64,000 bases of DNA, taken from positions 10,106 through 74,105 of the forward strand of contig CAZWDH010000001.1 in assembly GCA_964632865.1 (NCBI GenBank). The letters run 5' to 3'. The position numbers and the translations under genes were made by a program. Positions 1 through 64,000 of this stretch are shown piece by piece. How positions within the stretch are numbered: position 1 is the stretch's first letter; each line of letters begins with the position of its first letter. The notes under the pieces were generated by a model. It made no database searches, was not told the origin of the DNA, and saw only the letters and a list, made by a program, of their open reading frames with translations. This DNA comes from an uncultured Nitrospiraceae bacterium. Lineage in GTDB: Bacteria; Hydrogenedentota; Hydrogenedentia; Hydrogenedentales; SLHB01.

Positions 1-718
1 ACGAAGCCGATTTTTCGGGGTTGTAACCGCGACGATCGTAGAGCTTGGTTGTAGACGGGTCGCGGTGGCCGGCGGCGCGCTGGACGTCCTCAAGGCTGGC
101 CCCGTTGTCGAGGGCGGTGGTGATGAACGTCGCCCGCATGGAGTGGGCGGAGTAGCCGCGGTCAAGGCCGATGCGGCGGGCGTACTTGCGAACAACACGG
201 TCGATGGCGTCGGGGTCCATGTGGCGGCGGCTGTCGCGCTGAATGCCGTTGTTGTGCAGCGGGCGAAACATTGGGCCTTCGAGATCGTCGGCGTTCCCAG
301 CGGCCAGAAGATATTCGCGGATGCGTTGAGCCGCCTGCGGATGAATCGCGAGTGCGTCCTTGCGGTTACCTTTCCTCACGATGCGAAGCGCATCGTAGCC
401 CCGGTTTTGATGGAGGTCTCCAACAATGAGCGCCGCAATCTCGGCCCGGCGGAGTCCGACCTGTAGGCCGACCGAGAGAATCGCCCTGTCCCGTAGGCCT
501 CCGACCGTTTCCGGGTTTGGGGTGTCAAGAAGGGTTTGGGCCTGGGCCTTGGAAAGCGCCAGCGTGGAACCCTCGTCGCGGTTGATGCTCGGTCGTTCCA
601 CGTCGGCCACGGGGTTCCTTTCGACCTCGCCGTGCCGCACAAGGTGCTTGAACAGCGACGAAAGAGCGGCGAGTCGGCGACAAACCGTCGAGGCTTCGGC
701 ACCCTCAGTTTCGCGCAT
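1..718 (-). CDS. Tyrosine recombinase/phage-type integrase. C-terminal catalytic domain is complete to the catalytic Tyr, and the gene's 3' end runs off the left edge of the window. Start assigned to the ATG at 718 preceded by GGAAGG; upstream GTG/TTG starts up to ~955 cannot be excluded.
   Basis: Minus-strand translation gives ...GLRAEIAALIVGDL..GYDALRIVRKGNRKD...HSMRATFITTALDNGASLEDVQRAAGHRDPSTTKLYDRRGY, i.e. the R...HxxR...Y catalytic signature, plus an N-terminal core-binding segment STVCRRLAALSSLFKHLV. It is not in the ORF track because it has no stop inside the window. Confidence 0.85.
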   Translation of the reverse strand, partial: MRETEGAEASTVCRRLAALSSLFKHLVRHGEVERNPVADVERPSINRDEGSTLALSKAQAQTLLDTPNPETVGGLRDRAILSVGLQVGLRRAEIAALIVGDLHQNRGYDALRIVRKGNRKDALAIHPQAAQRIREYLLAAGNADDLEGPMFRPLHNNGIQRDSRRHMDPDAIDRVVRKYARRIGLDRGYSAHSMRATFITTALDNGASLEDVQRAAGHRDPSTTKLYDRRGYNPEKSAS

Positions 719-1028
719 GTAACCTTCCCATGCGATGTCGTCAGCTACGGGAAGGTAGATGAAAGGACCTTGCACGAACGACTTGAGGGCAAAAAGGGGA
801 TTCCGCCGTCGAACATGCCCTATACGCGTGCCAGTGCCGACGTGCGGCTTCCCTGAGCAGCTTGGTGTTGACGATCGGCGATGATCATCGTCGGTGCTGG
901 CGGGAGCGCAAACACGCCTTCGAACGAAAACTGAACTGCCGCCGGTCGCACGCACTTGAACTCTTCTGAAAGACCAACCGGCGGGCAACCCGGCGCAGGG
1001 CGCGCCGGGAATGCCCACCTGCGGAGAG

Positions 1029-2774
1029 TCAGACGGCTTCGGCGAATGCCGATTCCTCCGTCATGACGTCCCCATCGCCAAACTCGGCCACGCTCGGCTC
1101 CGCTTCGGGTTGCAAGTCGTCGTCGATTGGCTCGGCCGACATGGCCGGCGGATCAGGCTCTTCGGGTTCCGCCCAACTCTTCGGTTGCGGTATTGCTCTT
1201 CTGGCCTCCGTAAACAGCGCCAGATAATCCACGCCGAGAATCTGACACATTCTTCTTGCATCCTCGGCCTGGGCCGCGACGGTGTGACCGCCCTGAATGT
1301 TCAGTCGTTTGATCCAGACTTGAGCGACCGCGAGCAATGCGCTTGCGGCCTCTTGGTTCGGTTCCGACTCACGAAGTGAATCGTATTCCTTCCACGCATC
1401 ACCACCGTCCACGTAGTCGGCGCGCTTGGTGCTGCCGAACGCGGTCAACAACGCGACGGAATCGAACATGTCCGCTCCGGCCTCGCGGTTGATTCGCCGC
1501 TGAGTCCAGGGCGAGACGATCTCCAGCGTTTTTTCCAGGGTGAGGTTGCGAAGGAACTCGTGGACGCGCTTGACCACGAACGCATCGCGCCGCTTATGGA
1601 GGCGCGCACGACGCTCGTCTATCGTGAGCGGCACGACGTTGCCATCAACGCCTCGCGGCCGCTGTGAACGGCCATTGCCGTTGGCACTGACCGACTCACC
1701 CATGTCAATGAACACGAGCTTGCCCGCCTTCGGGCCGTCCACTTGCATCACCGGGACGGCGTTGGGCTTTCCAGCCTTGACCAGTTTCGGGGCGTACAGC
1801 CGTTCGATTCGGTCGCCGAATGCCTCTTGAATCCTTGGGCTCAAAGTGTCCACGCCGATCTCGACCAGGCGCAGGTTCGGATGCTGTGCTCGGTGCTTGC
1901 ACTCGCAACGCTGCACGAAGGCGACGTGCTTCCGATCGAAACACGCCGGATCGAGACAACGATCGTCCTTCGGCACCTTGCCGTTCTTGGTCGAGTCGTC
2001 CTCGGGGAAAAGCACCGGCTGCTGCGATGAACGTTTCTGGCAGTTGACGCACGAGCCGGCCTTGGGGTCGATGGTTTCATCCGTCGGGTCCCACGGCATC
2101 GCGGCCAGCGAGCGTAGGCATCCGTCGACGATCTGTCGAAGTTCCTTCACGGTTGGGAAGCCGCGACCGAATATCGGCCAGAAGTGATCGTCGGCCAGCG
2201 AGTCCTGGGTAGCTTCCGGTAGCCGGGCGACCAGTTCAAGGTGTCCGGCCGAGAGACGACTCGCATCCGATTCGGCCTTCAATACCTCAGCGCGCCAAGC
2301 TTTCGACAGCCTGGTCAACGATGCCCGCCGGGCCAAGTAGCCGACGCTCTTCCCGAGCCGCGAGGCGATTGCTTTGAGGTCATACTCGCGGTCAAACGCG
2401 AGTTGAATGGCCTCGGCCTCCTCAAGCGGATGCAGGTCTTTGCGGAGCAAGTTCTCAGCAATCGTCACCGTGAGGGCCTGCTCGTTGTCGAGCTTACGCA
2501 CGACGACAGGCATCTCTGTCAGCCCAGCGAGCTTCGCGGCACGCCAGCGACGCTCCCCGGCACGGATTTCAAAGCGATCCGCTTGAGTCGGGTGCTCTCG
2601 AACGACGATCGGCTGAAGCAGACCGTCGCTCTTGATCGACTGTGCCAGCGGTTTCAGCGACGCATCGCTGAACGGCTTGCGCCGATTATCCGGCGTGGGC
2701 ACGAGTCGGTCGATCGCGACCGTCTCCACTTGTGTTGGGGTAGCAAACTTTGGTTTTGCCTTTACCTTGGGCAT
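1029..2774 (-). CDS. ParB-like nuclease domain (ParB/Srx N-terminal) protein of ~581 aa, with a long C-terminal extension carrying a Cys-cluster (CVNCQK...CLDPACFDRKH...CECKH).
   Basis: LVPTPDNRRKPFSDASLKPLAQSIKSDGLLQPIVVR...FEIRAGERRWRAAKLAGLTEMPVVVRKLDNEQAL is the classic ParB N-terminal box. GGAG lies 10 nt upstream of the ATG at 2774. Confidence 0.8.
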   Translation of the reverse strand: MPKVKAKPKFATPTQVETVAIDRLVPTPDNRRKPFSDASLKPLAQSIKSDGLLQPIVVREHPTQADRFEIRAGERRWRAAKLAGLTEMPVVVRKLDNEQALTVTIAENLLRKDLHPLEEAEAIQLAFDREYDLKAIASRLGKSVGYLARRASLTRLSKAWRAEVLKAESDASRLSAGHLELVARLPEATQDSLADDHFWPIFGRGFPTVKELRQIVDGCLRSLAAMPWDPTDETIDPKAGSCVNCQKRSSQQPVLFPEDDSTKNGKVPKDDRCLDPACFDRKHVAFVQRCECKHRAQHPNLRLVEIGVDTLSPRIQEAFGDRIERLYAPKLVKAGKPNAVPVMQVDGPKAGKLVFIDMGESVSANGNGRSQRPRGVDGNVVPLTIDERRARLHKRRDAFVVKRVHEFLRNLTLEKTLEIVSPWTQRRINREAGADMFDSVALLTAFGSTKRADYVDGGDAWKEYDSLRESEPNQEAASALLAVAQVWIKRLNIQGGHTVAAQAEDARRMCQILGVDYLALFTEARRAIPQPKSWAEPEEPDPPAMSAEPIDDDLQPEAEPSVAEFGDGDVMTEESAFAEAV

Positions 2775-3169
2775 GTTCGTGATCTCCATTGAATAGACCA
2801 CGCCGAATTCGCCAGCGACCGCACGGTCGCATCTTGAGCGACTCGGCGGCTATTGAGCGTTGGATGACGCGCGTCTGAGACGTGGGCGTCCGAATCGGCG
2901 GTGCGTTCTAGAATCTGGGAGCGATTGGCGGCGGAATGCCGCGATGAAAAACCTTCTACGCGTACGACACGGCAGCGCGCGGAATCATGTTTCCACGCGG
3001 TGCCGAGGTTCTTGCGTCTACCCCAGGAAGGAAATTAGGACTTGGATCGGGCTACCTGTTGTTCCAAAGCAACAGAGCCAAATAGATGGCGGCTGCCCAC
3101 TGGGCGGCGTGGGGATCGGCGACGAGGTACGCCGTAACGATGAGAAACAGCGGAACCAGTGCCACCTCT

Positions 3170-3580
3170 TCACCCGCGATCAGCCGAGATGCGGGCTCGA
3201 CGCCGATTGGTGTGCTCGCGGCGATCCACGCGAAGCAATCGCAGTTGCTCGCTCGACCACAAGCGTTCCGTGAAAGCCAATTCGTTTGGTCCCCCCGCCT
3301 GGTGGCTGGAGCGAAACGCACGAACGATCTGCAATACGCCGGTCATGAACTCAGCGGACTGCTCATCCTCCGCATTGGCTGACTCAGACCGAACGGCTTC
3401 GACGAGGTCAAGCAAGAGGTCGAGATTGTCCTCGAAGGCCTCGACGAATTGTGCCCGCTCATCCGGATTCAACATTGCGTTTGGTTCAATCATGAGCCCA
3501 CGCTGCCACAGTTTCGCCCCGGAAGTCAAGTGCCGGATTTCTGATCCAAGGATAGGGAATTTAGCGTTCACACTATTCAA
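3170..3580 (-). CDS. Hypothetical acidic protein. Start (TTG at 3580) and the Arg-rich C-terminal tail are uncertain.
   Basis: The 136-aa ORF has a protein-like first ~100 aa (DERAQFVEAFEDNLDLLLDLVEAVRSE...). The tail is low-complexity and overlaps a small TM ORF (3052..3321). Confidence 0.35.
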   Translation of the reverse strand: MNSVNAKFPILGSEIRHLTSGAKLWQRGLMIEPNAMLNPDERAQFVEAFEDNLDLLLDLVEAVRSESANAEDEQSAEFMTGVLQIVRAFRSSHQAGGPNELAFTERLWSSEQLRLLRVDRREHTNRRRARISADRG

Positions 3581-3667
3581 CGAAAGGGTCGCGCTGGAAT
3601 CGCTAAAACCTATGAGGGGGAGAGGTCCGGTGGTGCATCGAACCTCACGGAAAAACTCCGCAACCTG

Positions 3668-4807
3668 TCAGCCCCCAGCGAGAGCAAGCTGCCGACTACG
3701 GTTTCCGATCCTGCTTTCGTCGCTCGCCAGAGCGAGAAGCCTCCCAGTTTTTTCGTCCGCTTCAGCGCGATCGCCGGCGTGGGCGATCTTGGCCGACAGC
3801 CGGGTGAGCGCATCGACCACGGCGAAGATGGTGAATCGTCCCCGTTGCCGAGCGATCTCCAAGGCCGCCTTGGCCAGGGTCTTGGTGATGCCCTGCTGCT
3901 GCAGCACGGTCATCGCCTCCTCCGCGGTGGGGCCGAGTGTTTCCACACAGGCCTTTTTGATGACCTTGGCGAACGCATCGCGGCGCTGGTCACGCTTCTC
4001 AACGAGATTCGCCACAATCGTTCGAATCTCGCGGAGCGCCTCGTGTACGTTGGCTGTGTGCTTCCGCGAAAAATCAACCACCTCGACCGCGTCCCACACG
4101 ATGTGATTCGCGCACACTGCCTGAAACCAGAACGTCTGGATGCCGACCGAGCGTCGCCCGACCTCCGAATTCCAAACGAAGAATCCGGGAGCGAAAGCCT
4201 CGCCGTTGATCTCCGTCCAGCCGGTCGGGTCGATCATGAAACAGAACATGTCCTGCTCACCGCAGTACAGGCCCGTGCCGTGGGTGGGCTCCGGTTCCGG
4301 GTCCGGTTCAAAGGGCATGTCATCGTCTGACACTGCCGATCGACTGAGACCGGCCCTTTGCGGCGGCTGAAAATCCGTCGCGAACTCGCGCAGCATGGTG
4401 AGCAAGTCCACGTCCCACAGCCTCGAATACGCTACACCGTGAATGGAGCGTATCACGTCCCCTGTGGTCAGAATCTGTACCGGCCGCTCGCTGGTCGGCA
4501 GCGTCTCGTCCAACACGCGGGCCGCCGTCTGCGGCGTGAGTCGGTTGAGCGTGTCCTTGGCCACGCCGGCGAGCCGGCACAGTTGGGCAAACGACCAATC
4601 GTTGAATTGAAATGGTCGATCGCCGCCGAACGCGAGCTTGAGTTCGCCGTCCTCGACGTTTGGCCGCACGCTTTGCGGCGGGTGCCAATGGTCCATGGAC
4701 CGCTCTTTGGTCTTGAAGCAATGGTCCCAAAGCGCGGTCAGCGACGGAAAGCTTTCATCCTTCCCTCGCCGAAACAATTCCTGATTCGCTCTTGTAAGCG
4801 TCTGCAT
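3668..4807 (-). CDS. DUF932-family protein (phage/plasmid-like, TIGR03299-type), typical of ICEs, plasmids and prophages.
   Basis: 379 aa with the conserved core YCGEQDMFCFMIDPTGW...GFFVWNSEVGRRSVGIQTFWFQAVCANHIVWDAVEV. A strong RBS AAGGAGG lies 9 nt upstream of the ATG at 4807. Confidence 0.7.
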   Translation of the reverse strand: MQTLTRANQELFRRGKDESFPSLTALWDHCFKTKERSMDHWHPPQSVRPNVEDGELKLAFGGDRPFQFNDWSFAQLCRLAGVAKDTLNRLTPQTAARVLDETLPTSERPVQILTTGDVIRSIHGVAYSRLWDVDLLTMLREFATDFQPPQRAGLSRSAVSDDDMPFEPDPEPEPTHGTGLYCGEQDMFCFMIDPTGWTEINGEAFAPGFFVWNSEVGRRSVGIQTFWFQAVCANHIVWDAVEVVDFSRKHTANVHEALREIRTIVANLVEKRDQRRDAFAKVIKKACVETLGPTAEEAMTVLQQQGITKTLAKAALEIARQRGRFTIFAVVDALTRLSAKIAHAGDRAEADEKTGRLLALASDESRIGNRSRQLALAGG

Positions 4808-5031
4808 GACAACAACCTCCTTTCGGCGCCGCCTCAAAAAGCGACGCCCTGATTTGCCTTATGCACCACCGGTCCTCTCGACGCCGTGCGGAAATCCGCG
4901 AGGCATCGAAAACCGGCGACGTGTTTCTCTACCCGGATGAGGTTGTCGAAAAAAGCCGCGCCGTTGGTTGTAACCTAAGCGGGCGCGTTGGAGAGGTGGC
5001 GTCATGCGTTAGTGTCCAACCTCTCGGCGGA

Positions 5032-5274
5032 TCAGGCCTTGTCCTGGAGACGTTCGTGAATCCAAGTATGGGCCATGTCCGCAACCTTGGCGACAAGGGG
5101 CAGATCGTCGCGACCAAAGGAGTCGGACTGCTTCCACTCCTCACCATCTTTGTAGATACGGCGGACCTGCACGTTGTGCCGAAAACCGCCGCCCTCAATC
5201 TCGTTGCCCCAAATCACGGCCTTGATTCGGCCCAGCCGGATCTCGTGGGCGGGTTTGTCTTTTCCGTTTGCCAT
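5032..5274 (-). CDS. Small conserved hypothetical protein (80 aa) of a family commonly seen next to ParB-like/DUF932 genes in integrative elements.
   Basis: MANGKDKPAHEIRLGRIKAVIWGNE...FRHNVQVRRIYKDGEEWKQSDSFGRDDLPLVAKVADMAHTWI. RBS GAGAGGAAA upstream. Family recognised from memory only. Confidence 0.55.
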   Translation of the reverse strand: MANGKDKPAHEIRLGRIKAVIWGNEIEGGGFRHNVQVRRIYKDGEEWKQSDSFGRDDLPLVAKVADMAHTWIHERLQDKA

Positions 5275-5774
5275 CTTCGTTTTCCTCTCTCGGCGTTGTC
5301 GCCGAACATGTTGCGCTGGCGGCTCGTCGGCAATCGGTCAAGATTGCTGCGGCGTGCTGCCATTTTCCCAACAATGCGGCCAGACCGGGGCCTCCACCCA
5401 TGCGGGCGGACGGCGCCCGGCCCGGCACGCGGTCCCTCTCGTGATTTCCTTTCGCGTTAAAACTCGAAACAACCGTGGGCTGCATGACGCCCCCTCGCAA
5501 ACAACTGCTCAAAGTTTGCGAGAACGCGTATTCCGCGGGCGGGAGCGACCTGAACGTGATGTCGGACAGATGAAAAAGAACAACGTGCACCTGGACCGTA
5601 GCGTACTTCGGCGCAATTCGTCAACGATGCCACGATCTGGCGTGCGGGTCAGCTGAGATGCCGAGTGTCCTCAATCGGGTGTGATGAAGTCGTTTCGTGA
5701 TTGCTTTGCCTCCGACGGCTTGACCGCGTTCCACGCGCATTGGCAGCGTACAGTTGCCGGGGCCAAAGTGCGCG

Positions 5775-6158
5775 CTAATCTTCGAGCCGGCAGCCTTGGT
5801 CGGTAAGCCATGAACGAAGTGCGGTCTCGACGATGGCCTGTTGAGAGAAGGGTTCGACGTAATCCAGCGAGCGTTTGATGGATTCGTGGCGAAGAGCATC
5901 GGCCACCGAAGCTCGAAGCCGAAGCGTGACCGATCGCAACGGCTCAGGTCGTCGAACCGAAGCGACGGTTCGGCTATTCTTAGTAGTCTTCCGCGGACCC
6001 GACGGGACGTTTGGTCGTGGCTGTTCCGAGTCGAGAGGAAGTTCCAAGGATTCGTCCATCGCCTCAGTCGGCATGTTTCCGGGCCCCTCGGCAACCGTCA
6101 AGAATGCTCGTTGCGCACGGGTCAGCGTCTCACTGAGCGAGCGTCGTGTCGTGTTCAT
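5775..6158 (-). CDS. Putative ribbon-helix-helix centromere-binding partner of ParA (ParG/ParB-analogue). It overlaps the parA stop by 29 nt.
   Basis: It lies immediately downstream of parA on the same strand. Its C-terminal segment VTLRLRASVADALRHESIKRSLDYVEPFSQQAIVETAL has a beta-strand/helix/helix pattern. Confidence 0.4.
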   Translation of the reverse strand: MNTTRRSLSETLTRAQRAFLTVAEGPGNMPTEAMDESLELPLDSEQPRPNVPSGPRKTTKNSRTVASVRRPEPLRSVTLRLRASVADALRHESIKRSLDYVEPFSQQAIVETALRSWLTDQGCRLED

Positions 6159-6804
6159 AGCCGCAAATCTCCTCCAGCAAAGTGCTCATCTCGCCCGCCG
6201 CGTCTCTCGCTCGTCGTCCCATTCGCCATACCACGCTTCGCTGTCCCGGCGAATCCGCAATCGCCTCGCGCAGGCGCAGCACGGACCGACACAAGGGAAC
6301 GCCCAGGGCGGTCGCCGCGTGTCGCGACTCGCGCGTGAGCACAAAGCGTTCGCTGCGAAGTCGGTTCAGCAACAATCGTCCGGCGGGTAACCGCCCGGAT
6401 CGAACCAATTGAGCGCTTCGCAGGATGCGAAAACTCTGTGCCGCGGCCTCCAGTTCGGGCAGCGTCGCGCCGCAAGGCACGATCGCCATGTCAGCCACGA
6501 GCAACAGCGCCCGTGTAGCCTCGGCCAGGTTCGCGGGGCCGTCCCCGATGATGACCTCGTGCGTGTCGCGGAGTCGAGCGTATTGTTCAACAATCGCGTC
6601 GGCGTTGGCTTCGGTCACGACCGTGATCGCCGGTTCCGCGCTCTGCACCCATCGCGTGGAAGCGGCTTGGCCGTCGGCGTCGATAAGCGCTACCCGCGAT
6701 CCGCGTTCGTGAAACCACACCGCCAAGTGAACGGCCAACGTGGTCTTGCCGACTCCTCCCTTCTGGTTGACGACGGTGATGAACATGGTTCGAGCATGTC
6801 GCAA
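6130..6804 (-). CDS. parA: ParA/MinD-family partition ATPase.
   Basis: Deviant Walker A VVNQKGGVGKTTLAVHLA plus ALIDADGQAAST. The likely start is the internal Met at 6786. Confidence 0.9.
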   Translation of the reverse strand: MRHARTMFITVVNQKGGVGKTTLAVHLAVWFHERGSRVALIDADGQAASTRWVQSAEPAITVVTEANADAIVEQYARLRDTHEVIIGDGPANLAEATRALLLVADMAIVPCGATLPELEAAAQSFRILRSAQLVRSGRLPAGRLLLNRLRSERFVLTRESRHAATALGVPLCRSVLRLREAIADSPGQRSVVWRMGRRARDAAGEMSTLLEEICGYEHDTTLAQ

Positions 6805-7260
6805 GGCGGACCATCGCGCAAGGGGGCATTCGTGCGTGTCCGTTGGGTCTCAGGCGTTGCCGCACCGATGCTTGCCTGCGTGCTTGCATGCAAGCTGGCA
6901 AAGCGAATTCCATGTGATGCCGGCATGGTGGGAATCGAATTACTCGAATCCTGTTGCGCCATTCGGTGAATCGGATATGTTGGCCGAGAAAGGGTTCGCC
7001 GCGTTCCGCTCCGACAGCGATTGGCATTCCTGAGGAGCGGAACGGGGAAATTGGGAAGCGAAACACGAAGCGGACGATGCAGCGCTACAGACCCAAGCCT
7101 CGGGAGGCAACAGGCCCATTGTGCGTCGGACGTCACGACTTCGGCGTCGTTGGGGAACATCCTAGCACGTTGACGTGCGCTGTCAACTATCAAGTGACAG
7201 ACAATGGCACCTACGCGCTTATGGATCGCGTTCGACTCCCGATGAACCGAGTGGCTGTTT

Positions 7261-8898
7261 GTGGCTCGTGCAATCTTCGGGAGGCTTATGAATGCAAATC
7301 CAAGTGTTCCGGCATCGGCGCCGCGCGTCGTTACCAAACCCACGGGCGGGTTTCGCCCGATCACGGTGTTGCAAGTCTGCATGGCCTGGTGGGCCTATCG
7401 CACCGGCCTTCTGCCGCGGTATCTGGACTTCCGAGTCTACCTCGCGCTTCACGAAGTGGCCGAACGCAGGCTCGCCGCCTCGCGCATTCGCAAACGCAAG
7501 GGGCGAGGCGGCTTGATTCTCGTCCCAACACGCGGGGAACTGTTGAAGGAGCTGCGTGGCATGGTCGGGGGGACAAGCGATCGGCTGGTGCGCGGTGCGT
7601 TATCTCGATTGGAGTCCGTCGGGCTGGTGACGCTGACAAGTTCGCCTCCCATCTTCGCGACCGGCCCCGAGTCGCTGGCGAACGCGCCTGTTGAACTGGT
7701 CCAATTCCTAAACGGGCTCTCCCGAAAACCGGGCATGCGCGAACGTCGCCTGCCGGTCCCACGCCCGATGCTTCGCCTATTGGCCGTTTCGGCGACACCG
7801 TCGCTAGCGGCCACGGTTCTCGGATACCTGATGCTAAGCGTTTGGTGGCGGGGGAGCGAGTTGCACGTTCGCGGTGGCTGCACAACTGCATTCATTTCCG
7901 AGCGATTCGGCGTGGATGCGCGAAGCGTCAAGCGGGCGAGATCAGAACTCCGGCGAATCGGCTGGCTGGTTCCAGCGGATCCCAGTCGTTCGGCTGTGGC
8001 GGGCGCGATTCCAAATCTGCTGTGGACGAATGTACCAGAAAAGTGCCGCTCGCGGCCCCGCACAGTTTTGTCACCCCCTGTCGTCAATCGAGGCATCGGG
8101 ATGTCACCCCATACCATATCTATTCAACTCCCTTCGGGATCCAAGAACCAGCAACCTGCTGCCCGCCGTCAGCTGGCTGGGATTCCGAGGGGAAAGGAAG
8201 GAGGATCCCGACCGAGATTGTCGAATGTTCGACCCGCGGACCTGTCAAGCGTTGAGCGGATGGACGTGCTGTTCGAGGACGCCGTGTCGTCCGGCGTTGT
8301 GCAACGAACTTCCGCCGATCGCCTGCGGTTCTTCGCGGCTGCGGCTCGCGCCTCGCGGCTCGGGTCGCGTAATCCGTGCGGGTTCTTCGCGGCCGTTGTC
8401 CGTCGCGGACTCTGGCACGTAATCAGCCAGGCCGACGAAGATCGAGCGATCGAGCGGCTCAGAGCGCACCGAGCGACACCTCTCAGTCCACACGTCGCAC
8501 CCAGCCAACGGTCCGCCTCCACCCCGAACCCGATGCCGCATGGCCACCACCCCCCGACCAGCGCTGCGGAAGTCGAAGCGCTCGTCGTGTCGCTGGCCGT
8601 CCACTGTTCGATGGAAAAAGGCCCTCAAGTCGGTCGGAAATGGCAACATGACCAGTCTCCCGCTTGTGCGCCTGCGGCCCGGGTCCCGATCGGCCCTCGC
8701 TCGAAAAGACCGAGCGCAGCGAGCGGGCGAGGGGCGAGCGGGTGGGACGCAGCGCGCGCCTGCGGACGGTCTCCCGGAGGTTGGAGCTTAGACGACGGCG
8801 TTAGGCTTATAAGCGATGATCTCGTTGAAGGAGACCTCCGCTTGGGGCGGCGGCGTGAAACGTTCGCCTTGAGCGAGCTGGTGCGCCTAGTAGTGTGA
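7261..8898 (+). CDS. Putative replication-initiator-like winged-helix DNA-binding protein. The C-terminal half is Pro/Arg/Ala-rich low complexity, so a frameshift or over-extension is possible.
   Basis: Two wHTH-like segments (LILVPTRGELLKELRGMVGGTSDRLVRGALSRLESVGLV and TAFISERFGVDARSVKRARSELRRIGWLV). It is divergent from parA across a palindrome-rich intergenic region. Confidence 0.4.
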   Translation: MARAIFGRLMNANPSVPASAPRVVTKPTGGFRPITVLQVCMAWWAYRTGLLPRYLDFRVYLALHEVAERRLAASRIRKRKGRGGLILVPTRGELLKELRGMVGGTSDRLVRGALSRLESVGLVTLTSSPPIFATGPESLANAPVELVQFLNGLSRKPGMRERRLPVPRPMLRLLAVSATPSLAATVLGYLMLSVWWRGSELHVRGGCTTAFISERFGVDARSVKRARSELRRIGWLVPADPSRSAVAGAIPNLLWTNVPEKCRSRPRTVLSPPVVNRGIGMSPHTISIQLPSGSKNQQPAARRQLAGIPRGKEGGSRPRLSNVRPADLSSVERMDVLFEDAVSSGVVQRTSADRLRFFAAAARASRLGSRNPCGFFAAVVRRGLWHVISQADEDRAIERLRAHRATPLSPHVAPSQRSASTPNPMPHGHHPPTSAAEVEALVVSLAVHCSMEKGPQVGRKWQHDQSPACAPAARVPIGPRSKRPSAASGRGASGWDAARACGRSPGGWSLDDGVRLISDDLVEGDLRLGRRRETFALSELVRLVV

Positions 8899-8911
8899 TT
8901 GGAAACGGGCG

Positions 8912-9241
8912 GTGACGGTGGATGGCATTGATCAGACCGGTACGGTTGAGGGCCGGGAGACAGGAGGCCAGCGAATGGACGGTTTACGTTGGATGAGCGT
9001 GGAACAGATTCACAAGCAGCAGCGCATGCGCCGGGAGCGGGTGATTGAGGCGATGCTTAGCGGTGAGCTTCCCTACGAACAACGGGGCCGGATTCGCTAC
9101 GCGCGTACATGTGATGTGGAGGCCTGGGGAAGATCGCCTGTCGGTGTCGTGGCGTGGCTGCAATCCGAAAGTTCCAAAGAGGCAGTTGGTAAGCTCTCGT
9201 CAAGCCAGCACGCCGGTAAACGAAAAGGTTTTCGCAGCTGA
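8912..9241 (+). CDS. Excisionase/AlpA-like HTH DNA-binding protein.
   Basis: MSVEQIHKQQRMRRERVIEAMLSGELPYEQRGRIRYARTCDVEAW matches the excisionase-family HTH (…PAYKLGRRWRIRREDLEAWL type). The true start is probably the Met at 8975 or 8993. Confidence 0.6.
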   Translation: MTVDGIDQTGTVEGRETGGQRMDGLRWMSVEQIHKQQRMRRERVIEAMLSGELPYEQRGRIRYARTCDVEAWGRSPVGVVAWLQSESSKEAVGKLSSSQHAGKRKGFRS

Positions 9242-9620
9242 AACACCGCGCGGCATTCCTCCGCTCTGAGAGTGACGGAGGAGCCGGGCGGGCTAAATGA
9301 GATGCCGTCTAAAAAGCATTGGCCAAGGTATGCTTGACCGGAGAACGAACATCGATGGAGGCGGGGGGAATCGAAATCGTTGGGCAAATCATGGAAAAAC
9401 CGCTTTTTTCAACCATTAGGAAATGCGAGTTTGCCGAGGAATACGCGAAAAGTCGACCTGACCACTCGCGACCAATTTGACTCTTCAGCCCCATCAAAAA
9501 TCGCTTTTTGCGTGTACCTATCGTGTACTCACGTCACGCCAAATACCCCGGGCACTTTCGCCCCATGCGGATTTACAGTGCACCGCCCAATGCCGGAAAC
9601 GGATCGGCATTTCTTCATCG

Positions 9621-12473
9621 TCATCGTGTCGCAGCTTGCTCGCCCATCGTGCGTCGAATCCACTTGTCTAGCTCGCGCAGCCACAGCACCGAGCTGGCGA
9701 CTGCCGTGCATAGCAGCCAATCGCCCGGATGCAAGCTCACGGTCGAGAAGGCGCTCTGCAAGAAGGGCGCGTAAATCACGGCTACATGCAGCGCAAGCGA
9801 AAGGCCGATCGCGGCCCACACCCAGTTATTCCGAAAGAGCCCCTGGAACGCACTGTGCTCATCCGAGCGAGCGTTTAAGACGTTGAAGAGCTGGAACATC
9901 ATTAGCGTGGTGAACGCCATGGTCTGCGCGAAACGCATGTCGCCCGAACCCGTGATGAAGCCTCCGGGCAGACAGGCGTCAAGCACCACCAGCGTGCCGG
10001 CCGCCATGATCGCCCCGACGAAGAAGATGCCAAACCACATGCGGCGCGTGAGAACGCCTTCGTCTCGCGAGCGCGGCACGCGGCTCATCACGTCTGCGTC
10101 TGCCGGGTCGACGCCCAAGGCCATCGCAGGCGCGCCGTCCGTCACGAGGTTGATCCAGAGGATCTGTGTCGCCAGTAGCGGCAGGAGCATGGGATTTTCC
10201 CCCGCAAGGGCGTCTTCCTCGCCACTTAAGCCGATCACCCTCGCCAACAGCACGCCCAGGAACATGGTCATGACCTCGCCGATGTTCGACGACAGCAGGT
10301 AGCGCAGGAACTTGCGGATGTTGGCGAAGATGGCCCGGCCTTCTTCGACAGCGGCCACGATAGTCGCAAAGTTATCGTCGGTCAGTACCACGTCCGCCGC
10401 CTGCTTGGACACGTCAGTCCCCATGATACCCATCGCTATGCCGATGTCGGCGGCCTTGAGCGATGGCGCATCGTTGACGCCGTCGCCGGTCATGGCCACC
10501 GTCGCACCTCCGCGCTGCAGTGCTTTGACGAGGCGTAGCTTATGTCGCGGATCGACGCGTGCGTACACAGAGGTGTTCTCGACCGTTTGAGCAAGCGCTT
10601 CGTTCGACATATTCTCCAACTCGGCGCCGGTGACGGTCCGTCCGTCCGTGGCGATTCCCAGTTCGGCGGCGATGACGGCGGCGGTTCTTGGATGATCGCC
10701 GGTAATCATGATCGGACGAATGCCGGCGTTTTTAGCCCGCGCCACCGCCTGCTTCGCTTCCTCGCGCGGCGGATCCATCATGCCGATCAGGCCCAAAAAA
10801 ACGAGTCCTTGCTCCAGGTGTTCACCCACCTCGACGTGTTGCAGCGCACCCGCCGGCACAGACCGCGACGCGACGCCCAGTGTGCGCAACGCCTCGCCGG
10901 CGAGTTGTTCATTCACCTGCAGGATCTCAGCGCGGCGCTCCTCGCTTAAAGTTCGCGCCCCATCACCCACCCGCTCCTGCGAACATCGCGCTACCAGCAC
11001 GTCCGGCGCCCCCTTTGTGAAAACCCGAAGGTGCTCGCGCTGATCGGAGTCCGTATGAACCGTCGACATCAGCTTGCGGTCGGATGAGAACGGAACTTCG
11101 CCCACCCGCATAAAGCGTCGGTCGAGGGTTTCTTCCTCCAGCCCCGCCTTGCGGGCAGCGACCACCAGCGCCCCCTCGGTCGGGTCGCCTTGCACCGTCC
11201 AGCCGCCATCTTGTTCATGCAGCACGGCATTGTTGGCCCGGTCCGCCACGGTTAGTGCCCTCCTTAACTCTGCGCGGAGCGTTCCTTCGATCGGCCCGCC
11301 GCCCTCCACATGCACCTCCCCTTCAGGCGCATAGCCCGTGCCGCTGAAATCCACGCGCCCGCTTGCCGTGACCACGGTGCGCACCGTCATTTCGTTTTTC
11401 GTCAGCGTGCCGGTTTTGTCGGCAGCGATGACATTCGCTGAGCCCAGCGTTTCGACCGCTGCGAGGTGTCGCACGATGGCGTTGCGCCTCGCCATGCGCT
11501 GCACGCCAAGTGCGAGCACCGCCGTCACTACTGTCGGCAGGCCTTCAGGCACCGCCGCCACCGCCAGCGCTACCCCCACGAGAAGTACGTCGAACAGAGC
11601 CGTGAAGCCGCGCACCTTTTCGACGAGCACAATCGTGGCGATCATCGCCACGGCGATGATGACGACGATCAGCCCCAGCCGTTTGCCGAGCCGGTCGAGT
11701 TCGCGTTGCAGCGGTGTGGTTTCGACGCCGGATTCTTCCAGCATTCCGGCGATGCGTCCCATCTCGGTTTGCATCCCGGTCGCCGTGACGACGGCTTTGC
11801 CGCGGCCGTACGTAACTGCGGTTCCGCTGAAGACCATGTTCTCCCGGTCGCCGAGCGATGCTCCTCCCGTCACCGGATCGGTGTCCTTCGACACCGGCAG
11901 GCTCTCGCCGGTCAGGGCCGCTTCCGCGGTTTGCAAAGCCGTGGAAAGAACCAGGCGCGCATCGGCGGGGATAGCGTCGCCTTCCTCGATGAGAATCAGG
12001 TCGCCGGGCACGACATCCGCCGCGGCAACTTCACATCGCTCGCCGTCGCGCACGACGTTCGCGCTGGCCGCCGACATCCTGCGGAGCGCTGCAACCGCCG
12101 ATTCGGCCCGCGACTCCTGGACATAACCCATGACCGCGTTGAGCAGCACGATGGCGAAGATGACCATCGCATCATATGGCAACGCCGCTTCCCGCTTGAC
12201 CACCCAGAGTCCCGCCGAGATAGCGGTGGCGACCAACAGCAAAACGACGAGTATGTTCCGGAATTGCGCGAGGAACCGCCGCCACGCCGACACGGACTCC
12301 TTGGCCGTTAGCTCGTTGCGGCCGTGACGGGCAAGCCTTTGGGCGGCTTCGGCGCCGCTCAGCCCTGAGCGGGCGTCCGTGCCGAGGGCTCGGATGACGT
12401 CTTGTGCCGACGCTGTGTGCGGTGTGAGATCTCGACTTTCCGAACTGATGGCTTTTTTCTGGTTGGTTTCCAT
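9621..12473 (-). CDS. P-type ATPase, type IIA (SERCA-like Ca2+/cation-transporting).
   Basis: [64 protein letters not shown]; 950 aa with 10 TM segments. Confidence 0.9.
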
Positions 12474-12509
12474 CGCAACGATAGGCTCGCCCGACGGACA
12501 ATCGCCGGT

Positions 12510-13286
12510 TCACGGTCTTCCAACATTCTCAAAACTGCTGAGCAACAAACCCACGCCGTAGGCGAGCGCGGCGGCGCTGCCGCCGACTACCAGGGTCTCA
12601 AGCCCAGCCCGGAGCCAGCGCTCATCGACAAACCGACTCTTGAGCGCACCAGTGGTAAAGAACGCCGCCCCGGTCATCGTCGCGCTCCACGCAAACGGAT
12701 TCGCAATGCTCTCCAGCCCCAACGCTTTTAAGCAGAAGGGCACAAGCGGTAGGACGCCTATTCCGACAAACGCGGCGAGAGTCGAAAACCCAGCCCGCCA
12801 CGGCGATGGGCCTTCCAGCGAAAGACCGTGCTCATCCTGAAGCATGGTATCCACCCAGCGAGTGGTCTCCGCGGTGATGATTGCAACGGCTCGCTCAAGG
12901 TCCTCCCCGGTGAAGCCTTTGTTGATAAGAATCTGCCGGATCTCTTCGCGCTCGCCTCTCGGATAACACCGAATCTCCTCCTCCTCGATTCGCCGGGTGC
13001 GTTGGCGAAGCTGCTCCTCGGTTCGCGTCGCCAAGAAGTTACCAACAGCCATGCTGAACCCGTCGGCGATCAGGTTTGCGAACCCTAGGATAATCACCAC
13101 GCTCATGGACAGTTGAGCCCCCGCGACGCCGGAGACCACAGCAAAAGTCGTCACGGTTCCGTCAATGGCGCCGTAGATGAAATCACGCAGATACCGGCGA
13201 CGCGGCCTGGTGCCGAATCGTCGCTGAATTGCCGCAGGAGTGTGTTCGGCTTCGTGCCCTATTCCATGGGAGGGCGAGATCATCAC
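12510..13286 (-). CDS. VIT1/CCC1-family (DUF125) Fe/Mn transporter.
   Basis: YGAIDGTVTTFAVVSG motif, a central hydrophilic EEEE loop and C-terminal TM helices. Confidence 0.8.
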   Translation of the reverse strand: MMISPSHGIGHEAEHTPAAIQRRFGTRPRRRYLRDFIYGAIDGTVTTFAVVSGVAGAQLSMSVVIILGFANLIADGFSMAVGNFLATRTEEQLRQRTRRIEEEEIRCYPRGEREEIRQILINKGFTGEDLERAVAIITAETTRWVDTMLQDEHGLSLEGPSPWRAGFSTLAAFVGIGVLPLVPFCLKALGLESIANPFAWSATMTGAAFFTTGALKSRFVDERWLRAGLETLVVGGSAAALAYGVGLLLSSFENVGRP

Positions 13287-13300
13287 GGGGGTCCAGTCGC

Positions 13301-14377
13301 TTATGACGATTCGAACGTGATCAACGGCTTAATCATTCCGCCTTCCTTGTTCTGCATCATGCGAAAGGCGGTCTCAATCTGCGAGAATTTGAACCGATGC
13401 GTTGTGAGCGGGAGCGGGTTCACGCGACCGGACTCGATCAGCCGCATGAGCCGATACATGCGTTCCGCGCCGCCAGGGCACAGACCGGTGCGGATGGTTT
13501 TGTCGCTCATGCCGACTCCCCAGGCCAGACGTGGAATGGGCACGGTGTCCCCGTCGCCATGATAGCCGGCGTTGGATATCGTCCCGCCAGGCCGGGTGAC
13601 CTTCACGCACGACTCGAAAGTGACACGCCCACCGTAGGCTTCAATGGCCGAATCCACCCCCTGCCCATCGGTTAGTTTCAAGATCGCTTCGACCGGATCC
13701 TGGTCATTGAAGTCGATCACCCTGTCGCATCCGAAGTGTTTGCCGGCCGCAAGCCGGTTCGGCATCCCGTCCACGCCTATAACTAGACCCGCGCCGCAAA
13801 GCCGCGCACCCTGGGCGGCCATAAGCCCGATCGGGCCGAGCGCAAAGACGGCCACGCTGCCACCCATCGGAATGTTCGCGTGCTCCGCGGCCATGAAGCC
13901 GGTGGAGAGCATGTCGGCGCAATAAACCGCCTGCTCATCGGTGAGGCCGTCCGGAATCTTTGCCAGATTCGCGACGGCGTTATTCACGTGGAAGTATTCG
14001 GCCATATTCCCATCTTTCGTGTTTGCAAACTTCCACCCACCGAGCATCTGCGTACATTGCGACGTCCAACCGCGCTGGCAGTTCTCACAATGAAAGCATG
14101 GCGTAATGGCGCCGACCAGCACGCGGTCGCCTTGCTTGAAGCCGCTTACCGCGCTGCCGAGTTGTGATACGACGCCTACCGCTTCGTGGCCCAGCGTCAA
14201 GTTCTTGCGGGGGCCAATAGCACCAGCGACCGTGTGGATGTCGGACGTGCAGATCAGGGCCGCGGTGGTCCGGACGACCGCGTCGTTCGGTCCGGGTTCA
14301 GGGATCGGCTTCCGCGTGACCTGTACGCGCCCAATCTCGTGCATGACGAAAGCGTCCATAGTTTCTGACATCCGCAA
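13301..14377 (-). CDS. Zn-dependent medium-chain alcohol dehydrogenase of the NADP-dependent secondary-ADH type. The probable start is ATG 14371 or 14359.
   Basis: PGPNDAVVRTTAALICTSDIHTV...LGHEAVGVV...GDRVLVGAITPCFHCENCQRG resembles the Thermoanaerobacter secondary ADH. Confidence 0.88.
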   Translation of the reverse strand: MRMSETMDAFVMHEIGRVQVTRKPIPEPGPNDAVVRTTAALICTSDIHTVAGAIGPRKNLTLGHEAVGVVSQLGSAVSGFKQGDRVLVGAITPCFHCENCQRGWTSQCTQMLGGWKFANTKDGNMAEYFHVNNAVANLAKIPDGLTDEQAVYCADMLSTGFMAAEHANIPMGGSVAVFALGPIGLMAAQGARLCGAGLVIGVDGMPNRLAAGKHFGCDRVIDFNDQDPVEAILKLTDGQGVDSAIEAYGGRVTFESCVKVTRPGGTISNAGYHGDGDTVPIPRLAWGVGMSDKTIRTGLCPGGAERMYRLMRLIESGRVNPLPLTTHRFKFSQIETAFRMMQNKEGGMIKPLITFESS

Positions 14378-14390
14378 TCTCCGTTAACAG

Positions 14391-14410
14391 GTGCAATACC
14401 GGTTCCGATC
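14391..14410 (-). promoter_or_regulatory. Candidate sigma54 (-24/-12) promoter upstream of the adh-VIT-ATPase operon.
   Basis: Minus-strand cGGAAC-cggta-TTGCA matches TGGCAC-N5-TTGCA with correct GG/GC spacing. Confidence 0.35.
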
Positions 14411-14750
14411 TAGTCCAGCCACTCAGAATGAACAATCCTGACACACGGAAACGTCCGTGGTCAAAAGCCATCATAACATCCCGCCACTGAAAGTATGCGC
14501 CACCGCCGACTGCTTATAAGCCAAACGTCGTTGCGTGCCCTCGATCTCAAAAACCGCAGCATAAAGTGAGGTGCAATAGCCACGAGGCCGATCGCAGCGA
14601 TGACCATTTCCCGCGAGTCGCATGAGGTGTTTTCAGTTGCGGATCGATGCATCGCGTCCTTCGCAAGAACTGCGTCGCCAACCTTGCCGGAGCTCATCGC
14701 GATGGATCATAGCCGATACTGGGGGCAGCGCAGTGCCCCGGACAACATAG

Positions 14751-15659
14751 TCAAGCAGCGGGAGAACGGACCACCTCAACAGAGCACGCGGCCCGCATGG
14801 CAACCGTCGTGGACACGCTGCCGAGCAGAATGCGATCAACCCAGCTCAAGCCGCGTGCTCCGACGAACACGCAGTCGGCGGCCACCTCTTCAGCCTGCTT
14901 GAGAAGCTCTTGTTTGGCGTCACCCTTCGTCACATGCTTGGTCACCGTCAGACCGACGCCGCGCAGCTCCTCCGCCGCCCGCTCGGCGATCACTTCCGCG
15001 AACTCATCTGCCGACGGGGCACCTTGCGTCGGTAGCGAGGAGTGCATCATGCTCATTCGGGAGTCCGCTACGCAAACCACGCGGATCCTGGTCCCGACCG
15101 GCCAGTTGCGCGAACCTACGGCGCGAACGGCGGTGGACGCGTCTGGCGAACCGTCGACTCCGATGAGCAATTGCAGGTCCTGGTCGAGGGAACCGGCGAA
15201 ACGCGCGATTCTGACTGAACATCGCGCATACGTCACGACTTTGTGCGAGACGCTTCCCAGCACCATCTTGCCTAGAGTTGATTTCCCTGTGGCCCCGACC
15301 ACCACCAGGTCCACGCGGGGGGCCCCGCTCCACCCTTCTGCGCAGCGGATGACTCCCCAGCCGGGTGAGTCGGCAATCGCTTCGGCCTGAGCCGCCCACC
15401 CCGGATAAACCTGCTTCAAATGGTCTGCCGCTCGCTGCGCCTGCGTCCTGCAACGCTCCACTTGTGCGAGCATCTCGCGGTGAAGATGATCATACCCGGT
15501 TCGAGCCGCGACATCCGACAGGGGAGGTTCCGGCGGTAGATAGCCGTCGGCCACGCTTAGCACAACAGCCTCGCAAACGGCCGGCAGCCCTGCCTGACTG
15601 AGTTCGTCGATCGCGGCATCCGCACCAGGTGAGCCGTCGTAGCCGATGAGTAGCCGCAT
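14751..15659 (-). CDS. Tandem universal stress protein (UspA family).
   Basis: Two Usp domains (MRLLIGYDGSP...VVGATGKS..GSV; LIGVDGSPDA...FVGARG...LLGSVS). AGGAG RBS before the ATG at 15659. The ORF-track extension to 15878 is Arg-rich junk. Confidence 0.85.
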   Translation of the reverse strand: MRLLIGYDGSPGADAAIDELSQAGLPAVCEAVVLSVADGYLPPEPPLSDVAARTGYDHLHREMLAQVERCRTQAQRAADHLKQVYPGWAAQAEAIADSPGWGVIRCAEGWSGAPRVDLVVVGATGKSTLGKMVLGSVSHKVVTYARCSVRIARFAGSLDQDLQLLIGVDGSPDASTAVRAVGSRNWPVGTRIRVVCVADSRMSMMHSSLPTQGAPSADEFAEVIAERAAEELRGVGLTVTKHVTKGDAKQELLKQAEEVAADCVFVGARGLSWVDRILLGSVSTTVAMRAACSVEVVRSPAA

Positions 15660-15840
15660 AACGAACTCCTGTAAAGCTGGCCTTTTCGGCGCCTTCCGAC
15701 TTCTCTTCGCCGCCCGGAAAGCTGGGCGGAACTCGGCGGCGGGTGGCCCTCGACAACGGACCCGCACGGTTATTGTGCCGCAAATCCGGCCGCCCCACCA
15801 GTCCAACCAAAGGCACGGTGGGGTCTGCCCGAAATAGCCC

Positions 15841-17223
15841 CTACGGGAAGATCCCGCGCTCCTTGTACACCGTCTCAAGCCGGGCGAGTGCGATCACGTA
15901 CGCCGCGGTTCGCCAATCGACGTTGAGCTCTGCGGCCTTGTCGCGGACGCGTTGGTAGGCATTGGTGATTCGCTTGTGCAGTTTAGAATCGACTTCGTCG
16001 AGCTCCCAGAACTCGCTGCGCTTGTTTTGCAGCCACTCGAAGTAGCTAACGATCACACCGCCGGAGTTGCATAAGATGTCCGGAATCAGATCGATTCCAC
16101 GCTCGCGCAGGATCATGTCGCCTTCCGGGTCCGTAGGACCGTTGGCTCCTTCCGCGACCAGTCGCACGCGGAGCCAACGCGCGGTCTCCGCAGTAATCTG
16201 GTTTTCCATTGCCGCAGGTACGAAGATGTCCGCCGGCGTTTTGAAGAACATGATGTGGTCGGCGAATTCTCCCTGTGGATATCGGAATACGCCGCCGTGA
16301 ACACGCACGTAGCGGAGCAGATCGTCGGGATCCAGACCTTCCAGGTTGCGAACGCCGCCGGTCACGTCCTCCACGGCTACGAGTTTCGCTCCCAATCGCG
16401 TGAGCAATCGCGCCGTCCATGACCCCACGTTGCCAAACCCTTGAATGGTGAACTTCATGTCGCGTAGATCAAGCTGACGGTCCGCGGCCCAGCACTGAAT
16501 CGTGTACACGACGCCCTGCCCGGTGGCCTTGTCCCGCCCGACGCTCCCGCCAGCCTCGATGGGCTTGCCCGTCACGACATGGATGTTCTTCTGGCGGTCG
16601 TGCGGAGGGACCGTGGAGGCGTACGTGTCGAGGATCCACGCCATGATCTGGGCATTGGTGTTGACATCCGGGGCAGGGATGTCGTACTCCGGACCGATGT
16701 TGTCGCCGAGCGCGTACACGAACCGGCGCGTGATCCGTTCTAACTCTGCTTCCGAGTAGTTCGAAGGGTCGAACTGAATGCCGCCCTTGGCACCACCAAA
16801 CGGAATCCCAGCCACGGCGCATTTCCAAGTCATCCATGCGGCCAGCGCCCTAACCTCGTCGAGGTCAACGTCGGGGTGGAAACGCAAACCCCCCTTGAAC
16901 GGCCCGAGGGCGTCGTTGTGCTGAACACGATAGCCCGTGAACATCTCCACGTGACCGTTGTTCATCTTTACGGGGAAATTCACGACGATCTCGTTCTTGG
17001 TCCTCGCCAGGATCTTCCGCACGTCCGGATCAAGGTGCATGACGTCGGCGGCCCGGTTAAACTGGGTGACGACGTTTTGGTACAGGCTCTTTTTGACCCG
17101 CTTCGGCGCCTCCGATGCGGGAATCTCCAGCCCAACGGGCGATTCGGCGCCAACCTTCAGGGCGGAGATCGCCCCGTTGTCGCCTGTCTCGTTGCGCGGT
17201 TGTTCTTGTATCAACGTGGTCAT
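15841..17223 (-). CDS. gdhA: NAD(P)-dependent glutamate dehydrogenase.
   Basis: KGGLRFHP, GIPFGGAKGGIQFDP, GFGNVGSW motifs. GAGGAGG RBS before the ATG at 17223. Confidence 0.92.
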   Translation of the reverse strand: MTTLIQEQPRNETGDNGAISALKVGAESPVGLEIPASEAPKRVKKSLYQNVVTQFNRAADVMHLDPDVRKILARTKNEIVVNFPVKMNNGHVEMFTGYRVQHNDALGPFKGGLRFHPDVDLDEVRALAAWMTWKCAVAGIPFGGAKGGIQFDPSNYSEAELERITRRFVYALGDNIGPEYDIPAPDVNTNAQIMAWILDTYASTVPPHDRQKNIHVVTGKPIEAGGSVGRDKATGQGVVYTIQCWAADRQLDLRDMKFTIQGFGNVGSWTARLLTRLGAKLVAVEDVTGGVRNLEGLDPDDLLRYVRVHGGVFRYPQGEFADHIMFFKTPADIFVPAAMENQITAETARWLRVRLVAEGANGPTDPEGDMILRERGIDLIPDILCNSGGVIVSYFEWLQNKRSEFWELDEVDSKLHKRITNAYQRVRDKAAELNVDWRTAAYVIALARLETVYKERGIFP

Positions 17224-17271
17224 GATGTCTACGCCTCCTCTCGCGCTGTCGCGGTCCAACACGGACCTCGG

Positions 17272-17664
17272 CTACTCGAATTCGTCGCAGTTGAAGACCC
17301 CGCCTTCCGGCTTGGGAAACATGCACGTCTCGCGTTTCTCGCAGGTCATGCACAACCCCGGGAACCACTCGCGGTTGGCGACGGCGAACCGGTCATCGAA
17401 GCGCGGGCCTTCCACGGCATGCGGCGGCTTTACCTCCACCGCCCCTTCGAACTCGTCGCAGGTCAGAACGGGATGATCGGCGGACCTCGGAAATGTGCAG
17501 ACAGGTTCGTTGACGCAGGTCGTGCAGAGCCCGGGATACCACTCCCGATTGGCCGCGAGGGTGCGTTCTGACATCGGTTTGGTGGCTTGCGGTGGTTTCG
17601 GGATGCCACGCCCCTCATTTTCTGTTCTCTCCCTCGTTCCTTCTGACAAGGTCTTGGTTGTCAT
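17272..17664 (-). CDS. Uncharacterised protein with two tandem ~40-aa 4-Cys domains (REW[YF]PGLCxTCxxxxxCxFP...xCDEFE), immediately upstream of and co-oriented with gdhA.
   Basis: Internal repeat ANREWYPGLCTTCVNEPVCTFPRS..VLTCDEFE / ANREWFPGLCMTCEKRETCMFPKP..VFNCDEFE. AGGAGG RBS before the ATG at 17664. Confidence 0.6.
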   Translation of the reverse strand: MTTKTLSEGTRERTENEGRGIPKPPQATKPMSERTLAANREWYPGLCTTCVNEPVCTFPRSADHPVLTCDEFEGAVEVKPPHAVEGPRFDDRFAVANREWFPGLCMTCEKRETCMFPKPEGGVFNCDEFE

Positions 17665-17736
17665 GGTACACCTCCTCATGTTGGAGCCCTATTCTCGGCC
17701 GCGACCACTCGATTCGTCGCGACTCCGAAGGACGTA

Positions 17737-17756
17737 AGTGCATTTGGTGGACCAGG
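17737..17756 (-). promoter_or_regulatory. Candidate sigma54 promoter ~75 nt upstream of the 4-Cys/gdhA operon.
   Basis: Minus-strand TGGtcC-accaa-aTGCA keeps the GG-N10-GC core. Confidence 0.3.
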
Positions 17757-17931
17757 CTGATGCCCGAATTCTGCGACCCGGGAAGGAGATTCGACTGGCG
17801 CGTAAGATCACCAAAGACAAGCACTTAGGCGGCAACGCCTTCGCAAGTGGAGAAGCGCCGCAGAATCGTCGGAGTGGCAAGGCAGCGGGGAGGAATGAAC
17901 CAGCGGGGAGAAACGCCCCAAGAGCGGCGAA

Positions 17932-19302
17932 TCATTCTGGGTCTTCCGATGTGCTCGCTTCGCTGGAGAATCCGAAACGCTTCAGGCTTTCGCGCAGCGT
18001 CTTTCGGTCGATACCCAAAATCTGCGCCGCCTGCGTTTTGTTCCCCTTCACGCTGGCGAGTACGGCGCGAATGTGGCTCGCGTCCACCTCGGCCAGCGAC
18101 TTATTGACCGCTCCGCCGAGCGGAACGGCGAAGCGCATGAGCGAGGGCAAATCGGCGGCGTCAATCTCCTCAACGTCGGTCATCACGACCAATCGCTGAA
18201 GGACGTTCTCCAGTTCGCGGATATTGCCCGGCCAGTGGTATTCACGGATGCACTGCCAAGCGCGATCCGAGAGTCGCGGCACCGGCTTGTCCGCGTCACG
18301 GGCGAACCTGGCGATGAAGTAGCCCACCAGCGGGATAATGTCGTTCCCACGGTCGCGCAGCGGTGGGAGCTCGATCGTGATGACGTTCAGCCGAAAGTAC
18401 AGGTCGTCCCGGAAGGCCTTCCGCCGGACTAGGGCGGCGAGGTCCTTGTTGGTGGCAGCGAGGACACGCACATCAACGGCGCGCGGCTTGGTAGCGCCGA
18501 CCAATTGCACTTGGTTGTCTTCCAGGACTCGGAGCAATTTGGACTGCATGGCCGGCGTGAGTTCCCCGACCTCATCGAGAAAAATTGACCCTTGATCGGC
18601 GGCGATGAAGAAGCCGGCACGTGTGGTGATGGCGCCGGTGAAAGAGCCTTTCACATGCCCGAACAACTCGCTTTCGACAAGCCCCTCGGGGATTCCGCCG
18701 CAGTTGACGGGCACAAAAGGAGCGGAAGCGCGGGGGCTACTGTAGTGTATCGCTCGGGCGACCAGCTCCTTGCCGGTGCCGCTTTCGCCCGTGATCAACA
18801 CGGTGGCAGACGTGGCGGCCGCTTTGGTGATGGCCCGGTATACCCGTTGCATCGCCGCTGACTCGCCGATCAGCCCGAACGGCGTTCCGGCTGCCCTGGC
18901 CTCCGTAGGCTCCGCTGCGCGTCGCTGGTGCGCCTTCTCGAGGGTCCTCTGGACTGCGGAAAGCAGCTCTTGGTCGGTGAACGGCTTCGTCAGGTACTCC
19001 TCCGCGCCCTCCTTCATCGCCGCCACAGCGCTCTCGATGCTTCCATACCCCGTGATCATGATGGTGGCCGTTTCCGGGAAGTTGGCCCGAACGTGGCGAA
19101 TCAGCTCGAGCCCTCCCACCTTGGGCATCTTGAGGTCCGTGATGACCAGATCAATCGACGTTCGTTCCAGAATCGGGACGGCCTCTTCCACGCCTCGCGC
19201 GGTAAGGACGGAATAGCCGGCCTGCGTCAGGTTCCGTTCGAGCACCTGCAACGTGTTCTCGGAATCATCGACTGCCAGAATGTATGCGATCGGTTCAGCC
19301 AT
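17932..19302 (-). CDS. Sigma54-dependent response regulator (NtrC family): REC, AAA+ sigma54-activator and Fis-type HTH domains.
   Basis: ILAVDDSENTLQVL...DLVITDLKMP (REC); GESGTGKELVARAIH, GAFTGA-like ESELFGH (AAA+); AQILGIDRKTLRESLKRFG (HTH). Confidence 0.9.
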   Translation of the reverse strand: MAEPIAYILAVDDSENTLQVLERNLTQAGYSVLTARGVEEAVPILERTSIDLVITDLKMPKVGGLELIRHVRANFPETATIMITGYGSIESAVAAMKEGAEEYLTKPFTDQELLSAVQRTLEKAHQRRAAEPTEARAAGTPFGLIGESAAMQRVYRAITKAAATSATVLITGESGTGKELVARAIHYSSPRASAPFVPVNCGGIPEGLVESELFGHVKGSFTGAITTRAGFFIAADQGSIFLDEVGELTPAMQSKLLRVLEDNQVQLVGATKPRAVDVRVLAATNKDLAALVRRKAFRDDLYFRLNVITIELPPLRDRGNDIIPLVGYFIARFARDADKPVPRLSDRAWQCIREYHWPGNIRELENVLQRLVVMTDVEEIDAADLPSLMRFAVPLGGAVNKSLAEVDASHIRAVLASVKGNKTQAAQILGIDRKTLRESLKRFGFSSEASTSEDPE

Positions 19303-21067
19303 CAGTCGCTTCCCCCTTCTTTCCATTCTCTGGCGGAGTACTCGGCAGCCGCACCTCAAACCGTGTGCCGTTACCAGGTCGCGTATCAAAGTCGATCGTC
19401 CCCCCGTGCGAGGTCACAATCCCGTGAACAACCGAGAGTCCCAACCCCGTTCCCTGCTCTGGCGTCTTCGTGGTGAAAAACGGTTCAAATATATGCGGTT
19501 GAATCTCCGGCGGTATTCCGGTTCCCGTGTCTTCCACAGCGAGGGATACTGAATCAACTGAACCGCGCGTGCGAATGGTCAGGGTTCCACCCTGCGGCAT
19601 CGCTTGAATCGCGTTGACGCAGAAGTTCACGAGGACTTGATGAAGCTGCACGGCGTCCGCGATGAGTTGCGGGCTCGCCGGATCCAGATCGCAAACGACT
19701 CTGACCCCATGCTCGGTGAACCGCGCCGCGAGCAAGGCCAGGCTGTCCGCAACGGTATCGTTGAGCCGCACCCAGGTTTTGGTTGACGGCGATTGCCGCG
19801 CGAACAGCATCAGCTTGCGCACGATCTCGCGGGCGTGCAGCGTCTCCTGAACGATTTTGCCCAAATCCTCGACGACTCGCCCAGGGATGCCCGGGAGCTT
19901 CTGGGCGAGTTGAGCGAAACCAAGGATGCCGCCGAGCGGTTCGTTGATCTCGTGTGCCACCGTGGCGGCCAGGTGACCGATGGTGGCGAGCCGATCGGCC
20001 TGGCGCACCGTCTCGGCCAGCCGCACCTTCTCCATGCGAGCCTCGCATCTCTGAACGAACAGAGCAATCTCGCGGGCGATCGCGGCGATCAAGTGTTCTT
20101 CCTCCCTGAGAAACGCCCCTTCGACAAACTCGGGGCGGTCCTCAATATAGCCGACCTCCACGAAACCCCGCGCCGCCTCGTCAACGACCACAGGTGCTTG
20201 CTGTCGGTATAAGGCCCGGCCCATGTCCCCGGTCGTGAATTCCACTTCGTCGACGCGAATGCGCGCCACGATGGCATCCGGAAACTGCCACGCAGGCGGC
20301 AACAACCGCACGATCTCGCCGAGAACCTCCGAAGCCGGTCCCTCAGCGGACTCAAGAACTTGAGCAATGGCGTACAAGCAAGTGAGCTCCTTCACCCGCT
20401 CCCGAAGCGCGTGCTGCGCGCGCCGATCATCCATCGCCAGACCGAGAGTCTGTGCCAAAGCCTCGTAGAATTCCACGTTCTGCGCGGAGAAGGCATGCTT
20501 CCGTCCGCTAAGCAGAGCAAGTACGCCGGGAATAGACGAGGTCACATCGAAGGGGATGATCGCGAGCGACCGAACCTCAAGATGCACGGGTCCCCGCAGC
20601 AAGGCATCCCCTATTGCAAGGGCCAGTTCGGTCACGACATCGCCGGTCCAAAAGCTCCCGTGCGCGGTGACGCAGCGGGACTTCGGCCCAACGCCGCGGC
20701 TCAACACGTTTCCGATCAATTTATCAAGCCAAGCCGTCGGCTGCGTCCCACGCGCCCCGAGCGCCGCGGTGCCGATGACGGTCGATGACGGTTCGATGCG
20801 CGGCCCATCGTATCGGGGCTCGAAGTGGAACGATTCGTGAGGAACGCGGGCTGCCGACCATTGATATCGTGAGGCACCGTCTTCCAAACCGGCGACCATC
20901 CGCAGCGCGTCGCACCCAGAAAAACCGAGCAGCAACCGCGACACGTCTCGCAGAAACTCGATCCTTCCGGGGCCCCGACTGGCTACATGCAGCACGCGCC
21001 GCGACGCGGCGATGAAGTCAAGCGGCTCAATCCCTTGCGTTGCGAAGGCGTCGCTCGTCGTTTCCAT
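19295..21067 (-). CDS. Sensor histidine kinase with N-terminal GAF-type sensory domains, cognate to the NtrC-type regulator.
   Basis: H-box HEINEPLGGILGF, N/G boxes FEPFFTTK...GTGLGLSVV. RBS AAGGAGGTG before ATG 21067 (METTSDAF...). The stop overlaps the regulator start by 8 nt. Confidence 0.9.
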   Translation of the reverse strand: METTSDAFATQGIEPLDFIAASRRVLHVASRGPGRIEFLRDVSRLLLGFSGCDALRMVAGLEDGASRYQWSAARVPHESFHFEPRYDGPRIEPSSTVIGTAALGARGTQPTAWLDKLIGNVLSRGVGPKSRCVTAHGSFWTGDVVTELALAIGDALLRGPVHLEVRSLAIIPFDVTSSIPGVLALLSGRKHAFSAQNVEFYEALAQTLGLAMDDRRAQHALRERVKELTCLYAIAQVLESAEGPASEVLGEIVRLLPPAWQFPDAIVARIRVDEVEFTTGDMGRALYRQQAPVVVDEAARGFVEVGYIEDRPEFVEGAFLREEEHLIAAIAREIALFVQRCEARMEKVRLAETVRQADRLATIGHLAATVAHEINEPLGGILGFAQLAQKLPGIPGRVVEDLGKIVQETLHAREIVRKLMLFARQSPSTKTWVRLNDTVADSLALLAARFTEHGVRVVCDLDPASPQLIADAVQLHQVLVNFCVNAIQAMPQGGTLTIRTRGSVDSVSLAVEDTGTGIPPEIQPHIFEPFFTTKTPEQGTGLGLSVVHGIVTSHGGTIDFDTRPGNGTRFEVRLPSTPPENGKKGEATDG

Positions 21068-21145
21068 TGCACCTCCTTTAGGGGCGATAGGTATTCTATC
21101 GAGGAAGCTCGAAAGCCGAACCCGGCACCGACCCGCTCGCATCGA
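20978..21145. repeat. Copy A of a ~165-bp repeat: the promoter, RBS and first ~30 codons of the histidine kinase gene.
   Basis: ~93% identical to 24508..24677 by direct comparison of the two stretches. Confidence 0.85.
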
Positions 21146-21267
21146 CGGAGTTCTCAGTCGCACCACGGCTTCTTTGCTCAAATCTGCCATCCGCGTCCGA
21201 TCGCCCGCGTGCACGAAGGGCAGCGGATAGTCGGCCTTGGTCAGGCACTCACCAACAAAGTACGCCG

Positions 21268-21645
21268 TCAGCCGCCGGGTTCACCTGCAAGTGCAAGTTG
21301 CCGGGTCGGCGTTCCCCAGCGAATCTCGTCGCCGAGCCGATACCAGAGCAGCGCCGATCCGAGCGCGCTCACAATTGAGACGCGGGCATCATCGTTCGCC
21401 TGTTCCGCGTAGATGAGCGTCACGATGCGTTGTTTGCCGGACTGCAAGTCGGTCATGCGCAACTTCGAATTCATCGCGATCACGTCTGGCTGGACCTCCT
21501 CCGGCCGTACCGCCTGCGCGCGGTCGAACTCCGGGACCAAGGCGCGCATCGGCTCGAGATCGGGGGCATCAATGATGGCAGCCAACACGAGGCACCCGAC
21601 GCGGTCCATGTCGATGACGGTGACGTCGATTTGTCGTTCATTCAT
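21268..21645 (-). CDS. rnk: Rnk (regulator of nucleoside diphosphate kinase; GreA/GreB C-terminal FKBP-like fold), paralog 1.
   Basis: EFDRAQAVRPEEVQPDVIAMNSKLRMTDLQSG...VSIVSALGSALLWYRLGDEIRW resembles E. coli Rnk. Confidence 0.75.
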   Translation of the reverse strand: MNERQIDVTVIDMDRVGCLVLAAIIDAPDLEPMRALVPEFDRAQAVRPEEVQPDVIAMNSKLRMTDLQSGKQRIVTLIYAEQANDDARVSIVSALGSALLWYRLGDEIRWGTPTRQLALAGEPGG

Positions 21646-21680
21646 TTTGAACTCCTTGTGGCGCGGGCGCCGAGCGCACG

Positions 21681-22628
21681 CTAAGGGTGTTGGTTTCGGC
21701 CTGGATTCCCTCGCGTGCGGGCGCGATGGGCCCCACGCAGCACGGCAGGGGCATTCTCAACCAGCGCTACCGCGACGGGGTGCTTGACGCGACGTTCCAC
21801 ACTGATCGCGTACAGACGCCCGCGCGTCTTGCCCATGCCGCCGATCGCTTGGACGCTTTGGCCGGTGGTGATCTCGTCTGCGACCGCGTCCGGGACCGCA
21901 AAGAATCCCGCCCCGCGGTGGCCGCAGGCATTCAGCAGCGCCAAGTCCTCGAACTCCGCGATGATTCGCGGGCGCACGGCGACCGACTCGAACCACTCGT
22001 TGAGGGCCCGGCGCAGGGACGTGTTCGCGGTCGGCAAGAGGGCGGGGGCGCCATCGAGCGAAGCGGGGAAACCCTTGCGGAGGCGTCGCGCCAGAGCGGG
22101 CACTGCGCAGGCGGTGATGCCGGACTCGCCGAGCAGGTGACTAAACGTGCGTACCTTGATTGACGGATCGGCCGGCGCGTCCGAGAGCACCAGGTCTAGA
22201 TCGTGCATCGCGAGCTGCGGCAGTAGCTGAGACTGTGTCCCCTCCACACAGATCAGGCGAATGGCCTGCGGCAAGCGAAACGCGGCATCCAGCACCTGGG
22301 CGATAACCAGTTTGGGCAGGACGTCGTCCACGCCGAGCCGAAAGCGTACCGAAGTCTCCAACGTGCGACCCTTGGCGACGTCCAGGAATTCCTGGCCCAG
22401 ACCGAAGATCTCGTCCGCGTAGCGGGCGGCGAGCCGGCCGAACTCGGTGGGGACAAGATTGCGGCCGACGCGCTTAAAGAGCTTCTCGCCGAGCGCATCC
22501 TCCAGCTCGCGCAACTGGGCCGAGATCGTCGCGGGCGACAGCAGCAGCTTGCGGCAAGCCGCGGCGATGCTGCCTTCGCGCACCACGGTCCAGAAGTAAA
22601 ACAGATGATGGTAGTTCAGCCAGTCCAC
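21681..22628 (-). CDS. LysR-family transcriptional regulator.
   Basis: N-terminal HTH LNYHHLFYFWTVVREGSIAAACRKLLLSPATISAQLRELEDALG followed by a LysR substrate-binding domain. Confidence 0.9.
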   Translation of the reverse strand: MDWLNYHHLFYFWTVVREGSIAAACRKLLLSPATISAQLRELEDALGEKLFKRVGRNLVPTEFGRLAARYADEIFGLGQEFLDVAKGRTLETSVRFRLGVDDVLPKLVIAQVLDAAFRLPQAIRLICVEGTQSQLLPQLAMHDLDLVLSDAPADPSIKVRTFSHLLGESGITACAVPALARRLRKGFPASLDGAPALLPTANTSLRRALNEWFESVAVRPRIIAEFEDLALLNACGHRGAGFFAVPDAVADEITTGQSVQAIGGMGKTRGRLYAISVERRVKHPVAVALVENAPAVLRGAHRARTRGNPGRNQHP

Positions 22629-23202
22629 ACCGGCAGCTTAGTTCGATCCTGCCTAATGATCAACCTCATTCATCGTATTCAGCGAATTCACTGCTCCCGC
22701 CCCTTGTGTGGTGCACTCCAGCCCCCGTTTCGCCGTTCCTACAGTGGGCGTCCGAATAGGAGCCTGCACGCACGGTCCGCTGGCCGGCAGGACATCTGAC
22801 GTGGTCCTGCGGCTGGAGCCTGATGTCGCCGCGCGATCCCGCGCGACCAACTTAGCACCGGCCCGCCTAACACGGAACCTCGCCGGGCCCGCCACGGACA
22901 AAGCAGGACCATCGCCTTGAATGTGGAACCTTCGCGAAAACCGAACGATTAATGCGATATTATCTGTCTTGCTAATGATGGCGCACCTGCCTATAGATGG
23001 GTAGCGACTGGAACCCGAGCGGTGATCAACCGCTCGGACGGTCGATTCGTTGTCGCTGGCCCGCCAGCGGGCATGCGAGGGCGCCACGGCTAACCCGGGC
23101 GCCGCCTCCCAGCGAAGCCGCGCGGGGGGCGTCGCGGGTGCGCTTGAGAACCGCAACGACAGATGATCGAGACATGGCGAGACTTGCAGAAAGGAGATGA
23201 CA

Positions 23203-23553
23203 ATGCACATCCAGATCACGATGCAGAACATGTTGCTAACCAACGCTCTGCGAGAGTTGGTGCACACGCGTCTGCGATTTGCGCTGGGCCGCTTCGCGCA
23301 TCGCATCGAAGTCGCGGCTGTCAGCTTCGAGGATATGAACGGCCCGCGCGGCGGACGCGACGTGCAGTGCCGCATCAGGCTGCTGCTCCGGCCGCGCGGC
23401 GAGATCAACGTGTCCGCCGTGGCGGTATTCCCGGGCGCAGCCCTCAGTGAAGCCGTGCAGCGCGCGTGCCGCCACGTGCGCTCACGCACGCGTCGCCGCT
23501 GGATGTTGCGTCGGCGCACTCGTGACACGCTCGATGTCGGTTCAGCCGCTTGA
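23203..23553 (+). CDS. hpf: Ribosome hibernation promoting factor / RaiA (sigma54-modulation protein, S30EA family), short form.
   Basis: MHIQITMQNMLLTNALRELV...INVSAVA aligns with E. coli HPF MQLNITGNNVEITEALREFV. AAGGAG RBS lies 6 nt upstream of the ATG at 23203. Confidence 0.72.
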   Translation: MHIQITMQNMLLTNALRELVHTRLRFALGRFAHRIEVAAVSFEDMNGPRGGRDVQCRIRLLLRPRGEINVSAVAVFPGAALSEAVQRACRHVRSRTRRRWMLRRRTRDTLDVGSAA

Positions 23554-23997
23554 TGCTAACGCTCAAACGGAGGTGAGACATGATGGTCCCGGGCGCGGAG
23601 AATCGCTGCGTCCAGAGACCCGGCATCGCCGGGCCGGATGAAGCGCGGCGCGGTGCTGGCCTATTTCACGACAGGAGGCGCCAGCCTGTTTTCTCACCCG
23701 TTGGAGCGATCCACAAGCGGAACTGCTTAATCGTTGTTACGTGCCAATTGCACGTTGAGCCCCAACATCGCGCTCGCGTCACTGGCTGGCTAGTGTGGTG
23801 TCCCTCGCGGTCCTTTACGACGGTCGCTCTTGGCGACAGAGATCGCCATCGGCTCCGTTCAGAAGCGCGGGATGCGGTAGCAGTCAAGTTGTTTCTGGGA
23901 CACAACAGTGCGACCAGGGCTCGGGCACGCCGGCCGGCGCCCGCACCGTCCGCGACTGTCAACGCGGCCAAGTAGGCCCGTAGATTGGAATATCGAC

Positions 23998-24414
23998 ATG
24001 GCAAGACGAACCATCTACATCACGCAGCAGGACGCGAGCCGCCTTCGGGAATGGCTCCGCACGTCGGGGCGTCGGCACGAGAAGGACCGCGCGCATTTGA
24101 ACGTGCTACGGCGCGAGCTGGAACGCGCGCATGTGATTGAGCCGGACGAAGTTCCCCCGGACGTGGTCACCATGCACTCGCGCGTGCGCATCGAGGACCC
24201 GCAGACGAAGCAGAAGCTGCTCTGCACGCTGGTGTTTCCCGAGGACGCCCTCGCGGCCGACGAGCGGATCTCGGTGCTTGCCCCGCTTGGAGCCGCGATC
24301 CTGGGCTGCCGCGCCGGCGACGTGATTCGGTTCGAAGTTCCCGTTGGTCAGCGGACGGTGCGCATCTTAGAGGTGCTTTACCAACCCGAAGCGGCCGGAC
24401 ACTTCCACCTGTAG
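23998..24414 (+). CDS. rnk: Rnk, paralog 2, in inverted orientation relative to paralog 1.
   Basis: DVVTMHSRVRIEDPQ...ISVLAPLGAAILGCRAGDVIRFEVPVGQ...LEVLYQPEAAGHFHL is a near-perfect match to the E. coli Rnk pattern (DVVTMNSRV...LEYQPEAAGDYLL). Confidence 0.85.
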   Translation: MARRTIYITQQDASRLREWLRTSGRRHEKDRAHLNVLRRELERAHVIEPDEVPPDVVTMHSRVRIEDPQTKQKLLCTLVFPEDALAADERISVLAPLGAAILGCRAGDVIRFEVPVGQRTVRILEVLYQPEAAGHFHL

Positions 24415-24470
24415 GTGTCCACCGACGCGAAGCGAGCGGCCACTCGAATTTTGGCGGCACGTAACAATGT

Positions 24471-24599
24471 TCATCGTCGCCACCCACGAGCCGCATCTCC
24501 GAAGCCTCTACTGGCTAGATGCAGCACGCACCGTGACGCGGCGATGAAGTCAAGCGGCTCAATCCCTTGCGTTGCGAAAGCGTCGCTCGTCGTTTCCAT
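24471..24599 (-). pseudogene. Orphan 5' fragment of the histidine kinase gene (RBS plus 42 codons, METTSDAFATQGIEPLDFIAASRCVLHLASRG...), part of repeat copy B.
   Basis: Same RBS and start as the HK gene; it diverges after ~30 codons and stops at 24471. Confidence 0.6.
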
Positions 24600-24677
24600 C
24601 GCACCTCCTTTAGGGGCTATAGGCATTCTATCAAGGAAGTTCGAAAGCCGAACCCAGCACCGACCCGCACGCATCGT
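24508..24677. repeat. Copy B of the histidine kinase 5' repeat.
   Basis: Directly aligned with 20978..21145. Confidence 0.85.
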
Positions 24678-24702
24678 CCAAGTCCTCCGTCGCACGGCGG
24701 GC

Positions 24703-24806
24703 GTCCTCGGCGCCGCTCGACGGTCGAAGGGCTCGGCTATTTCCAATATCATCCGACCATGCACGACCTTTCGCTGGTTGCGACGATCGCGGCGGCATTC
24801 AGCGGG
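24703..24806. repeat. Copy of the kefB-like gene's 5' region (upstream ~50 bp plus first 16 codons), fused to the protease gene.
   Basis: tcgaagggctcggctatttccaatatcatccgaccATGcacgacctttcgctggttgcgacgatcgcggcggcattcagcggg aligns with 30462..30562, which reads ...ggttcggctatttcggatatcatccaaccATGcacgacctatcgttgattgcgacgatcgcggcggcattcagcgggg. Confidence 0.85.
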
Positions 24807-25943
24807 CTAAAAGCCGCGAGTCGATGCTTGAAAATCGACATGGTCCGTCACTCCAGCTTGATCGTAAAGGTCATGATTTGCTTCCTGACCGTAGCGGCAG
24901 TATTTGGATCAGCGTACCTCGGCGGTAGGGTAGCAACAAGATACGCGATGAAGCGCGACGACGCTCTCCGTCGCCAGCAAAGCGAAACAATGTCGGCCGA
25001 GTTATCGGCGATCCGCGATCAACTTCGTCGGCAAGTCGAAGACTTCCGACGTGACCAAGCCGGATACACTTCGCGCGCCGAGTTGGACACGCTTCGGACT
25101 GATCTCGCGCGGCGTGCGGAAGTCGTAGATACATTGGTAGCCCGCAACAGCTCCCTGCGTCTCGTACTCGACGAGTACAGCCGCGGCGTGTGCCTTGTTT
25201 ACGGCGCGTATACTTTTCGACTCCCGACGGATGGTGAACAAGCGCCCGTCCTGGGACCGGACGGCAGCCCGCTTGAACTCGAATATTTCGGCTCTGGTTT
25301 TCTCGCTTCTTCCGAAGGTGCAGTACTTACCAACCGTCACGTGGCCGAACCGTGGTGGAACAACGCCGCTGTCGCCGGCCACGTGGAACAGGGTCTGATC
25401 CCATTGTTCGTCCATCTCACGGTCTATTTCCCTGGGCATCCAGCGATCTCAAGCGACTCATCGAAAATGCACGTAAGCACCGACGGCGTTGACCTCGCCG
25501 TGCTGCGTGTCCCGCCCGATGCCGTAAAAGGCATCCCGGTGTTGCCGCTTTTTTCCGGCGACGCTCGCGAGCTGCGCGGCAGCCGTATAATTCTTCTTGG
25601 CTATCCCACCGGCATTAACGCTGTGCTCGCCCGCACGGAGCCTGACGTGATGAGCGAAATCCTCAGCGGCGTTCGTGATACGGCCAGTCTACTTGCCGCT
25701 CTGGCAGATCGGTCACTGATCGTCCCGGTGGTAACGCAAGGAGCGCTGAATGAAGTCCGTGACCGTCGACTGGTCTACGACGCAGAGACAACCTCGGGTG
25801 GTTCCGGCGGACCGGTTTTTGGCCCCGACGGGAAAGTCATTGGGGTCAATTTTGCCATTACTCGCGATTTCGATGGCTCAAATTTTGGCGTCCCGATAGG
25901 ATTCGCTTCGCGCTTGTTCGATGGACGAGAAGATGCGCCGTAG
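24759..25943 (+). CDS. Trypsin-like (S1/DegP-like) serine peptidase with an N-terminal TM/coiled-coil region. Its first 16 codons and upstream region are a copy of the kefB-like gene's 5' end.
   Basis: His: VLTNRHVAEPW; Asp: DLAVLRV; Ser: TTSGGSGGPVFGPDGKVIGVNFA. N-terminal MHDLSLVATIAAAFSG versus KefB MHDLSLIATIAAAFSG. Confidence 0.78.
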   Translation: MHDLSLVATIAAAFSGLKAASRCLKIDMVRHSSLIVKVMICFLTVAAVFGSAYLGGRVATRYAMKRDDALRRQQSETMSAELSAIRDQLRRQVEDFRRDQAGYTSRAELDTLRTDLARRAEVVDTLVARNSSLRLVLDEYSRGVCLVYGAYTFRLPTDGEQAPVLGPDGSPLELEYFGSGFLASSEGAVLTNRHVAEPWWNNAAVAGHVEQGLIPLFVHLTVYFPGHPAISSDSSKMHVSTDGVDLAVLRVPPDAVKGIPVLPLFSGDARELRGSRIILLGYPTGINAVLARTEPDVMSEILSGVRDTASLLAALADRSLIVPVVTQGALNEVRDRRLVYDAETTSGGSGGPVFGPDGKVIGVNFAITRDFDGSNFGVPIGFASRLFDGREDAP

Positions 25944-25968
25944 ATACAAAGAGGAGAGTGAGATCGTA

Positions 25969-27234
25969 ATGAGCCGGCTTGAAGTGTCCCCAGCTAGTTT
26001 CGGAAGGCGACGCCGTGTCTTGATGATCTTCACCGGTGTGGCCACTCTGGTTTTGACGACTCATTGCTCACGACGCGAAGCGCCACCGCCGCCTCCGCCC
26101 GCGGCGGTCACTGTAGCACGGCCAGTGCAGTGGGAAGTCGTCGAGTGGGACGAGTACACCGGGTATCTCGACGCCGTCGAGTTCGTGGAAGTGCGGGCGC
26201 GAGTCAGCGGCCTTGTCATGTCGACGCCTTTTCAGGCAGGAAAGATCGTCAAGCAAGGCGACCTTCTTGTAGAGATCGATGTGCGGCCGTTTCAGGCCGA
26301 CCTTAACAGTCGGATCGCCGAGGAGGCGCGGGCCGCCGCGCAGGTCAGGCTGGCGGAAATTGAGCTCAGACGGATCCAGGAGATGCCTCCGGAGGCGTCT
26401 GTGCCCATCGAGGTACAAAGAAGCGAGGCGGCCCTCAGCGAGGCGAAGGCTGTACTCGCCGGCGCGCAAGCCGCAGTCGAGGCCGCCCGCTTGCTCGTCG
26501 AGTGGTGCCGCGTCACGGCTCCCATTGCCGGCCGCATTAGCCGTCGATATGTTGACCCGGGAAACCTCATCACCGGCGGCAGCGGGACCGGGACGTTGCT
26601 CACCACAATCGCTTCCACCGATCCTATCCATTGCTACATCGACGCTGACGAGCGCGCCGTGCTCAAGTACCAGCGATTAGCGCGCGAAAAGAAACGAGTC
26701 AGCGCCCGCGATGCCGAGATTCCGTTCCTCATGCAACTCGCCGACGAAAAAACCTTTTCTCGCCAGGGGGTGGTGGATTTCGTTGATAACCGCCTTGACC
26801 CGATGACCGGTACAATGCGAGGGCGCGGCGTACTCGCTAATCCGGGCGGCTATTTGATGGCCGGTTTTTTTGCGCGAGTGCGCATAGCAGGAAGCGGCGC
26901 CTACGTCGCCACGCTCGTACCCGATGCGGCCATCACGATCGATCAGGACCAGAAGGTCCTGTACTTGGTCGGAGAAAACAACGTCGTCCAGGTGCGGCCC
27001 GTCAAACTGGGTGCGCTCTTCGGCGAGTTTCGATCAATCGAAGCAGGGATCGGGTTGAGCGATCGCGTGATTATCAACGGTTTGATGCAAGCGCGTCCCG
27101 GCGCCACGGTTGCGCCTGAGGAAGCGTCCATCCCGCGTGAGGCGCTGCCGCTTCTACCGAATGAACTGCTTCCGCCCGACGCGCAGACGCAGCCGGCGGA
27201 CCCGCCTGAACCGAACAGCGAGGACCAGCCATGA
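25969..27234 (+). CDS. RND efflux membrane-fusion (periplasmic adaptor) protein.
   Basis: Lipoyl/hairpin/beta-barrel pattern (GDLLVEID...FQADLNSRIAE...RLAEIELRRIQE...WCRVTAPIAGRIS). GAGGAG RBS before ATG 25969. The stop overlaps the next start (ATGA). Confidence 0.85.
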   Translation: MSRLEVSPASFGRRRRVLMIFTGVATLVLTTHCSRREAPPPPPPAAVTVARPVQWEVVEWDEYTGYLDAVEFVEVRARVSGLVMSTPFQAGKIVKQGDLLVEIDVRPFQADLNSRIAEEARAAAQVRLAEIELRRIQEMPPEASVPIEVQRSEAALSEAKAVLAGAQAAVEAARLLVEWCRVTAPIAGRISRRYVDPGNLITGGSGTGTLLTTIASTDPIHCYIDADERAVLKYQRLAREKKRVSARDAEIPFLMQLADEKTFSRQGVVDFVDNRLDPMTGTMRGRGVLANPGGYLMAGFFARVRIAGSGAYVATLVPDAAITIDQDQKVLYLVGENNVVQVRPVKLGALFGEFRSIEAGIGLSDRVIINGLMQARPGATVAPEEASIPREALPLLPNELLPPDAQTQPADPPEPNSEDQP

Positions 27235-30200
27235 ACTTCGCTCGATTCTTCATCGACCGCCCCGTTTTCGCGTCGGTACTGTCGATCGTCTTTGTCATCG
27301 TCGGCACGCTGGCGATCCTCACGCTGCCCATCGCGCAGTATCCGGAGATCGCTCCACCCACGGTCGTTGTGGCCGCGAACTACCCCGGCGCCAACGCCAA
27401 AGTCGTCGCCGACACCGTGGCCACACCCATCGAGCAGCAGGTCAACGGCGTGGAGAATATGCTTTACATGTCCAGCCAGTCCACAAACGCCGGCAGGATG
27501 ACGCTGACGGTGACATTTAGACTCGGAACGAATCTGGACATCGCGCAGGTTCAGGTTCAGAACCGCGTCGCCATCGCCGAGCCGCAACTCCCCGAAGACG
27601 TCCGCCGCCTGGGTGTTACGGTCAGAAAGTCTTCGCCCGATCTTACGCTGGCCGTGGCTCTGTACTCTCCCGATAGGAGTCGCGACACGCTCTACGTGAG
27701 CAACTACGCCACACTCCAGATTCGCGACGAACTGGCGCGACTTCCGGGCGTAGGCGACATCACCATCTTCGGGGCCCGCGATTATTCCATGCGCCTATGG
27801 CTCGATCCGGAGAAGCTCGCGTCACGGCGGCTGACGGCCGGAGATGTGATCAACGCCGTTCGAGAGCAAAACCTTCAAGTCGCCGCCGGCGTGGTCGGCG
27901 GCCCTCCACTTCCGCCAAAGGCCACGAAATTTCAGTACACCGTTAGCGCTCTCGGTCGCCTGACGGATCCGCAGCAGTTCGCCAACATCGTGGTGAAGAC
28001 GGGCGAAGATGGTCGAATCACTCGCGTGCGGGACGTGGCCCGCGTGGAGCTGGGTGCTGCCGATTATGACACCGATTTCGCATTCGACGGTCAGCCCGCG
28101 GTAGGGATAGGGATTTTCCAGCTTCCAGGAACAAACTCCATCGAGACCGCGAACGCAGTCTATGCCAAAATGACGGAACTCAAGGGCAGTTTCCCAGCGG
28201 GCCTGGACTACGCCATTCCGTATGACACGACGATATTCGTGCGCAGCAGCATCCGCGACGTGATATGGACGTTGTTTGAGGCCATCGGCTTGGTGGTCAT
28301 TGTCATCCTCGTTTTCCTTCAGAGTTGGCGGGCATCGCTGATCGTGCTTCTTGCTATTCCCGTGTCACTGGTCGGCACCTTCGGGGTCATGGCGGCCTTC
28401 GGATTCTCTATCAACAATCTCTCGCTTTTCGGTATTGTGCTGGCCGTCGGCATCGTCGTTGACGACGCCATCGTAGTAGTCGAGAACATCGAGCGCTGGA
28501 TCGAAGAGGGCTATGCGCCGCGCGAGGCCGCTTACAAGGCAATGGAAGAGGTCACGCCGGCCGTCATCGCCATCGCGTTCGGGCTGTCAGCCGTGTTCAT
28601 TCCCGTAGCGTTCATCGGCGGAATCACCGGCCAGTTCTACCGTCAGTTCGCCCTGACGATCTCGTTCTCTACGCTGATTTCCGCGTTTAACTCGCTGACC
28701 CTCAGCCCGGCGCTTGCGGCGCTGTTGCTGCGCCCCCGACATGGCCCCCAGGATTGGTTTAGTAGGACACTGAACGCAATTCTGGGCTGGTTCTTCCGCC
28801 TCTTCAACCGTGGACTGTCGGCGGCAACCTTTGGATATGCGGCGTCGGTGCAACGGGTCGTTCGCGTCAGCGGCCTGGCGCTCTTGGTATACGGGGGACT
28901 ACTCGGCCTGACGTACCTTGGCTTTAGGGCCGTGCCAACCGGGTTCATCCCGGCGCAGGACGCAGGTTACTTGCTAGTCAGTTTACAGATGCCCGATGCC
29001 GCCACCATCGATCGCACAGCGTCGGTGATGGCGCGGCTGGCGGACTTCGCCCGCAAGGTTCCCGGCGTAGAGCATTCATTCGCCGTCTCCGGCTTCTCCA
29101 TGCTCAACCGCGTCAACCAGACCAATGCAGGAACAATGTTCCTGAACCTTAAGGATTTCGACAGCCGCGCACGCGATCCGGGTCAAACCAGCGACGCCAT
29201 CCAAGCGCGACTGATGGGTGAATACCGCCGCGTGCAGGAGGGGTCCGCTCTCGTGTTGGAACCACCCCCGGTAAGGGGAGTAGGAAACGCCGGCGGCTTC
29301 AAGATGCAAGTGCAGGACCGTACCGGTCGCTCGTCCTCCCAGCAACTACAGGCTGCCGCCGATCGGCTCACTGCGGAGGCAGCTGCGAATCCACAGCTGA
29401 ACTCACTGCTGTCCACGTTTCGCGCCAACGTCCCGCAGCTCTTCGCCAACGTCGATCGAACCAAGGTGAAAATGCAGGACGTGCCGGTTACGGGTGTGTT
29501 CGAGGCTCTTCAGGTTTACCTCGGGAGTCTCTATATCAATGACTTTAATTTTCTCGGCCGGACATACCGTGTGACGGCACAGGCCGACGCGCCGTTCCGT
29601 GCCACCGCCGCCGAAGTCACGCGGCTCAAAACGCGAAACCGGGCTGGCGAGATGGTTCCGCTGGGTGCCGTGCTCGACATTGAAGATATCGCCGGACCGG
29701 ATCGAATCAACCGTTACAACCTGTACCAATCCGCCGACATCATTGGGAACACAGCGCCCGGCGTGAGTAGCGGACAGGGCATCGCCATCATGGAAGACCT
29801 CGCGCGGGAGACTCTGCCGCTGGGTTACGGGTTCGAATGGACCGAGCTCTCTTATCAGGAAAAGCTGGCTGGAAGCACGGCGTTCCTGATTTTCCCTTTG
29901 TGCGTGCTGTTCGTGTGGCTGGTCCACTCCGCGGAATACGAGAGCTTCGCTCTGTCCACGGCGATTATCCTAATCGTCCCGATGTGCCTTCTGAGCGGAA
30001 TCGCTGGCGTGTGGCTGCGCGGGATGGACAACAACATCTTCACCCAGATCGGCTTCGTGGTGCTGGCGGGTCTGAGCGCCAAGAACGCCGTGCTGATCGT
30101 GGAGTTCGCCAAGCAACAGGAGGAGAAGGGCCTGAGCACCTTCGACGCGGTGGTCGAGGCCGCTCGGCTGCGTTTCCGGCCGATCCTGATGACCAGCTTC

Positions 30201-30395
30201 GCGTTCATTCTCGGCGTCGTACCGCTGGTTCTGGCTCGGGGCGCGGGGGCTGAGATGCGACAAGCACTGGGAACCGTCGTCTTTTTCGGAATGTTGGGCG
30301 TGACGTTATTTGGCCTGTTCCTCACGCCGGTGTTCTACTACGTCATTCGCCGGTTCACGGCGCATAGGTATCCGGTGGGTTCAGAACGGAGTTGA
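27231..30395 (+). CDS. RND multidrug efflux permease (AcrB/HAE1 family).
   Basis: [70 protein letters not shown]; 1054 aa with 12 TM topology. Confidence 0.95.
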   Translation: [1054 protein letters not shown]

Positions 30396-30461
30396 TCGAA
30401 CGATGCATGGCAGGGAAACCCAGACGCTTGTTTCGAGCGAGTTTGATGCTTGTTCTTGATA

Positions 30462-30562
30462 AATGAGACCGCTCGACACTCGAAGGGTTCGGCTATTTCG
30501 GATATCATCCAACCATGCACGACCTATCGTTGATTGCGACGATCGCGGCGGCATTCAGCGGG
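30462..30562. repeat. Original copy of the kefB 5' region that is repeated at 24703..24806.
   Basis: See the paired feature at 24703..24806. Confidence 0.85.
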
Positions 30563-33148
30563 GCCTGGCTCCTCGGGTTGGTCACCCAGCGGCTTGGGCT
30601 CTCGCCGATTGTGGGCTATCTGCTGGCCGGCGTGGTCATCGGACCCTACACGCCGGGGTTTGTGGGCGACCTTCACATTGCCCAGCAGTTGGCCGAGGTC
30701 GGCGCCATCCTGCTGATGTTCGGCGTCGGTCTGCATTTTCACCTGAAGGACCTGCTGGCTGTCAAGGGCGTGGCCGTACCGGGAGCCATCGGCCAGAGCC
30801 TGTTTACAACCCTACTCGCCGTGGCCGTTTTCGCCGCGTTCGACGTTCCTTTGAAAACTGGCGCCGTGATCGGCATGGCGATGTCCGTCGCCAGCACCGT
30901 CGTGCTTATCCGCGTGTTGATGGATGCCGACGTGCTGGCATCACCCCAAGGCCACATCGCCGTTGGGTGGCTGATCGTGGAGGACATCTTCACGGTTATC
31001 CTTTTGGTGCTGATTCCCGTGCTTGGTGAAGTACCTAACGATGAGGAACTTGCCAAGGCAGCGCACGTTTTGGCCTTCTTGCCCACGCTAGGTTTGGCTT
31101 TCTTGAAGTTGGGTGCCTTGGTTGCCATCGTCTTGCTGGCCGGTCCACGCGTCATTCCCTGGGTCCTGGTCCGAGTGGCACGACTTCGTTCGCGAGAATT
31201 GTTCACGCTGACTGTTCTGGTGTTCTCGATCGCGATCGCGGCAGGTTCGTACTTTTTCTTCGGCGCCTCGATGGCCCTTGGCGCGTTCCTCGCAGGCACG
31301 GTGGTGGCTCAGTCGCCGGTCAGCCACCAAGCCGCCGCCGATGCACTTCCACTGCGGGACGCATTCGCCGTCCTCTTCTTCGTCGCGGTGGGGATGCTCT
31401 TTGACCCGGGGTTCCTGGTGCAGCAACCGCTCATGGTGGCCGCTGCTCTCGGAATCATCCTGCTGGCCAAGCCCCTTACCGCGCTCGCCATTGTTGCCCT
31501 GCTCGGGCATTCGTCGAGAACCGCATTCACTGTCGCCATCGGACTGGCGCAGATCGGCGAGTTCTCGTTCATCCTCTCTGACCTTGCACGTCGGCACGGG
31601 TTGATGCCGGACGCTGGTCACAATGTACTTGTGGCCTCCGCAATCATCTCGATTACCCTGAACCCGTTGCTGTTTCGGATGCTTCCGAAGATGGAGTCGT
31701 GGCTCCAGGGTCGACCCTTTCTGTGGGAGCTTCTGAACGGTCGGGGCGAGCGGCGCATCAGAGCCACGAACTTAGTAGTCGCCCAAACTCTGGCGCGTCC
31801 TGAGAGCAATAATAGTCGCCTAGCCATCATCGTCGGCTATGGGCCCGTAGGTCGTTCCGTAGATCGGCTTCTGCAAGATGCGAATGTGGCCACAGTCGTG
31901 GTCGACCTGAACATGGACACGGTCTCCTCCTTGAATTCGGAAGGAAGGACGGCGATTTTCGGAGACGCTTCGCGAGAGGGCATACTCGAACAGGCGGGGG
32001 CCAAGCGGGCTTCACACCTGATTCTCACGCTCCCCCATTCGTCGCAACGAGCAGCCATACTCACTGCGGCGCGGAGTTTGAATCCCAGCGTGCGCGTCTT
32101 GGTGCGGGCACGGTACCTTCGGGAGCGGGAAGACCTCGAACAGGCCGGGGCCACCGCCGCGATCTTTGAGGAAGCTGAAGCAGCGGTGGCGCTTGCACGA
32201 TTGGTTCTCACCGATACCGGGGTGCACCGTGAGGCGGCGGACAAGAAAATCAACGAGTTGCGTCTCCACCTCATCATGGAGAACATTTCCAACATTCGCA
32301 CTCAGCGCGTGCGAAGCGTGATGGTGCCGTGGTCCCGTGTCCGTTGGCTGCCCACAACGGCAGACCGGGACGCGGTGTTCGCGCAGGCTTCCCAGGAGCG
32401 TTTCTCACGTTGGCCGGTTGTCGAACCGCAGACAGGACGAGTAGTTGGCTATCTACTCACGAAGGATCTGATCGCGTATACGGCGGATTCAGATTGGTCG
32501 GGCCTCGTACGCCCGCTCAAGGCGATTCAACAGGACGACACGATCGAGTCCGCCTTGACGAGTATGCAGAGCGAGGAGGCCTCGGTGTATTTGGTCGAGG
32601 ACGGCCAACGACCTGTTGGGCTCATCACTTTGGAGGACATCCTCGAACAGGTGGTCGGTCAAATCGAGGACGAATACCCGCACGAAGCGCCTGTCTCACT
32701 GCCCGACGCCTTGGCCAGAGGTCGAATTGTGCTTCAACTTGCTGCGACCTCCCGCGACGGGATCCTTCGTGAGCTCGCCGCAACGATTCCAGTAAGGACC
32801 CTCCCAGCGAACGTGAGTGTCAAGCAAATCGCCAGCCTTGCCATCGCACGGGAAGAGGAACTCTCTACGAACCTCGGCAACGGGGTCGCGGTCCCTCACG
32901 TTCGTTGCCCAAACCTCGCCGCGCCGATTGTCGTGTTCGGACGAAGCCCTTCGGGGGTTGCTTTCTCGCCTGGGTCGGAATTGGTTCGTCTGGTTTTCCT
33001 GATCGTCACGCCAGAAGAACAGCCCGAAACGCAACTCGCTCTGCTTGGCCAAGTGGCGCGGGTCGGCGGCGAGCAATCGACTCGCGAATCATTGATGCTG
33101 GCTACGTCGGACCAAGAGATTCAGAGCGTATTCCGTGGGCCTCCCTAA
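30515..33148 (+). CDS. CPA2-family cation:proton antiporter (KefB-like) fused to RCK/TrkA-N, a CBS pair and a PTS-EIIA type-2 (PtsN-like) regulatory domain.
   Basis: TM domain 1-400. GYGPVGRSVDRLL Rossmann (TrkA-N) ~aa 440-560. CBS pair ~aa 600-720. C-terminal EIIA-2-like domain (VAVPHVRCPNLAAPIVVFGRS). Confidence 0.82.
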   Translation: MHDLSLIATIAAAFSGAWLLGLVTQRLGLSPIVGYLLAGVVIGPYTPGFVGDLHIAQQLAEVGAILLMFGVGLHFHLKDLLAVKGVAVPGAIGQSLFTTLLAVAVFAAFDVPLKTGAVIGMAMSVASTVVLIRVLMDADVLASPQGHIAVGWLIVEDIFTVILLVLIPVLGEVPNDEELAKAAHVLAFLPTLGLAFLKLGALVAIVLLAGPRVIPWVLVRVARLRSRELFTLTVLVFSIAIAAGSYFFFGASMALGAFLAGTVVAQSPVSHQAAADALPLRDAFAVLFFVAVGMLFDPGFLVQQPLMVAAALGIILLAKPLTALAIVALLGHSSRTAFTVAIGLAQIGEFSFILSDLARRHGLMPDAGHNVLVASAIISITLNPLLFRMLPKMESWLQGRPFLWELLNGRGERRIRATNLVVAQTLARPESNNSRLAIIVGYGPVGRSVDRLLQDANVATVVVDLNMDTVSSLNSEGRTAIFGDASREGILEQAGAKRASHLILTLPHSSQRAAILTAARSLNPSVRVLVRARYLREREDLEQAGATAAIFEEAEAAVALARLVLTDTGVHREAADKKINELRLHLIMENISNIRTQRVRSVMVPWSRVRWLPTTADRDAVFAQASQERFSRWPVVEPQTGRVVGYLLTKDLIAYTADSDWSGLVRPLKAIQQDDTIESALTSMQSEEASVYLVEDGQRPVGLITLEDILEQVVGQIEDEYPHEAPVSLPDALARGRIVLQLAATSRDGILRELAATIPVRTLPANVSVKQIASLAIAREEELSTNLGNGVAVPHVRCPNLAAPIVVFGRSPSGVAFSPGSELVRLVFLIVTPEEQPETQLALLGQVARVGGEQSTRESLMLATSDQEIQSVFRGPP

Positions 33149-33182
33149 GGCCGAGGCTTTGATGCCGGTGAATTGCCCGCCA

Positions 33183-33893
33183 TCATTCAAGAGGTAGACC
33201 TCGCCCGGTTTGCGCGTCCTCGTCCGACACATGAAAGACTGGAAGCCGGAGCCGCCACCAGATAGCGGCCATGCGCAGCCCTGCCACCACCGCCATGCCT
33301 GCGAGCGCCGACGGTGTACGCTCCATCCCGGCGGCCTGCAACAACAGATAGGCCGTGGCCCCGACGATCGCCGCGGTCGCGTACAGGTCCGTCTGGTGCA
33401 ACAGCAGCGGAACCTCGCCGCTGAGCACGTCGCGGAGCAACCCTCCTGCCGACCCGGTCATCGTGCCCATGACCACTACCATGAGGGCGGGCAGGTTCCG
33501 TACCTCCGCGACCTGGGCGCCGCTGATCGTGAACAGAGCCAATCCCATGGCGTCGGCTAAAAGCAACGAGGTCCGCGGCGGCTTGTGGAAGCGCACGTAA
33601 AGGAGCGTCAGCGCGGCAGCGGCAAGGATGACGAGCAGATAAGTCTGGTCTTTGATCCAGAAGACCGGATGCCGATTGAGCAGGACGTCACGGGTCGTGC
33701 CGCCGCCAATAGCCGTAACGGTGGCGATGACGGCGACCCCCAATAAGTCGAAGCGCTTGCGCCCGGCCGCTATGGCGCCGCTCACCGCAAACACGGCGAC
33801 CCCAAGCAGGTCGAGCAGGTAAAGAACGCTGTTGTCTTGGTCCAGGCCGATCAGAGGCTGAAACATGATCATCGTACCGCGAAATGATCGCAT
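33183..33893 (-). CDS. UPF0126 (YadS/YicG-type, TRIC-like) duplicated-domain membrane protein.
   Basis: Two repeats with [11 protein letters not shown] / [10 protein letters not shown] glycine-rich motifs. Confidence 0.8.
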
Positions 33894-33903
33894 GAGGGCG
33901 TCA

Positions 33904-34470
33904 TCAGGCGCGCTTCTCCCGCAGCGCCCGAAGCGCGCCGCCCCAGGCGACGAGTTGGTCGAGCATCTGGTTGACCGACTTCTCGTGGTACGGGGCCGGC
34001 TTGAAGGTGGTGAAGTTCTCGAAGTCAGTGATGAGCGAGAGCGCGACCTGGTTGCGCACGGTGGCGACCTGCACCTCAGCCATCACCAGCCGCAAGTGTT
34101 CCACTGCGCGTGCTCCACCTGCGCTTCCATAGCCGACGAAACCGGCTGCCTTGTTGTTCCACTCGGCGAACAGGAAATCAATCGCGTTCTTGAGCGCGCC
34201 GGAGGTACTGTGATTGTATTCCGGGGTCACGAAGACGTACCCATCGAAGGAAGCGACCTTCGCCGCCCATTTCTTCGCGTGCTCCTTGGAGTACTTGCCC
34301 TGAGACGGAGGGATCGGCTCGTCGAGCAGCGGCAGGTTGAACTCCATGATGTCCACCAGTTCGAACTCGGCATCGATGCGCTTCTGCGCGATCCCGTAAA
34401 CCCACTTGCCGACCGAGTCGCCGACGCGCCCCGGACGGGTGCTCCCGATGATAATCGCTACCTTAATCAT
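33904..34470 (-). CDS. NAD(P)H-dependent FMN reductase (flavodoxin-like fold, ArsH/ChrR/YieF family).
   Basis: [17 protein letters not shown]...[23 protein letters not shown]. Confidence 0.85.
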
Positions 34471-34522
34471 GGTCGTATCCTTCGGAAAAAGAGGCTCAGA
34501 CGGCGGTGTAGCCCAGTGCCGA

Positions 34523-36955
34523 TCACGTCAGCCGCATGCTCCTCAAGCGTAACGCGTTCACAACGACTGATACAGAGCTGAAACTCATCGCAGCGGCGGC
34601 AAACATCGGATTCAGCAACAGATGCTCTGAAATGGGGTACAGAACGCCCGCGGCAATCGGTACGCCAAGGGCGTTGTAGATCAGGGCGAAGAACAGGTTC
34701 TGACGAATGTTCCGCATCGTGTGGCGACTGAGCCTCAGCGCCTTCACAATGCCCCGCAGATCGCCTTTGACCAGCGTGACGCCGGACGATTCAATCGCCA
34801 CGTCGGTCCCGGTCCCCATCGCGATACCGACATCGGCCTCGGCTAAGGCAGGAGCGTCGTTGATACCGTCGCCTGCCATTGCCACCTTGTGTCCTTCGGC
34901 TCGCAGGCCCTTGACCCGTTCGTGCTTTTCTTCCGGTCTGACTCCACCGTGGAACTCGTCTATCCCCAGCTTTCCGGCGACGACTCTGGCCGTCTTCTCG
35001 TTGTCCCCGGTAAGCATGATGATTCGCAGCCCCAACTCATGCAGCGCCCGCACCGCCTCCTGCGTGGAGGACTTGATTGGGTCGGAAACGGCCACGAGTC
35101 CGGCGAAATGCCCGCCTACGGCGACGAACATCACGGTGTGACCTTGCCGCTGCAGCTCTTCGGCCCGGTCGTCCAGGGCGGCGAGGTCCTGTACGCCTCT
35201 GTCCGCGAGCAGCAACCGCTTGCCAACCAGAACCGCTTTGCCTTCGACCGTCCCCTGAACGCCGCCTCCGGTCACGGAGTCAAACCCTTCCACGGTCGGG
35301 AGGGTGAGGCCGCGATCGTTGGTCCCCGCGACGATGGCATGCGCCAGGGGATGCTCGCTATTTCGCTCGACGGCGGCGGCCAGACGAAGCAGTTCTTCCT
35401 CCAACCAGGGCGAGACGGGACGGCATTCGGACAGCTTCGTTCGGCCTTCCGTCAGCGTGCCGGTCTTATCCACGACGAGCGTATCGACCTTCTCCAGCAC
35501 TTCCAGCACCTCGGCGTTCTTGATGAGGACGCCTTCCTTCGCCCCGCGGCCAATGCCGACCATGATCGACATCGGTGTGGCGAGGCCGAGGGCGCAGGGG
35601 CAGGCGATGATCAGGACGGCCACCGCGTTGACGAGGGCCCACGCCAGGGCGGGCTGTTCCGGCGCGGCGATGGCCCACACCAGGAAGGTAATGGCGGCGA
35701 TTACCACGACGGCGGGCACGAAATACCCCGCCACGACGTCGGCGACTTTTTGGATCGGCGCTCGGCTCCGCTGCGCGTCGGCCACCAGGTTCACGATCTG
35801 CGACAGAACCGTGTCCTGGCCGACCTTCTCAGCCACCATCAGGAAGGAGCCAGTTTGGTTGACCGTCCCACCGATCACGGGGTCGTCCTTGCTCTTCTCC
35901 ACCGGCATTGGTTCGCCGGTTAGCATGGATTCATCAACGGTGCTCTTGCCTTCCGTGAGCTTGCCGTCCACCGCGATCTTCTCGCCGGGCCGTACGCGCA
36001 GGATGTCGCCCCGGTGGACCTCTTCCAGCGGTACTTCCCGTTCCTTACCTTCGCGCACGACGCGGGCTGTGGGCGGGACCAGCGAAAGCAGTTCCCGAAT
36101 AGCGGCCCCGGTGCGGCGCCTGGCGCGCAACTCCAGCACTTGTCCCAGCAGGACCAGCGTGATGATGACTGCTGCCGCCTCGAAGTTGACCTCCACCGTT
36201 CCGTGGTGCCGAAAGTTTTCCGGGATGAGCCACGGAAACAGGACGGCGACGAAACTGTAGAGGTAGGCCGCCCCCGTGCCGAGGGCGATGAGCGTGAACA
36301 TGTTGAGGTTCCAGGTGGCGACGGACCTCCAGCCGCGCTCGAAAAAGGGCCAGCCACACCAGAGAACCACGGGCGTACTTAGAATCAGTTGCAGCCACGA
36401 ATTCAGCCGCGCTCCGAGCCATCGGCCCACGGGGACGCCGAGCATCGGCAGCATGGCGAGCAGCAGGACGGGCAAGGTCAAAGCGACAGCGACCCAAAAC
36501 CGGAGGGTCATGCTCCGCAGTTCCGAGTCGTCCTCTTCACTTTCCGGTTGGGCGGTCTTCGGCTCCAAATCCATGCCGCACTTCGGGCACGCTCCCGGTC
36601 CCTCCTGCTCGATTTCCGGGTGCATCGGACAGGTGTAGATGACCTTCTGCCATGCCGCTGCGGGCCGTGCGGGTTCCAAGACCATGCCGCACTTCGGGCA
36701 GTTCCCCGGCTTGTCGCTCTCGACTCCCGCGCACATCGGGCAGACGAATATGCGCGCCCCCTGTTGCTTTTTCCGGGGCACCGGTTCGTGATGAGTGTGG
36801 TCATGTTCAAAGTGCTTTGCGGAGCCTGGCGCGCCATCGGCGAGAAACTTCTGGCGACAATGCTCGCTGCAAAAGTAAACGGTCTGACCGTCCCGCTCGG
36901 CGCGGCGCGTGGTCGCTTCATCGACGGTCATGCCGCAAATGGGGTCGATTGCCAT
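34523..36955 (-). CDS. copA: Heavy-metal (Cu+) P1B-type ATPase with an N-terminal YHS/TRASH domain and three CPxCG-type Cys pairs.
   Basis: CPC ([13 protein letters not shown]), [17 protein letters not shown] (HP), [12 protein letters not shown]-terminal [51 protein letters not shown]. Confidence 0.92.
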
Positions 36956-37349
36956 GTCGGTCTTACCTCATTGGCGATGATCGCCAAGCCCGCCAACATC
37001 AGCCACTGGCCGGCATCGTCCACGGCGGTGTTCTCGGCTCGTCCAGCCGCAGCTGTCCGGTCGTGCACTCGGACACATCCTGCCGTGGCGGGGATTCCAC
37101 CATAGTTCGAGCGGTCTTGCCAGCTTCCACCGTTGCTGGGAAGGTTTGCTATGTTCTCTCACGCATCAACTCCTCCAAGTTCAGGGGGTCGCTGGTCATC
37201 GCGATGTTCCCGCGCGCGTCGCGGGGCCATTCGTGCTCCGGGCGGTCGCGCTAGAGCTCGACGCCGTTGCCGTCCGGATCGCGCAGAAGTCTGCAGTGTG
37301 CCTAACGCTGCGGCGTTCAAGAAGGCCGGGCAGTGAGGAGGAAGTCATC

Positions 37350-38075
37350 TTGGCTCCCCAACAAGACGAACGTACCCACTTGCTTGAAAACGTCCCCCTT
37401 TTCCGCGGGCTGGATGCTCAAGGGCTGATCGAGGTCATGGCGGCCGCACGGCGCATCGAGCGCAAGCGTGATACGACGTTCTTCAGGCAAAGCCAAGAGG
37501 CGACACGCCACTTCGTAGTGTTGGACGGGCGGGTCAAGATCAGCCAAATCACTGCGGACGGACACCAGATCGTCGTTCGGTACGCCGGACCGGGGGCGTT
37601 GTTCGGGTGCGTTCCGCTTTTCGGAGGCGATGTCTATCCGGGGACCGCGACCGCCGTGGCCGATTGCACCGCGCTATCCTGGGATCGGCTGACCAGCACG
37701 AGGCTGATGGAGCGGTATCCGCGCGTGGCGATCAATGCTCTGAAACACCTGGGCGAGGAATTGGCTGATTTACGCAGGCGGTATCAAGAGTTGACAAGCC
37801 AGCGTGTCGAGCAGCGCGTAGTCCGGGCTCTTTTGCGTCTTGTCGGGCAGGCAGGTAAACGGGTCGAAGACGGCGTACTCATCGGCTTCCCGCTCTCCCG
37901 TCAGGACCTGGCCGAGCTGACGGGTACGACGCTGCATACGGTCAGTCGAATCCTGAGTGCGTGGGAGCAGAACGGCCTGATTTCATCGGGCCGACGACGT
38001 GTCGTCATCCGGAAACCGCACGATCTGGTCGCGATTGCCGAGGACCTGGGCGTCGGCGGGGGCATGAAAGGATGA
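37350..38075 (+). CDS. Crp/Fnr-family transcriptional regulator (cNMP-binding plus HTH). TTG start at 37350 preceded by GAGGAGG.
   Basis: LENVPLFRGLDAQGL...FFRQSQEATRHFVVLDGRVKIS (cNMP-binding fold); C-terminal HTH SRQDLAELTGTTLHTVSRILSAWEQNGLI. Confidence 0.8.
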   Translation: MAPQQDERTHLLENVPLFRGLDAQGLIEVMAAARRIERKRDTTFFRQSQEATRHFVVLDGRVKISQITADGHQIVVRYAGPGALFGCVPLFGGDVYPGTATAVADCTALSWDRLTSTRLMERYPRVAINALKHLGEELADLRRRYQELTSQRVEQRVVRALLRLVGQAGKRVEDGVLIGFPLSRQDLAELTGTTLHTVSRILSAWEQNGLISSGRRRVVIRKPHDLVAIAEDLGVGGGMKG

Positions 38076-38743
38076 AGTGGAGCTGCCTTCAGCACGTCGC
38101 ATTCGAGACGCCCGGCTATCTCGCTTCATGGGCCAAGGACAGAGGGTACGACTTGACACGGGTAGAAATCTGGAACGGCGCCGCCTTGCCACGGGCAAAG
38201 GAAACCGACGGCTTGTTCATCCTCGGCGGCCCGATGAACGTTTACGAGGAAGATCGGTATCCCTGGCTGATTCCAGAAAAGAGGTTCATTGAAGAGACGA
38301 TCGCCGCCGGCAAACCGATTCTCGGAATCTGCCTGGGAGCGCAGCTCCTCTCCGTGGTCCTGGGCGGAACCGTTACTCCGAATCCGTGGAAGGAGATCGG
38401 CTGGTTCCCGGTTCAAATGACGCTTGCCGGCCGGGAGGCCGGCCCGTTCCGCGATATCCCGGAGCAGTTCATGGCCTTCCACTGGCACGGTGACCGTTTC
38501 ACCGTTCCTCCGAGGGCAATTCACGTTGCACGATCGCACGGCTACGAGAACCAGGCCTTCGTGTACGAGGACCGCGTCGTCGGGTTGCAGTTTCATCTCG
38601 AATGCACGGAGATGGGCATCGAGGCCCTCGTCGATCACTGCTGCCAAGATGCTACGTGCGGGTCGTACATCCAGCACGTCCCTGCCATCCGCGACCAGTT
38701 CGGCCACCTGCCTAAGAGCCACCTTTTCTGGATAACTTGTTAG
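38072..38743 (+). CDS. Class-I glutamine amidotransferase-like protein (GATase1 domain). Its start overlaps the Crp/Fnr stop (ATGA).
   Basis: LFILGGPMNVYEEDRYPWL...KPILGICLGAQLL...AFHWHGD. Confidence 0.78.
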   Translation: MKWSCLQHVAFETPGYLASWAKDRGYDLTRVEIWNGAALPRAKETDGLFILGGPMNVYEEDRYPWLIPEKRFIEETIAAGKPILGICLGAQLLSVVLGGTVTPNPWKEIGWFPVQMTLAGREAGPFRDIPEQFMAFHWHGDRFTVPPRAIHVARSHGYENQAFVYEDRVVGLQFHLECTEMGIEALVDHCCQDATCGSYIQHVPAIRDQFGHLPKSHLFWITC

Positions 38744-39054
38744 ACCGCCTCGTACGCTGCGCCCGGTAAGTTCGGCCCCGCTGGCTGGGGATCTGAACGG
38801 GCGAATCGGAGGGGCGACGGCGAATGCAGAGCGCGCTGGCGATTGGTCAAGGGACGAACGCCGTTTGGCGGCCCTCATGGCTGCATGCCTATCTGTCGCG
38901 ACTCACTTGCAGATGGACATTACATTATTGTTTACAATCGTCAGTGCTGCTCGCGAAAAAATAGCGCGCGTCCCTGACCGAATACCTGGATGACAGCGAT
39001 TTCGCAGCTCGTTAGGCACGCGAATTGCATGTCGATCGGTGAGAGGTTAAACCC

Positions 39055-39780
39055 ATGTCCAAGCAACTTGTGTGGGACGCTCCGACACGGATGTTTCACT
39101 GGCTATTTGCGGGAGGATTTGCCGTAGCGGCAGTCATCGCGCTTCTGTTCGACGACAGCAGCCCCGTTTTCCCCTACCACGCGATCATCGGATTAGCGAT
39201 CACGCTGATGGTATGTTTGCGGGTAGTATGGGGACTTGTCGGCTCCCGTTACGCCCGGTTCTCGACATTCGCGTTCGGGCCGGCCGCGGTTGCCCGGTAC
39301 ATCAAGGGCGCGTTGTTTGGCATCGCCCGGACGTACATCGGCCACAACCCCGGCTCGGCGTACGCGGTCTTCGCCATGCTAGTGCTGATGATCAGCCTGG
39401 CGGTAACAGGGATCATGATGGGTCGGGGGAACGAGAACGTGAAGGAGCTTCATGAGGTTCTCGCGTACGGGATGATCGGTGTAGTTATCGCGCATATTCT
39501 TGGCGTGGTCTTCCACACGATCCGGCATCGTGAAAACATCATCGCAAGCATGATCCACGGGAAAAAGGATTGCGAGCCGGCCGAGGGCATCCGGTCGTCG
39601 CACCAGGTGCTCGGAGCCGTATTCCTGGCCGTGGTCGGGGCCTGGACCATCGGCTTGGTCAGGAACTTTGACCCGATGACTGGGACTGCTAGGCTGCCCG
39701 TTCTTGGGACTTCGCTTCAGGTCGGCGAGGCGGAGAATGACGCCGACGCCTTGGACCACGAACATGATGACGGCGATTGA
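39055..39780 (+). CDS. Cytochrome b561 family (Ni/Fe-hydrogenase b-type cytochrome-like) membrane protein.
   Basis: RMFHWLFAGGF..., HNPGSAYAVFAMLVL, four TM helices with conserved His. Confidence 0.8.
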   Translation: MSKQLVWDAPTRMFHWLFAGGFAVAAVIALLFDDSSPVFPYHAIIGLAITLMVCLRVVWGLVGSRYARFSTFAFGPAAVARYIKGALFGIARTYIGHNPGSAYAVFAMLVLMISLAVTGIMMGRGNENVKELHEVLAYGMIGVVIAHILGVVFHTIRHRENIIASMIHGKKDCEPAEGIRSSHQVLGAVFLAVVGAWTIGLVRNFDPMTGTARLPVLGTSLQVGEAENDADALDHEHDDGD

Positions 39781-40074
39781 TTAACTGTTTAGCGACGAGA
39801 ATCCTAGGTTCTGCGGTAAATCGTTCCGGAAATCGTGCAAGGGAAGAACTCTCTTCCTGCCGGTTCCGACCGCGAGTTGGCTGCGCGAACCTGGCCGAGC
39901 CACGCCCTTCTGGAAAACCTGTCAGACTACCTCGTAGTTGTAGCCCTGCAGGCCATACTCGCCCTGAAAAAAATCTTCGTTGTTTGATCCAGCGCAAAGA
40001 ACGCCATCGGCGGAAGTCGTATAGTTGATGGTGATATGAGAGGTCGAAGGATCAACAAGTCCGCACCGGCTCCC

Positions 40075-40329
40075 ATGTGGACGATCGCGGAGGTCCTCGT
40101 TCAGTGTCCCCAGGCTGCGTTGGTGTTTACGCGGTTTCGGATGGCCTGCGTGGGTTGCCCGATGGCGGCGTTCGAGACGCTGGCCGAGGCGGCGCAAGCC
40201 TATGGCCTGGCTCCGGAGGCGGTGCTTCAGGAAATCCGCGGCGCGGTCACGGAGCGAATGTCGCAGCTTCAAGCTTCAAGTCGCGGCCCCGAGAGGCGCG
40301 CGGATCGGAGGCGCACTCATGACACGTAA
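40075..40329 (+). CDS. DUF1858 (hybrid-cluster-protein-associated redox disulfide) domain protein, overlapping the norB start by 11 nt.
   Basis: MWTIAEVLVQCPQAALVFTRFRMACVGCPMAAFETLAEAAQAYGL. Confidence 0.7.
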   Translation: MWTIAEVLVQCPQAALVFTRFRMACVGCPMAAFETLAEAAQAYGLAPEAVLQEIRGAVTERMSQLQASSRGPERRADRRRTHDT

Positions 40330-42619
40330 TTCCTACTCCAGACACTGGTTCGCGTTCGGCGCGGTGGTTGTCGCATCCTTCGCCGTACTGGGCTACTACG
40401 GCTGGGAACTTTACCGTGAGGCACCGCCGGTTCCCGCACGAGTTGTCACCGCCGACGGCAAGGTGATCTTCACGGGCCAGCAGATCAAGGACGGGCAGAA
40501 CGTCTGGCAGTCCATGGGCGGTCAGGAAGTCGGCACCGTCTGGGGGCACGGGGCCTACGTCGCGCCGGACTGGTCGGCGGATTGGCTGCATCGAGAAGCC
40601 ACCGCCCTGCTGGAGCGATGGGCCAGTCGCAAACACGGTCACGCCCTCACCGAGTTATCGCCGGAACATCGGGCGGTTCTGGAGGCGCGACTGAAGCAGG
40701 AACTTCGGACAAACACCTTCGACGGGTCGACGAACGTACTGACAGTATCTGCCGATCGAGCTGCCGTGATCGACGAGGTGGGGGCTCATTACGCCGCCCT
40801 GTTCGGTGACGATCCGGCGCTGGCTGGCCTGCGCGATGCCTATGCCATTCCCGCGAACGCGATCAATGACCCTAAGCGGCAGGAAGCGCTCAATGCCTTC
40901 TTCTTCTGGGCCTCGTGGGCGTGCGTCACGGAGCGCCCGGGTTCGAACATCAGCTACACGAACAACTGGCCGCCTGATGAGCTGGTCGGCAACCGCCCGA
41001 CAGGCTCGATCGTTGTCTGGTCGGTCATCAGCTTCGTGCTGCTTCTCGCCGGCATCGGGGCGTTGGCATGGTACTTCGCGGTTCAGCGGAAGAGCGAGGA
41101 TGAACCCAATGGCGTGCCCACCGATGACCCGCTGCTGGCTCTGAAACCCACGCCGTCCATGCGGGCCACGCTCAAGTACTTCTGGGTCGTAGCAGCGCTG
41201 ATCGTCGCCCAAGTCGGACTCGGCGCCGTGACGGCGCATTACGGCGTTGAAGGGTCCGGCTTCTACGGATTCCCGCTGGTTGAATATCTGCCCTACGCCG
41301 TGACGCGAACGTGGCACACGCAGCTCGGCATTTTCTGGATCGCCACCGCCTGGCTGGCGACGGGACTGTTCATGGCCCCGGCCGTCTCCGACTATGAACC
41401 CAAGTTCCAGCGGCTGGGTGTCAACGCGCTGTTTGTCTGCCTTCTGGTCATCGTCGTCGGTTCGATGGCGGGACAGTGGTTCGGCGTCATGCAACGCCTG
41501 GGGTTGGAGGCCAACTTCTGGTTCGGCCACCAGGGTTACGAGTATGTCGACCTGGGGCGGTTCTGGCAGATCTTTCTGTTTGTCGGATTGTTTTTGTGGC
41601 TCTTCCTGATGGGTCGGGCGATGTGGCCCGCCATCCGCAAGCCGACCGAACACCGCCATCTGCTGAGTTTGTTCATGATCGCCTCGGCGGCCATCGCGCT
41701 ATTTTACGGCGCGGGCCTGATGTGGGGCCGGCAGACCAACCTCGCGATCGCCGAGTACTGGCGATGGTGGGTCGTCCACCTGTGGGTCGAGGGGTTCTTC
41801 GAAGTCTTCGCCACCGTCGTTATCGCGTTCCTGTTCACGCGGATGGGACTGTTGCGCGTGGGCACTGCCACTGCCGCCGTGCTGTTCTCCACGACGATCT
41901 TCCTGAGCGGCGGCATCATCGGGACGTTCCACCACCTATATTTCACGGGTACGCCGACAGCCATATTGGCTCTGGGAGCCGTGTTCAGCGCGCTCGAGGT
42001 CGTGCCTTTGGTACTCATCGGGTTCGAGGCCTACGAGAACCTCACGCTGAGTCGCGCGAAGCCGTGGGTCACGGCGTACAAGTGGCCGATTTACTTCTTC
42101 GTCGCGGTGGCATTCTGGAACCTGGTCGGCGCGGGGCTTTTCGGCTTCCTCATCAATCCGCCGATCGCCCTGTACTACATGCAGGGATTGAACACCACGC
42201 CGGTCCACGGTCACGCCGCACTGTTCGGCGTATACGGCATGCTGGGCATCGGGCTGATGCTGTTCTGCCTGAAGGGCTTGGCGACTCGCCTGGAGTGGCG
42301 CACCGGCGCCTTGGCTTATGCGTTCTGGGCGATCAACATCGGATTGGCCTTGATGGTGCTCCTGAGTCTGCTCCCCGTGGGATTGCTCCAGACGTGGGCC
42401 AGCGTGGAACACGGCATGTGGTACGCCCGATCGGCCGAGTTCATGCAGACGCCGATCATGGACACCCTGCGCTGGCTGCGCGTGGTCGGCGACACCATTT
42501 TCGCAACCGGCGTGCTGGCGTTGGGATGGTTTGTCCTCGGCCTGAAGACGGGCTGGTCGGTCCGAGCGGAAGCCAGGGCGACGCGTGGTTCGCCCCGCAC
42601 CGCCGGCGAGCCGGCGTAG
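40319..42619 (+). CDS. norB: Quinol-dependent nitric oxide reductase (qNOR, single-subunit NorB/NorZ).
   Basis: ~766 aa with an N-terminal periplasmic extension plus a haem-copper oxidase subunit-I core (WVVHLWVEGFFE, HHLYFTG, HGHAALFG). GGAGG RBS before ATG 40319. Confidence 0.92.
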   Translation: MTRNSYSRHWFAFGAVVVASFAVLGYYGWELYREAPPVPARVVTADGKVIFTGQQIKDGQNVWQSMGGQEVGTVWGHGAYVAPDWSADWLHREATALLERWASRKHGHALTELSPEHRAVLEARLKQELRTNTFDGSTNVLTVSADRAAVIDEVGAHYAALFGDDPALAGLRDAYAIPANAINDPKRQEALNAFFFWASWACVTERPGSNISYTNNWPPDELVGNRPTGSIVVWSVISFVLLLAGIGALAWYFAVQRKSEDEPNGVPTDDPLLALKPTPSMRATLKYFWVVAALIVAQVGLGAVTAHYGVEGSGFYGFPLVEYLPYAVTRTWHTQLGIFWIATAWLATGLFMAPAVSDYEPKFQRLGVNALFVCLLVIVVGSMAGQWFGVMQRLGLEANFWFGHQGYEYVDLGRFWQIFLFVGLFLWLFLMGRAMWPAIRKPTEHRHLLSLFMIASAAIALFYGAGLMWGRQTNLAIAEYWRWWVVHLWVEGFFEVFATVVIAFLFTRMGLLRVGTATAAVLFSTTIFLSGGIIGTFHHLYFTGTPTAILALGAVFSALEVVPLVLIGFEAYENLTLSRAKPWVTAYKWPIYFFVAVAFWNLVGAGLFGFLINPPIALYYMQGLNTTPVHGHAALFGVYGMLGIGLMLFCLKGLATRLEWRTGALAYAFWAINIGLALMVLLSLLPVGLLQTWASVEHGMWYARSAEFMQTPIMDTLRWLRVVGDTIFATGVLALGWFVLGLKTGWSVRAEARATRGSPRTAGEPA

Positions 42620-42665
42620 GTGAATCTCGATGCGATCGTCAGAAGGCGAATCCGGAGGAAGCACT

Positions 42666-44285
42666 ATGAAAACCACGGCACTGAACGTGGAGACGCAGTC
42701 GGCCCCGCGTGAACCTGCGATCGGAAAGATGCCCGGTCACTGGCTGCTGGCCAAGATGGGCAAGCGTGTATTGCGACCCGGGGGTCTGGAGTTGACGCGT
42801 CAGCTCCTGCACGAACTGGCCATTGGTGATCGTGACGACGTTGTCGAATTCGCTCCGGGTTTGGGTGTGACGGCCCGGATGACGCTCGCCCAAAGGCCGC
42901 GGTTATACACGGCCATCGAGCGCGATCGCGATGCGGCTGACGTGGTCAACCGATATCTTTCGGGGCCGAATCAACGATGCATCATAGGCAGCGCTGAGCA
43001 GACTCACCTGCCGGACGCCTGCGCGACGGTCGTCTATGGCGAAGCCATGCTGTCGATGCAGCCGCCGGGGCACAAGAGCCGCATCGTCGCGGAAGCGGCG
43101 CGACTCCTCAGGCCGGGCAGCCGCTATGGCATTCATGAACTCTGCCTCTTGCCCGATGATCTGGAACTTTCCACGCGCGAAGCGATCCAGCGCGAACTGA
43201 CGGACGGGATTCATGTGGGCGTGCGGCCTTTGACCCGAACCGAATGGCGCGAACTGCTCGAATCCGCCGGACTGATGATCGTCGCGGAAACGACCGCACC
43301 GATGCACCTTCTAGAACCGAGGCGGCTGGTAAGAGACGAGGGACTGTTCGGCGCGATGCGGTTCCTTTGGAATGTCGCTCGAAACAAGCCGGCGCGGCGC
43401 CGCGTGTTGGCCATGCGACGGATTTTTCGCAAATACCGCAGCCACCTGGCCGCCATCGCCCTTGTGGCCATCAAGAGAAACGAAAACCCAACTTCGCCTT
43501 CGGCCGTTTCGAGCGGTATTCGAGAGCGAGAACGATCACGCCCAACGAAGGAGAATTCCATGAGTGCGTTTCAAATTCACGACACGGTCGGAGCCATCGT
43601 GGCCCGCCGCCCGGCGCTGTCGCGCGTCTTCGAACAGGAAGGAATCGACTACTGTTGCGGGGGCAAGAAGGCCCTAGACGAGGTGTGCCGGGAGAAAGGA
43701 CTCGACCCAGCGGGGCTGCTTGCCAAGTTGGAGGCACATGCCTCAACGTGCGCGGACGAGCCGGTTGTGGACGCCGCCGCGATGTCCCTCGCGGAGCTGG
43801 CCGACCACATCGAACAGACGCATCATGCCTTCCTGCGCCGCGAGCTGCCGCGCCTGGACGCCATGACCGAAAAAGTTGCCTCCGTCCACGGCGACAAGGA
43901 TGCTCGCCTGACCGAGATCAGGGGGACATTCCTCGCCCTGTCCGACGAGATGACCAGCCACATGATGAAGGAAGAGCAGATTCTGTTCCCCATGATCCGG
44001 CGGCTTGACGCCAGCAAAACAGCGCCGGCGTTTCATTGCGGTTCGCTGGCCAATCCCATTGCCCAGATGGAGCACGAGCACGATCAAGCCGGATCGGCCC
44101 TCGATCGCCTTCGTACGCTGTCGGACGGTTACACACCGCCCGAGTGGGCCTGCAATACCTATCGGGCCATGTTGGACGGCCTCGCGCATCTCGAACGGGA
44201 CATGCATCAGCACGTTCACAAGGAGAACAACATTCTGTTTCCCAAGGCAATCAAACAGGAAACGGAGCGCACTGGAAAGCAGTAG
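42666..44285 (+). CDS. Single uninterrupted ORF joining a class-I SAM-dependent methyltransferase (aa 1-~290) to a complete RIC/ScdA/YtfE-type di-iron repair protein (from the internal AGGAG-ATG at 43561).
   Basis: MTase motif I VVEFAPGLGVTARM. RIC part: ScdA_N (IDYCCGGKKALDEVC) and hemerythrin-like HxxxE repeats (HIEQTHHAF, MMKEEQILFP, MEHEHDQAG, HQHVHKENNILFP). There is no stop codon between the two parts. Confidence 0.7.
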   Translation: MKTTALNVETQSAPREPAIGKMPGHWLLAKMGKRVLRPGGLELTRQLLHELAIGDRDDVVEFAPGLGVTARMTLAQRPRLYTAIERDRDAADVVNRYLSGPNQRCIIGSAEQTHLPDACATVVYGEAMLSMQPPGHKSRIVAEAARLLRPGSRYGIHELCLLPDDLELSTREAIQRELTDGIHVGVRPLTRTEWRELLESAGLMIVAETTAPMHLLEPRRLVRDEGLFGAMRFLWNVARNKPARRRVLAMRRIFRKYRSHLAAIALVAIKRNENPTSPSAVSSGIRERERSRPTKENSMSAFQIHDTVGAIVARRPALSRVFEQEGIDYCCGGKKALDEVCREKGLDPAGLLAKLEAHASTCADEPVVDAAAMSLAELADHIEQTHHAFLRRELPRLDAMTEKVASVHGDKDARLTEIRGTFLALSDEMTSHMMKEEQILFPMIRRLDASKTAPAFHCGSLANPIAQMEHEHDQAGSALDRLRTLSDGYTPPEWACNTYRAMLDGLAHLERDMHQHVHKENNILFPKAIKQETERTGKQ

Positions 44286-44324
44286 CGTCCTGAGTACGCC
44301 CCGCAACGAAAGGAGTACGATGAA

Positions 44325-44777
44325 ATGTCCCGGATTGATGGCGTCTGCAAGGATGTGCTCGAAAAAACGGGGTGGGGCGCCATTGCCACTGCCGGACCGG
44401 ACGGTCCGCACGTCGTAGCCACTTGGGGCGATTACGTGCGGCAGTTGGGAATCGGCGATATGTTGCGGGTGCCGGTCAGGCGCATGCACAGAACTGAGGC
44501 CAATCTGACGCGCGACCCGCGAGTCGAGTTGCTCTGCGGTACTCGCCAAGTCCAGGGCGTGCACAGTCCCGGCAAAGGATGCGCGATCATCAGGCGGGCG
44601 GAGATGCAGAAGGCCGGGCCGAACTTCGCCGCCGTCAAAACGGAACTGAGCTTGATGATCAAGCCCGGCGACAGTGCCATCCCGCTTTATGATACGACCC
44701 GCATCTACGCCGAAGCCATTCTCGAATTCGCGCTCCAGCCGGCGCCCGGTTCGATCGCGGCAGGAGTCGAGCGATGA
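44325..44777 (+). CDS. Pyridoxamine-5'-phosphate-oxidase-like (split-barrel FMN-binding) protein.
   Basis: GWGAIATAGPDGPHVVATW... pattern. Its stop overlaps the next start. Confidence 0.55.
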   Translation: MSRIDGVCKDVLEKTGWGAIATAGPDGPHVVATWGDYVRQLGIGDMLRVPVRRMHRTEANLTRDPRVELLCGTRQVQGVHSPGKGCAIIRRAEMQKAGPNFAAVKTELSLMIKPGDSAIPLYDTTRIYAEAILEFALQPAPGSIAAGVER

Positions 44778-45373
44778 TCCGCGTCAAGCGCGTCTACAAT
44801 GAACCTGAAAGGCAGGACGGCATGCGCATCCTCGTCGACCGCCTGTGGCCGCGGTGGCTGAAGAAGGAGGCGGCGCGACTCGACGACTGGATGAAAGACG
44901 TTGCCCCAAGCGACGCACTCCGTCGCTGGTTCGGCCACGATCCAAAGCGTTGGGACGAGTTCCAGCGACGTTACCTCGCAGAGTTGGACGAGAAACCTGA
45001 AAGGTGGCGCACCCTGCTGGAGCGATCGCGCGTGGAGCCCATCACGCTCCTCTATGCGGCCAGTGACCCTGACTATAACAACGCCGTGGCGTTGAAACGC
45101 TATCTGGAGCGACGCGCCAAGAGGCGGCGGCCGACGACGCGCTCCGGCGAAAAGGCAGTCGCAAACCCGTCTATGCGAGCTGAATCGTCACATCGGCGGT
45201 CCCGGCATCGAGCGCCCTTTCGGACGCGTATTCACAGACGCATTCGTCCGAAAACGCCACGAGGCGTCCGTCCTTCCGCCGTTTCAGGGCCACCCAATCC
45301 TCACACGTTGCCTGCCAAGTCTCCCCGCCGATCAACTGAGCTATCGTCCACGCTCGGTGTTCATCCATCTTAG
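44774..45373 (+). CDS. DUF488 (YeaO-like) protein with an anomalous ~80-aa low-complexity C-terminal extension.
   Basis: MIRVKRVYNEPERQDGMRILVDRLWPRWLKKEAARLDDWMKDVAPSDALRRWFGHDPKRWDEFQRRY. Confidence 0.65.
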   Translation: MIRVKRVYNEPERQDGMRILVDRLWPRWLKKEAARLDDWMKDVAPSDALRRWFGHDPKRWDEFQRRYLAELDEKPERWRTLLERSRVEPITLLYAASDPDYNNAVALKRYLERRAKRRRPTTRSGEKAVANPSMRAESSHRRSRHRAPFRTRIHRRIRPKTPRGVRPSAVSGPPNPHTLPAKSPRRSTELSSTLGVHPS

Positions 45374-45434
45374 TTAGTCGCCCCCTACACGCCTCGCGCC
45401 GCCGCTAGCGTCGGTCTGGCTACCTCCCTGCATT

Positions 45435-45860
45435 TCACGGCCCAGTCAGCCGCGCGCCCAGTTCTTGAATCTCACGTCCACCGATCACACCGTCATTCTC
45501 CCAATCCGCCCGGCCACAGGCCGGTTCCAATTCCCCGCCGGACAAGCCGAAGCAGTTCTGAAACGCAGCCACGTCGGTAAGGTCCTTGTCCCCGTCGTCG
45601 TCGAAGTCGGCGAAGAGGTCGGGAAACGCGTAGATACGCCGGTCGAAGTCTCCGGCGACAATTCCATCAGCCTCGACGAAATCCTCTGACTGAATGAACG
45701 CCGCCGGATCGAGAGGAGAGAAACCATCGCGGAAGTGGACTTCCAGCCGCCCGCCGAGCGTGGTCTGTCCGGTCACATGCAGCACGTCGAACTCGCCGGG
45801 GTTCTGTCCGGCATATTCCATGATCAAGGCGCCGCCGGGGAGTATCTCCAAATCTCCGTC
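45435..45860. repeat. Conserved 3' block of the paralog family (copy 1 of 3; the others are ~48335-48760 and ~51204-51630).
   Basis: Long stretches are near-identical at nucleotide level, e.g. ccggttccaattc(c/t)ccgccggaca(a/g)gccgaagcagttctgaaacgc.gccacgtcgg, between 45515 and 51290. Confidence 0.8.
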
Positions 45861-48287
45861 CATGGTCAGCGTCCCGGGGGACAATCCCGGAGAGATGATC
45901 CCGCCCGCGCTAATATGCGGAACGGCAACGGTCCCCGTGCCCATCAGCGCGCCGTTGGGATTGACGACAATGTTTCCCCTTCCGTCGATCCTCGCTTCGA
46001 CGAGGGCGACGGACCCGCCGCCCGGTCCGCCGGCGGGATTGCCGATGGTCATCGTGCCGTTGATGGTCAAGATCGCGTTCGGATCCGCCAGCAGAATCTC
46101 GCCTCGCCCGGCGGCGACGCCCACCTGCGCGTTCCCATCGACCGTCAACGAGGTGAAGAAGGTCAAGGCGATAATTCCAGTTGCGGCAGGGGTGTCGCGG
46201 CCGACCACCAACGTGTCACAACGAACGCCCGACCCGGTAAGAACGTTGAGCAAGCCGATCCCCGTGGCGCCGACCGAAAGCGCTCCATTCACGCGAAGAA
46301 ACGCAGTGTCGCGCACGGTGACCGTTCCGCTGGGGTTGCCCCCGCCCAGCCCGATCAACATTTCACCGTGGTTCTCCATGACCGCCCCGGTGTCAAGCTG
46401 CACGATGCCCGGCGCCGCGATGCCGACTTGTGTTCGCCCGTTCACCGTCAGCCTCGAACCCGGCTGGGGTTGAGCCGGCGGGTCGGAAACCACGACAATC
46501 CCCTGCGCATCCGACCCGACGAATAGACCGTTGTTTAAGACGGCGTTCGCCCCGGATCGGATGTTGAGCTGTCCCGACGCCTCGATGCCTACGGTCGTCC
46601 CTACGCCCTGCCCGCCCACGGATCCGACGGTCAGCGTGGGACCACTTCCGCTTGCACCGCGCAGCGTAACATCCGCCGAGCCGGGTCGAATCTGACGGTG
46701 TCCAATGAACAGGCTGTCGGTGCTGACTCGACCGCCATTCTGAACCACAACCTCTTGAAGCTCCGTGGCGTTGACGAAAGTGCCCCCGGAAACACCCAGG
46801 ACGCCGTCTCCACCTTGCCCATCGACGATCACTTCGCCGCTGGGGTTGGCGCCGTATCCGCCCACGACGAGATCCTCGCCGACTGTGACCCACCCGCCGC
46901 GCTCCACACTGAGACGACCACTCGCCCCGTTCCCCACGATCAGGGACATGTCCACATCGAAGTCACCGTACGAGTCGGGCGTTGAGTCATCGCCGCGGAT
47001 CGTCACGGTGCCCGCGGCGGACTTCCCGATCATCGGCGTTACGAACGAGGCCGTCGTGGCTTTGAAGAAGCCCCTGTCGATTTCCAACGTCCCGGCGGTC
47101 GCATCCCCCACGACCATCACACCGGTCATGTCGAAGAAGGAACCGTCATCCCTCACCTGCACCACACCCGGACCGTTCCCCGAACCGATCGTAAGCGCTC
47201 CCGTGGAAGCCGTACCGCCCTCGAGCACCTCCACGCTCCCCTTCCCGATTCGGGCAGATTCCGAATTCGTCCACGAGCTCCCGCCCTTGACCTCCAGTTT
47301 GGAGTTCGCGGCTCCGGTTGCACCGACGCTTGCGTGAACCGAATTCAACGATGCACCGCTCGCCAAGCGGAGTTGGCCGCCCTGGAGGATCCTGAGCGAC
47401 TCGCGGGAAGGCGGGGGGCCGCCTCCACTCGTGACCGATGCCGGGCCGACGGAAGCGGTGGAGAACACCTGAGCGCTTCCGCTGAACTCGATCGGGCTGT
47501 TGATCACAAGCCATTCAGCGGCCGTGGCGCCCGAACCGCTGACCGGGATGAACGCTCCGTTCGGAAGGGCGAAATAGGCGATGTCGCTCCTCTGTCCGTT
47601 ATGGACGGGAGCGCAATAGGCGCCTTCGCCTGAGTCCCAGTTGTTCGAATCTTGATAGGTTCCCCCGCCTGGGTTGTTCCAGTAACGTTCGTCACTGGTG
47701 ACCGTCGGCACGCATGTGACGGTCAATGTGCAGTCCACCGAGCCGGAGGAATCCATGCCATACGCGGCGCAGTTCAAGGCATAACTGGGATCGCCGTTAG
47801 GTTCTCCCGTGTCACTATCATAGTTGGGAGTGATGGGCGTGACGGTCACGACTCCCTCCTGGGTCGTCTTGTGGGCCCCGGTGGGCGTACAGAACACGTC
47901 GCCGCCCACAACGCTGGGGTCGACATACACGGAAACCTCGGCGACATGATGCCAGAAGTTCAGCTCCGCGGGATGCACACTCGCATGCGCTGTGATCGTG
48001 TAACCGGTAGGAGTCGTGGTGACGCTGAAGCTAGCTTCGGGCCCTGCACAATGGACCCACGGCCGCTTGGGGTCTTCAACATGGCATAGGCCGAAACACT
48101 CTGCCTCTCCCGTCAAATCTCCGATGTTTCCTACCGATTCGCTGCAAATCCATTGAGTCTGCGCGAACGCCAGCGGGTTGATCCTGAAGTCCTCCAGATG
48201 TCCATCGAGGCAATCCGCCCGGACCTTGCCGGCGATGAGCAACAACGACAGAACCATGAGGCATCCGTCTCGGATCAAGCTCGACAT
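45435..48287 (-). CDS. Large secreted protein, paralog 1: signal peptide, autotransporter-associated beta-strand (PATR)-like repeats and a C-terminal dockerin-like EF-hand pair.
   Basis: N-terminal MSSLIRDGCLMVLSLLLIAG; repeated GG..L...G/TIG.G.G.V blocks. C-terminal FADFDDDGDKDLTDVAAFQNCFG...ADWENDGVIGGREIQELGARLTGP. Confidence 0.78.
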   Translation of the reverse strand: MSSLIRDGCLMVLSLLLIAGKVRADCLDGHLEDFRINPLAFAQTQWICSESVGNIGDLTGEAECFGLCHVEDPKRPWVHCAGPEASFSVTTTPTGYTITAHASVHPAELNFWHHVAEVSVYVDPSVVGGDVFCTPTGAHKTTQEGVVTVTPITPNYDSDTGEPNGDPSYALNCAAYGMDSSGSVDCTLTVTCVPTVTSDERYWNNPGGGTYQDSNNWDSGEGAYCAPVHNGQRSDIAYFALPNGAFIPVSGSGATAAEWLVINSPIEFSGSAQVFSTASVGPASVTSGGGPPPSRESLRILQGGQLRLASGASLNSVHASVGATGAANSKLEVKGGSSWTNSESARIGKGSVEVLEGGTASTGALTIGSGNGPGVVQVRDDGSFFDMTGVMVVGDATAGTLEIDRGFFKATTASFVTPMIGKSAAGTVTIRGDDSTPDSYGDFDVDMSLIVGNGASGRLSVERGGWVTVGEDLVVGGYGANPSGEVIVDGQGGDGVLGVSGGTFVNATELQEVVVQNGGRVSTDSLFIGHRQIRPGSADVTLRGASGSGPTLTVGSVGGQGVGTTVGIEASGQLNIRSGANAVLNNGLFVGSDAQGIVVVSDPPAQPQPGSRLTVNGRTQVGIAAPGIVQLDTGAVMENHGEMLIGLGGGNPSGTVTVRDTAFLRVNGALSVGATGIGLLNVLTGSGVRCDTLVVGRDTPAATGIIALTFFTSLTVDGNAQVGVAAGRGEILLADPNAILTINGTMTIGNPAGGPGGGSVALVEARIDGRGNIVVNPNGALMGTGTVAVPHISAGGIISPGLSPGTLTMDGDLEILPGGALIMEYAGQNPGEFDVLHVTGQTTLGGRLEVHFRDGFSPLDPAAFIQSEDFVEADGIVAGDFDRRIYAFPDLFADFDDDGDKDLTDVAAFQNCFGLSGGELEPACGRADWENDGVIGGREIQELGARLTGP

Positions 48288-48334
48288 AAACCTCTCCCCT
48301 CTCTCGGGCGTGTCGCCTTTATGAACACGGCGGC

Positions 48335-51157
48335 TTACCGCGGTCCGCTGAGTCGGGCCGTCAGTTCGCGTACCTCTATTTCGTTGAGAACGCCGTTATC
48401 CTCCCAATCGGCTCGGGCACAAGCGAGTTCCAATGCCGCACCCGACAACCCGAAGCAATTTTGGAACGCGGCCACGTCAAAAAAGTCCTTGTCGCCGTCG
48501 TCGTCGAAGTCCGCGAAGATGTCGGGGAAGGCGTAGATGCGCTGGTCGTAGTCGCCCATGATGACCCCATCGGCCTCGACGAAATCTTGTGACTGAACGA
48601 ATGCCACCGGATCATCTGGCGAAAAGCCGTCGCGGAAGTGAATCTCCAACCGTCCGCCAAGCGTGGTTTGTCCCGTCACGTGCAAGACGTCGAATTCGCC
48701 GGGATTCAGTCCGGCATATTCGATCACGACCACTCCGCCGGGAAGGATGTCCAAATCACCGTCGATGGTGAGCGTGCCGGGTGAAAGACCCGGGGAGATG
48801 TACCCACCGGCCGAAACGTGCGGGACGGCCACCGTCCCCGTCCCGGTCAGGCTGCCGTTCTTATTGACCACGATGTTCCCGGTCCCGTCGATCAAAGCGT
48901 CCACGAGCGCGACGGCGCCACCGCCGGGACCGCCGCCGGGACTGCCGATGGTCATCGTGCCGTTGATCTCAAGTCTTCCGCTCGGATCGGCGAGCAGAAT
49001 CTCGCCCCGACCGGCGCCCATACCGACCTGCGCGTTCCCATACACCGTCAAATGCGAAAAGCCAGGATTCACCGAAACATTGGGAACGAACGATGCCACG
49101 ATGATTCCCGTCGCTCCGAACGTGTTGCCGCCCACGAGCAGGGTGTCGCAAGTAACGTGCGAGGGAAACATTCCCGGCTCATCGACAATGTTGAGCAGCC
49201 CGATCCCCGACGCCCCCACGGCGAGTGTCCCGTGGATCCATAGGTGCGATCCGGAGTTCAGGTTGACCGATCCGCTGGGATTGTCGCCGCCCAGCCCGAT
49301 CTTCAGATCCCCGTGGGTTTCCAGGAACGCGTCGTGGTCAAGCTGCACGATGCCCGGAGCGCCAATGCCGACCTGCGTTTCGCCGTTCACCGTCAGCCCT
49401 GTGGCCGGACCCGGAGGGTTGTTCAGCCCCGAAACCATCACAATCCCCTGCGCTCCCTCCCCCACGTGCAGTCCATTGTACAGTTCCGCTCGCGCCGCGG
49501 ACTGAAGGTTGAGCTGTCCCGGCACGACCTCGCCCACAAAAGTTCCTGCCCCCCCTCCGCCGGCAATTAATCCCACGGTCAGCGTGGGATAGTTCCCGAC
49601 GGGGCCCCGAAGCGTGACATCCGCCGTCCCAGGCCGAATCTGACTATTCCCGATGAAAAGCTCCTTGGTGCTGAACTCACCGCCGTTCTGAACGAGAACT
49701 TCCTGCAACTCCGTGGCGTTGACGAAGGTTCCCCTATGAACATCGAGGGCGGCGCCCCCGCCCTGACCGTCCACCACTACCTCCCCGCCGCCGGCGCCGG
49801 CGCCATAGCCGCCCACCACAAGGTCCGGGTTGATGTTGGCTTGTCCCCCGCGCATGATGTTAAGTCGCCCGCTCGCCCCGTCGCCGACAATCAGGGAGTA
49901 ATCTGCCACCTGAAAATATCCGGACGAGTCGACGTGGGAGTCATCGCCGCGGACCGTCACCGTGCCGGGGGCCGACTTGCCGATCCGCGGGGTCACGGTC
50001 ACCGGGGTCACGATCAGGGAGCCCTTGTCGAGTTCCACGGTTCCGGCGGTCGTGTCCCCCACGTAGAGCACGTCATTCACGTCGAACCTGGAACCAACGC
50101 CGGTCACGCGAACCGATGCCGCACCATTCCCCGAGCCGATAGTCAGGGATTTGGTAGAGCCCGTGCCGCCGTCCAGCACATCCAAAATTCCCCGCCCGAT
50201 CTTGGCGGACTCCGTGTTGGTCCAACGCCCTCCTTTGACTTCCAGCATGGAGTTCGTCGCCCCGCTTGCCCCGACGCTTGCGTGAACCGAATCCAGGGAG
50301 GCCCCGCTGGCCAGGCGGAGCTGCCCGCCAGTCCGAATAACTAGCGATGGGTTGGTCGCTGACGTCGAGAACACTTGCCCACTTCCGCTGAACGCGATCA
50401 GGCTGTTCTGCACGATCCACTGCCCAGCCGTTGCAAGGGGGCCCGCCGTCACCGGAATGTGGTTTGCTGTTGCCAATTGGAACATCGCTGAATCGCTCCG
50501 TTGGGTGTCATGGACCGGAGCGCAGTAACCTGAAAACGACGACGCCCAGTTGGTCGCATCTTCGTATGCGCCGCCGCTTGGGCTTGACCAGAACCGGTAT
50601 CCGCTGGACACGGTGGGAGTACAGGTAACTGTTTGCGTGCACGCAACCGCACCAGGAACAGTACGACCGCCAGCCCAGCAAAAGAAGGGAGTTCCGGGCC
50701 CCGTCGTAACCGTCTCGACGCCTTCGATTACAGTTTTACTAACAGTGTCGTACGTGCAGGCCACTTCACCGCCGACCCGTTGAAAGCTAATGTAGGCATT
50801 GCTCAAACCTGCACTCTGAAGGACACCCAGCGAGGGATTCACCGCGGCGCTCACCGTAATCGTGTATCCGGTCGGTGAAGTACTCACGCTGTAAGTCGTT
50901 TCCGGACCCGGGCAAGGCACGTATTCGTCATCCCCCAGGCACAGGTTGGGACACTCGGCCCCACCGGAATTGCTCAGCATGACCGGCCTTTCGTCGCAGT
51001 ACGGTAAAGGTGCAACACCAAAATCCCGGTGCGCCCAGATGAAAACCTCGAAACCGAAGTTCTCTACGTGTCCGTCGAGGCAATCCGCGCGGCCCCTGCC
51101 GGCGACAACAAGCAGCGTTAAGGCGACGAGACGCGCGTTTCGATTCCAAATCCTCAT
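48335..51157 (-). CDS. Large secreted protein, paralog 2, with the same architecture. The true start is probably Met 51157 (MRIWNRNARLVALTLLVVAG).
   Basis: Shares the N-terminal ADCLDGHxExF region, the PATR-like repeats and a nearly identical C-terminal ~140 aa with paralogs 1 and 3. Confidence 0.78.
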   Translation of the reverse strand: MRIWNRNARLVALTLLVVAGRGRADCLDGHVENFGFEVFIWAHRDFGVAPLPYCDERPVMLSNSGGAECPNLCLGDDEYVPCPGPETTYSVSTSPTGYTITVSAAVNPSLGVLQSAGLSNAYISFQRVGGEVACTYDTVSKTVIEGVETVTTGPGTPFFCWAGGRTVPGAVACTQTVTCTPTVSSGYRFWSSPSGGAYEDATNWASSFSGYCAPVHDTQRSDSAMFQLATANHIPVTAGPLATAGQWIVQNSLIAFSGSGQVFSTSATNPSLVIRTGGQLRLASGASLDSVHASVGASGATNSMLEVKGGRWTNTESAKIGRGILDVLDGGTGSTKSLTIGSGNGAASVRVTGVGSRFDVNDVLYVGDTTAGTVELDKGSLIVTPVTVTPRIGKSAPGTVTVRGDDSHVDSSGYFQVADYSLIVGDGASGRLNIMRGGQANINPDLVVGGYGAGAGGGEVVVDGQGGGAALDVHRGTFVNATELQEVLVQNGGEFSTKELFIGNSQIRPGTADVTLRGPVGNYPTLTVGLIAGGGGAGTFVGEVVPGQLNLQSAARAELYNGLHVGEGAQGIVMVSGLNNPPGPATGLTVNGETQVGIGAPGIVQLDHDAFLETHGDLKIGLGGDNPSGSVNLNSGSHLWIHGTLAVGASGIGLLNIVDEPGMFPSHVTCDTLLVGGNTFGATGIIVASFVPNVSVNPGFSHLTVYGNAQVGMGAGRGEILLADPSGRLEINGTMTIGSPGGGPGGGAVALVDALIDGTGNIVVNKNGSLTGTGTVAVPHVSAGGYISPGLSPGTLTIDGDLDILPGGVVVIEYAGLNPGEFDVLHVTGQTTLGGRLEIHFRDGFSPDDPVAFVQSQDFVEADGVIMGDYDQRIYAFPDIFADFDDDGDKDFFDVAAFQNCFGLSGAALELACARADWEDNGVLNEIEVRELTARLSGPR

Positions 51158-51203
51158 ACATTTCTCCTCGCTCCCGGACATGCCGCGCTATCCATTCGAC
51201 GGC

Positions 51204-54158
51204 TTATCGCGGTCCGCTGAGCCGGGCCGTCAGTTCGCGTACCTCTACCTCGTTGAGAACGCCGTTATCCTCCCAATCTGCGCGGCTACAAGCCGGTTCC
51301 AATTCTCCGCCGGACAGGCCGAAGCAGTTCTGAAACGCGGCCACGTCGGCGAGGTCTTTGTCCCCGTCGTCGTCGAAGTCGGCGAAGATATCCGGAAAGG
51401 CGTAGATGCGCTGGTCGTAGTCACCGGTGACAATCCCCTCCGACTCGACGAAATCCTGCGACTGAATGAACGCCGTCGGGTCATCCGGCGAAAAGCCGCC
51501 GCGGAAGTGAACTTCCAGCCGTCCGCCGAGGCTCGTTTGACCGGTGATGTGCAACACGTCGAACTCGCCGGGATTCGGGCCGTGATGCTCAAGGATCAGC
51601 ACCCCGCCGGGCAACAGTTCCAGGTCGCCGTCGATGTTAAGCGTTCTCAGCCCGCCCGGAGCGGCGACCGTAGATTGGGTTGCCCCCTGCAATCGCGACG
51701 GAGTCGATACGGAAATATTCGGACTGAGAGTGCCTTGGTTCACCAAGCCAAAAAACCCCACAGCAAGAGTGCCCGTGCCGGCGATCACGCCGTTGGGGGT
51801 GATGTACGTCCCGTCGGTCGCAACCAGGGCGTCGTTTTGCATATCCAACTGGCCGCTGCCGCCCCCGACTTGGCCCACCTGCAAGATTTCCAGGGCGCGC
51901 ACAAATCCACCGTCCACGGTGAGCGAACCGGTTCCGTTCGTGCCGGCCTGCCCCCCAATCTCGATGTTGCGGCAGCGTAGCAGGCCGCCTTCGTCAAGGG
52001 ACACGCCGCCATCAAACTCGCGACCAATGGCGCACAGACCGGCCTGCGGATCCACCACCTCCAAGAAAGTCGGATTCGAAGTAACCGCAGTGCCCCACAA
52101 GATCGCCGCGCCGACGCCCTCCTTGCCGATGATCAAATCGCCGTCGATGTCGCCCTTGGCCGCGTTCCAAAAGGCCAAGAGGTTGGCGCTGCCCGCGCCG
52201 CCGACGAACACGCTGCCCAGCACGTCCAGGTCTGAGGGGTCTCCGTTTGAATGGCGACCGTCGATGCGGAGTTCGCCATTCTTGATTTGAACGTTTTGGC
52301 TGACATACAGGTCGCCGCCATTCAGCACCTCTATGTAGCCAAAGCCGGTCTGCCCAATGGTCAAATTGCCCAAGAGCGCCCACAGGGATGCCTGACTAGT
52401 GCCCGCGCCGACGCCTTCAATCGTCACGTTCGAGTCTCCGCTGATGATGCCGAAGCTAACGAACGCATCGTTCGAGTTCACGCGCCCGCCGCTCTCGATG
52501 GTCAGGGTGCCGAGGGCGCCATAGCCCACGGCAATGTTGCCGGTGTCCCATAGCGAACCATCTCCGCCCACTACCGCTGTGCCGGGTGCCGTTGGCAGCA
52601 AGCCGCCCAGACGCGCCTCGGCGCTGGTCAGATGACCGCCATTGGCCACAAACAGGTCGCCCGCCCCTTCGTCGCCGATAGACAGCCGCCCCGTGCCGTT
52701 CAGACTGGTGCCGCTGTTGAACACCTGCAAATGGGCGATGGATGGATTTGTGGGTGGATCCCCGCCGATGATGGCGTGGATCATATTCCCCGCACCCGAA
52801 GTGATCTTGACCGTCCCCCCATCGTTGACGGTCAGCGCCGGTTCCGTCACCGAATCGTCCAGTAGATTCAAAGACAAATTGACGAAATCGACCGTGTTGG
52901 TGCCGGATATGATTGCTCGACGCACCGGAAAGGTGGCCGCCGGCGTGGCTGCGGTGAATGCGGCGCTGGCATCTACCGTGTATTGCCCACTCAGGGCAAA
53001 GACGACGGTATCGCCATCGCCGGGGTCGCCCTGCGGGTCCCAGTTCGTAGTCACGTGCCACGAGCCGCCGCTCGCGTTAATCCAGCGATACGCCTGTGGC
53101 TTGAGCAGGAAGGCACGACCCTGGCCGTTGAAATTCCCCTCACCGACGATCTGGCCCTTGCTATTGATGGCGTGCGCTTTAGTCAATTCCCAACCTGAAC
53201 CCGGCGGGATCAAGTTGTTGAGGTCCTGCATCTGGCCGTTCTCCCACAGGAAGGCGCGAAGCCGACCGGCGGGAGTGAGGATGTACGAGTGGCCGACTAC
53301 CTGGCCCTGGTCGTTGATGTCCAATGCAACGTTGAATATCTGCCCTCCCAGGGTGCCCAGGTCTTGCATGCCGCCGTTCTGCCACAAGAAGGGGCGTTGT
53401 GTGTCACCATTTATAAACGATTCTCCCACCACCTGGACGGCATTGTTAATCGCATACGCCTGACTGTTCGGACCTCCCAGGGTGCCCAGGTCTTGCATCG
53501 ATCCACCCTGCCACAGGAAGGCATAGAATGGCTCACGATGAACGCGCTCGGAATGGCCGACTACTTGGCCAGCGTCGTTGATGTCGGTAGCTAGGCTACT
53601 GTTCCCTCCCAGGGTGCCCAGGTCCTGCATCGAGCCGTTCTGCCACAAGAAGGCGCGCATCTGCTGTGTGCTGTTGAGTGACCAACCCGCTACTTGCCCG
53701 GAACTATTTACCCCATATGCCTCGCCGCTATTACCGCCGAACGTGCCCAGGTCTTGCATGTCGCCGTTCTGCCACAAGAAGGGGCGTCCCCCTCCGCTGC
53801 TGGTAAGTGCCATCCCAACAATTTGGCCGGCATCGTTGATATCGTTTGCCCGACTCATTTGCCCACCCAGCGTTCCCAGGTCGGTCATCACCCCGTCTTC
53901 CCACAGAAAAGCATGGGTATTTCCGCCGGAAGTGGCTGACCAGCCGACCACCTGACCCTCGTCGTTAATACCGTAGGCTCCGCTGGACGACCCTCCCAGC
54001 GTGCCCAGGTCGGTGATGGCGTAGCGCGGACCGGCAGGCGGGTTAGCCTGGAGTGCCGTTTGCCCGTTTGTCGCCAAGGGAGATGCTCCCAGTTGCGCTA
54101 CGCCAAACAGGGATAGCAACAGTGCAATCAACGCGACCGAAAAAAGTGATTGTTTCAT
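51204..54158 (-). CDS. Large secreted protein, paralog 3: eight or more N-terminal HAF-family extracellular repeats, then PATR-like repeats and the dockerin-like C-terminus.
   Basis: Repeats D(L/M)GTLGG..S.A..IN..GQVVG.S.....HAFLW..G.MQDLGTLGG; signal peptide MKQSLFSVALIALLLSLFGVAQLGA. Confidence 0.8.
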   Translation of the reverse strand: MKQSLFSVALIALLLSLFGVAQLGASPLATNGQTALQANPPAGPRYAITDLGTLGGSSSGAYGINDEGQVVGWSATSGGNTHAFLWEDGVMTDLGTLGGQMSRANDINDAGQIVGMALTSSGGGRPFLWQNGDMQDLGTFGGNSGEAYGVNSSGQVAGWSLNSTQQMRAFLWQNGSMQDLGTLGGNSSLATDINDAGQVVGHSERVHREPFYAFLWQGGSMQDLGTLGGPNSQAYAINNAVQVVGESFINGDTQRPFLWQNGGMQDLGTLGGQIFNVALDINDQGQVVGHSYILTPAGRLRAFLWENGQMQDLNNLIPPGSGWELTKAHAINSKGQIVGEGNFNGQGRAFLLKPQAYRWINASGGSWHVTTNWDPQGDPGDGDTVVFALSGQYTVDASAAFTAATPAATFPVRRAIISGTNTVDFVNLSLNLLDDSVTEPALTVNDGGTVKITSGAGNMIHAIIGGDPPTNPSIAHLQVFNSGTSLNGTGRLSIGDEGAGDLFVANGGHLTSAEARLGGLLPTAPGTAVVGGDGSLWDTGNIAVGYGALGTLTIESGGRVNSNDAFVSFGIISGDSNVTIEGVGAGTSQASLWALLGNLTIGQTGFGYIEVLNGGDLYVSQNVQIKNGELRIDGRHSNGDPSDLDVLGSVFVGGAGSANLLAFWNAAKGDIDGDLIIGKEGVGAAILWGTAVTSNPTFLEVVDPQAGLCAIGREFDGGVSLDEGGLLRCRNIEIGGQAGTNGTGSLTVDGGFVRALEILQVGQVGGGSGQLDMQNDALVATDGTYITPNGVIAGTGTLAVGFFGLVNQGTLSPNISVSTPSRLQGATQSTVAAPGGLRTLNIDGDLELLPGGVLILEHHGPNPGEFDVLHITGQTSLGGRLEVHFRGGFSPDDPTAFIQSQDFVESEGIVTGDYDQRIYAFPDIFADFDDDGDKDLADVAAFQNCFGLSGGELEPACSRADWEDNGVLNEVEVRELTARLSGPR

Positions 54159-54363
54159 TTGCCTCCTCCCTTACCCCTCCTCGAAAAAAAAGCGCCGCTC
54201 GGGACTGATTCGCCGCGGCATCTTTGTGCTTTTGTCGTATCCGAGCCATGCATCCACAACGCACACCCAGTGAGATCGGCCAGCACCCGATCGACGTGGC
54301 ACTTTCTCTATTCGCTAGTCGCCATTCTGAATTCCCCTGCGTTGGGGCGGGGCAATGTTTGAC

Positions 54364-54801
54364 TTACGCCAGGCAATGGACCGTCTCGCAGAGCGCCCTG
54401 CCGCACGCGCTGCCCTTCAAGACCTCGGCCACGGTCGTTTGAGCAAGGACTCGCTCGGCCTGGGCCAAGACGTCATCCAGCCGCTGGTGCAGCGGACATA
54501 AGTGATCGCCGTGGGTTTCCCTGCCCAGCGGGCAGCGTTCGATCCGCTGGACTCGGCCAACGGCGTTGATCACATCCAGAACCGAGATCCGGTGCGGTTC
54601 TCGGGCCAGCACAAAGCCCCCCGTCCGACCCGGCGTCGACGCGACGAGCCCGGCCCGGCTCAACGCCTGGAGAACCTTGGAAAGGTAGCCAGGCGGAACC
54701 GCCGTCCGGCGGGCGATCTCCGGCGTGCTGAGCGCCCCCTCCGGATGGCTGGCCAACCACACGACCGCTCGAAGAGCGTACTCCGCGCTTTGTGAGATCA
54801 T
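54364..54801 (-). CDS. Rrf2-family transcriptional regulator (NsrR/IscR-like, Cys-containing).
   Basis: MISQSAEYALRAVVWLASHPEG...PPGYLSKVLQALSRAGLVASTPGRTGGFVLAR, plus a C-terminal Cys cluster. Confidence 0.85.
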   Translation of the reverse strand: MISQSAEYALRAVVWLASHPEGALSTPEIARRTAVPPGYLSKVLQALSRAGLVASTPGRTGGFVLAREPHRISVLDVINAVGRVQRIERCPLGRETHGDHLCPLHQRLDDVLAQAERVLAQTTVAEVLKGSACGRALCETVHCLA

Positions 54802-54894
54802 GCTGATATATCCTCTTCAGCCCGGTGTTTTGCCAGTTCTTTTCCGGCCAACCTGGACCTTGACATCCATATTTTAGCCGGTAGCCTGAGAAAA

Positions 54895-54918
54895 GTAAAC
54901 CTGGATGTCCAGGTTTAC
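54895..54918. promoter_or_regulatory. 24-bp palindrome GTAAACCTGGA-tg-TCCAGGTTTAC (perfect 11-nt arms) in the divergent Rrf2/ccp intergenic region; candidate Rrf2 operator.
   Basis: The reverse complement is identical apart from the 2-nt centre. A degenerate half-site, aacctggaccttgacatcca, sits ~40 bp upstream. Confidence 0.5.
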
Positions 54919-55023
54919 TTGTGGCTTCGGTCGGCGGCAAAGAGCGGGGCCGCACCTCGGGGGACGAGTCATGGTCTCGTTCCGTACGAGTTCGCTTGTA
55001 GTTTGGCGTTTACGAATGGAGAA

Positions 55024-56379
55024 ATGGCCATGAGAACACGGTGGTTTCCGCCTTCCGTCGGTTGCGTGCTGGCGTTGTTTGTGACCGGGTGCCCGGAAAT
55101 CCTACCCGGAACGGAGGACTCCGTTGTCGATGAGTCACTGCGAGCGGTTCTGGACGACGCCGCCGTAACACCCGTAACCAAACCGACGGTGGACGCTCCA
55201 AAGGTCAAGCTCGGGCAGATGTTGATGTTCGACAAGATCCTGAGCGGGAATCGCAACATATCCTGCGCTACCTGTCACCATCCGGCGGTCGGCACCGGCG
55301 ATGGCTTGTCGCTTTCCAAAGGACAAGGAGGCGTCGGACTCGCGCAGTCGCGATCGACGCCGCTGGGTGCAGATGGACAACCGATATTGATTCCGCGGAA
55401 TGCGCCGGACGTTTTCAACCGCGGCGATTTTGACACAATGTTCTGGGACGGCCGCGTTCATCGCAACGACGACGGATCGTTTACGACGCCGGCCGGTGAG
55501 CAGCTCCCCCCCGGATTAGACAGCGCTCTCGCGGCCCAGGCCATGTTTCCGGTTACGTCGCGCGAGGAAATGCGCGGCCACGTTGGTGAAAACGAACTGG
55601 CCGACCTGCCCGACGACGACCTGCCCGGCATTTGGGTCGGTCTGATGGCTCGTCTGCTGGCGATTGAAGAGTACCGCGACTTATTTGACGCGGCCTATCC
55701 CGGAACGGTCGAGTCCGTCTTGACCTTTGCGCACGCAGCCAACGCCATCGCTGCCTTTGAGGTGGATCACTGGACTCTGGATGACAGCCCCTTCGATCAT
55801 TACCTGCGCGGCGACGACTCCGCCATGTCTAGTTCGTCCAAGCGCGGGGCGCTGTTGTTCTACGGTGAGGCCGGCTGCGCGACTTGTCACTCCGGTCCGC
55901 TGCTGACGGATCAGGAGTTCCACGCCGTCAGCGTTCCGCAGCTTGGCCCCGGAAAAGGCCACGGCGACGACGGGCTTTCCGACTTTGGGCGTGAGGCGGT
56001 CTCCGGCGATGCGAGCGATCGTTACAAATTCCGGACTCCGTCGCTGCGCAACGTCGCGGCCACGGGACCCTGGATGCACGACGGCGCTTTTACAGACTTG
56101 GAAGCAACCGTGCGCCACATGCTCGATCCCATCACTGCGGCATCCGCGTATGATCAAACACAGCTCGCGCCGGAATTTCGCGCCTTGTACCACGCGGAGC
56201 AGACCCCGGCGATCGTGGCCGCGATTGACTCCGATGAACTGTCTGCGGTGACTTTGACGGACGAAGAGGTCGCGGACTTGATGGCGTTCCTGCACGCGTT
56301 GACTTCACCATCCGCGGCCTCGTTGCCGATGGTGGACATTCCCGACCGCGTGCCCAGCGGCCTGCCGCTGGCGGATTGA
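55024..56379 (+). CDS. Di-haem cytochrome c peroxidase (CCP/MauG family), probably a lipoprotein.
   Basis: Two CxxCH motifs (CATCHHP, CATCHSG), the conserved PSLRNV and WMHDGAF, and a signal peptide with VTGC. Confidence 0.88.
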   Translation: MAMRTRWFPPSVGCVLALFVTGCPEILPGTEDSVVDESLRAVLDDAAVTPVTKPTVDAPKVKLGQMLMFDKILSGNRNISCATCHHPAVGTGDGLSLSKGQGGVGLAQSRSTPLGADGQPILIPRNAPDVFNRGDFDTMFWDGRVHRNDDGSFTTPAGEQLPPGLDSALAAQAMFPVTSREEMRGHVGENELADLPDDDLPGIWVGLMARLLAIEEYRDLFDAAYPGTVESVLTFAHAANAIAAFEVDHWTLDDSPFDHYLRGDDSAMSSSSKRGALLFYGEAGCATCHSGPLLTDQEFHAVSVPQLGPGKGHGDDGLSDFGREAVSGDASDRYKFRTPSLRNVAATGPWMHDGAFTDLEATVRHMLDPITAASAYDQTQLAPEFRALYHAEQTPAIVAAIDSDELSAVTLTDEEVADLMAFLHALTSPSAASLPMVDIPDRVPSGLPLAD

Positions 56380-56437
56380 GAACAGTCACTGGATGTACGG
56401 TCAAACAAGGCGACACGGCTATCAGGAGGTCTGAACA

Positions 56438-58435
56438 ATGTCCACGGCGACTCCGTTCTTCCGACGGCATGCAGCTGCACTGGTGGCGACCGTGCTGGTT
56501 GCGAGCTGTTACGCATTCACCCGCCTTCCCGCACCGTCTGCTGCGGAGCGAGCCGCGCTGGCAGTTCGATTCCGGTTCACGCGGTCGGCGCTCCCTGAGT
56601 TGATCACGTCGTCGCAGAAATCCGTTCGGACGGTTCATCCAAGTTTGACCCGGATATCCTCATGGATATCCGCAACCGGCGCCGCTGCCGCTCTTGAAGA
56701 CCTCGATGGGGATGGACTTCCCAACGACCTATCCTGGGTCGATCCACGAGTCGACGAGGTAATCATTACGCCGGTTCCGGAAACCGGTCAGCGCTTCCAG
56801 CCATTCGTTTTGAACCCGGCTCCTCTTCCCTATGACCCGGGCACGATGGCGCCGATGGGCAGCATGACCGCGGATCTAAACGAAGATGGCCTCATGGACA
56901 TTCTTGCATATTACTGGGGGCGCACTCCGGTTGCGTTCTTGAGAAAGGGAGTTTCTCCCGAGATCGCAGGAGCGGCGACCTCAGGGGGTCTGTCGGCAAC
57001 GGCGTTCGTTCCATGTGAAGTCGCCTCTAGCATTCAGCGTTGGTACACCAGCAGTGCCACCCTCGCCGACCTCGATGGCGATGGACATGTCGATATCGTG
57101 ATCGGCAACTACTTCCAGGACGGCGCTCGCATTCTCGATGCAAAAGCCTCCGGGGTCGAAATGATGCACGATACCAAGTCGAAGTCCTTTAATGGCGGCT
57201 GGAACAGGTTACTGCTTTGGAAGGCAGCAACGGCGGGCGGAGCACCCAGCGTGCAGTTTACCGACGTGGAGGACGTATTGGACGAGGATGTCGCTCGTGC
57301 ATGGACGCTCGCCGTCGGCGCGGCCGATATCGATGGCGACCTGCTCCCGGAAATCTACTTTGCTAATGATTTCGGTCCCGATCGTCTCCTCCACAATCGT
57401 TCGACCCCCGGCAGCCTTCGTTTTGGCGTACTGGAGGGAAAAGGCACGCTCGGCACTCCAGCTTCATTCGTCTTAGGTCATGACTCGTTCAAGGGTATGG
57501 GAGTGGATTTTGGAGATGTAAACGGGGATGGGTTCCTCGATATTTATGTAAGCAACATCGCCAGGGAGTTCGGATTGCAGGAAAGTCACTTCTTGTGGCT
57601 GTGTACGGGCGAGTTTGACAAGATGAAAGATGGCGCCGCGCCCTACGTGCAGGCAAGCGAATCCCTGGGGTTGTCCCGGAGTGGATGGGGATGGGAATCG
57701 CGACTAGCGGACTTCGATAATGATGGGACCTTGGAAGCGATTCAGGCCGTGGGCTTCATCAAGGGCCAGAACAATCGCTGGGCTGCATTGCAGTCGCTGG
57801 TTACGGCCAATGATCAAATGATGCACAATCCCAAGCTTTGGCCCCGGTTTCAACCGGGCGACGATCTCAGCGGTTACGATCCCAACGCCTTCTTTGTTCG
57901 GGCCAGCGACGGGCGCTACGTCGATGTCGCAAGTGAAATCGATCTTGACCAACCGATGGTAAGTCGCGGCATCGCCGTCGCCGACGTGGACGCAGATGGT
58001 GACCTGGACTTCGCACTCGCCAACCAATGGGAACAATCCTATTTCTATCGCAATGATAGCCCCCAGCAGAACGCGTTTCTTGCAATGCGGCTTTTGCTGC
58101 CGCTCGGAAGCCAAAAGCTCCCTGCTGTGACCGTTTACCGGGGGCGTCGCGGACCTGACTTGGAGGGACGCGCGGCTATCGGCGCCGTAGCGACGGTGCA
58201 CCTTCCCGACGGCCGACGCCTTGTCGGTCATGTTGACGGCGGAAACGGACATTCAGGCAAGCGAAGCCAAGATTTGCATTTTGGGCTCGGTCAACTGGCA
58301 GATGAGGCAGAGCTTCAAGTGGATCTGCGCTGGCGTGACGCTGACGGTCGCGATCACCGTGAAACGGTGCACGTGAAGCCCGGATGGCAGACCATTCAAC
58401 TCGGATGTCAGCACAGCGGAGGAGAAACATCATGA
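56438..58435 (+). CDS. FG-GAP/VCBS-repeat protein with a C-terminal ASPIC/UnbV domain (CRTAC1-like).
   Basis: Repeated DLDGDGxxD Ca-binding loops (ADLDGDGHVDIV, ADIDGDLLPE, DVNGDGFLDIY, DVDADGDLDF). C-terminal GNGHSGKRSQDLHFGLG. Confidence 0.8.
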   Translation: MSTATPFFRRHAAALVATVLVASCYAFTRLPAPSAAERAALAVRFRFTRSALPELITSSQKSVRTVHPSLTRISSWISATGAAAALEDLDGDGLPNDLSWVDPRVDEVIITPVPETGQRFQPFVLNPAPLPYDPGTMAPMGSMTADLNEDGLMDILAYYWGRTPVAFLRKGVSPEIAGAATSGGLSATAFVPCEVASSIQRWYTSSATLADLDGDGHVDIVIGNYFQDGARILDAKASGVEMMHDTKSKSFNGGWNRLLLWKAATAGGAPSVQFTDVEDVLDEDVARAWTLAVGAADIDGDLLPEIYFANDFGPDRLLHNRSTPGSLRFGVLEGKGTLGTPASFVLGHDSFKGMGVDFGDVNGDGFLDIYVSNIAREFGLQESHFLWLCTGEFDKMKDGAAPYVQASESLGLSRSGWGWESRLADFDNDGTLEAIQAVGFIKGQNNRWAALQSLVTANDQMMHNPKLWPRFQPGDDLSGYDPNAFFVRASDGRYVDVASEIDLDQPMVSRGIAVADVDADGDLDFALANQWEQSYFYRNDSPQQNAFLAMRLLLPLGSQKLPAVTVYRGRRGPDLEGRAAIGAVATVHLPDGRRLVGHVDGGNGHSGKRSQDLHFGLGQLADEAELQVDLRWRDADGRDHRETVHVKPGWQTIQLGCQHSGGETS

Positions 58436-59379
58436 AATCAGCGGAAACCGTCACGGCGTTTTATTTTTACCCTAAACAAAGCGAACGTCTTCGTCTGTTC
58501 GCGCTCTGGTATTTTGCTTCCCTGCTGACGCTGGGGACGATCGTCGGGCACACGGTTTTGGGTTTCGAACAATCCTGGGCAGTTCCACTCGTGGGTGTGG
58601 GAACCGCCTGTGCCATGCAACTCCTACTCGAATGGCTGGACGCTCGCGCCAAGAATCGCCCGCTGCGCTACAACGGAGGCCTTTTCGCCTTTATCAACTT
58701 CCTTTTGCCGGCATATATTCCGGGACAGGCGATTGCCATATTGCTGTACCCCAATGAACGCCTTATGCCAATCGTGTTCGCGGCGGTGCTCATGATTGGC
58801 TCCAAAGTGATGTTTCGCGCACCGATGGGCGAGGGCCGGACGCAGCATTTCCTCAATCCATCGAACTTTGGCATCGCGGTCACTCTTTTGCTGTTTCCAT
58901 GGGTAGGTCTGGCTCCGCCTTACCACTTCACGGAAAACATCGCCGGCGCGTGGGATTGGATTGTGCCGGGTATCGTCCTCCTTTCCGGGCTCATCATTCA
59001 CGCTTTTTTCACGGGTCGACTTCCTGTGCTGGCGGCATGGCTCATTGGCTTTGCGGCGCAGGCGCTCTTGAGGAGCTGGCTCTTCGGGAGTCCGGCGCTG
59101 ACGATGCTGGTGCCGATGACCAGCGTGGCCTTCATCCTGTTTACCATGTACATGATCCCCGACCCCGCCACGATTCCTTTAGATCCAATCCGGCAGGCGG
59201 CATTCGGTTTTGCGGTGGCGGCTGTCTATGGATTGCTTCAGGAGCTGCACATTGTGTTTGGTCTATTTCTGGCCCTTGTCATCGTTTGTGCACTCCGTGG
59301 TGCTGGGTTGTACTGGGCCGCCTTTTTGAGGCAGCGTAGCGTATCGTTTGGGCTTCATCCGGCGGCCCGCGCTGCCTGA
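58432..59379 (+). CDS. Polytopic membrane protein of unknown function; its start overlaps the upstream stop (ATGA).
   Basis: ~8 predicted TM helices; no motif recognised. Confidence 0.55.
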   Translation: MKSAETVTAFYFYPKQSERLRLFALWYFASLLTLGTIVGHTVLGFEQSWAVPLVGVGTACAMQLLLEWLDARAKNRPLRYNGGLFAFINFLLPAYIPGQAIAILLYPNERLMPIVFAAVLMIGSKVMFRAPMGEGRTQHFLNPSNFGIAVTLLLFPWVGLAPPYHFTENIAGAWDWIVPGIVLLSGLIIHAFFTGRLPVLAAWLIGFAAQALLRSWLFGSPALTMLVPMTSVAFILFTMYMIPDPATIPLDPIRQAAFGFAVAAVYGLLQELHIVFGLFLALVIVCALRGAGLYWAAFLRQRSVSFGLHPAARAA

Positions 59380-59473
59380 TATTTGTTCGCAGGTAGCAGC
59401 ACAGTTAGCGGCCCAGCAACGCTCGACGATTACATTCGAGGGATGTTGCCGTGAGTGGCATTGAGAGGAGTGA

Positions 59474-59965
59474 ATGACAGGCAGCCAACTGATCGGCGAC
59501 GCGGAGAATTTGAATTCGATGCCGAGCCCAGATGCCGCCGCATTGGAACAGTGCGTCACATTCCCGACCGGACAACTGACACAGAGTCAGCTCCGGGCGG
59601 TGTTTGGATCGCTCCCGCTCGAACTTACGTTCGTGGATCACGAAGATCGCGTTCGGTACTTCACCAAGAGCGACGAACCGATTTTTGCACGGTCCGCAGC
59701 CGTGCTAGGGAGAAAAGTGCAGGATTGTCATCCGCCCAAGAGCGTGAGCATCGTCAATCGCATTCTCTCGGACTTCCGGTCCGGACGCGAAAACGCTGCC
59801 TGCTTTTGGCTCGAATTGAGGGGTCGATTCGTACATGTCGAGTACCTGGCCGTTCGCAATACGGAAGGCCAGTACATCGGCACGCTCGAGGTCGTGCAGG
59901 ATATAACGCCGCTGCGTGCCTTGCAAGGCGAACGCCGGCTCTTGGAGTATGAGACCGCATCGTGA
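59474..59965 (+). CDS. PAS-domain protein.
   Basis: LTFVDHEDRVRYFT...FWLELRGRFVHVEYLAVRNTEGQYIGTLEVVQDIT is PAS-fold-like. Confidence 0.55.
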   Translation: MTGSQLIGDAENLNSMPSPDAAALEQCVTFPTGQLTQSQLRAVFGSLPLELTFVDHEDRVRYFTKSDEPIFARSAAVLGRKVQDCHPPKSVSIVNRILSDFRSGRENAACFWLELRGRFVHVEYLAVRNTEGQYIGTLEVVQDITPLRALQGERRLLEYETAS

Positions 59966-60116
59966 GTGGCCCGACAATCTGCCGAACAATGGCAAAGGAA
60001 AGGAGCAGCATGTACAGCAGGCGATTCAGGATACTTCCCCTAGGCTTGGCGACGTGTCGGTTTTTAGGGCGGTGCCCTCGTGCGCGGCGGAGGTTCCGTG
60101 AAAAGGAGAAAGGGTT

Positions 60117-62366
60117 ATGAAGGCTAAATGGTTGTTGAGTATTTCGATGGTTGTCGCGCTGACAGGCGGACTCGCGGTCCACGCGGCGGATATCGGCACG
60201 GGCTTTAGCTATCAGGGGTTCCTCGAAAAACCTGCCGGAACTCCGGTGGACGGCGTTTCGTGCGACTTCCGCTTCGGGCTCTGGGACGCGGCCGCGGGGG
60301 GGAATCAACAAGGGGTTTCGCCGCAAACGAAAATCGGCGTTGCGGTGACCGGTGGAGTGTTCACCGTGCCCGACTTGGATTTCGGCGCAGGGGCCATCGA
60401 CGGCGCCGCGCGGTGGCTGGAGATCGAGGTCCAGTGCCCGCCGGACGCGGGGTTCACGTTGCTTTCGCCGCGCGTGGAGCTGACTCCCGCGCCGCACGCC
60501 ATTCGGGCGTGGGAAGGCGTCGGGCCGCCCAACGCGTTGGAAGTGGACACGGCGACGGGCTTCGTGGGCATCGGGACGGACTCGCCGGTCTACCCGTTGC
60601 ACTCCTCCACGGCCGGCCCGTCTGACCGCGCGGTTTACGGCGAGGCCACCGCCGCTACCGGTACCACCTACGGCGTGTTCGGCCGGAGCGTCAGCCCGGA
60701 CGGGGCCGGCGTTCGCGGCGACTCCGTCGCCATCAGTGGGACCGCCTATGGCGGTCGCTTCCAGACCGGGAGCCCGGACGGCCGCGCCGTCTACGGCGAG
60801 GCCATCGCCGCCGGCGGCACCGCCTACGGTGTATTCGGCCGGAGCAACAGCACGTCCGGTCGTGGCGTGTACGGCGAGGCCACTGCCGGTACCGGCAGCA
60901 CTTATGGCGGTTGGTTCCAAAGCCTTAGCGCGGACGGGGCCGGCGTCTTTGGCAGCTCCGGCGCCATCAGTGGGACCGCCTACGGCGGTCGCTTCCAGAC
61001 CGGGAGCCCGGACGGGCGCGCCGTCTACGGCGAGGCCATCGCCGGTACGGGCACCGCCTACGGCGTGTACGGCCGGAGCGACAGCACGGACGGGCGTGGC
61101 GTCTACGGCGAGGCCACCGCCGCTACTGGCGGCACCTATGGCGGTTCCTTCCGGAGCGACAGCACCGAGGGGCGCGCCGTCCAGGGTTGGGCTACTGCCG
61201 CCAGCGGCAACACCATCGGCGGTCGTTTCACGAGTGACAGCACAGCCGGATACGGCGTCTGGGCCGATGCCGATGCCAGTACCGGCACCACCTACGGCGT
61301 GGTTGGCCGGAGCGCCAGCACGGACGGGTACGGCGTGTTCGGGTATGCGAGCGCGGCGAACGGGACGACCCGCGGCGGCTACTTTAAGAGCCAGAGCACG
61401 GACGGATTCGGCGTCTACGGTTTGGCCACCGCCATTACGGGCACCAACTACGGCGTGTACGGCCGGAGCGACAGCACCGAGGGGCGCGCCGTCCAGGGTT
61501 GGGCTACTGCCGCCAGCGGCAACACCATCGGCGGTCGTTTCACGAGTGACAGCACATCCGGGTACGGCGTCTGGGCCGATGCCGATGCCAGTACCGGCAC
61601 CACCTACGGCGTGGTCGGCCGGTGCAATAGCCCGGACGGGTTCGCTGGCTACTTCACCGGTCCAGCCGGGAGCAGAAACTACTTCGCACAAAGCGTGGGC
61701 ATAGGAACCAATGCGCCCGACGTCACTCTCCACGTCGAGGACGGTGCCGACGCCTCGTTGAGCAGTGGGTCCGGCTACCTCGTCCTGGGACCGGTCTCCG
61801 GTTCGAATCTCGTCCTCGACAACAACGAGATCCTCGCCCGCAACAACGGCGCCGGGGCGAGCCTCTTCATCAACTACGAAGGCGGAAACGTGGGGATCCT
61901 ACGGAACTCCGCGTCGCACCCGCTGCATGTGGGCAACGACAGCAGCACCGGTAACGGCGCCCATCTCACCGCCGGCGGAATCTGGACCAACGGCAGCGAT
62001 CGGAACTCCAAGGAAAACTTCAAACCGTTCGACGCGGGGGCCATCCTGGAAAAAGTAGCGGAACTGCCGCTAACTGTTTGGAATTACATCGGAGAGACCG
62101 ACGGCGTGCATCACATCGGCCCCATGGCCCAGGACTTCCACGCGGCGTTCGGCTTGGGCCACGACGAGCGCTACATCACCACCATCGACGCCGACGGTGT
62201 GGCTCTCGCCGCAATCCAAGGCCTCTACCAGATCGTGCAGGAAAAGGACTGCGAGATCGAAGAGTTGAAGGCGAAGGCGGAATCCGTCGAACGGCTCGAG
62301 GAGAAGGTTGCGGCGCTGGAGGCGTTGGTGCACAAGCTCGCCGCCCAGAACGGAGGTGGGCGATGA
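60117..62366 (+). CDS. Secreted tail-fibre-like protein: signal peptide, ~14 Gly-rich ~40-aa beta-solenoid-like repeats, and a C-terminal peptidase-S74 intramolecular-chaperone auto-processing domain.
   Basis: MKAKWLLSISMVVALTGGLAVHA. Repeats GRAVYGEATA.TGT.YGV.GRS.S.DG.GV.G. C-terminal SDRNSKENFKPFDAGAILEKVAELPLTVWNYIGETDGVHHIGPMAQDFHAAFGLG...IDADGVALAAIQGL, then a coiled coil. Confidence 0.8.
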   Translation: MKAKWLLSISMVVALTGGLAVHAADIGTGFSYQGFLEKPAGTPVDGVSCDFRFGLWDAAAGGNQQGVSPQTKIGVAVTGGVFTVPDLDFGAGAIDGAARWLEIEVQCPPDAGFTLLSPRVELTPAPHAIRAWEGVGPPNALEVDTATGFVGIGTDSPVYPLHSSTAGPSDRAVYGEATAATGTTYGVFGRSVSPDGAGVRGDSVAISGTAYGGRFQTGSPDGRAVYGEAIAAGGTAYGVFGRSNSTSGRGVYGEATAGTGSTYGGWFQSLSADGAGVFGSSGAISGTAYGGRFQTGSPDGRAVYGEAIAGTGTAYGVYGRSDSTDGRGVYGEATAATGGTYGGSFRSDSTEGRAVQGWATAASGNTIGGRFTSDSTAGYGVWADADASTGTTYGVVGRSASTDGYGVFGYASAANGTTRGGYFKSQSTDGFGVYGLATAITGTNYGVYGRSDSTEGRAVQGWATAASGNTIGGRFTSDSTSGYGVWADADASTGTTYGVVGRCNSPDGFAGYFTGPAGSRNYFAQSVGIGTNAPDVTLHVEDGADASLSSGSGYLVLGPVSGSNLVLDNNEILARNNGAGASLFINYEGGNVGILRNSASHPLHVGNDSSTGNGAHLTAGGIWTNGSDRNSKENFKPFDAGAILEKVAELPLTVWNYIGETDGVHHIGPMAQDFHAAFGLGHDERYITTIDADGVALAAIQGLYQIVQEKDCEIEELKAKAESVERLEEKVAALEALVHKLAAQNGGGR
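61171..61650. repeat. Internal tandem duplication (~318-bp unit, 61171-61330 and 61489-61650) inside the Gly-rich repeat gene.
   Basis: gcgccgtccagggttgggctactgccgccagcggcaacaccatcggcggtcgtttcacgagtgacagcaca... occurs twice, nearly identical. Confidence 0.8.
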
Positions 62367-62728
62367 ACCGGCACGCCGAACATCGAGAGCAGAATGCTTC
62401 AGAATGGGAACCTCCAGCAAACGCGGGCGGTCGGGTCTGGTTCAAGTGCGAGCAGGCTTCTGAATTGGCAATTGGAAATCGACGCTTCGCAGTTCCCTTT
62501 GCTCTTCGTTGTTCAACGTTCGTCATTCTATGGGCGGTCGCCACGGCGAACGCTCAGAGTGGTGGCGCGTATGTCATCAGGAAGAGTACGATGGATTCCG
62601 GTGGTGACCGAGTCGTCGGCGGCGAATTCGTGCTGACCGGCACCGTGGGACAACCCGACGCCGCCGAGCTGACCGGCAGTGGGTACACGCTCGCAGGCGG
62701 GTTCTGGTCGCCGGCCGACGCCGCCTAG
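62363..62728 (+). pseudogene. Small secreted protein whose IPTL-CTERM sorting anchor is separated from it by an in-frame amber codon (TAG 62726-62728).
   Basis: Signal-like FAVPFALRCSTFVILWAVATANAQ, then ...GYTLAGGFWSPADAA-TAG-LIPAVSEWGIAVLMLLVTIAATLVLSTRAV... (IPTL-CTERM consensus IPTLSEWG plus TM plus basic residues). The start overlaps the upstream stop (ATGA). Confidence 0.55.
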
Positions 62729-62866
62729 CTGATCCCGGCGGTTTCCGAGTGGGGAATCGCGGTACTGATGCTGTTGGTCACCATCGCTGCGACATTGGTC
62801 TTGTCGACGCGCGCGGTCGGATCGGTTTTTGCGGCTGGGGATCACGGAAACGCGAAAAAGCAGTGA
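62729..62866 (+). other. Detached IPTL-CTERM-like sorting domain coding segment (46 codons), in frame immediately after the amber stop.
   Basis: LIPAVSEWGIAVLMLLVTIAATLVLSTRAVGSVFAAGDHGNAKKQ-stop. Confidence 0.55.
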
Positions 62867-63264
62867 ACAGGAATTGCAGCCCGTCGGTGTCCTTCGGGCT
62901 GAGCACCGGGTCATTCTTCGCGTGGTCATGGCTCTGGAAAGGCTGATGGACCGCTTCGAGCAGACGGGAGAATTCGGCGAGTCAGGCGTTCCACCACTAG
63001 TCAATCTTCGCGGAAAAGCACTTGCGATGCGTCGGATCTCGTCCTCGAAGCCGACTTGCACCCGTAGAACAATGGGCGAGAACACAGGTACAAAGAAGGA
63101 AGAAGTTCTTGGGCACACTCTCCATGAACCAACCGTTGCTCCTTTGATGTCGGCGAGCGATGACGATGCGGTGCGACTGCAGTCAAGGCGACCGATCTCG
63201 CTACGGACGATCCACTGGCCACGAGGTTACGCGCGAGGCATCAGCACCGCATGAATCGCTAGGA

Positions 63265-64000
63265 GTTTGCTGAAATGAAATCACCCCTCACCTTAAGAGC
63301 CAGTGGACTGCCGCTTCCCGTGGCTCCATCCCAACCGACACACCCATTGCGTTCGCGCGCCCGTGTCTTGCTTACCAGCGTGTTCGGACCCTATGCCCAG
63401 GACGACGAGTACGGCAGCCGGAAAATCACGTCCATGGAGCTGTGGCACAACCAGGTCACGCGCGTACAGGGGCCGTTTTCATTGCGCATGTCGCACCGTT
63501 CCTGGGGGCTCATGCTGATCCAGGCCAACATCCTCGCTCCATGTACGCTTCTGGATTTCCCAGACATGCAGCGCTTCATAGACCAGATCACAACGAATGA
63601 ATACGACATCATCGGGATCAGTTCGATCATCCCCAACGTCCGGAAAGTGCGCAAGATGTGCGAACTCATTCGCGAACACGCACCGGCAACGACGATTGTC
63701 ATCGGCGGACACATCGCCAACCTGGCGGAACTGGACGAACTGATCGACGCCGACCACATCGTCAAGGGCGAGGGAGTCCGCTGGATGCGCCGCTTCCTTG
63801 GCGAGGACGAGAGCCGCGCGATCAGACACCCGCGAATCCTGTCGGGGATAGGCTCGCGCATCCTGGGGATCACTCAGTCGGTCAAACCCGGCGAGGTCGC
63901 CGCCACACTGATTCCTTCGGTGGGCTGTCCCGTGGGATGCAACTTCTGTTCGACGTCAGCCATGTTCGGCGGCAAGGGCAGCTGCGTGAATTTCTACGAA
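63265..64000 (+). CDS. B12-binding-domain radical SAM protein (N-terminal cobalamin-binding domain, then CxxxCxxC); 3' end outside the window.
   Basis: IIGISSIIPNVRKVRKMCELIREHAPATTIVIGGHIANL (B12-binding fold), then SVGCPVGCNFCST. AGGAG RBS at 63251. Confidence 0.78.

Follow-up and report, generated by a model that had tools for sequence, protein, structure and literature searches.

Positions 1 to about 9300 of the window, by which is meant the whole 64,000-nucleotide stretch of DNA analyzed, are best explained (probability roughly 0.6) as the right-hand portion of an integrative element that derives from a plasmid, is lodged in a replicon and belongs to a modular family widespread in Planctomycetota. 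The element is probably an ordinary, immobilized member of this widespread but little-described family, and the copy can most likely neither excise nor transfer. The features identified are as follows.

2 to 735, minus strand: tyrosine recombinase (XerD-like), 5'-truncated; PF00589, 68 bits, the match to the SAM-like N-domain being limited to its tail
736 to 1028, no strand: parB-int interval with the scar of a deletion and an empty cargo slot, from alignment to the related locus L021
1029 to 2774, minus strand: long ParB-family protein, 581 aa; ParB_N 2.2e-26, HTH_ParB 4.6e-5
3170 to 3493, minus strand: small acidic protein, 107 aa, pI 4.9; no family match
3620 to 3638, plus strand: inverted 19-nt motif GAGAGGNCCGGTGGTGCAT, downstream copy beside DUF932
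3668 to 4807, minus strand: DUF932 protein, 379 aa; PF06067 26.3 bits against a cut-off of 23, phrog_1362 3e-16
4861 to 4879, minus strand: inverted 19-nt motif, upstream copy beside DUF932
5032 to 5274, minus strand: "Small80," a conserved 80-aa protein; identical copy on 10 contigs from several samples
5775 to 6158, minus strand: 127-aa putative centromere-binding partner of ParA; overlaps the parA stop
6130 to 6786, minus strand: small ParA, 218 aa, type Ib-like partition ATPase; CbiA 3e-17, AAA_31 1e-16
6787 to 7260, no strand: control region from which parA and the Rep-like gene diverge
7261 to 8898, plus strand: "RepL," a Rep-like protein, 545 aa; 39 homologues, AF2 model
8664 to 8793, plus strand: 129-nt GC-rich structured element with sharp-edged conservation, in the 3' part of the RepL ORF
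8975 to 9241, plus strand: small basic ORF, 88 aa (109 aa from the GTG at 8912), called Xis/AlpA-like at first; singleton cluster
9242 to 9620, no strand: lowest-GC intergenic stretch, between the convergent Xis-like ORF and P-type ATPase gene

The first-pass annotation had described nine genes in a compact, co-linear backbone. The genes are real, but they are not co-linear: seven (integrase, long ParB, acidic, DUF932, 80-aa, RHH-like and ParA) are on the minus strand and two (Rep-like and Xis-like) on the plus strand, and the two groups diverge at 6787 to 7260. The calls of a ParB with a Cys-rich part, an acidic hypothetical protein, DUF932, a small 80-aa gene, ParA and a winged-helix Rep-like protein were all borne out. 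The proposed organization comprises three modules. The first would be the Rep-like protein divergent from the small ParA and its ParG-like partner across the conserved control region, and may provide autonomous maintenance in an excised circle. The second, an "establishment" module resembling plasmid leading regions, would consist of the 80-aa protein, DUF932, the acidic protein and the long CTPase-type ParB, and the third of the XerD-like tyrosine recombinase with a cargo slot on either side. A single deletion may have emptied the parB-int slot and taken the int promoter together with the first 78 codons, which encode the greater part of the core-binding domain. A type II restriction-modification-like pair, left of the window, occupies the slot that follows int, and the copy would persist as a fossil with its remaining genes still intact.

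The family to which the element belongs was traced through DUF932, its most conserved marker. At least 205 genome contigs, mostly of Planctomycetota, carry DUF932 relatives in varied chromosomal contexts, and some genomes have several family copies. The RepL-bearing relatives L057, L065 and L090 are in contigs of 1.6-5.5 Mb. The flanks just past RepL differ; for example, they contain a P-type ATPase in the window, Laminin_B/FG-GAP in L182, an ECF sigma factor and kinase in L096 and a response regulator in L012. The recurrence of the same gene set beside unrelated flanks across many Planctomycetota genomes, together with the divergent Rep-like/ParA pair of the circular plasmid pPla86_1, supports the plasmid-like mobile backbone proposed at first. 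In the 45-kb circular plasmids pPla86_1 and pPla133 (CP036297.1, CP036288.1) of cultured Planctomycetes, a RepL homologue (28%) is likewise divergent from parA, Small80 and a tyrosine recombinase are present, and DUF2958 is on the plasmid too. Unlike the window, the plasmid has a MOBP relaxase, MobC, TraG and ThiF, and the shared proteins are just 28-36% identical. With the window proteins as queries, neither DUF932 nor the long ParB was detected on pPla86_1, and a scan limited to its ten largest unannotated proteins found no RPA-type Rep.

The same plasmid relative bears on an unlikely alternative, that nothing is integrated and that these genes serve a large plasmid, 87 kb or more in size, as its backbone for replication, partition and establishment. 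Its cargo would be the window's genes for metal resistance, NO detoxification and regulation, and the recombinase would be a decayed multimer-resolution or integration gene. The RepL/ParA arrangement is the same as on pPla86_1, and the remaining genes of the window are of accessory type (metal ATPases, qNor, a sigma-54 two-component system and glutamate dehydrogenase). No tRNA was found in the window, and none of the ten large ORFs that were scanned was a clear housekeeping gene. Thus, the 87-kb source contig itself could be a plasmid. No att repeats were found, and there is no GC difference across the 9.3 kb; the equal GC content of the element and its surroundings also counts against the preferred explanation. 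However, relatives with the same RepL module are in chromosomal contigs of megabase size, and in several loci the backbone homology ends within 1 kb of RepL, next to unrelated flanks, as at an insertion boundary. In addition, the T4CP module is inside the element in the relatives bearing it and is missing here, which suggests a decayed copy. Searches for att repeats, a tRNA target and an empty site all came back negative, so that we infer, and do not show, that the element is integrated in this genome rather than plasmid-borne.

Integrated plasmids and chromosomal MOBF relaxase and T4CP loci without a mating-pair system have been described in Planctomycetes, and an RPA (PF10134) Rep is present in most planctomycete plasmids (bioRxiv 10.1101/2024.01.22.576637). 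As in IMEs and integrated plasmids, the plasmid-derived element combines a tyrosine recombinase with a plasmid replication/partition module and variable cargo, its family is at different chromosomal sites, and relatives have a relaxase and/or coupling protein and no mating-pair apparatus within the ~20 kb examined per locus. Unlike them, the window copy lacks a relaxase and T4CP, the truncated integrase sits inside the element and not at its end, and no att sites were identified. Unlike that of most planctomycete plasmids, its Rep-like protein is outside the RPA family.

The truncation of the integrase is evident from its relatives. The catalytic domain is present, which upholds the integrase call, but the gene is 5'-truncated and not complete: 244 of about 328 codons are left, the final five codons and the stop falling left of the window. 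The exact protein (P0001) has 244 aa and relatives 89-93% identical to it have 328 aa. The alignment begins at residue 79 of the 328-aa relative P0002, so the first 78 codons and the promoter are gone. Positions 735-857 of the window correspond to 18183-18305 of L021 at 90%, and positions 702-737 match 19032-19067 of L021. These two split matches indicate that about 0.73 kb is missing here, and with it the 5' end of int and the sequence upstream of the gene. In relatives the parB-int slot is occupied, by 4.2 kb in L021 and by a 3.4-kb OLD/UvrD (Gabija-like) pair in L092. The other backbone genes are undamaged, with lengths equal to those in relatives. The integrase is presumably inactive. With its catalytic domain intact and an ATG start, the 244-aa recombinase might keep some activity, which would count against the preferred explanation.

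The element extends beyond the left end of the window. The sister contig L091 reaches 2.8 kb (2.83 kb) further left and has an HNH gene and a type II methyltransferase after int, and type I RM or defence genes follow int in L092-L095. The integrase is therefore internal, with cargo beyond it, and neither marks the edge of the element nor closes off 9.3 kb as a compact whole element. This leftward continuation would also fit a quite unlikely alternative, in which the 9.3 kb border a larger integrative conjugative or mobilizable element that is still functional and has its relaxase and coupling genes beyond the RM cargo, left of the window. In L083, TrwC/TrwB/MobC are 3-10 kb downstream of DUF932, and the backbone gene c19 comes after the post-int cargo in L012, L057 and L092. 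However, both T4CP positions of relatives are empty here: that of the closest relatives (L021, L011, L017 and L182), between ParA/RepL and Small80/DUF932, and that of L057, between DUF932 and int. Moreover, with its promoter and 78 codons lost, the integrase is unlikely to support excision whatever lies to the left.

Transfer-type genes in relatives include a T4CP-like ATPase in 19 loci and, in L083 and L039, a TrwC relaxase together with a coupling protein of TrwB type. They sit between ParA/RepL and ParB/int, a position that is empty in the window. No relaxase, T4CP or ThiF homologue was found in the whole 64-kb window, in keeping with the earlier remark that the 9 kb are without transfer genes. 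Since the int 5' end and promoter are deleted and there is neither a relaxase nor a coupling protein, excision and transfer have both most likely been lost.

A remnant of a prophage, phage-plasmid or satellite is very improbable. The integrase, ParA, ParB and DUF932 all match PHROG families, and phage proteomes commonly contain the DUF932 fold. However, capsid, terminase, tail and lysis genes are absent from the window and about 90 related loci, relatives have conjugation-type genes (T4CP, TrwC, DUF2958 and a strawberry-notch methylase-helicase), and megablast, run against the plasmid collection only, gave no match.

The right limit of the plasmid-derived element is somewhere between 8450 and 9620. 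The conserved core of RepL stops near 8450, and backbone homology to relatives already stops at 8450-8798. The Xis-like ORF falls outside this homology; its one homologue (52%) adjoins the MobC-TrwC operon in L083. It had no HTH_17 or other HMM match at E ≤ 10 and no PDB match, so the AlpA/Xis label is left with position and a reading of the sequence as its basis. Positions 9301-9500 are the lowest-GC 200-nt stretch (48.5%), but 9290-9520 is not the only AT-rich stretch, as had been stated, since 38901-39100 and 57421-57620 are also low (50%). Positions 9242-9620 have no similarity to any relative compared. With no tRNA, no direct repeat of at least 12 nt between 8789-9625 and the left extension, and backbone homology over by 8450-8798, the AT-rich stretch is not supported as an attachment site. 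No usable empty site was found either, and these negative results leave the ends of the element without definition.

Type Ib partition systems consist of a small ParA/ParF and an RHH ParG-type centromere-binding protein, for example in TP228. The arrangement here is similar: a 218-aa Walker-type ParA (131 bits against NCBIfam ParA_partition, under its cut-off of 180), a small basic protein encoded by a gene that overlaps it, and a short tetramer repeat array nearby as a candidate centromere. The pairing of ParA and partner is kept in L012, L022, L098, L180 and L182. From its sequence the partner looks ParG-like: the N-terminus seems disordered, and the C-terminus follows a strand-helix-helix pattern. 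Unlike type Ib partners, however, it shows no sequence similarity that could be detected, either to ParG or to an RHH family, and no HMM or PDB match was found even at E ≤ 10; the "RHH" label came from gene position and sequence reading. The control region contains an NTGC tetramer run (6867-6901), a 10-bp hairpin (7003-7012 / 7034-7043) and palindromes (7166-7210). Blocks within it are conserved in L096, L098 and L180 though overall identity is just 66-69%, and they may represent a centromere, operator or origin.

The long ParB has a CTPase-type ParB N-domain, an HTH, a Cys-rich stretch (CxxC...CxxxxC, read off the sequence) and a long C-terminal region. It matched Spo0J/ParB/Noc/KorB structures at 1e-25 to 4e-11. 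Long ParB-like CTPase proteins of conjugative elements include YfjB/HerB of the F-plasmid leading region (PMC13370423) and, as cited in that source, BisD of ICEclc. The window ParB appears comparable to these in architecture, with a CTP-binding N-domain containing Box II (GERRxRA; here GERRWRA) and Box III (ENLxRxDL; here ENLLRKDL), then an HTH and, at the C-terminal end, a long non-canonical region, and all are encoded away from the element's own ParA partner. Unlike them, it has the Cys-rich stretch, and its best match is the sub-threshold PRTRC_parB. This top NCBIfam match recalls the PRTRC (ParB-related, ThiF-related cassette; NCBIfam TIGR03734 and others) of plasmids and ICEs, and ThiF or ThiF-JAB genes are present in the relatives L180 and pPla86_1. 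However, the ParB score of 136 bits is far under the family cut-off of 278.6, and neither the window nor L091 has a ThiF homologue.

The other establishment proteins are less familiar. The AF2 model of the DUF932 protein (pLDDT 76, pTM 0.72) resembles phage DUF932 models (TM 0.65-0.75, E 1e-14), and a search for a PDB neighbor found none. Small80 has no family match and no credible PDB match; its 90% cluster has 89 members, and homologues are present in 52 loci and on pPla86_1 (34%). A small gene of cluster c93 lies between DUF932 and ParB in L016, L038, L040 and L047, and its likeness to the acidic protein is by eye only; clustering kept them apart.

RepL may be a replication initiator. Winged-helix folds lie at about aa 30-125 and aa 163-250, both of them seen in the AF2 model (pLDDT 80), and a helical domain at aa 325-405. 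None of the 39 homologues carries a Pfam domain, and Foldseek with the model gave local winged-helix matches only, at E>0.1. The protein thus has no sequence or fold match to any characterized initiator, which counts against the preferred explanation.

Two cis features are unexplained, the motif bracketing DUF932 and the 129-nt structured element. The 19-nt motif has two matches in 64 kb where none is expected, and its invariant core CCGGTGGTGC is present in inverted orientation on either side of DUF932 in 45 loci. The 129-nt element has one copy in the window, no Rfam match and no counterpart in L180. It is conserved at 76-94% in L096, L098 (two copies), L019, L034, L035, L043 and L044, with compensatory changes at two base pairs and a DNA fold z of -3.55.

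The first 9 kb of the window is the backbone of a real mobile element, a decayed, transfer-less copy from a modular integrative/plasmid family of Planctomycetota, and the region is an ordinary mobile-element remnant that is probably dead. Since the window has a GC content of about 62% and contains many spurious ORFs, gene calls were settled from homology and from the genes called on sister contigs. The first-pass annotation had described the nine genes below as co-linear; seven lie on the minus strand and two on the plus strand.

Backbone genes of the element (window coordinates, strand, identification)
2-735, minus: tyrosine recombinase, running off the left window edge (Phage_integrase PF00589, 68 bits)
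1029-2774, minus: long ParB (ParB_N 92 bits, HTH_ParB 24 bits, both above the cut-offs)
3170-3493, minus: acidic protein, 107 aa
3668-4807, minus: DUF932 protein (PF06067, 26.3 bits against a cut-off of 23)
5032-5274, minus: 80-aa protein (Small80)
5775-6158, minus: putative ParA partner, 127 aa, from position and sequence pattern
6130-6786, minus: ParA (CbiA, AAA_31)
7261-8898, plus: Rep-like protein (RepL), 545 aa, with 39 homologues
ending at 9241, plus: Xis-like ORF, 88/109 aa, from position and sequence pattern

Profile searches of these nine ORFs recovered the proposed Phage_integrase, ParB, DUF932 and ParA domains and did not recover RHH or HTH_17. The labels "RHH" and "AlpA/Xis" found no match in Pfam at E<=10, NCBIfam, PHROGs or PDB sequences, and by these same searches the 88/109-aa ORF is not a recognizable member of the excisionase/AlpA (HTH_17) family. 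For the type Ib partition system, ParA is clear and its partner, which has no RHH match, is suggested by position and sequence pattern. PADLOC gave none of the backbone genes a defence assignment. A PDB sequence match between Small80 and Legionella AnkB was dismissed as spurious on inspection. The reported lack of transfer genes was borne out and extends further, as relaxase and coupling protein are absent across the 64 kb and none of the nine ORFs has such a Pfam match. A tblastn search of the 64-kb window with the T4CP-like (coupling protein-like), TrwC and TrwB proteins of the element family and with MOBP and TraG of the planctomycete plasmid pPla86 found no homologue. The combination of relaxase, coupling protein and type IV secretion genes that would define an ICE was not found within the window.

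The integrase of the window is 244 aa long, compared to 328 aa in its closest full-length relatives (89-93% identity), and its alignment to a 328-aa relative, P0002, starts at residue 79 of that protein. Window positions 702-737 match positions 19032-19067 of a related locus, L021, and window positions 735-857 match L021 18183-18305; therefore, 0.73 kb is missing from the window. Lost with this DNA are the first 78 integrase codons, the region upstream of them and the greater part of a small gene in divergent orientation. Judging from the sequence, a protein that keeps its catalytic domain (PF00589) and has its first 78 residues and upstream region deleted would probably not be a functional recombinase.

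The slot between the parB and integrase genes measures about 130 bp in the window and 4.2 kb in L021, and in the related locus L092 it holds a 3.4-kb OLD/UvrD pair. On the other side, the window overlaps contig L091 (4.3 kb, same sample), which adds 2.83 kb leftwards; an exact-protein look-up with ParB, made for leftward extension, returned no record. Directly past the integrase stop codon, L091 encodes an HNH protein, a 96-aa ORF and a type II methyltransferase (PADLOC MTase_II, 2e-122), and the same position in L092 and L093-L095 is occupied by type I restriction-modification and other defence genes. The homology between L091 and L092 ends exactly at the integrase stop codon. Since cargo is present on both sides, the integrase gene is internal, flanked by two slots, and does not mark an end of the element. 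Both slots behave as defence-gene hotspots, and in the element family they collect restriction and defence systems. The content of this cargo differs in each relative: an OLD-family ATPase and a UvrD helicase in L092 (6878-9563), type I restriction-modification with SLFN/AlbA_2 and other genes past the integrase in L092-L095, HATPase_c_3 and Metallophos proteins in L098 (1-3603), and the type II methyltransferase with HNH in L091 (1623-4244).

A search with the DUF932 protein found 205 relatives in representative genomes, nearly all of them in metagenome-assembled genomes (MAGs) of Planctomycetota, and a genome often holds several. Backbones were compared by clustering every ORF of about 90 loci. 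The backbone is modular: Small80 and DUF932 are nearly universal, and the long ParB, integrase, RepL and ParA occur in subsets. In the closest relatives (L021, L011, L017, L038, L040 and L182), the region upstream of Small80 encodes two winged-helix-like proteins with no family match, an ATPase of about 1000 aa resembling a coupling protein (TrwB_AAD_bind and TraG-D_C matches) and DUF2958, the last not within the stretches of L038 and L040 that were examined. In the window, L012, L022, L098 and L180, RepL, ParA and its partner stand in place of the ATPase block. Two further members, L083 and L039, carry a TrwC relaxase, a TrwB-type coupling protein and a MobC-like gene, and other family members carry a strawberry-notch methylase-helicase. 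The family, which is abundant in planctomycete genomes and of which the window holds one well-resolved decayed copy, mixes a plasmid replication/partition module with leading-region-type genes. As a side observation, the ATPase is membrane-anchored in many relatives, including the six closest (for example, L017 2392-6864). Ahead of it are encoded two paralogues of about 220-250 aa that match no Pfam family, and no canonical relaxase lies nearby. The ATPase and the paralogue pair possibly form a non-canonical transfer module.

Documentation of horizontal gene transfer in Planctomycetota is poor, and conjugation is not known to have been demonstrated in this phylum. Integrated plasmids and relaxase/coupling protein loci have already been noted in Planctomycetes (bioRxiv 10.1101/2024.01.22.576637). 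In the literature searched, the element family, the Rep-like protein and the DUF932-associated sites are apparently undescribed.

The RepL ORF is real, as its homologues cover up to 98% of its length; on the sister contig an automatic gene caller had chosen opposite-strand ORFs over it. Among the 39 family members, Pfam gave no match above threshold, including RPA (PF10134) and Rep_3, and weak GntR/HTH_36 matches recurred. The AF2 model (pLDDT 80) predicts two winged-helix domains and a helical C-terminal domain, and a Foldseek search against the PDB returned local matches to winged-helix regulators (E>0.1) and no significant neighbour. By these searches, RepL matches no characterised initiator (RPA, Rep_3 or related winged-helix families) in sequence or fold. 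A cultured planctomycete has a circular 45-kb plasmid, pPla86_1, on which a RepL homologue (28%) is divergent from parA; this plasmid also carries homologues of Small80, DUF2958 and the integrase, together with a MOBP relaxase and TraG. Its ten largest unannotated proteins, which were the ones scanned, included no RPA-type Rep. RepL resembles a Rep protein in its predicted two winged-helix architecture and its place beside parA on a plasmid, a resemblance distinct from membership in an initiator family, and it is reasonable to infer that RepL is a replication initiator. The RepL family is unannotated and could serve as a replicon for planctomycete genetic tools. The intergenic region between parA and RepL contains conserved blocks over four loci that are otherwise 66-69% identical. 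The following are candidate centromere, operator or origin sites.

Sites in the parA-RepL intergenic region, each conserved in L096, L098 and L180
6867-6901: run of about nine NTGC tetramers
7003-7043: hairpin with a 10-bp stem
7166-7210: two short palindromes

Several searches were concerned with the ends of the element. The stretch at 9290-9520 had been proposed as a boundary and described as the only AT-rich stretch of the window; 9301-9500 is indeed the GC minimum (48.5%), and two further stretches reach 50%, so that it is not the only one. The GC content is unchanged across the element boundary. No direct repeat of at least 12 nt was shared between 8789-9625 and the 2.83-kb left extension, the left end lying beyond the sequence reached, and in L012 and L022 a search for direct repeats shared by the RepL side and the far side gave nothing convincing. 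A tRNA scan of the window and 24 loci found a single, unrelated tRNA-Gly, in L065. On the RepL side, homology ends at window 8415-8450 against L012, L022, L180 and L182 and at 8798 against L096 and L098. The neighbours beyond this point are unrelated from locus to locus: the window has a P-type ATPase, L182 has Laminin_B/FG-GAP genes, L012 has a response regulator, and L096 has HTH, NTase, ECF sigma and kinase genes. The same module is thus found in different contexts, and some genomes hold several copies. An empty-site search of JGI metagenomes with the neighbouring P-type ATPase gave best matches of <=75% identity with no synteny.

Integration of the family into chromosomes is indicated mainly by the RepL-bearing members L057, L065 and L090, which lie within contigs of 1.6-5.5 Mb. 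A real share of the probability belongs to another explanation, that the contig is a large plasmid and the window element its backbone. No clear housekeeping marker is among the ORFs scanned in the rest of the window, which encode accessory functions: alcohol and glutamate dehydrogenases, a two-component pair of the sigma-54 type, a Na/H exchanger, a copper ATPase, qNor and ScdA. A megablast search of 1-9600 against PLSDB found no match. Three observations can be added. First, a conserved protein of 231 aa that matches no Pfam family (c19) is encoded at L012 13985-14620, L057 19846-20643, L092 19802-20479, L070 4534-5160 and L065 14571-15383. Its gene comes next in the backbone past the integrase and its cargo, and in other loci it lies beside RepL, a position that hints at the circular gene order of the element; neither the window nor L091 was found to contain it. 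Secondly, 45435-54158 (minus strand) contains three adjacent ORFs of 948-984 aa, and the one scanned, 45435-48287, had no Pfam match at 1e-5. Third, the sister contig L001 equals the window over 8.1 kb and then has 23 mismatches in its last 100 nt (window 10324-10422, in the P-type ATPase gene), which suggests strain heterogeneity or an assembly-end artefact.

The long ParB is a ParB/Spo0J-type CTPase, with an N-terminal CTPase domain in which Box II (GERRWRA) and Box III (ENLLRKDL) can be read from the sequence, followed by an HTH. It matches the structures of Spo0J, ParB, Noc and KorB (Spo0J/ParB at 1e-25). Downstream of the HTH are a Cys-rich stretch and about 300 further residues. The best NCBIfam match is the ParB of the PRTRC system (TIGR03734), at 136 bits against a cut-off of 278.6. 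The element does not belong to that system, as ParB is below the cut-off and no homologue of the ThiF partner was found in the 64-kb window or L091; relatives of the element do have ThiF genes. The window ParB is similar in architecture to the long ParB-like CTP clamp YfjB/HerB of the F-plasmid leading region (PMC13370423) and to BisD of ICEclc, another such clamp.

The DUF932 protein belongs to PF06067/TIGR03299 and also matches phrog_1362 (3e-16). Its predicted structure matches models of phage DUF932/TIGR03299 proteins (E 1e-14, TM 0.65-0.75), and a fold search against the PDB found no significant neighbour. The 19-mer GAGAGGNCCGGTGGTGCAT is present in exactly two copies in the 64 kb, in inverted orientation, where none would be expected by chance.

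Sites associated with DUF932 and RepL
3620-3638 and 4861-4879, inverted pair: DUF932-flanking motif, core CCGGTGGTGC within GAGAG(G)NCCGGTGGTGCA
8664-8793: 129-nt GC-rich structured element, inside the 3' tail of the RepL ORF; also L096 2926-3055
L098 11383-11511 and 13394-13530, also L019, L034, L035, L043 and L044: further copies of the 129-nt element

One motif copy precedes the two candidate DUF932 starts by 24-54 nt, and the other follows the stop by 30 nt. The invariant CCGGTGGTGC core brackets DUF932 in inverted orientation in 45 diverged loci, and where DUF932 and Small80 are adjacent the motif pair brackets both genes as a two-gene operon. The two copies show no covariation outside the core, which argues for sequence-specific recognition and against a long-range stem. 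A rhizobial DUF932 gene has no copy of the motif around it. Four Phycisphaerales MAG loci (L034, L035, L043 and L044) have unrelated flanks and a 1.5-kb block as their sole common stretch (91% identity; at about 9745-11253, and in L044 at 6230-7738). The block opens with about 190 nt, continues with the left motif, DUF932 and the right motif, and closes with the 129-nt element. A reading of the inverted motifs as IS termini with DUF932 as the transposase was rejected, since the block shared by these MAGs reaches about 190 nt past each motif.

The 129-nt element is sharply bounded and comprises a long imperfect hairpin in which two pairs are compensatory, and the lengths of its indels are not multiples of three. 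Its position in the window, L096 and L098 is within the 3' tail of the RepL ORF. L098 has two direct copies, which surround a 469-aa gene that is absent where a single copy remains, and L180 has a homologue of this gene and no 129-nt element. Rfam gave no match in window 1-10000, and a covariance model of the element found no copies besides the founding ones. Hypothetically, it could mark the boundary of a cassette or be a site of recombination, it could be a hairpin of the oriT-like or single-strand-origin kind, or it could be a small mobile repeat.

Because of the core in 45 loci, the 1.5-kb block shared by MAGs and the paired hairpins in L098, DUF932, its inverted CCGGTGGTGC sites and the 129-nt hairpin could be read as a self-contained DNA-processing cassette that moves between elements on its own and perhaps supplies mobilisation to elements without a canonical relaxase. 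Such a cassette would be, for example, a new origin-of-transfer and nickase unit or a site-specific recombination cassette. We consider this reading improbable. The observations are also compatible with simpler explanations, for example an operator with a terminator, or modular homologous exchange. DUF932, a domain of unknown function, is common among proteins of conjugative plasmids and phages, and the conserved sites around its gene provide a concrete handle on it. In L043, an IS3-family element lies directly after the 1.5-kb block.

Follow-up and report, generated by a model that had tools for sequence, protein, structure and literature searches.

A 309-bp module made of copied histidine kinase and antiporter 5' ends, likely a divergent intergenic region stranded between two insertions

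Between the operon of a sensor histidine kinase (HK) and the gene of a CPA2 cation:proton antiporter lies a 309-bp module (24498-24806; coordinates refer to the window, the whole stretch of 64,000 nucleotides analysed here) that consists of copies of the 5' ends and upstream regions of both genes, separated by a short spacer. We consider it likely that this module is the old divergent HK/antiporter intergenic region, stranded by two target-duplicating insertions, one on either side of it. The order along the window is A-X-A'-spacer-B'-Y-B (Table 1), where A/A' and B'/B are direct, sharply bounded repeat pairs that flank inserts X and Y, respectively, and within the module the start codons of the HK copy and the antiporter copy stand 159 nt apart. 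Repeat B' supplies the start codon and the first 16 residues of a truncated protease encoded by Y. Taken as a whole, the locus is no new system but the well-preserved scar of recombination of known kinds.

Comparison of the window with itself, a check proposed in an earlier sequence-only reading of this DNA, returned two repeat pairs, on which blastn and a separate repeat search agree. Searching 20800-30800 against the window, blastn aligned A with A' over 198 nt (89.9% identity, ungapped, offset 3532, E = 1.2e-72) and B' with B over 94 nt (90.4% identity, ungapped, offset 5756, E = 7.5e-31). Both repeats are far beyond chance, their longest identical runs measuring 44 nt (A/A') and 29 nt (B/B'), and neither search found a third copy of A or B in the 64-kb window. 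The sequence-only reading had judged A to be ~93% identical to its copy within 20978-21145, and recomputation over that interval gives 12 mismatches in 168 nt, or 92.9%. Its description of A was right as to the ribosome-binding site (AGGAGG) and the minus strand, but A contains 34 HK codons rather than ~30; the B copy does comprise upstream DNA and 16 antiporter codons, but starts at 24713 in the blastn alignment, not at 24703; and the spacer, given as 25 bp of unique sequence, measures 17 nt. Noncoding divergence is alike in both pairs, at 12 of 96 sites in A (12.5%) and 6 of 46 in B (13%), which fits one age or one donor for the two.

Table 1. Positions and content of the repeats, inserts and genes of the locus, in window coordinates.
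Feature	Position	Strand	Content
Glutamate dehydrogenase	15841-17262		HK operon
Small ORF	17272-17679		HK operon
Sigma-54-dependent response regulator (NtrC-like)	17932-19389		HK operon
Sensor histidine kinase HK, 590 aa	19295-21067	-	GAF/HisKA/HATPase (Pfam)
Repeat A	20966-21163	-	HK codons 1-34 and 96 nt upstream of ATG 21067; AGGAGG ribosome-binding site
Insert X, 3334 nt	21164-24497		Between A and A'
Rnk-like gene	21268-21645	-	In X
NhaR-like LysR gene	21681-22628	-	In X; NCBIfam NF008284, 235.8 bits against a cut-off of 219
HPF/S30AE-like gene	23197-23553	+	In X
Second Rnk-like gene	23998-24414	+	In X
Orphan HK stub, 42 codons	24471-24599	-	34 HK-derived codons, then 8 unrelated codons and a stop
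Repeat A'	24498-24695	-	Module copy of HK 5' end and upstream region
Spacer	24696-24712		17 nt; single copy in window; homologous to L059 HK-upstream DNA
25-nt block CGGCGCCGCTCGACGGTCGAAGGGC	24708-24732		Imperfect palindrome; 25/25 identical in L059
Repeat B'	24713-24806	+	46 nt upstream and antiporter codons 1-16
Chimeric protease gene, 394 aa	24759-25943	+	16 antiporter codons in frame with 5'-truncated protease
Insert Y, 5662 nt	24807-30468	+	Protease body, MFP adaptor, RND pump, 73-nt tail (Pfam, NCBIfam)
MFP adaptor, MexE-like	25921-27234	+	In Y
AcrB-type RND pump	27231-30395	+	In Y
Terminator-like hairpin	30434-30452		In 73-nt tail of Y (terminator scan)
Repeat B	30469-30562	+	Antiporter's working upstream region and codons 1-16 (ATG 30515)
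CPA2 cation:proton antiporter ("kefB-like"), 877 aa	30515-33148	+	Na_H_Exchanger, TrkA_N, CBS, PTS_EIIA_2 (EIIA-Ntr) (Pfam)

On the kinase side, HK is the first gene of a four-gene operon whose order is conserved, being common to the relatives L059, L060, L062 and L064, with kinases that are 69-78% identical; the start codon assigned to HK is supported by the length of its homologues, which is likewise 590 aa. A search of the genome contigs with the HK protein matched only distant kinase cores and no HK orthologue. Within A, a -10-like hexamer, TAGAAT, occupies 21093-21098 (24625-24630 in A') and is present also in L059 and L060, which is consistent with its being a promoter element. Inside the module, translation and codon-by-codon comparison bear out the orphan 42-codon HK stub recognised earlier, the relevant part of which is 91% identical to HK residues 1-34 (tblastn). 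The stub is a pseudogene fragment, and annotation of the contig should flag it as such.

The ancestral continuity of the module follows from comparison with L059 (GCA_041748515.1, a MAG contig), whose HK operon is 80.3% identical in nucleotide sequence over 5.3 kb. The match of L059 to the HK-side copy stops at 21166, that is, at the A|X junction, and X is absent upstream of HK in L059. Its match to the module (L059 4873-5093 against window 24732-24511; 222 nt, 87.8% identity, blastn) extends 34 nt further than the HK-side match, through the spacer (17 nt) and into B' for 20 nt. Since L059 is collinear with A', the spacer and 20 nt of B', the module is ancestral HK-upstream sequence without a new join, and X is an insertion. 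By the same collinearity, B opens with 20 nt copied from HK-upstream DNA, which a former antiporter position 159 nt from HK would lead one to expect. That the two genes were formerly adjacent is suggested by the module itself together with this 20-nt overlap, and the survival of an ancestral HK/kefB intergenic region between two flanking insertions, one of two origins offered by the sequence-only reading, thus gains support from the L059 collinearity and from the end of the match at A|X. Beyond its first 20 nt, B' has no significant homology to L059 (in local alignment, 309 of 500 shuffles score as well); a collinear CATCCAACC motif occurs in the distal upstream DNA of L059, where the alignment is no better than that of shuffles, and the upstream neighbour in L059 is a histidyl-tRNA synthetase gene, not an antiporter. 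The 25-nt palindromic block that L059 preserves in full is intact in the module only, occurring once in the window with up to 3 mismatches allowed, and is a candidate operator.

The second origin offered, promoter capture, would make the module itself the copy, a 309-bp patch templated on the HK/antiporter region and pasted into an X-FHA-protease-Y locus that already existed, where it took the place of the protease 5' end. Templated patch insertions at breaks are known, and the protease, which lacks a 5' end and promoter of its own, now depends on B'. The X-Y block would nevertheless need to sit exactly between A and B, without the 17-nt spacer that only the module contains; and as L059 shows A, the spacer and 20 nt of B to have been contiguous ancestrally, the patch must predate a second precise block insertion. 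More events are needed here than for two insertions into an existing intergenic region, and we consider it quite improbable that the module arose as a patch.

On the antiporter side, identity to the homologues does not exceed 75%, and these derive from MAGs of Phycisphaerae and Planctomycetia, which makes the window planctomycete. The N-terminus MHDLSLIATIAAAF is conserved throughout the family, from which it follows that B is native to the antiporter gene and that B' duplicates this gene's 5' end, now in the service of the protease. The antiporter genes of relatives have a TPR gene upstream, and no HK. A synteny check of five HK relatives found no antiporter upstream of the HK operon and a different upstream neighbour in each. 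The closest relatives, 75-79% identical in protein sequence, have other neighbours, and none of the window's adjacencies is shared by relatives of the kinase, the antiporter, the protease or the pump.

The protease encoded at the start of Y is a membrane-anchored enzyme of the S1C (trypsin-like) type (PF13365, E = 3.5e-17). Its homologues are ~490-500 aa long (451-540 aa in 104 of the 120 best homologues listed) and are laid out as FHA domain, linker, transmembrane helix and protease domain; the FHA domain (PF00498) is found above the Pfam cut-off at residues 24-88 of P0122, P0123, P0127 and P0131. Homology of the window protein to this family begins at an invariant Ser-Gly, residues 15-16 of the window protein and residue ~122 of the family, and in place of the ~121 N-terminal residues that make up FHA domain and linker the window protein has MHDLSLVATIAAAF, the N-terminal sequence conserved in the antiporter family. 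The FHA domain is absent from the window's protease, and no remnant of it was found anywhere in the window DNA. Protein alignment therefore agrees with the sequence-only reading that the kefB copy gives the protease its ATG and first 16 codons; the 5' truncation of the protease, the loss of the FHA domain and the fusion at microhomology had gone unseen in that reading.

The fusion junction (24799-24806, plus strand) falls inside a microhomology of 8 nt, TCAGCGGG. TTC AGC GGG in the antiporter corresponds to GTC AGC GGG at the homologous Ser-Gly of the protease relatives L055 and L056, the parental protease sequence at the junction being that deduced from relatives 64-70% identical. Microhomology was assessed at this B'|Y joint, the other three junctions having no parental sequence with which to compare. 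After the fusion the remaining 377 codons (a 1.1-kb frame) are intact, and the TNRHV, D309 and GGSGGP columns, which hold the His, Asp and Ser motifs, are invariant in an alignment of the protease with 7 homologues; the intact frame and the invariant motif columns suggest that the chimera is expressed. The same 394-aa product appears in the public annotation of the source contig (P0121), and should be described there as a fusion. Repeat B' probably also supplies the promoter of the protease-MFP-RND operon. At the loci of protease relatives the genes stand alone and encode a full FHA domain, never lying beside an MFP-RND pair; in a metagenome scan, all 80 RND loci had the MFP-RND pair and none had the protease upstream or the antiporter downstream.

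Insert X, whose genes were assigned by Pfam, NCBIfam and PHROGs searches, contains in addition ~570 nt without a convincing gene. An open reading frame of 291 aa at 22653-23528 (minus strand) was rejected as a gene, having no match to a family or a structure and an Arg/Ser/Cys-rich composition of the kind that a wrong frame gives. Direct repeats flank each of the two blocks, and in relatives the antiporter gene adjoins integrated phage- or plasmid-like DNA, so that X, Y or both might be thought mobile, as genomic islands or transposons whose attachment sites or target-site duplications are the repeats. Such elements are hard to reconcile with what X and Y contain: Pfam, NCBIfam and PHROGs searches of both found no integrase, transposase, relaxase or recombinase; there are no terminal inverted repeats at their ends beyond shuffled controls, and the window lacks a tRNA; the repeats, at 94-198 nt and 90% identity, are not short identical cores; and Y begins in the middle of a gene. 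A 16-nt direct near-match at the ends of Y is equalled or exceeded in score by 14 of 500 shuffles and is not significant after four tests. We find it scarcely credible that X or Y is a mobile element.

The window is part of an 87-kb metagenome-assembled contig, a source that counts against our best explanation. Were the contig chimeric or mis-joined, the arrangement would be an artefact of assembly, and the exact products of the HK and antiporter genes are recorded a single time. The copies differ, however, at 10% of sites, whereas repeats that an assembler collapses or mis-joins are as a rule identical; a mis-join would be expected inside shared k-mers, but each of the four junctions coincides with an end of homology; and the B'|Y joint is in frame, at microhomology, and leads into the intact 377-codon frame. 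An artefact is, on these grounds, very improbable.

Outgroup comparison also bears on the age and polarity of the copies. Over the 198 nt, A is 85.3% and A' 85.8% identical to L059, compared with 89.9% between A and A', and the private changes number 10 in A, 9 in A' and 18 in L059. With L060 as a further outgroup, four-taxon site patterns favour the grouping A+A' by 4 to 1 to 1, and a rough clock puts the A/A' split at ~70% of the depth of the divergence from L059. The changes are unevenly spread: 6 of the 10 private to A fall in the 20 nt adjoining X, where A' has none (Fisher p = 0.011), and of the derived changes B carries 5 (2 synonymous, 3 within 20 nt of Y) and B' carries 1. Counting noncoding positions, the working outer copies have acquired 11 derived changes and the module 4, an excess that simple in-place duplication with relaxed constraint on the module does not predict. 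This unevenness can be read either as descent of the outer copies from a diverged donor or as constraint on the module, the counts being too small to decide.

If the outer copies came from such a donor, DNA of a lineage ~10% diverged, carrying X-HK and Y-antiporter, would have been integrated by homeologous single crossover or by homology-facilitated illegitimate recombination (HFIR). Donor alleles would then be found in A together with part of HK, and in B together with part of the antiporter gene; the module would be native to the recipient. This scenario differs from our best explanation, of which it is a variant, in the source of the DNA and the age of the event. The clustering of A-private changes beside X and the 5-to-1 excess in B are both in keeping with it, although the counts are small and, past the distal cluster, the private changes of A and A' are interleaved, with no single switch. 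The conserved 25-nt block, identical to L059 throughout in the module, points the same way, and the HK upstream flank differs in every relative, so that donors with other neighbours are plausible; no donor-like arrangement (HK-X or RND-antiporter) was found, though, in any collection searched, and GC is uniform across the region, with values of 0.58-0.67 throughout and no compositional step. An experimental precedent (PMC3240628) and an evolutionary model (PMC5361080) also exist. We hold a foreign origin of the outer copies to be possible, and offer it tentatively.

Under the preferred explanation, in which both insertions entered a native intergenic region, the original module would have had HK codons 1-34 on one side and antiporter codons 1-16 on the other. 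The 3.3-kb X with its regulatory genes would have entered with a 198-nt target duplication, and the 5.7-kb Y, made up of a protease broken at ~codon 122 and the MFP-RND pair, with one of 94 nt. Thanks to these duplications, the outer edges would have retained complete 5' ends and proximal upstream regions for both kinase and antiporter, with the older copies left in the middle between X and Y. We infer that the mechanism was most likely one of two, which the data do not separate: single-crossover (Campbell-type) integration of circularised DNA bearing a short homologous segment, or replicative template switching in which copying resumed on the original template at a position behind the one it had left. 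By either route, at least one joint would have been made at microhomology. Two other schemes were rejected: a single tandem duplication of the whole A-to-B segment predicts a B-A' joint and not the observed order, and a single circle bearing the module in full, integrated by the Campbell route, predicts a Y-X order, not A-X-A'-spacer-B'-Y-B.

The stranded promoter region may still work and control the protease-efflux operon. Promoter activity is presumed for either copy; a sigma-70 consensus scan of 20.8-30.8 kb found no promoter, a search of the window with Rfam at the gathering threshold found no RNA family, and the RNA fold of the module has a z-score of 0.25 and no structure. It is conceivable, if doubtful, that the rearrangement rewired regulation, such that the 25-nt block and the duplicated antiporter promoter control the FHA-less protease and the RND pump as they formerly did the antiporter and the HK operon. 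If so, the noncoding DNA of the module, which is at least as conserved as that of the outer copies, would reflect selection. The NhaR-like regulator from X may act on both B copies.

Whatever its regulation, the locus is a clean natural case of operons gaining new neighbours without loss of function: duplication of a 5' end and promoter allows insertion into a divergent promoter region without disabling the flanking genes. From the leftover copy, a gene truncated on arrival gained its start codon and probably its promoter as well; the product is a chimera without the regulatory FHA domain. Planctomycetota have little genetics, and scars of this sort are among the few records of the recombination routes that operate in them.

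Several known systems share features with the locus. The closest to the chimeric product are the FHA-domain membrane-anchored S1C proteases of Planctomycetota, which are 57-70% identical to the window protein from linker to C-terminus. Like them, the window protease keeps the transmembrane helix, the coiled-coil region and the His/Asp/Ser motifs; unlike them, it has no FHA domain, carrying instead 16 residues of the first antiporter transmembrane helix, and it is linked to an MFP-RND pair, whereas the genes of these relatives stand alone. As regards the rearrangement, the template-switching model known as FoSTeS/MMBIR, reportedly due to Hastings et al. 2009, shares with the window the insertion of distant sequence, the duplication of the departure site and junctions at microhomology. 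Several switches are possible in a single FoSTeS/MMBIR event, and this would account for A/A' and B/B' being equally diverged; no second copy of X or Y that could be the template is visible, however, in the 64-kb window. Replicative template switching has been described for stress-induced rearrangements in E. coli (PMC3161906).

In E. coli, circles with truncated homology that integrated by single crossover left the insert between duplications of 109-950 bp, and this outcome was far commoner there than true HFIR, whose joints use 3-10 bp of microhomology (PMC3240628). The window resembles such Campbell-type integration in that precisely the homologous segment stands duplicated, in direct orientation, on the two sides of each insert and that no site-specific recombinase is needed; the experimental range includes the 198-nt repeat, and the 94-nt repeat lies just below it. 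Unlike in those experiments, the copies in the window are 10% diverged, the event is ancient or homeologous, the circle and its origin are hypothetical, and two such events flank one 309-bp region. HFIR itself, reported in transformation and conjugation by de Vries & Wackernagel 2002, Prudhomme et al. 2002 and Meier & Wackernagel 2003, as these are related in PMC5361080 and PMC3240628, combines a homologous anchor with an illegitimate joint at 3-10 bp of microhomology, and traps foreign genes beside a conserved gene; the window is similar, with a microhomology of 8 nt. HFIR usually deletes recipient DNA, whereas the window shows duplication.

Orphan stubs and displaced modules also mark T6SS effector-immunity and Rhs loci, for which an evolutionary model exists (PMC5361080). 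As in that model, successive insertions anchored on a conserved gene end would have displaced the older copy, and orphaned fragments record the history. At the T6SS and Rhs loci it is 3' ends that are displaced, in toxin loci under diversifying selection, whereas in the window the 5' ends and promoters of housekeeping-type genes were duplicated, on both sides of a divergent promoter.

Relatives retain the operon headed by the GAF sensor histidine kinase (HK) gene, which continues with a sigma-54 regulator, a 130-aa ORF and glutamate dehydrogenase. The neighbour upstream of the HK gene is a different one on each of five contigs of relatives (L059, L060, L062, L063 and L064): HisRS, an NADH dehydrogenase subunit, AlaRS, a DUF772 transposase with Rrf2, and hypothetical genes. 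Rearrangement breakpoints recur on the promoter side of the HK operon. In L050 and L052, the contigs with the two closest relatives of the antiporter, integrated mobile DNA directly follows the antiporter gene, and the 3' flank of this gene looks like a hotspot for insertions in this clade. At insert Y, between the stranded module and the working antiporter gene, a direct near-repeat lies just within each end; 14 of 500 shuffles attain its score, which is not significant with four tests considered.

Within the stranded module, where copies of the HK and antiporter 5' ends adjoin, lies an imperfect palindrome, CGGCGCCGCTCGACGGTCGAAGGGC, that matches its L059 counterpart at 25 of 25 positions, though the HK operon is only 80% identical between the two organisms. 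Its intact form is confined to the module within the window: the working HK copy is without it, and the antiporter copy carries three changes in its own part. The palindrome is a candidate operator.

Coordinates of features in the window and in contigs of relatives
Feature	Position (strand)	Details
Imperfect palindrome	24708-24732; L059 4873-4897	25 nt
Near-repeat GCGAG(T)T[C/T]GATGCTTG	24816-24831; 30436-30451	16 nt, direct
Phage-like DNA after antiporter	L050 12807-22522	GpA terminase nuclease, ParB-methylase, primase-polymerase
Plasmid- or ICE-like DNA after antiporter	L052 12737-22658	RepL, ParA, TrwC relaxase
Rnk/GreA-C-terminal-like paralogues	21268-21645 (-); 23998-24414 (+)	~40% protein identity
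LysR gene	21681-22628 (-)	NhaR-like
LysR to HPF-like gene	22629-23196	~570 nt
291-aa ORF	22653-23528 (-)	
CPA2 antiporter gene	30515-33148 (+)	
P-type ATPase gene	34523-36955 (-)	copper-type
Internal duplication in ATPase gene	36561-36752	111 nt, copies 70% identical
Three tandem paralogues	45435-54158 (-)	~950-984 aa each; period ~2.9 kb; 72-84% identity, patchy
Periodic repeat in third paralogue	53205-53915	129-138 nt
749-aa ORF	60117-62366 (+)	
Tandem repeat in 749-aa ORF	60636-61641	78-nt unit, ~12.5 copies; higher-order periods 156, 234, 312 nt

Repeats also occur elsewhere in the window. The duplication in the P-type ATPase gene lies within the HMBD repeats, the metal-binding region at the N-terminus. 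Among the three tandem paralogues, the third matches DUF3466, and a Pfam match is absent from the other two. The 749-aa ORF has the Peptidase_S74 'chaperone of endosialidase' as its terminal domain, and its product is therefore a Gly/Thr-rich fibre-like repeat protein.

Insert X, between the HK gene and the stranded module, has one of two Rnk/GreA-C-terminal-like paralogues at each end, in opposed orientations. The stretch from its LysR gene to its HPF-like gene contains no convincing gene and no Rfam match; the long 291-aa ORF across it looks like a wrong-frame artefact. The LysR gene itself scores above the NCBIfam equivalog cut-off for NhaR, the E. coli activator of the Na+/H+ antiporter gene nhaA, and lies 8 kb from the CPA2 antiporter gene, which suggests a functional link between insert X and the antiporter promoter.

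Follow-up and report, generated by a model that had tools for sequence, protein, structure and literature searches.

Type I dockerins (PF00404), to which non-cellulosomal dockerins of Planctomycetota also belong, are modules of ~60 aa in which two 12-residue acidic Ca loops and their helices are joined by a short linker, and they stand strictly at the termini of secreted modular proteins, where their known role is binding. Dockerin-like modules are common in Planctomycetota, and to our knowledge almost none of these has a known partner or role. For the Nemodlikiaceae, which are freshwater Phycisphaerae, the "planctosome" hypothesis proposes that secreted proteins with dockerin modules are gathered into complexes at the cell surface by Ca-dependent binding to cohesins, and that these complexes do not serve to degrade cellulose; anchors and adaptors that bear cohesins were identified for this model, and its cargo is peptidases (Andrei et al. 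2019, PMC6461901). The proteins that carry TIGR04393 repeats or HAF repeats (TIGR02913) form another described group, and their chains end in a YLP-box, a PEP-CTERM signal or an autotransporter barrel. The three tandem genes described here, g1, g2 and g3, have the bodies of this latter group but end, unlike its members, in what appears to be a dockerin-type Ca module, and it is this combination that we examine below.

The genes lie head to tail on the minus strand of the window, the 64-kb stretch of DNA that was analysed, as open reading frames that fill the span given in the preliminary description: g1 at 45435..48287 (950 aa, identical to database protein P0013), g2 at 48335..51181 (948 aa, or 940 aa if the second Met, at 51157, is the start, as in the 940-aa database version P0167) and g3 at 51204..54158 (984 aa). 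The intergenic gaps are 22–47 bp and the three genes probably constitute an operon; promoter and terminator scans gave no signal above that of shuffled sequence. Directly upstream of g3 lies the gene of an Rrf2-family regulator (54364..54801, minus strand; Pfam Rrf2, E 2.7e-32), and an Rrf2 neighbor is also present in synteny at the related loci L001 and L009. Genes for qNor and RIC are adjacent as well. An MtrC-like multihaem cytochrome is another neighboring protein, and one relative's version of it has a dockerin-like segment together with an IPTL-CTERM anchor. Plus-strand open reading frames overlapping g1–g3 were taken as antisense artefacts of high-GC sequence, and the other 950-aa reading frame in the window (9621-12473) is an unrelated P-type ATPase. 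The nearest relatives of g1–g3 are found in metagenome-assembled genomes (MAGs) of Phycisphaerae and Phycisphaerales, and by these the source bacterium is assigned to the Phycisphaerae (Planctomycetota); related MAGs include GCA_964552515.1, CAZYEX01 and JBKJYI01.

The signal peptides attributed to all three proteins were confirmed by direct reading of the N-termini, each of which has a basic n-region and a hydrophobic core of 10–14 residues of the Sec type. Cleavage is predicted between VRA and DC, GRA and DC or LGA and S, and a lipoprotein signal was rejected because an Asp stands before the Cys after the cleavage site, leaving no lipobox. In g1 the signal peptide is followed by a Cys-rich N-terminal domain, a TIGR04393 body, a cap and the dockerin-type module, the last with tail variant A. 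Its paralog g2 is 58% identical over the full length and bears tail variant B. The Cys-rich domain of g1 and g2 is lineage-specific, gave no family match and distinguishes these two from other TIGR04393 and HAF proteins. In g3 the signal peptide precedes seven HAF repeats, after which come a TIGR04393 body and then a cap and module with tail variant B.

All three bodies exceed the cutoff of 23 bits for NCBIfam TIGR04393, the T5SS/PEP-CTERM-associated repeat, with scores of 30.4 bits for g1 (E 2.9e-7, in four stretches), 24.0 bits for g2 (E 2.9e-5) and 42.9 bits for g3 (E 3.5e-11). The beta-strand repeats had earlier been read as PATR; Pfam PF12951 gave no match at E ≤ 1 in g1–g3, and the repeats are those of TIGR04393. 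P0099, which is distantly related to the module family, does have a PATR match. The passenger of the autotransporter EprS matched g2 weakly, and the TIGR04393 bodies would adopt a beta-helix-type fold. Neither an autotransporter barrel nor a PEP-CTERM anchor was found in Pfam and NCBIfam scans of g1–g3 or of the isolated tails. Only g3 matches HAF_rpt (TIGR02913, cutoff 22.65 bits), at 289.4 bits (E 3.2e-88) in seven stretches, and a Pfam DUF3466 match corroborates the assignment. HAF repeats are thus present in the third paralog as first described, although they number seven and not eight or more; these units of ~45 aa, which read as DLGTLGG...GQVVG...AFLW, span approximately residues 48–355 (53094..54017, minus strand) and probably form a seven-bladed propeller.

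The last 146 aa are common to the three proteins, as delimited by tblastn and alignments on the minus strand at 45438..45875 in g1, 48338..48775 in g2 and 51207..51644 in g3, and no other copy of the module was found in the window. A shared C-terminus of ~140 aa had been expected, and sharing is indeed observed, but the copies are not near-identical: identity is 75–82% in protein and 76–82% in DNA, which also replaces the very high nucleotide identity claimed for the 3' ends. Compared with the remainder of the chain, the C-terminus shows only a moderate gain in conservation between g1 and g2, and a sharp contrast between body (~28% identity) and module (~80% identity) is seen in g3 only. The block had further been treated as one dockerin-like unit, whereas it consists of a cap, a linker and the module, and the ~80 aa with which it begins form a distinct beta-strand cap element, for which Pfam has no name and which a profile search finds in many beta-helix proteins, at their ends and joints.

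The module itself comprises the last 58 aa of g1 (45438..45611, tail variant A) and the last 59 aa of both g2 (48338..48514, tail variant B, DWEDNGVLNEIEVRELTARLSGPR) and g3 (51207..51383, tail variant B, the sequence used for AF2), all on the minus strand. In g1 the Cys pair stands between loop 1 (DFDDDGDKDLTD) and loop 2 (DWENDGVIGGRE), and a helix closes the module. Loop 1, DFDDDGDKDLxD, presents Asp at positions 1, 3, 5, 9 and 12, and its Ca-ligand positions 1, 5, 9 and 12 are invariant among 27 sequences. Both Cys residues are retained by at least 90% of these 27 sequences; in 19 family sequences the Cys pair, correctly recognized at the outset as conserved, is invariant, as is the first acidic loop. 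Loop 2 (DWEDNGVLNEVE or DWENDGVIGGRE) offers D, E, N/D, N/G and E at positions 1, 3, 5, 9 and 12. A 12-residue Ca loop plus helix (an F-hand) with acidic or amide ligands at positions 1, 3, 5, 9 and 12 is therefore duplicated in the module, and the two EF-hand-like loops would be expected to bind Ca, while the Cys pair probably forms a disulfide. The module has the FQxCFxG...C motif in common with other planctomycete-type dockerins and shares with type I dockerins its length, its two acidic loops and its terminal position on secreted modular proteins. It differs from the latter in an invariant Lys at position 8 of loop 1, where dockerins have Val or Ile, and in an atypical loop 2, DWE..G....E, with Trp at position 2 and Glu at position 12.

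How close, then, is this module to the known dockerins? Full-length g1–g3 gave no match to Pfam Dockerin_1 (PF00404) at E ≤ 1, and the module alone reached 14.1 bits (E 0.056) in an alignment spanning model positions 3–55 of 57, below the gathering threshold of 22.9 bits. The family profile retrieves proteins that, over the matching segment, score 35–48 bits against Dockerin_1 and so pass its threshold, and hhalign of the family module (A2) against the modules of these Pfam-passing proteins (A3) returned a probability of 99.3% with E 2.8e-20, a score that is somewhat inflated since the A3 set was drawn from matches to the family's own profile. Searches of PDB sequences with phmmer and hmmsearch returned calmodulin, recoverin and dockerin matches, all non-significant. 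An AF2 model of the whole 146-aa block was unusable (pLDDT 42), but the 66-aa tail of g3 gave a usable model (pLDDT 76.8) with the topology loop-helix, linker, loop-helix. Its best Foldseek matches (2ozn_B, 2ccl_B, 2vn5_D and 5lxv_B at the top) are all dockerins solved in cohesin-dockerin complexes, with TM 0.59–0.68 and rmsd 2.4–3.7 Å, whereas calmodulin-type EF-hand pairs reach TM ~0.3; the E-values are ≥1, which is common for queries of 66 residues, so that support for the fold comes from the ranking and TM-score alone. The full-length sub-threshold Dockerin_1 match and the hhalign match, joined by the structural matches, support the reading of the last ~59 residues as a dockerin-type two-loop Ca module, in agreement with the dockerin-like end first proposed for these proteins.

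A C-terminal module of this kind could alternatively be a secretion or sorting signal for a lineage-specific export or processing machine, by analogy with T9SS C-terminal domains and PEP-CTERM, which are signals that are removed or modified after transport. In related proteins a YLP-box, PEP-CTERM or T5SS domain stands exactly where the C-terminal block stands here; across 44 distinct sequences the block shows extreme conservation and never leaves the C-terminus; and neighboring proteins in relatives use IPTL-CTERM, so C-terminal sorting systems do exist in the lineage. However, as the preliminary description had implied, the block corresponds to no known sorting signal: tails of 146 aa and 65 aa matched zero NCBIfam families at E ≤ 10, PEP-CTERM, IPTL-CTERM, YLP-box, T9SS CTD and other sorting models included, and Pfam sorting domains were likewise not matched, whereas control tails in the same NCBIfam scan gave IPTL_CTERM at 22 bits (above cutoff) and a weak YLP-box. 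Moreover, the tails have no transmembrane helix and no basic tail, the module resembles a folded dockerin-type domain and not a short signal, and no candidate sorting enzyme is encoded beside g1–g3. We therefore regard a sorting signal as unlikely.

The history of the module is most legible in g3. Residues 1–810 are 55–66% identical overall to a ~950-aa HAF/TIGR04393 family of many phyla, and residues 841–984 resemble g1 and g2. Sliding identity places the junction at residues 811–838 (51645..51728, minus strand); upstream of it, windows of g3 share 70–97% identity with HAF proteins from other phyla that carry a YLP-box tail, and downstream they share 70–96% identity with g1 and g2. A second chimera, P0176, has a body of unrelated lineage and switches at the same position, and both proteins carry the module where their nearest relatives have the YLP-box tail. 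Judged by these identity profiles, g3 is a mosaic that received a dockerin-type tail in place of another putative sorting tail, and at least two recombination events have joined the module to a HAF passenger that is itself horizontally mobile.

Does such exchange continue today? The preliminary description had suggested ongoing gene conversion, and one can envisage an actively homogenizing cassette system in which conversion keeps the 3' module identical while the passengers vary, for example as surface variation. The tandem arrangement and the mosaic g3 would suit this idea, body and module trees disagree in places, and g3 holds two patches of 91–92% nucleotide identity, one to g1 (40 codons, dS 0.49) and one to g2 (26 codons, dS 0.30). 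Nevertheless, module dS is 0.8–1.1, the same as in the bodies (1.16 between g1 and g2), and stretches of perfect nucleotide identity reach 25–31 nt at most in pairwise comparisons of the genes. The g1 and g2 tails are 58% identical to each other, and each is more like the tail at the same position in other genomes (for type A, 92% identity) than like that of its neighbor, which is the opposite of concerted evolution. Ongoing conversion is thus largely refuted by these comparisons, the two short patches hint at an older short-tract exchange, and a cassette system still at work seems to us very improbable. What keeps the module alike is instead purifying selection on the protein, because its dN (0.08–0.15) is 3–4 times lower than that of the g1–g2 bodies (0.33) at equal dS. 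Variable passengers on a constant module, as originally envisaged, therefore describe this family on an evolutionary timescale, through g3 and P0176, but not as the product of cassette homogenization.

Among 1.84 billion representative proteins the module family accounts for ~16 clusters; it is restricted to a small number of Phycisphaerae MAGs and always occurs in tandem. The first loop-helix of the module is almost without variation, and the second comes in the discrete forms A, B, C and D. The tail order B-then-A is fixed in four genomes, those of the window and of loci L005, L001 and L009, and forms C and D occur elsewhere. We hypothesize that the forms of the second loop-helix may tune the choice of partner. 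A bolder extension is that the variants are distinct docking specificities that place the different beta-helix paralogs at defined sites of a hypothetical Phycisphaerae surface scaffold with no recognizable cohesin, perhaps including the MtrC-like cytochrome, with the module as a portable address tag; this we put forward as speculation and consider unlikely.

A fundamental question is whether the tail has a partner at all. The absence of an obvious one was upheld for the window, in whose ~40 reading frames, as among the neighbors at loci L005, L009, L010 and L011, neither a cohesin (PF00963) nor another candidate receptor was detected; no carbohydrate-active enzymes were found near g1–g3 either. 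One explanation would be that the tail is a structural cap only, folding on extracellular Ca, as the Ca-dependent folding of RTX-type proteins would suggest by analogy, to stabilize and terminate the beta-helix with no dedicated partner. The lack of a cohesin in the window and at syntenic loci fits such a cap, and so does the position of the module, which always follows the beta-strand element already widespread in beta-helix proteins; strong purifying selection would suit a folding role equally, and a probable disulfide with two Ca loops would be features of stability. Yet a homologous cap closes the helix in the closest relatives of g3, which need no Ca module, discrete tail variants in a fixed gene order would be unexpected for a generic cap, and the predicted fold matches dockerins. 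Furthermore, the grafting of the module onto foreign bodies, where it displaced a putative sorting tail, suggests that it has a function of its own. A purely structural role is accordingly possible but, in our estimation, doubtful.

The reading we prefer, to which we would give an even chance, is that g1–g3 are secreted beta-helix proteins held at the surface or in a complex by the dockerin-type tail. Each protein would be exported through its Sec signal peptide and would display a long beta-helix-type body of TIGR04393 repeats, like autotransporter passengers and PEP-CTERM surface proteins, with a head that differs between the Cys-rich domain of g1 and g2 and the seven-repeat HAF domain of g3. 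The C-terminal end, a beta-strand cap followed by the ~59-aa module, would then tether the protein to the cell surface or a complex through a putative partner, bound non-covalently and in a Ca-dependent manner. Tethering is suggested because the tail occupies the place of the T5SS barrel, PEP-CTERM or YLP-box of relatives. In its class, Phycisphaerae, and in its secreted dockerin-module proteins the family resembles the planctosome; it differs in that no cohesin accompanies g1–g3 in the window or at related loci, in a divergent dockerin subtype and in cargo that is adhesin-like. That cargo of beta-helix repeat proteins and not enzymes also separates it from the type I systems.

If the tail were only a folding cap, the locus would be an ordinary paralog cluster. 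Were the docking-specificity model true, the outcome would be a planctosome-like assembly of adhesin or propeller heads instead of enzymes, and the module would be an address tag that repeatedly captures horizontally acquired passengers. The family offers a compact, testable case, since it brings together a defined, lineage-restricted dockerin subtype, the position of a sorting signal, grafting and paired, ordered variants. If the tail is a Ca-dependent tether, it would explain how planctomycetes can present large adhesin-like proteins that have neither an autotransporter barrel nor an exosortase signal, and the module could serve as bait for the missing receptor.

Three open reading frames of 950, 948 and 984 aa lie head to tail on the minus strand at positions 45435-48287 (g1), 48335-51181 (g2) and 51204-54158 (g3), exactly where the preliminary description had placed three tandem genes. 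Exact or close counterparts of all three are present in the database, and for this reason they are taken to be real genes; the many plus-strand ORFs that overlap them were dismissed as high-GC artefacts. The intergenic gaps are just 22-47 bp, such that the genes probably form a single operon, with g3 transcribed first, then g2 and then g1. The signal peptides previously noted on each protein could be read by eye as Sec-type N-termini, in which a basic residue precedes a hydrophobic core, followed by VRA|DC, GRA|DC or LGA|S. The sole Pfam match was DUF3466, over the HAF region of g3; NCBIfam matched TIGR04393 (T5SS/PEP-CTERM-associated repeat) in all three proteins and seven HAF repeats in g3 (TIGR02913, E 3e-88). 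The kind of repeat had thus been recognized correctly, but its family is TIGR04393 rather than PATR, and the count of eight or more HAF repeats was too high. The first ~175 aa of mature g1 and g2 are Cys-rich and match no Pfam or NCBIfam family.

g1 and g2 are paralogous from end to end (58% protein identity; 50-77% nucleotide identity per 50-codon window). Identity of g3 to either is about 28% up to the final ~146 residues, where it rises to 75-82% for protein and about 76-82% for DNA. The identity profile therefore resolves a conserved block, yet one short of the near-identical C-terminus and very high 3'-end nucleotide identity originally described. A profile of this block searched against 1.84 billion representative proteins recovered the complete block in no more than about 16 clusters, whose proteins are 670-1122 aa long. 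Positions 1-60, a beta-strand cap with the pattern TLxIxGD...GEFDxLxVTGxxxLGGxLEV and no Pfam name, were found in about 2000 proteins, often in multiple copies within giant proteins, and positions 86-146 matched modules of other proteins. These separate distributions show that the block is a composite of the cap and a separate tail module.

What kind of module is the tail? The isolated tail aligns with positions 3-55 of the 57-position Pfam Dockerin_1 model at 14.1 bits, below the cutoff of 22.9, and so lacks strict Pfam membership; at the profile and fold levels, however, the dockerin-like assignment is supported. Proteins that match the tail segment of the profile pass Dockerin_1 themselves (35-48 bits). 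When the last 66 residues of the family were compared, profile to profile, with Dockerin_1-positive modules, the probability was 99.3% (E 2.8e-20), a score to be read with some caution given that the modules were drawn from the family's own matches. Loop 1 (DFDDDGDKDLxD) carries Asp at each canonical Ca-ligand position, four of them invariant in 27 sequences, and both Cys residues are invariant in 19/19 family sequences. The AF2 model of the 66-aa tail (pLDDT 76.8) shows a loop-helix, short helix, loop-helix topology, and its best Foldseek matches in the PDB are all dockerins of cohesin-dockerin complexes (2ozn_B, 2ccl_B, 2vn5_D and 5lxv_B; TM 0.59-0.68); calmodulin-type EF-hand pairs reach a TM of about 0.3. 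Since these matches have E-values >=1, which is not surprising for a query of this length, the predicted dockerin fold is supportive rather than proven. The tail matches no NCBIfam model even at E<=10, whereas control tails matched IPTL-CTERM and YLP-box; the match to a known sorting signal that the preliminary description had named as a refutation is thus absent. An alternative hypothesis, that the tail is a novel sorting signal that is cleaved, is improbable.

Is the shared module kept alike by active gene conversion, as first suggested? Saturated dS in the module (0.8-1.1) is on a par with that in the g1-g2 bodies (1.16), whereas dN is 3-4 times lower (0.08-0.15 versus 0.33), and the longest exact nucleotide matches between any gene pair are 25-31 nt. 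Moreover, the g1 tail (type A, the types being variants of the second loop and helix) is 58% identical to the g2 tail (type B, like that of g3) and 92% identical to the tail of its positional counterpart in two other genomes. Equal dS with lower dN, together with the greater similarity to positional counterparts, marks purifying selection acting on two variants that are old and distinct, the reverse of what concerted evolution would give. These data contradict active gene conversion, which we regard as very improbable, although g3 patches of 40 codons nearest g1 and 26 codons nearest g2 (91-92% nucleotide identity; small samples) allow older short-tract exchange.

The relatives of g3 number in the thousands, with lengths of about 950 aa and 55-66% identity, and derive from MAGs of Anaerolineae, Caldilineae, Thermoanaerobaculia, 'Deltaproteobacteria', Binatia and others. 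They end in ...EALNDGVPLG..LPLVxR, a weak match to the NCBIfam YLP-box/ultrashort_CTERM putative sorting motif. By sliding identity, g3 residues 1-810 match these YLP-tailed proteins at 70-97% and g1/g2 at 0-43%, whereas residues 841-984 match g1/g2 at 70-96% and the YLP family at about 25%, placing the switch in the linker at residues 811-840 (~51640-51730, minus strand). A second chimera, P0176 on the related locus L007, has its switch at the same position. The YLP-tailed proteins closest to the P0176 body (85-95% identity in windows) differ from those closest to g3, the P0176 tail is type A rather than B, and the two bodies were sisters in 0/100 bootstrap replicates; HAF passengers have thus been joined to this module by at least two recombination events. 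The idea of a constant module on variable passengers stands on an evolutionary timescale, but not as an active gene-conversion system. Identity of 55-66% across phyla, as seen for the ~950-aa HAF + TIGR04393 relatives P0177-P0281, is unusually high and suggests that the g3-like family spread horizontally. Two HAF/TIGR04393 genes of the YLP-tailed family stand in tandem at locus L008 (8001-13586).

The family itself is rare: a word-index search gave 12 matches, g1 has 17 full-length relatives, and 185,579 species genomes yielded four loci, all of them in Phycisphaerae or Planctomycetota MAGs. On every contig of sufficient length the family genes stand in tandem (two in L005, two in L001, one of them frameshifted, and three in L009), and the order in the window and at these three loci is a B-tail gene and then an A-tail gene. 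The B-tail gene of L001 (2054-4912) is broken into ORFs of 203, 359 and 254 aa on a contig with about 3.7x coverage, and represents either a pseudogene or assembly frameshifts. Among 44 distinct modules, 8 are type A, 12 B, 11 C and 2 D, and 9 are intermediate in type; variation falls in the second loop and its helix, the first loop being almost unchanged throughout.

Scans of about 40 window ORFs and of the neighbours at related loci revealed no cohesin domain, in keeping with the earlier remark that no docking partner is obvious in the window. Recurrent neighbours are an Rrf2 regulator (window, L001 and L009) and an MtrC/MtrF-like multihaem cytochrome directly upstream of the tandem family genes in three related genomes (L005 5064-7502, L009 1863-3956 and L010 7500-9860). 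The cytochrome is absent from the window, where the HAF chimera g3 adjoins Rrf2 instead. The L009 cytochrome terminates in a dockerin-like segment of its own and, after it, an IPTL-CTERM anchor (TIGR04174, 22 bits). The surroundings of g1-g3 (40202-45373 and 54364-56379) look like a nitrosative or oxidative stress neighbourhood, with qNor (40202-42619), a SAM methyltransferase fused to ScdA/RIC hemerythrin in a single ORF (42630-44285), a PNPOx-like protein, a DUF488 protein, the Rrf2 regulator (54364-54801) and a di-haem cytochrome c peroxidase (54919-56379). FG-GAP/ASPIC (UnbV) repeat proteins also occur near family genes (window 56438-58435, L010 4515-7155 and L007 3476-6838). Peptidase_S74, the intramolecular chaperone of endosialidase and tail-spike proteins, forms the C-terminal domain of a 749-aa plus-strand ORF (60117-62366) in the GC-richest part of the window (0.677), and an 843-aa Peptidase_S74 protein directly follows the family gene at L010 (13013-15544). 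At 1029-4837, a ParB_N/HTH_ParB protein (590 aa) adjoins a DUF932 protein, a pairing typical of integrated mobile elements or plasmids.

The preliminary description was largely right, with these corrections. We hypothesize that g1-g3 are exported via Sec as beta-helix, adhesin-like proteins with exchangeable heads, in which the C-terminal dockerin-type Ca module would stand in for the barrel, PEP-CTERM or YLP-box devices of relatives. The tail could instead be a Ca-dependent cap without a partner, which we consider doubtful. The rationale for tethering is based on the position of the tail, its fold and the known role of dockerins. Sec-exported adhesin-like proteins that the module most likely tethers, non-covalently, to a putative partner are the best-supported reading, held with moderate confidence, and one broadly in line with the 'planctosome' that has been proposed for other Phycisphaerae (PMC6461901).

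Follow-up and report, generated by a model that had tools for sequence, protein, structure and literature searches.

A probable secreted bacterial fibre protein with a self-cleaving folding domain of the phage tail-fibre type

Introduction

The S74 chaperone domain is chiefly familiar from the tail fibres and spikes of phages, and its presence in the product of a gene flanked by cellular genes raises the question of what kind of structure this gene encodes. An earlier note on the same DNA had offered three readings of the locus: a self-trimerising surface fibre or adhesin, an S-layer-like component, or the remnant of a tailocin. The locus was analysed within a window of 64 kb, the whole stretch of DNA under study, by domain searches, structure prediction and family surveys. 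A point of reference is provided by the mosaic adhesive trimer (MAT) fibres of Bdellovibrio (Caulton et al. 2024, Nat Microbiol, PMC10769870), which combine a signal peptide, a beta-rich domain that is conserved and ~130 aa long, a trimeric fibre bearing capping loops, and either an S74 (SDxxxK) or a non-S74 tip.

We conclude, with a probability of roughly 0.78, that the product of 60117-62366 is a secreted bacterial fibre protein with a self-cleaving folding domain as in phage tail fibres. With the same confidence, the MAT family is considered its best fit, sequence similarity to the Bdellovibrio MATs being confined to the capping loops and the S74 domain. The protein would add another member to the MAT-type fibres already described.

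Gene organization and domain architecture

The ORF spans exactly 60117..62366 on the forward strand and encodes a product of 749 aa with the following features:

60117..60185, +, Sec signal peptide (aa 1-23, MKAKWLLSISMVVALTGGLAVHA, then AD)
60186..60512, +, conserved N-terminal beta-sandwich domain (N-domain; aa 24-132)
60561..60602, +, capping-loop motif 1 (aa 149-162, FVGIGTDSPVYPLH), where the N-domain meets the shaft
60627..61640, +, shaft of 13 tandem 26-aa repeats (aa 171-508)
61641..61994, +, pre-cleavage tip region (aa 509-626), holding capping loops 2 and 3
61692-61733, +, capping loop 2 (aa 526-539, SVGIGTNAPDVTLH)
61887-61928, +, capping loop 3 (aa 591-604, NVGILRNSASHPLH)
61995..62012, +, catalytic motif S627-D-R-N-S-K632, assigned from conservation and alignment to 3GUD and 7DC3
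61995..62366, +, Peptidase_S74/intramolecular chaperone domain with C-terminal helix and stop codon (aa 627-749)
62181-62348, +, C-terminal helix (aa 689-744), predicted by AlphaFold2

Inspection of the N-terminus bears out the signal peptide proposed earlier: a basic n-region (K2/K4) and a hydrophobic core precede a canonical Sec cleavage site between VHA and AD after aa 23, and homologues possess equivalent N-termini. Across the entire protein, Peptidase_S74 is the sole Pfam match; these searches detected no C-terminal beta-barrel translocator, YadA or Hep_Hag domain and recognised no lectin or enzymatic tip domain. Single-sequence queries against the PDB with the full-length protein, its last 130 aa or the tip region gave no useful match, and promoter and terminator scans at the locus returned a signal no higher than background.

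The N-terminal domain and the repeat shaft

The N-domain, recognisable by the motifs FSYQG...GVFTV..LDFG...RWLEIEV...LSPRVELTPAPHA, is modelled by AlphaFold2 as an all-beta structure with pLDDT >90 over aa 28-122. A profile of this domain identified 59,172 representative clusters, spread over many phyla, in which it starts right behind a signal peptide almost always. Searches with Pfam and NCBIfam models returned no match, so that a very large family stands without a Pfam model. The profile weakly matched the Ig-like stalk repeats of the adhesin Cpe0147 (4MKM, E=4.7e-4), and neither Foldseek nor profile searches found a close homologue in the PDB, as has also been reported for the N-domain of MAT fibres (PMC10769870). 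Because the C-terminus is predicted to be a removable chaperone, anchoring of the fibre would have to be N-terminal or proceed via a partner; we propose that the N-domain serves as a cell-proximal docking domain.

The shaft comprises 13 copies of a 26-aa unit (78 nt) in perfect register and with zero indels, and Tandem Repeats Finder (TRF) reported a period of 78 nt and 12.5 copies; the earlier count of ~14 repeats of 40 aa is corrected accordingly. The repeats are rich in Gly, Ala, Thr, Ser and Tyr (consensus about RGVYGEATAATGTTYGVFGRSDSTDG), show a lag-26 identity of 40%, and each appear to consist of two 13-aa halves. Blocks of 78 aa and 104 aa have recently been duplicated (block identities 92% and 81%, respectively), and the number of repeats varies from 0 to 16 across homologues. 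In the AlphaFold2 monomer, the repeats, for which the earlier note had suggested a beta-solenoid, form regular strand pairs at a pLDDT of only 55-80. Shaft and tip together were modelled with moderate confidence (pLDDT 50-80), and a trimeric beta-helix is therefore assigned to them by analogy.

Capping loops, tip and relationship to MAT fibres

Three copies of the capping-loop motif VGIGTxxPxxxLH are present in the fibre protein, and a regular-expression search in the family survey found the motif in 37 of the 44 homologues. Its register is that of the published MAT and MyRF loops (PMC10769870, Supplementary Fig. 18). When a 31-aa query around loop 2 was searched against the entire PDB, only Bd2133 (8OND, E=3.6e-4) and Bd3182 (8OJN/8ONB/8ONC) were retrieved; the tip region minus its capping loops had no sequence match among solved structures. 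The layout of the tip is comparable to that of the Bd3182 tip (PMC10769870), by analogy with which we propose that aa 509-626 form a trimeric beta-helix tip exposed after release of the S74 domain.

Relatives of the fibre protein combine these parts in different ways. Three of them (P0022, P0025 and P0029) share its N-domain and repeats but have a C-terminal domain other than S74, and four others (P0018, P0024, P0026 and P0035) carry the N-domain and S74 without 26-aa repeats. Judged from their sequences, the relatives form a mosaic family in which one N-terminal end is combined with exchangeable shafts and with tips of either the S74 or the non-S74 kind. The match to the Bdellovibrio MAT fibres supports the earlier suggestion of a surface fibre or adhesin, which would presumably be trimeric.

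It is unlikely that the protein, instead of being a ligand-specific adhesin, is a component of an S-layer-like coat or of an extracellular or biofilm scaffold, in which S74 would merely yield a very stable trimer. Several properties would suit such a role, namely a shaft rich in Gly, Ala, Ser and Thr with low charge and 23% Gly, the great abundance of the family, the frequency of tandem paralogues, and a tip without a recognisable lectin or enzymatic domain. However, Pfam and NCBIfam detected neither an SLH or S-layer domain nor any other domain that forms lattices, although such model searches leave room for a novel lattice protein, and the S-layer suggestion of the earlier note gained no positive support. 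Moreover, the architecture is that of fibres that act as discrete surface adhesins in Bdellovibrio, and the tip with its paired capping loops corresponds to the part of Bd3182 and of phage spikes where the ligand-binding cleft lies (PMC10769870).

The S74 chaperone domain and predicted self-cleavage

By sequence comparison, the C-terminal domain of the fibre protein is a genuine Peptidase_S74/intramolecular chaperone domain. Pfam Peptidase_S74 (PF13884) scores 43.4 bits over aa 627-678, where the gathering cutoff is 22, and aa 618-725 are covered by PHROG 8003 ("virion structural protein"). A profile built from 20 homologous C-termini matched the intramolecular chaperone of MyRF (MyRF ICA, 7DC3, E=1e-13) in the PDB, as well as the phage fibre chaperones 6F45, 8JOV, 3GUD and 8HQZ. 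The S74 assignment of the earlier note is thereby upheld, and the motifs that it quoted (SDRNSKENF, LPLTVWNY, HHIGPMAQDF and IDADGVALAAIQGL) are all present.

The putative catalytic residues lie at the very start of the domain, where Ser627 and Lys632 (SDRNSK) display the canonical SDxxxK spacing. In 44 homologues each of the two is conserved to at least 90%, and in the 20-sequence alignment both are invariant. The motif aligns with SDERHK, with which the released GA-1 chaperone 3GUD begins, and with the MyRF ICA 7DC3, so that the Ser-Lys dyad which the earlier note had proposed to look for is in place. AlphaFold2 predicted helices and strands over aa 640-678, followed by one long helix (aa 689-744) in the part for which a coiled coil had been suggested previously (pLDDT 64-76). 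The best PDB match in Foldseek was again 7DC3, although weak (TM(target) 0.56, E=0.05), and many viral S74 proteins were among the Foldseek matches in BFVD.

The canonical spacing and near invariance of Ser627 and Lys632 across homologues point to selection on catalysis. By analogy with characterized systems, including Bd3182, whose self-cleavage at S782 has been demonstrated (PMC10769870), autocleavage is predicted between Gly626 and Ser627. That the domain is instead kept purely for trimerisation and folding, with the coiled coil staying on an uncleaved mature protein, appears quite improbable: cleavage of this protein is itself a prediction, and some domains from other taxa are labelled "S74-like" in the MAT paper (PMC10769870), but the dyad is conserved in its canonical form, and the same SDxxxK motif supports cleavage in experimentally tested systems (cited in PMC10769870).

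Genomic context and cellular origin

Searches of the ~50 ORFs of the window with Pfam and PHROGs revealed no phage structural gene (tail, baseplate, sheath, capsid or terminase) in the 64 kb, which agrees with the earlier observation. The genes flanking the fibre gene are cellular, and three secreted ORFs of ~950 aa nearby show no relationship to the fibre protein. Integrase, ParB-like, DUF932 and ParA-like genes occur at the left end of the window, which makes an integrative element or a plasmid possible in place of the chromosomal location given in the earlier note; they lie >50 kb from the fibre gene.

In a tblastn search of 50,697 phage genomes (INPHARED), essentially aa 627-714 alone found matches, at 37-45% identity, with alignments starting precisely at aa 627. 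Two weak extra matches covered aa 564-611, and no phage genome in this set matched the protein upstream of aa 564, including the N-domain and repeats. Likewise, a scan of IMG/VR with subfamily-specific patterns did not find the N-domain. At least 454 related loci were identified in species-representative genomes from many phyla. Among 82 related loci, the conserved neighbours were paralogous fibres and a small secreted gene, termed GGFW, with no conserved phage neighbour; tandem paralogues are common, and genes with the N-domain only and with N-domain plus S74 stand side by side.

These observations indicate that the fibre gene is cellular and is no prophage or tailocin remnant. A tail fibre left by a decayed prophage, tailocin or phage-tail-like particle would account for the S74 domain, the PHROG 8003 match, the identity of aa 627-714 to phage proteins and the integrase, ParA, ParB and DUF932 module, but this highly improbable reading is largely refuted by a Sec signal peptide, for which cytoplasmically assembled virion proteins have no use, by the lack of phage structural genes in the window and the distance of the mobile-element genes, by the lack of phage matches N-terminal of aa 564, by an N-domain family of ~59,000 clusters situated directly behind signal peptides, and by neighbours that are paralogous fibres and GGFW rather than phage genes over 82 loci.

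Proposed mechanism

The following model of a secreted MAT-type fibre follows the example of the chaperones of phage endosialidase and tail fibres and that of Bdellovibrio Bd3182, and trimerisation, cleavage, surface display and adhesive function are attributed to the protein on the basis of this analogy. After export, three chains would be aligned in register by the S74 domain at the C-terminus together with its helical coiled coil. The S74 domain would then template the intertwined beta-helical tip (aa 509-626) from the C-terminus backwards, and the repeat shaft (aa 171-508) would probably also be folded from this template. Ser627, activated by Lys632, would cut the Gly626/Ser627 bond and free a chaperone fragment of 123 aa, leaving a kinetically stable mature fibre of ~603 aa (aa 24-626) whose distal tip would be the newly exposed beta-helix between two capping loops. 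The N-terminal beta-sandwich (aa 24-132) would keep the fibre on the cell surface, and the 13 x 26-aa repeats would determine its length, which block duplication could alter by changing the number of repeats.

Comparison with known systems

Among the known systems, Bd3182-type MAT fibres (8ONC/8OJN/8ONB) offer the closest parallel in overall design. In both proteins, a signal peptide is followed at once by a conserved beta-rich domain, then by a long fibre with VGIGTxxPxxxLH loops, two of which lie just ahead of the cleavage site (predicted in the present protein), and by a C-terminal S74 domain with SDxxxK. Each is also a member of a mosaic family whose tips may be S74 or non-S74, and each is encoded outside prophages in several copies, frequently in tandem. 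The present protein differs in its length (749 aa versus about 1,000) and in a shaft of 13 regular, Gly-rich 26-aa repeats, and its host is a probable planctomycete, as opposed to the known predator Bdellovibrio.

The phage chaperones of K1F endosialidase (3GW6), the GA-1 neck appendage (3GUD) and T5 pb1, the L-shaped tail fibre (4UW8/8HQZ), contain a homologous S74 domain with a Ser-Lys dyad, and the profile of homologous C-termini matches 3GUD and 8HQZ. In these proteins the cut falls directly before the Ser, as predicted here, and the domain follows a region corresponding to the expected trimeric beta-helix. In contrast to the fibre protein, the phage proteins lack a signal peptide, have N-termini for attachment to the virion and come from modules of tail genes, whereas the part of the fibre protein upstream of S74 is of cellular type and absent from phage genomes.

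MyRF, of eukaryotic origin, provides both the best profile match and the best structural match through its ICA, and likewise shows an upstream capping-loop motif (RVGINTDRPDEALV) and an S74 module at work outside a virus. It is, however, a membrane-bound transcription factor from which cleavage frees a nuclear fragment, and it is devoid of the signal-peptide fibre architecture, the repeats and an N-domain of the fibre-protein type. YadA-like trimeric autotransporter adhesins form trimeric fibres on the cell surface that contain coiled coils and short repeats rich in Gly, Ala and Ser, features that the fibre protein would share by analogy, but it lacks their C-terminal beta-barrel translocator and YadA/Hep_Hag domains. 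One relative of the fibre protein is labelled "trimeric autotransporter adhesin" in one source.

The Bdellovibrio fibre architecture described in 2024 recurs here, and scans found the same architecture in hundreds of species from the Planctomycetota, Verrucomicrobiota, Chloroflexota, Acidobacteriota and other phyla. A phage-derived module that folds, trimerises and then cuts itself would accordingly appear to be routine in free-living bacteria far beyond predators. Such fibres are likely to be major determinants of what poorly studied bacteria adhere to, be it particles, algae, prey or each other.

The GGFW neighbour gene

A small ORF lies directly downstream of the fibre gene, with the following features:

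62465..62728, +, "GGFW" small secreted ORF (TTG start at 62465, TAG at 62726-62728)
62729..62866, +, IPTL-CTERM-like sorting signal (LIPAVSEWGIAVLMLLVTIAATLVLSTR...), in-frame beyond the GGFW TAG

An alternative ATG start at 62363 overlaps the fibre stop codon as ATGA. A signal peptide ending in ATANA, with QS following the cleavage site, precedes a 51-aa domain (62555-62707) that contains three GGxYxLxG units, TxGQPDA and GGFW. The tail scores below threshold for both IPTL-CTERM (PF18203, 17.2 bits versus a cutoff of 20.8, E=0.005) and TIGR04174 (16.4 versus 20.5), and the TAG that separates it from the GGFW domain may represent a nonsense mutation, an assembly error or a genuine truncation.

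In 47 of the 82 loci, this window included, a GGFW homologue lies beside the fibre gene and shares its strand, and the distance between the two is within 600 nt in 50/53. GGFW is not mentioned in the MAT paper (PMC10769870), which sets the present locus apart from the Bd3182 type, and literature searches on the GGFW motif and on non-phage S74 proteins of these phyla yielded nothing relevant besides that paper. Across related loci, the presence of GGFW correlates with the N-domain, and GGFW may therefore be the anchor or an assembly partner of the fibre. That fibre and GGFW constitute a conserved two-gene module, in which GGFW receives the MAT-type N-domain or is an obligatory co-assembly partner, is put forward tentatively, at well below even odds. 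If true, GGFW would be a candidate answer to a question that the MAT paper leaves open, namely what holds the fibres on the cell, and a role as anchor or assembly partner would make fibre attachment directly testable.

The GGFW family comprises at least 6,643 members, every one of them unnamed. Searches of Pfam, NCBIfam and the PDB gave no match, relatives were not found in IMG/VR, and an AlphaFold2 model of the domain alone was uninformative (pLDDT 50). A recurrent NCBIfam match to the CPR pilus protein PamT was rejected as too weak (E about 0.03-0.05, 13 bits versus 240), and an apparent GGFW-fibre fusion at one locus (L020), suggested by single-linkage clustering of neighbours, was traced to a frame artefact by domain-level HMM analysis. 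The tails that follow the GGFW domain, putative signals for sorting to or anchoring at the cell surface, are lineage-specific: a YLP-box in Chloroflexota, in Verrucomicrobiota a domain of ~75 aa with FYRLxKP at its end, a dockerin-like tail in Phycisphaerae, and the IPTL-CTERM-like tail in this window. An unannotated GGFW ORF is also present in the cultured Herpetosiphon aurantiacus DSM 785.

Identity of the C-terminal domain

The gene under study encodes a 749-aa secreted protein, here termed the fibre, and is a real open reading frame.

60117-62366 (+): fibre ORF, 749 aa

As the earlier note had supposed, sequence inspection finds a canonical Sec signal peptide at the N-terminus (MKAKWLLSISMVVALTGGLAVHA, followed by AD). 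The sole Pfam domain is Peptidase_S74 (PF13884), which covers aa 627-678 and scores 43.4 bits, above the cutoff of 22; a match to PHROG 8003 ('virion structural protein') spans aa 618-725, and an NCBIfam search of the protein returned no match. A profile built from 20 aligned C-terminal domains retrieved the MyRF ICA domain as its best match (7DC3, E=1e-13), along with the phage fibre chaperones 6F45 and 8JOV, the GA-1 neck-appendage chaperone 3GUD and the T5 fibre 8HQZ. The AlphaFold2 model of the fibre, which includes a long C-terminal helix (aa 689-744), likewise gave 7DC3 as its best PDB match in Foldseek, and many viral S74 proteins matched it in BFVD.

The catalytic motif reads S627-D-R-N-S-K632. 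Conservation of Ser627 and of Lys632 reaches at least 90% across 44 S74-bearing homologues, both are invariant in the 20-sequence alignment, and Ser627 aligns with the first residue of the 3GUD chain, which is its post-cleavage serine (SDERHK). Since the dyad is conserved and both profile and structure searches match, neither refutation named in the earlier note, a missing Ser/Lys or a coiled coil only, applies to this region. The S74 chaperone domain recognized there is thus genuine and looks catalytically competent.

Repeats and family architecture

Of the roughly 14 repeats of 40 aa proposed previously, the repetition stands and the geometry does not. The period is 26 aa (78 nt) by both autocorrelation and Tandem Repeats Finder, with 13 units at aa 171-508 in perfect register, without indels, and with a consensus close to RGVYGEATAATGTTYGVFGRSDSTDG that includes seven invariant positions. 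Duplication of larger blocks has been recent, with 92% identity between residues 353-404 and 457-508. Relatives with common ends carry between 0 and 16 repeats, so shafts are both exchangeable and extensible. GC content is 67.7% at 60001-62000 versus about 61% in the remaining window; this peak overlaps the Gly/Ala-rich repeat array (GGC/GCC codons) and therefore need not mean foreign origin.

An initial homology search yielded at least 2,469 relatives, the majority belonging to Planctomycetota/Phycisphaerales and Fimbriimonadales MAGs; 'tail fiber domain-containing protein' is the name given to some of them. The family is modular, running from a signal peptide through an N-terminal domain and 26-aa repeats to a C-terminal end that is either S74 plus coiled coil or an unrelated domain. 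The conserved N-terminal domain of about 110 aa (FTYQGxL...GLFTVxLDFG...RWLEIxV...PRxxLTxxPYA) is matched by no Pfam model; its profile detects 59,172 representative clusters (27,976 at E<=1e-10), almost always starting at residue 25-45 or so.

In the fibre, this N-domain (60186-60512, aa 24-132) is modelled by AlphaFold2 as a monomer with pLDDT above 90 and carries an invariant Gln, Q33, within FSYQG. Its only PDB echo, a weak one, is with adhesin Cpe0147, in the Ig-like stalk repeats (4MKM, E=4.7e-4), a domain type known for intramolecular ester cross-links. Because the aligned region leaves out Q33 and no conserved partner residue is evident, a cross-link in the N-domain would be pure speculation.

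A scan of species-representative genomes identified this S74 subtype at 454 or more loci, distributed among Planctomycetota, Verrucomicrobiota, Chloroflexota, Acidobacteriota, Rhodothermales, Nitrospirales and Proteobacteria. Fibre paralogues are commonly arrayed in tandem, two to five at a time (related loci L001, 10001-16528, L005, L008, L066, L079 and L081); such arrays mix S74 and non-S74 ends and are usually closed by one gene for a small secreted protein, termed GGFW. Unlike these arrays, the fibre gene in the window is single-copy.

Relationship to the MAT fibres of Bdellovibrio

The mosaic adhesive trimer (MAT) fibres of Bdellovibrio combine a signal peptide, a beta-rich, conserved domain some 130 aa long and a trimeric fibre bearing capping loops, and end in S74 (SDxxxK) or non-S74 tips; they were shown on the predator's surface, and self-cleavage of the member Bd3182 at S782 was demonstrated (Caulton et al. 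2024, PMC10769870). The fibre family has the same modular layout with alternative C-terminal ends, its N-domain being a putative counterpart of the Bdellovibrio one, and three capping loops can be recognized in the fibre itself.

aa 149-162: capping loop 1, FVGIGTDSPVYPLH
aa 526-539: capping loop 2, SVGIGTNAPDVTLH
aa 591-604: capping loop 3, NVGILRNSASHPLH

Of 44 homologues, 37 carry the loop motif. Run against the entire PDB, a 31-aa query around loop 2 retrieved just two different sequences, both MAT proteins: Bd2133 (8OND, E=3.6e-4, several copies) and Bd3182 (8OJN/8ONB/8ONC). The loops also fit the published capping-loop alignment, which contains MyRF as well (PMC10769870, Supplementary Fig. 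18), and in Bd3182 and the fibre alike two loops bracket the last 100 or so residues upstream of the cleavage serine. Judged by sequence, the fibre is a further member of the MAT-type S74 fibres, which supports the surface fibre or adhesin suggested earlier. Such a planctomycete-like member is not new in kind, since the published list of MAT-like proteins from other taxa already contains one from the planctomycete Ca. Uabimicrobium amorphum (PMC10769870, Table S3). The AlphaFold2 monomer renders the shaft as regular strand pairs at pLDDT 55-80; if MAT fibres are a guide, an intertwined trimer is likelier than a monomeric beta-solenoid.

By homology, the chain would be exported through Sec, and the S74 domain and coiled coil would drive trimerization, with the beta-helical tip and shaft folding from the C-terminus as template. 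Ser627/Lys632 would then cut between Gly626 and Ser627, freeing the 123-aa chaperone and exposing the tip, to leave a mature fibre of about 603 aa whose N-domain would hold it at the cell.

Genomic context

An S-layer-like component, one option raised earlier, is unsupported. The other, a tailocin or phage remnant, is rejected: the window genes are cellular (qNor, ScdA/hemerythrin, P-type ATPases, RND efflux, cytochrome c peroxidase, an FG-GAP/ASPIC protein, a PAS protein and regulators), a PHROGs scan of its unannotated ORFs found no structural proteins, as the earlier note had stated, and a search of 50,697 phage genomes matched no part but aa 627-714, apart from two weak matches at aa 564-611. 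Nearly all of these phage alignments begin exactly at Ser627.

The start of the window (2-8898) carries a mobile-element or plasmid-like maintenance module. The term 'chromosomal' in the earlier note is therefore presumptive, and the contig may be a plasmid or an integrative element.

2-1018: tyrosine integrase
1029-2801: ParB-N protein, 589 aa
3668-4837: DUF932 protein
6130-6804: ParA-like ATPase

Three consecutive ORFs of about 950 aa at 45435-54158 (-), with signal-peptide-like N-termini, are mutual paralogues unrelated to the fibre. The first two are 58% identical and the third has the C-terminal half in common; Pfam matched one only (DUF3466), and a PHROG search of the three found nothing.

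The GGFW gene

Directly downstream of the fibre gene lies an ORF of the GGFW type.

62465-62728 (+): GGFW ORF, putative TTG start at 62465, TAG stop at 62726-62728

Its product comprises a signal peptide (...ATANA, then QS) and a 51-aa domain that carries three GGxYxLxG units, TxGQPDA and a terminal GGFW; AlphaFold2 modelling of the domain alone was uninformative (pLDDT 50). An alternative in-frame ATG at 62363 overlaps the fibre TGA (cgATGAac, 62363-62366), which suggests that translational coupling of the two ORFs is possible; the TTG yields the more conventional signal peptide. The codons following the TAG in the same frame (62729-62866, +; LIPAVSEWGIAVLMLLVTIAATLV...) score just below threshold for an IPTL-CTERM sorting signal (17.2 bits versus 20.8). 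Given these in-frame codons, the TAG may stem from nonsense mutation or misassembly, or else be a genuine truncation parting domain from anchor.

Distribution of GGFW proteins and their pairing with fibres

The main added value of this analysis lies in the conserved GGFW partner gene and in the size and breadth of a family without annotation. Its members number at least 6,643, typically 70-112 aa long and every one unnamed; Pfam, NCBIfam, PDB and literature searches gave no match, and no relatives were found in IMG/VR. Adjacency was assessed in 82 loci from several phyla, using a local HMM for each of three domains (N-domain, S74 and GGFW); 47 of these loci contained a total of 53 GGFW ORFs. 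All 53 share the strand of the fibre ORF closest to them, and the distance is within 600 nt for 50. Downstream positions number 39 and upstream positions 10. GGFW presence tracks the N-domain, not S74: the ORF occurs in 45 of 66 loci with an N-domain versus 2 of 16 without (odds ratio 15, Fisher p ~1e-4, for loci that are not phylogenetically independent). In a reciprocal check starting from independently found GGFW proteins, one lay between two N-domain genes and one stood alone; the pairing is therefore frequent, not obligatory.

The C-terminal tails differ among lineages, comprising a YLP-box in Chloroflexota, a domain of about 75 aa with an FYRLxKP end in Verrucomicrobiota, dockerin-like ends in Phycisphaerae and a T9SS-like C-terminal domain in one Rhodothermales locus, and look like lineage-specific surface-sorting signals. 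Since the fibre would have no anchor of its own after S74 loss, and the surface element bound by the MAT N-domain is stated as unknown (PMC10769870), the GGFW protein is a reasonable, if purely hypothetical, candidate for an anchor or co-assembly partner.

The same pair occurs in a cultured bacterium, Herpetosiphon aurantiacus DSM 785, on plasmid pHAU01 (CP000876.1, locus L084). There the GGFW ORF (locus position ~8040-8195, HMM E=5e-17) falls in a GenBank-unannotated 485-nt gap between Haur_5099 and Haur_5100, directly after the fibre gene Haur_5099, which carries N-domain and S74.

FG-GAP/integrin-like beta-propeller genes recur near fibre genes, which may be chance in secretome-rich regions. 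The one in the window lies 1.7 kb upstream of the fibre gene.

56438-58435 (+): FG-GAP/integrin-like beta-propeller protein

Others occur in Herpetosiphon (L084, 8453-10099) and at four other loci, with L070 (13624-15159) among the sites. One relative, P0082, has an FG-GAP-like repeat annotation and also matches the fibre, and the Herpetosiphon gene that follows the GGFW gap encodes an FG-GAP 'integrin alpha beta-propellor' with a YLP-box-like end.
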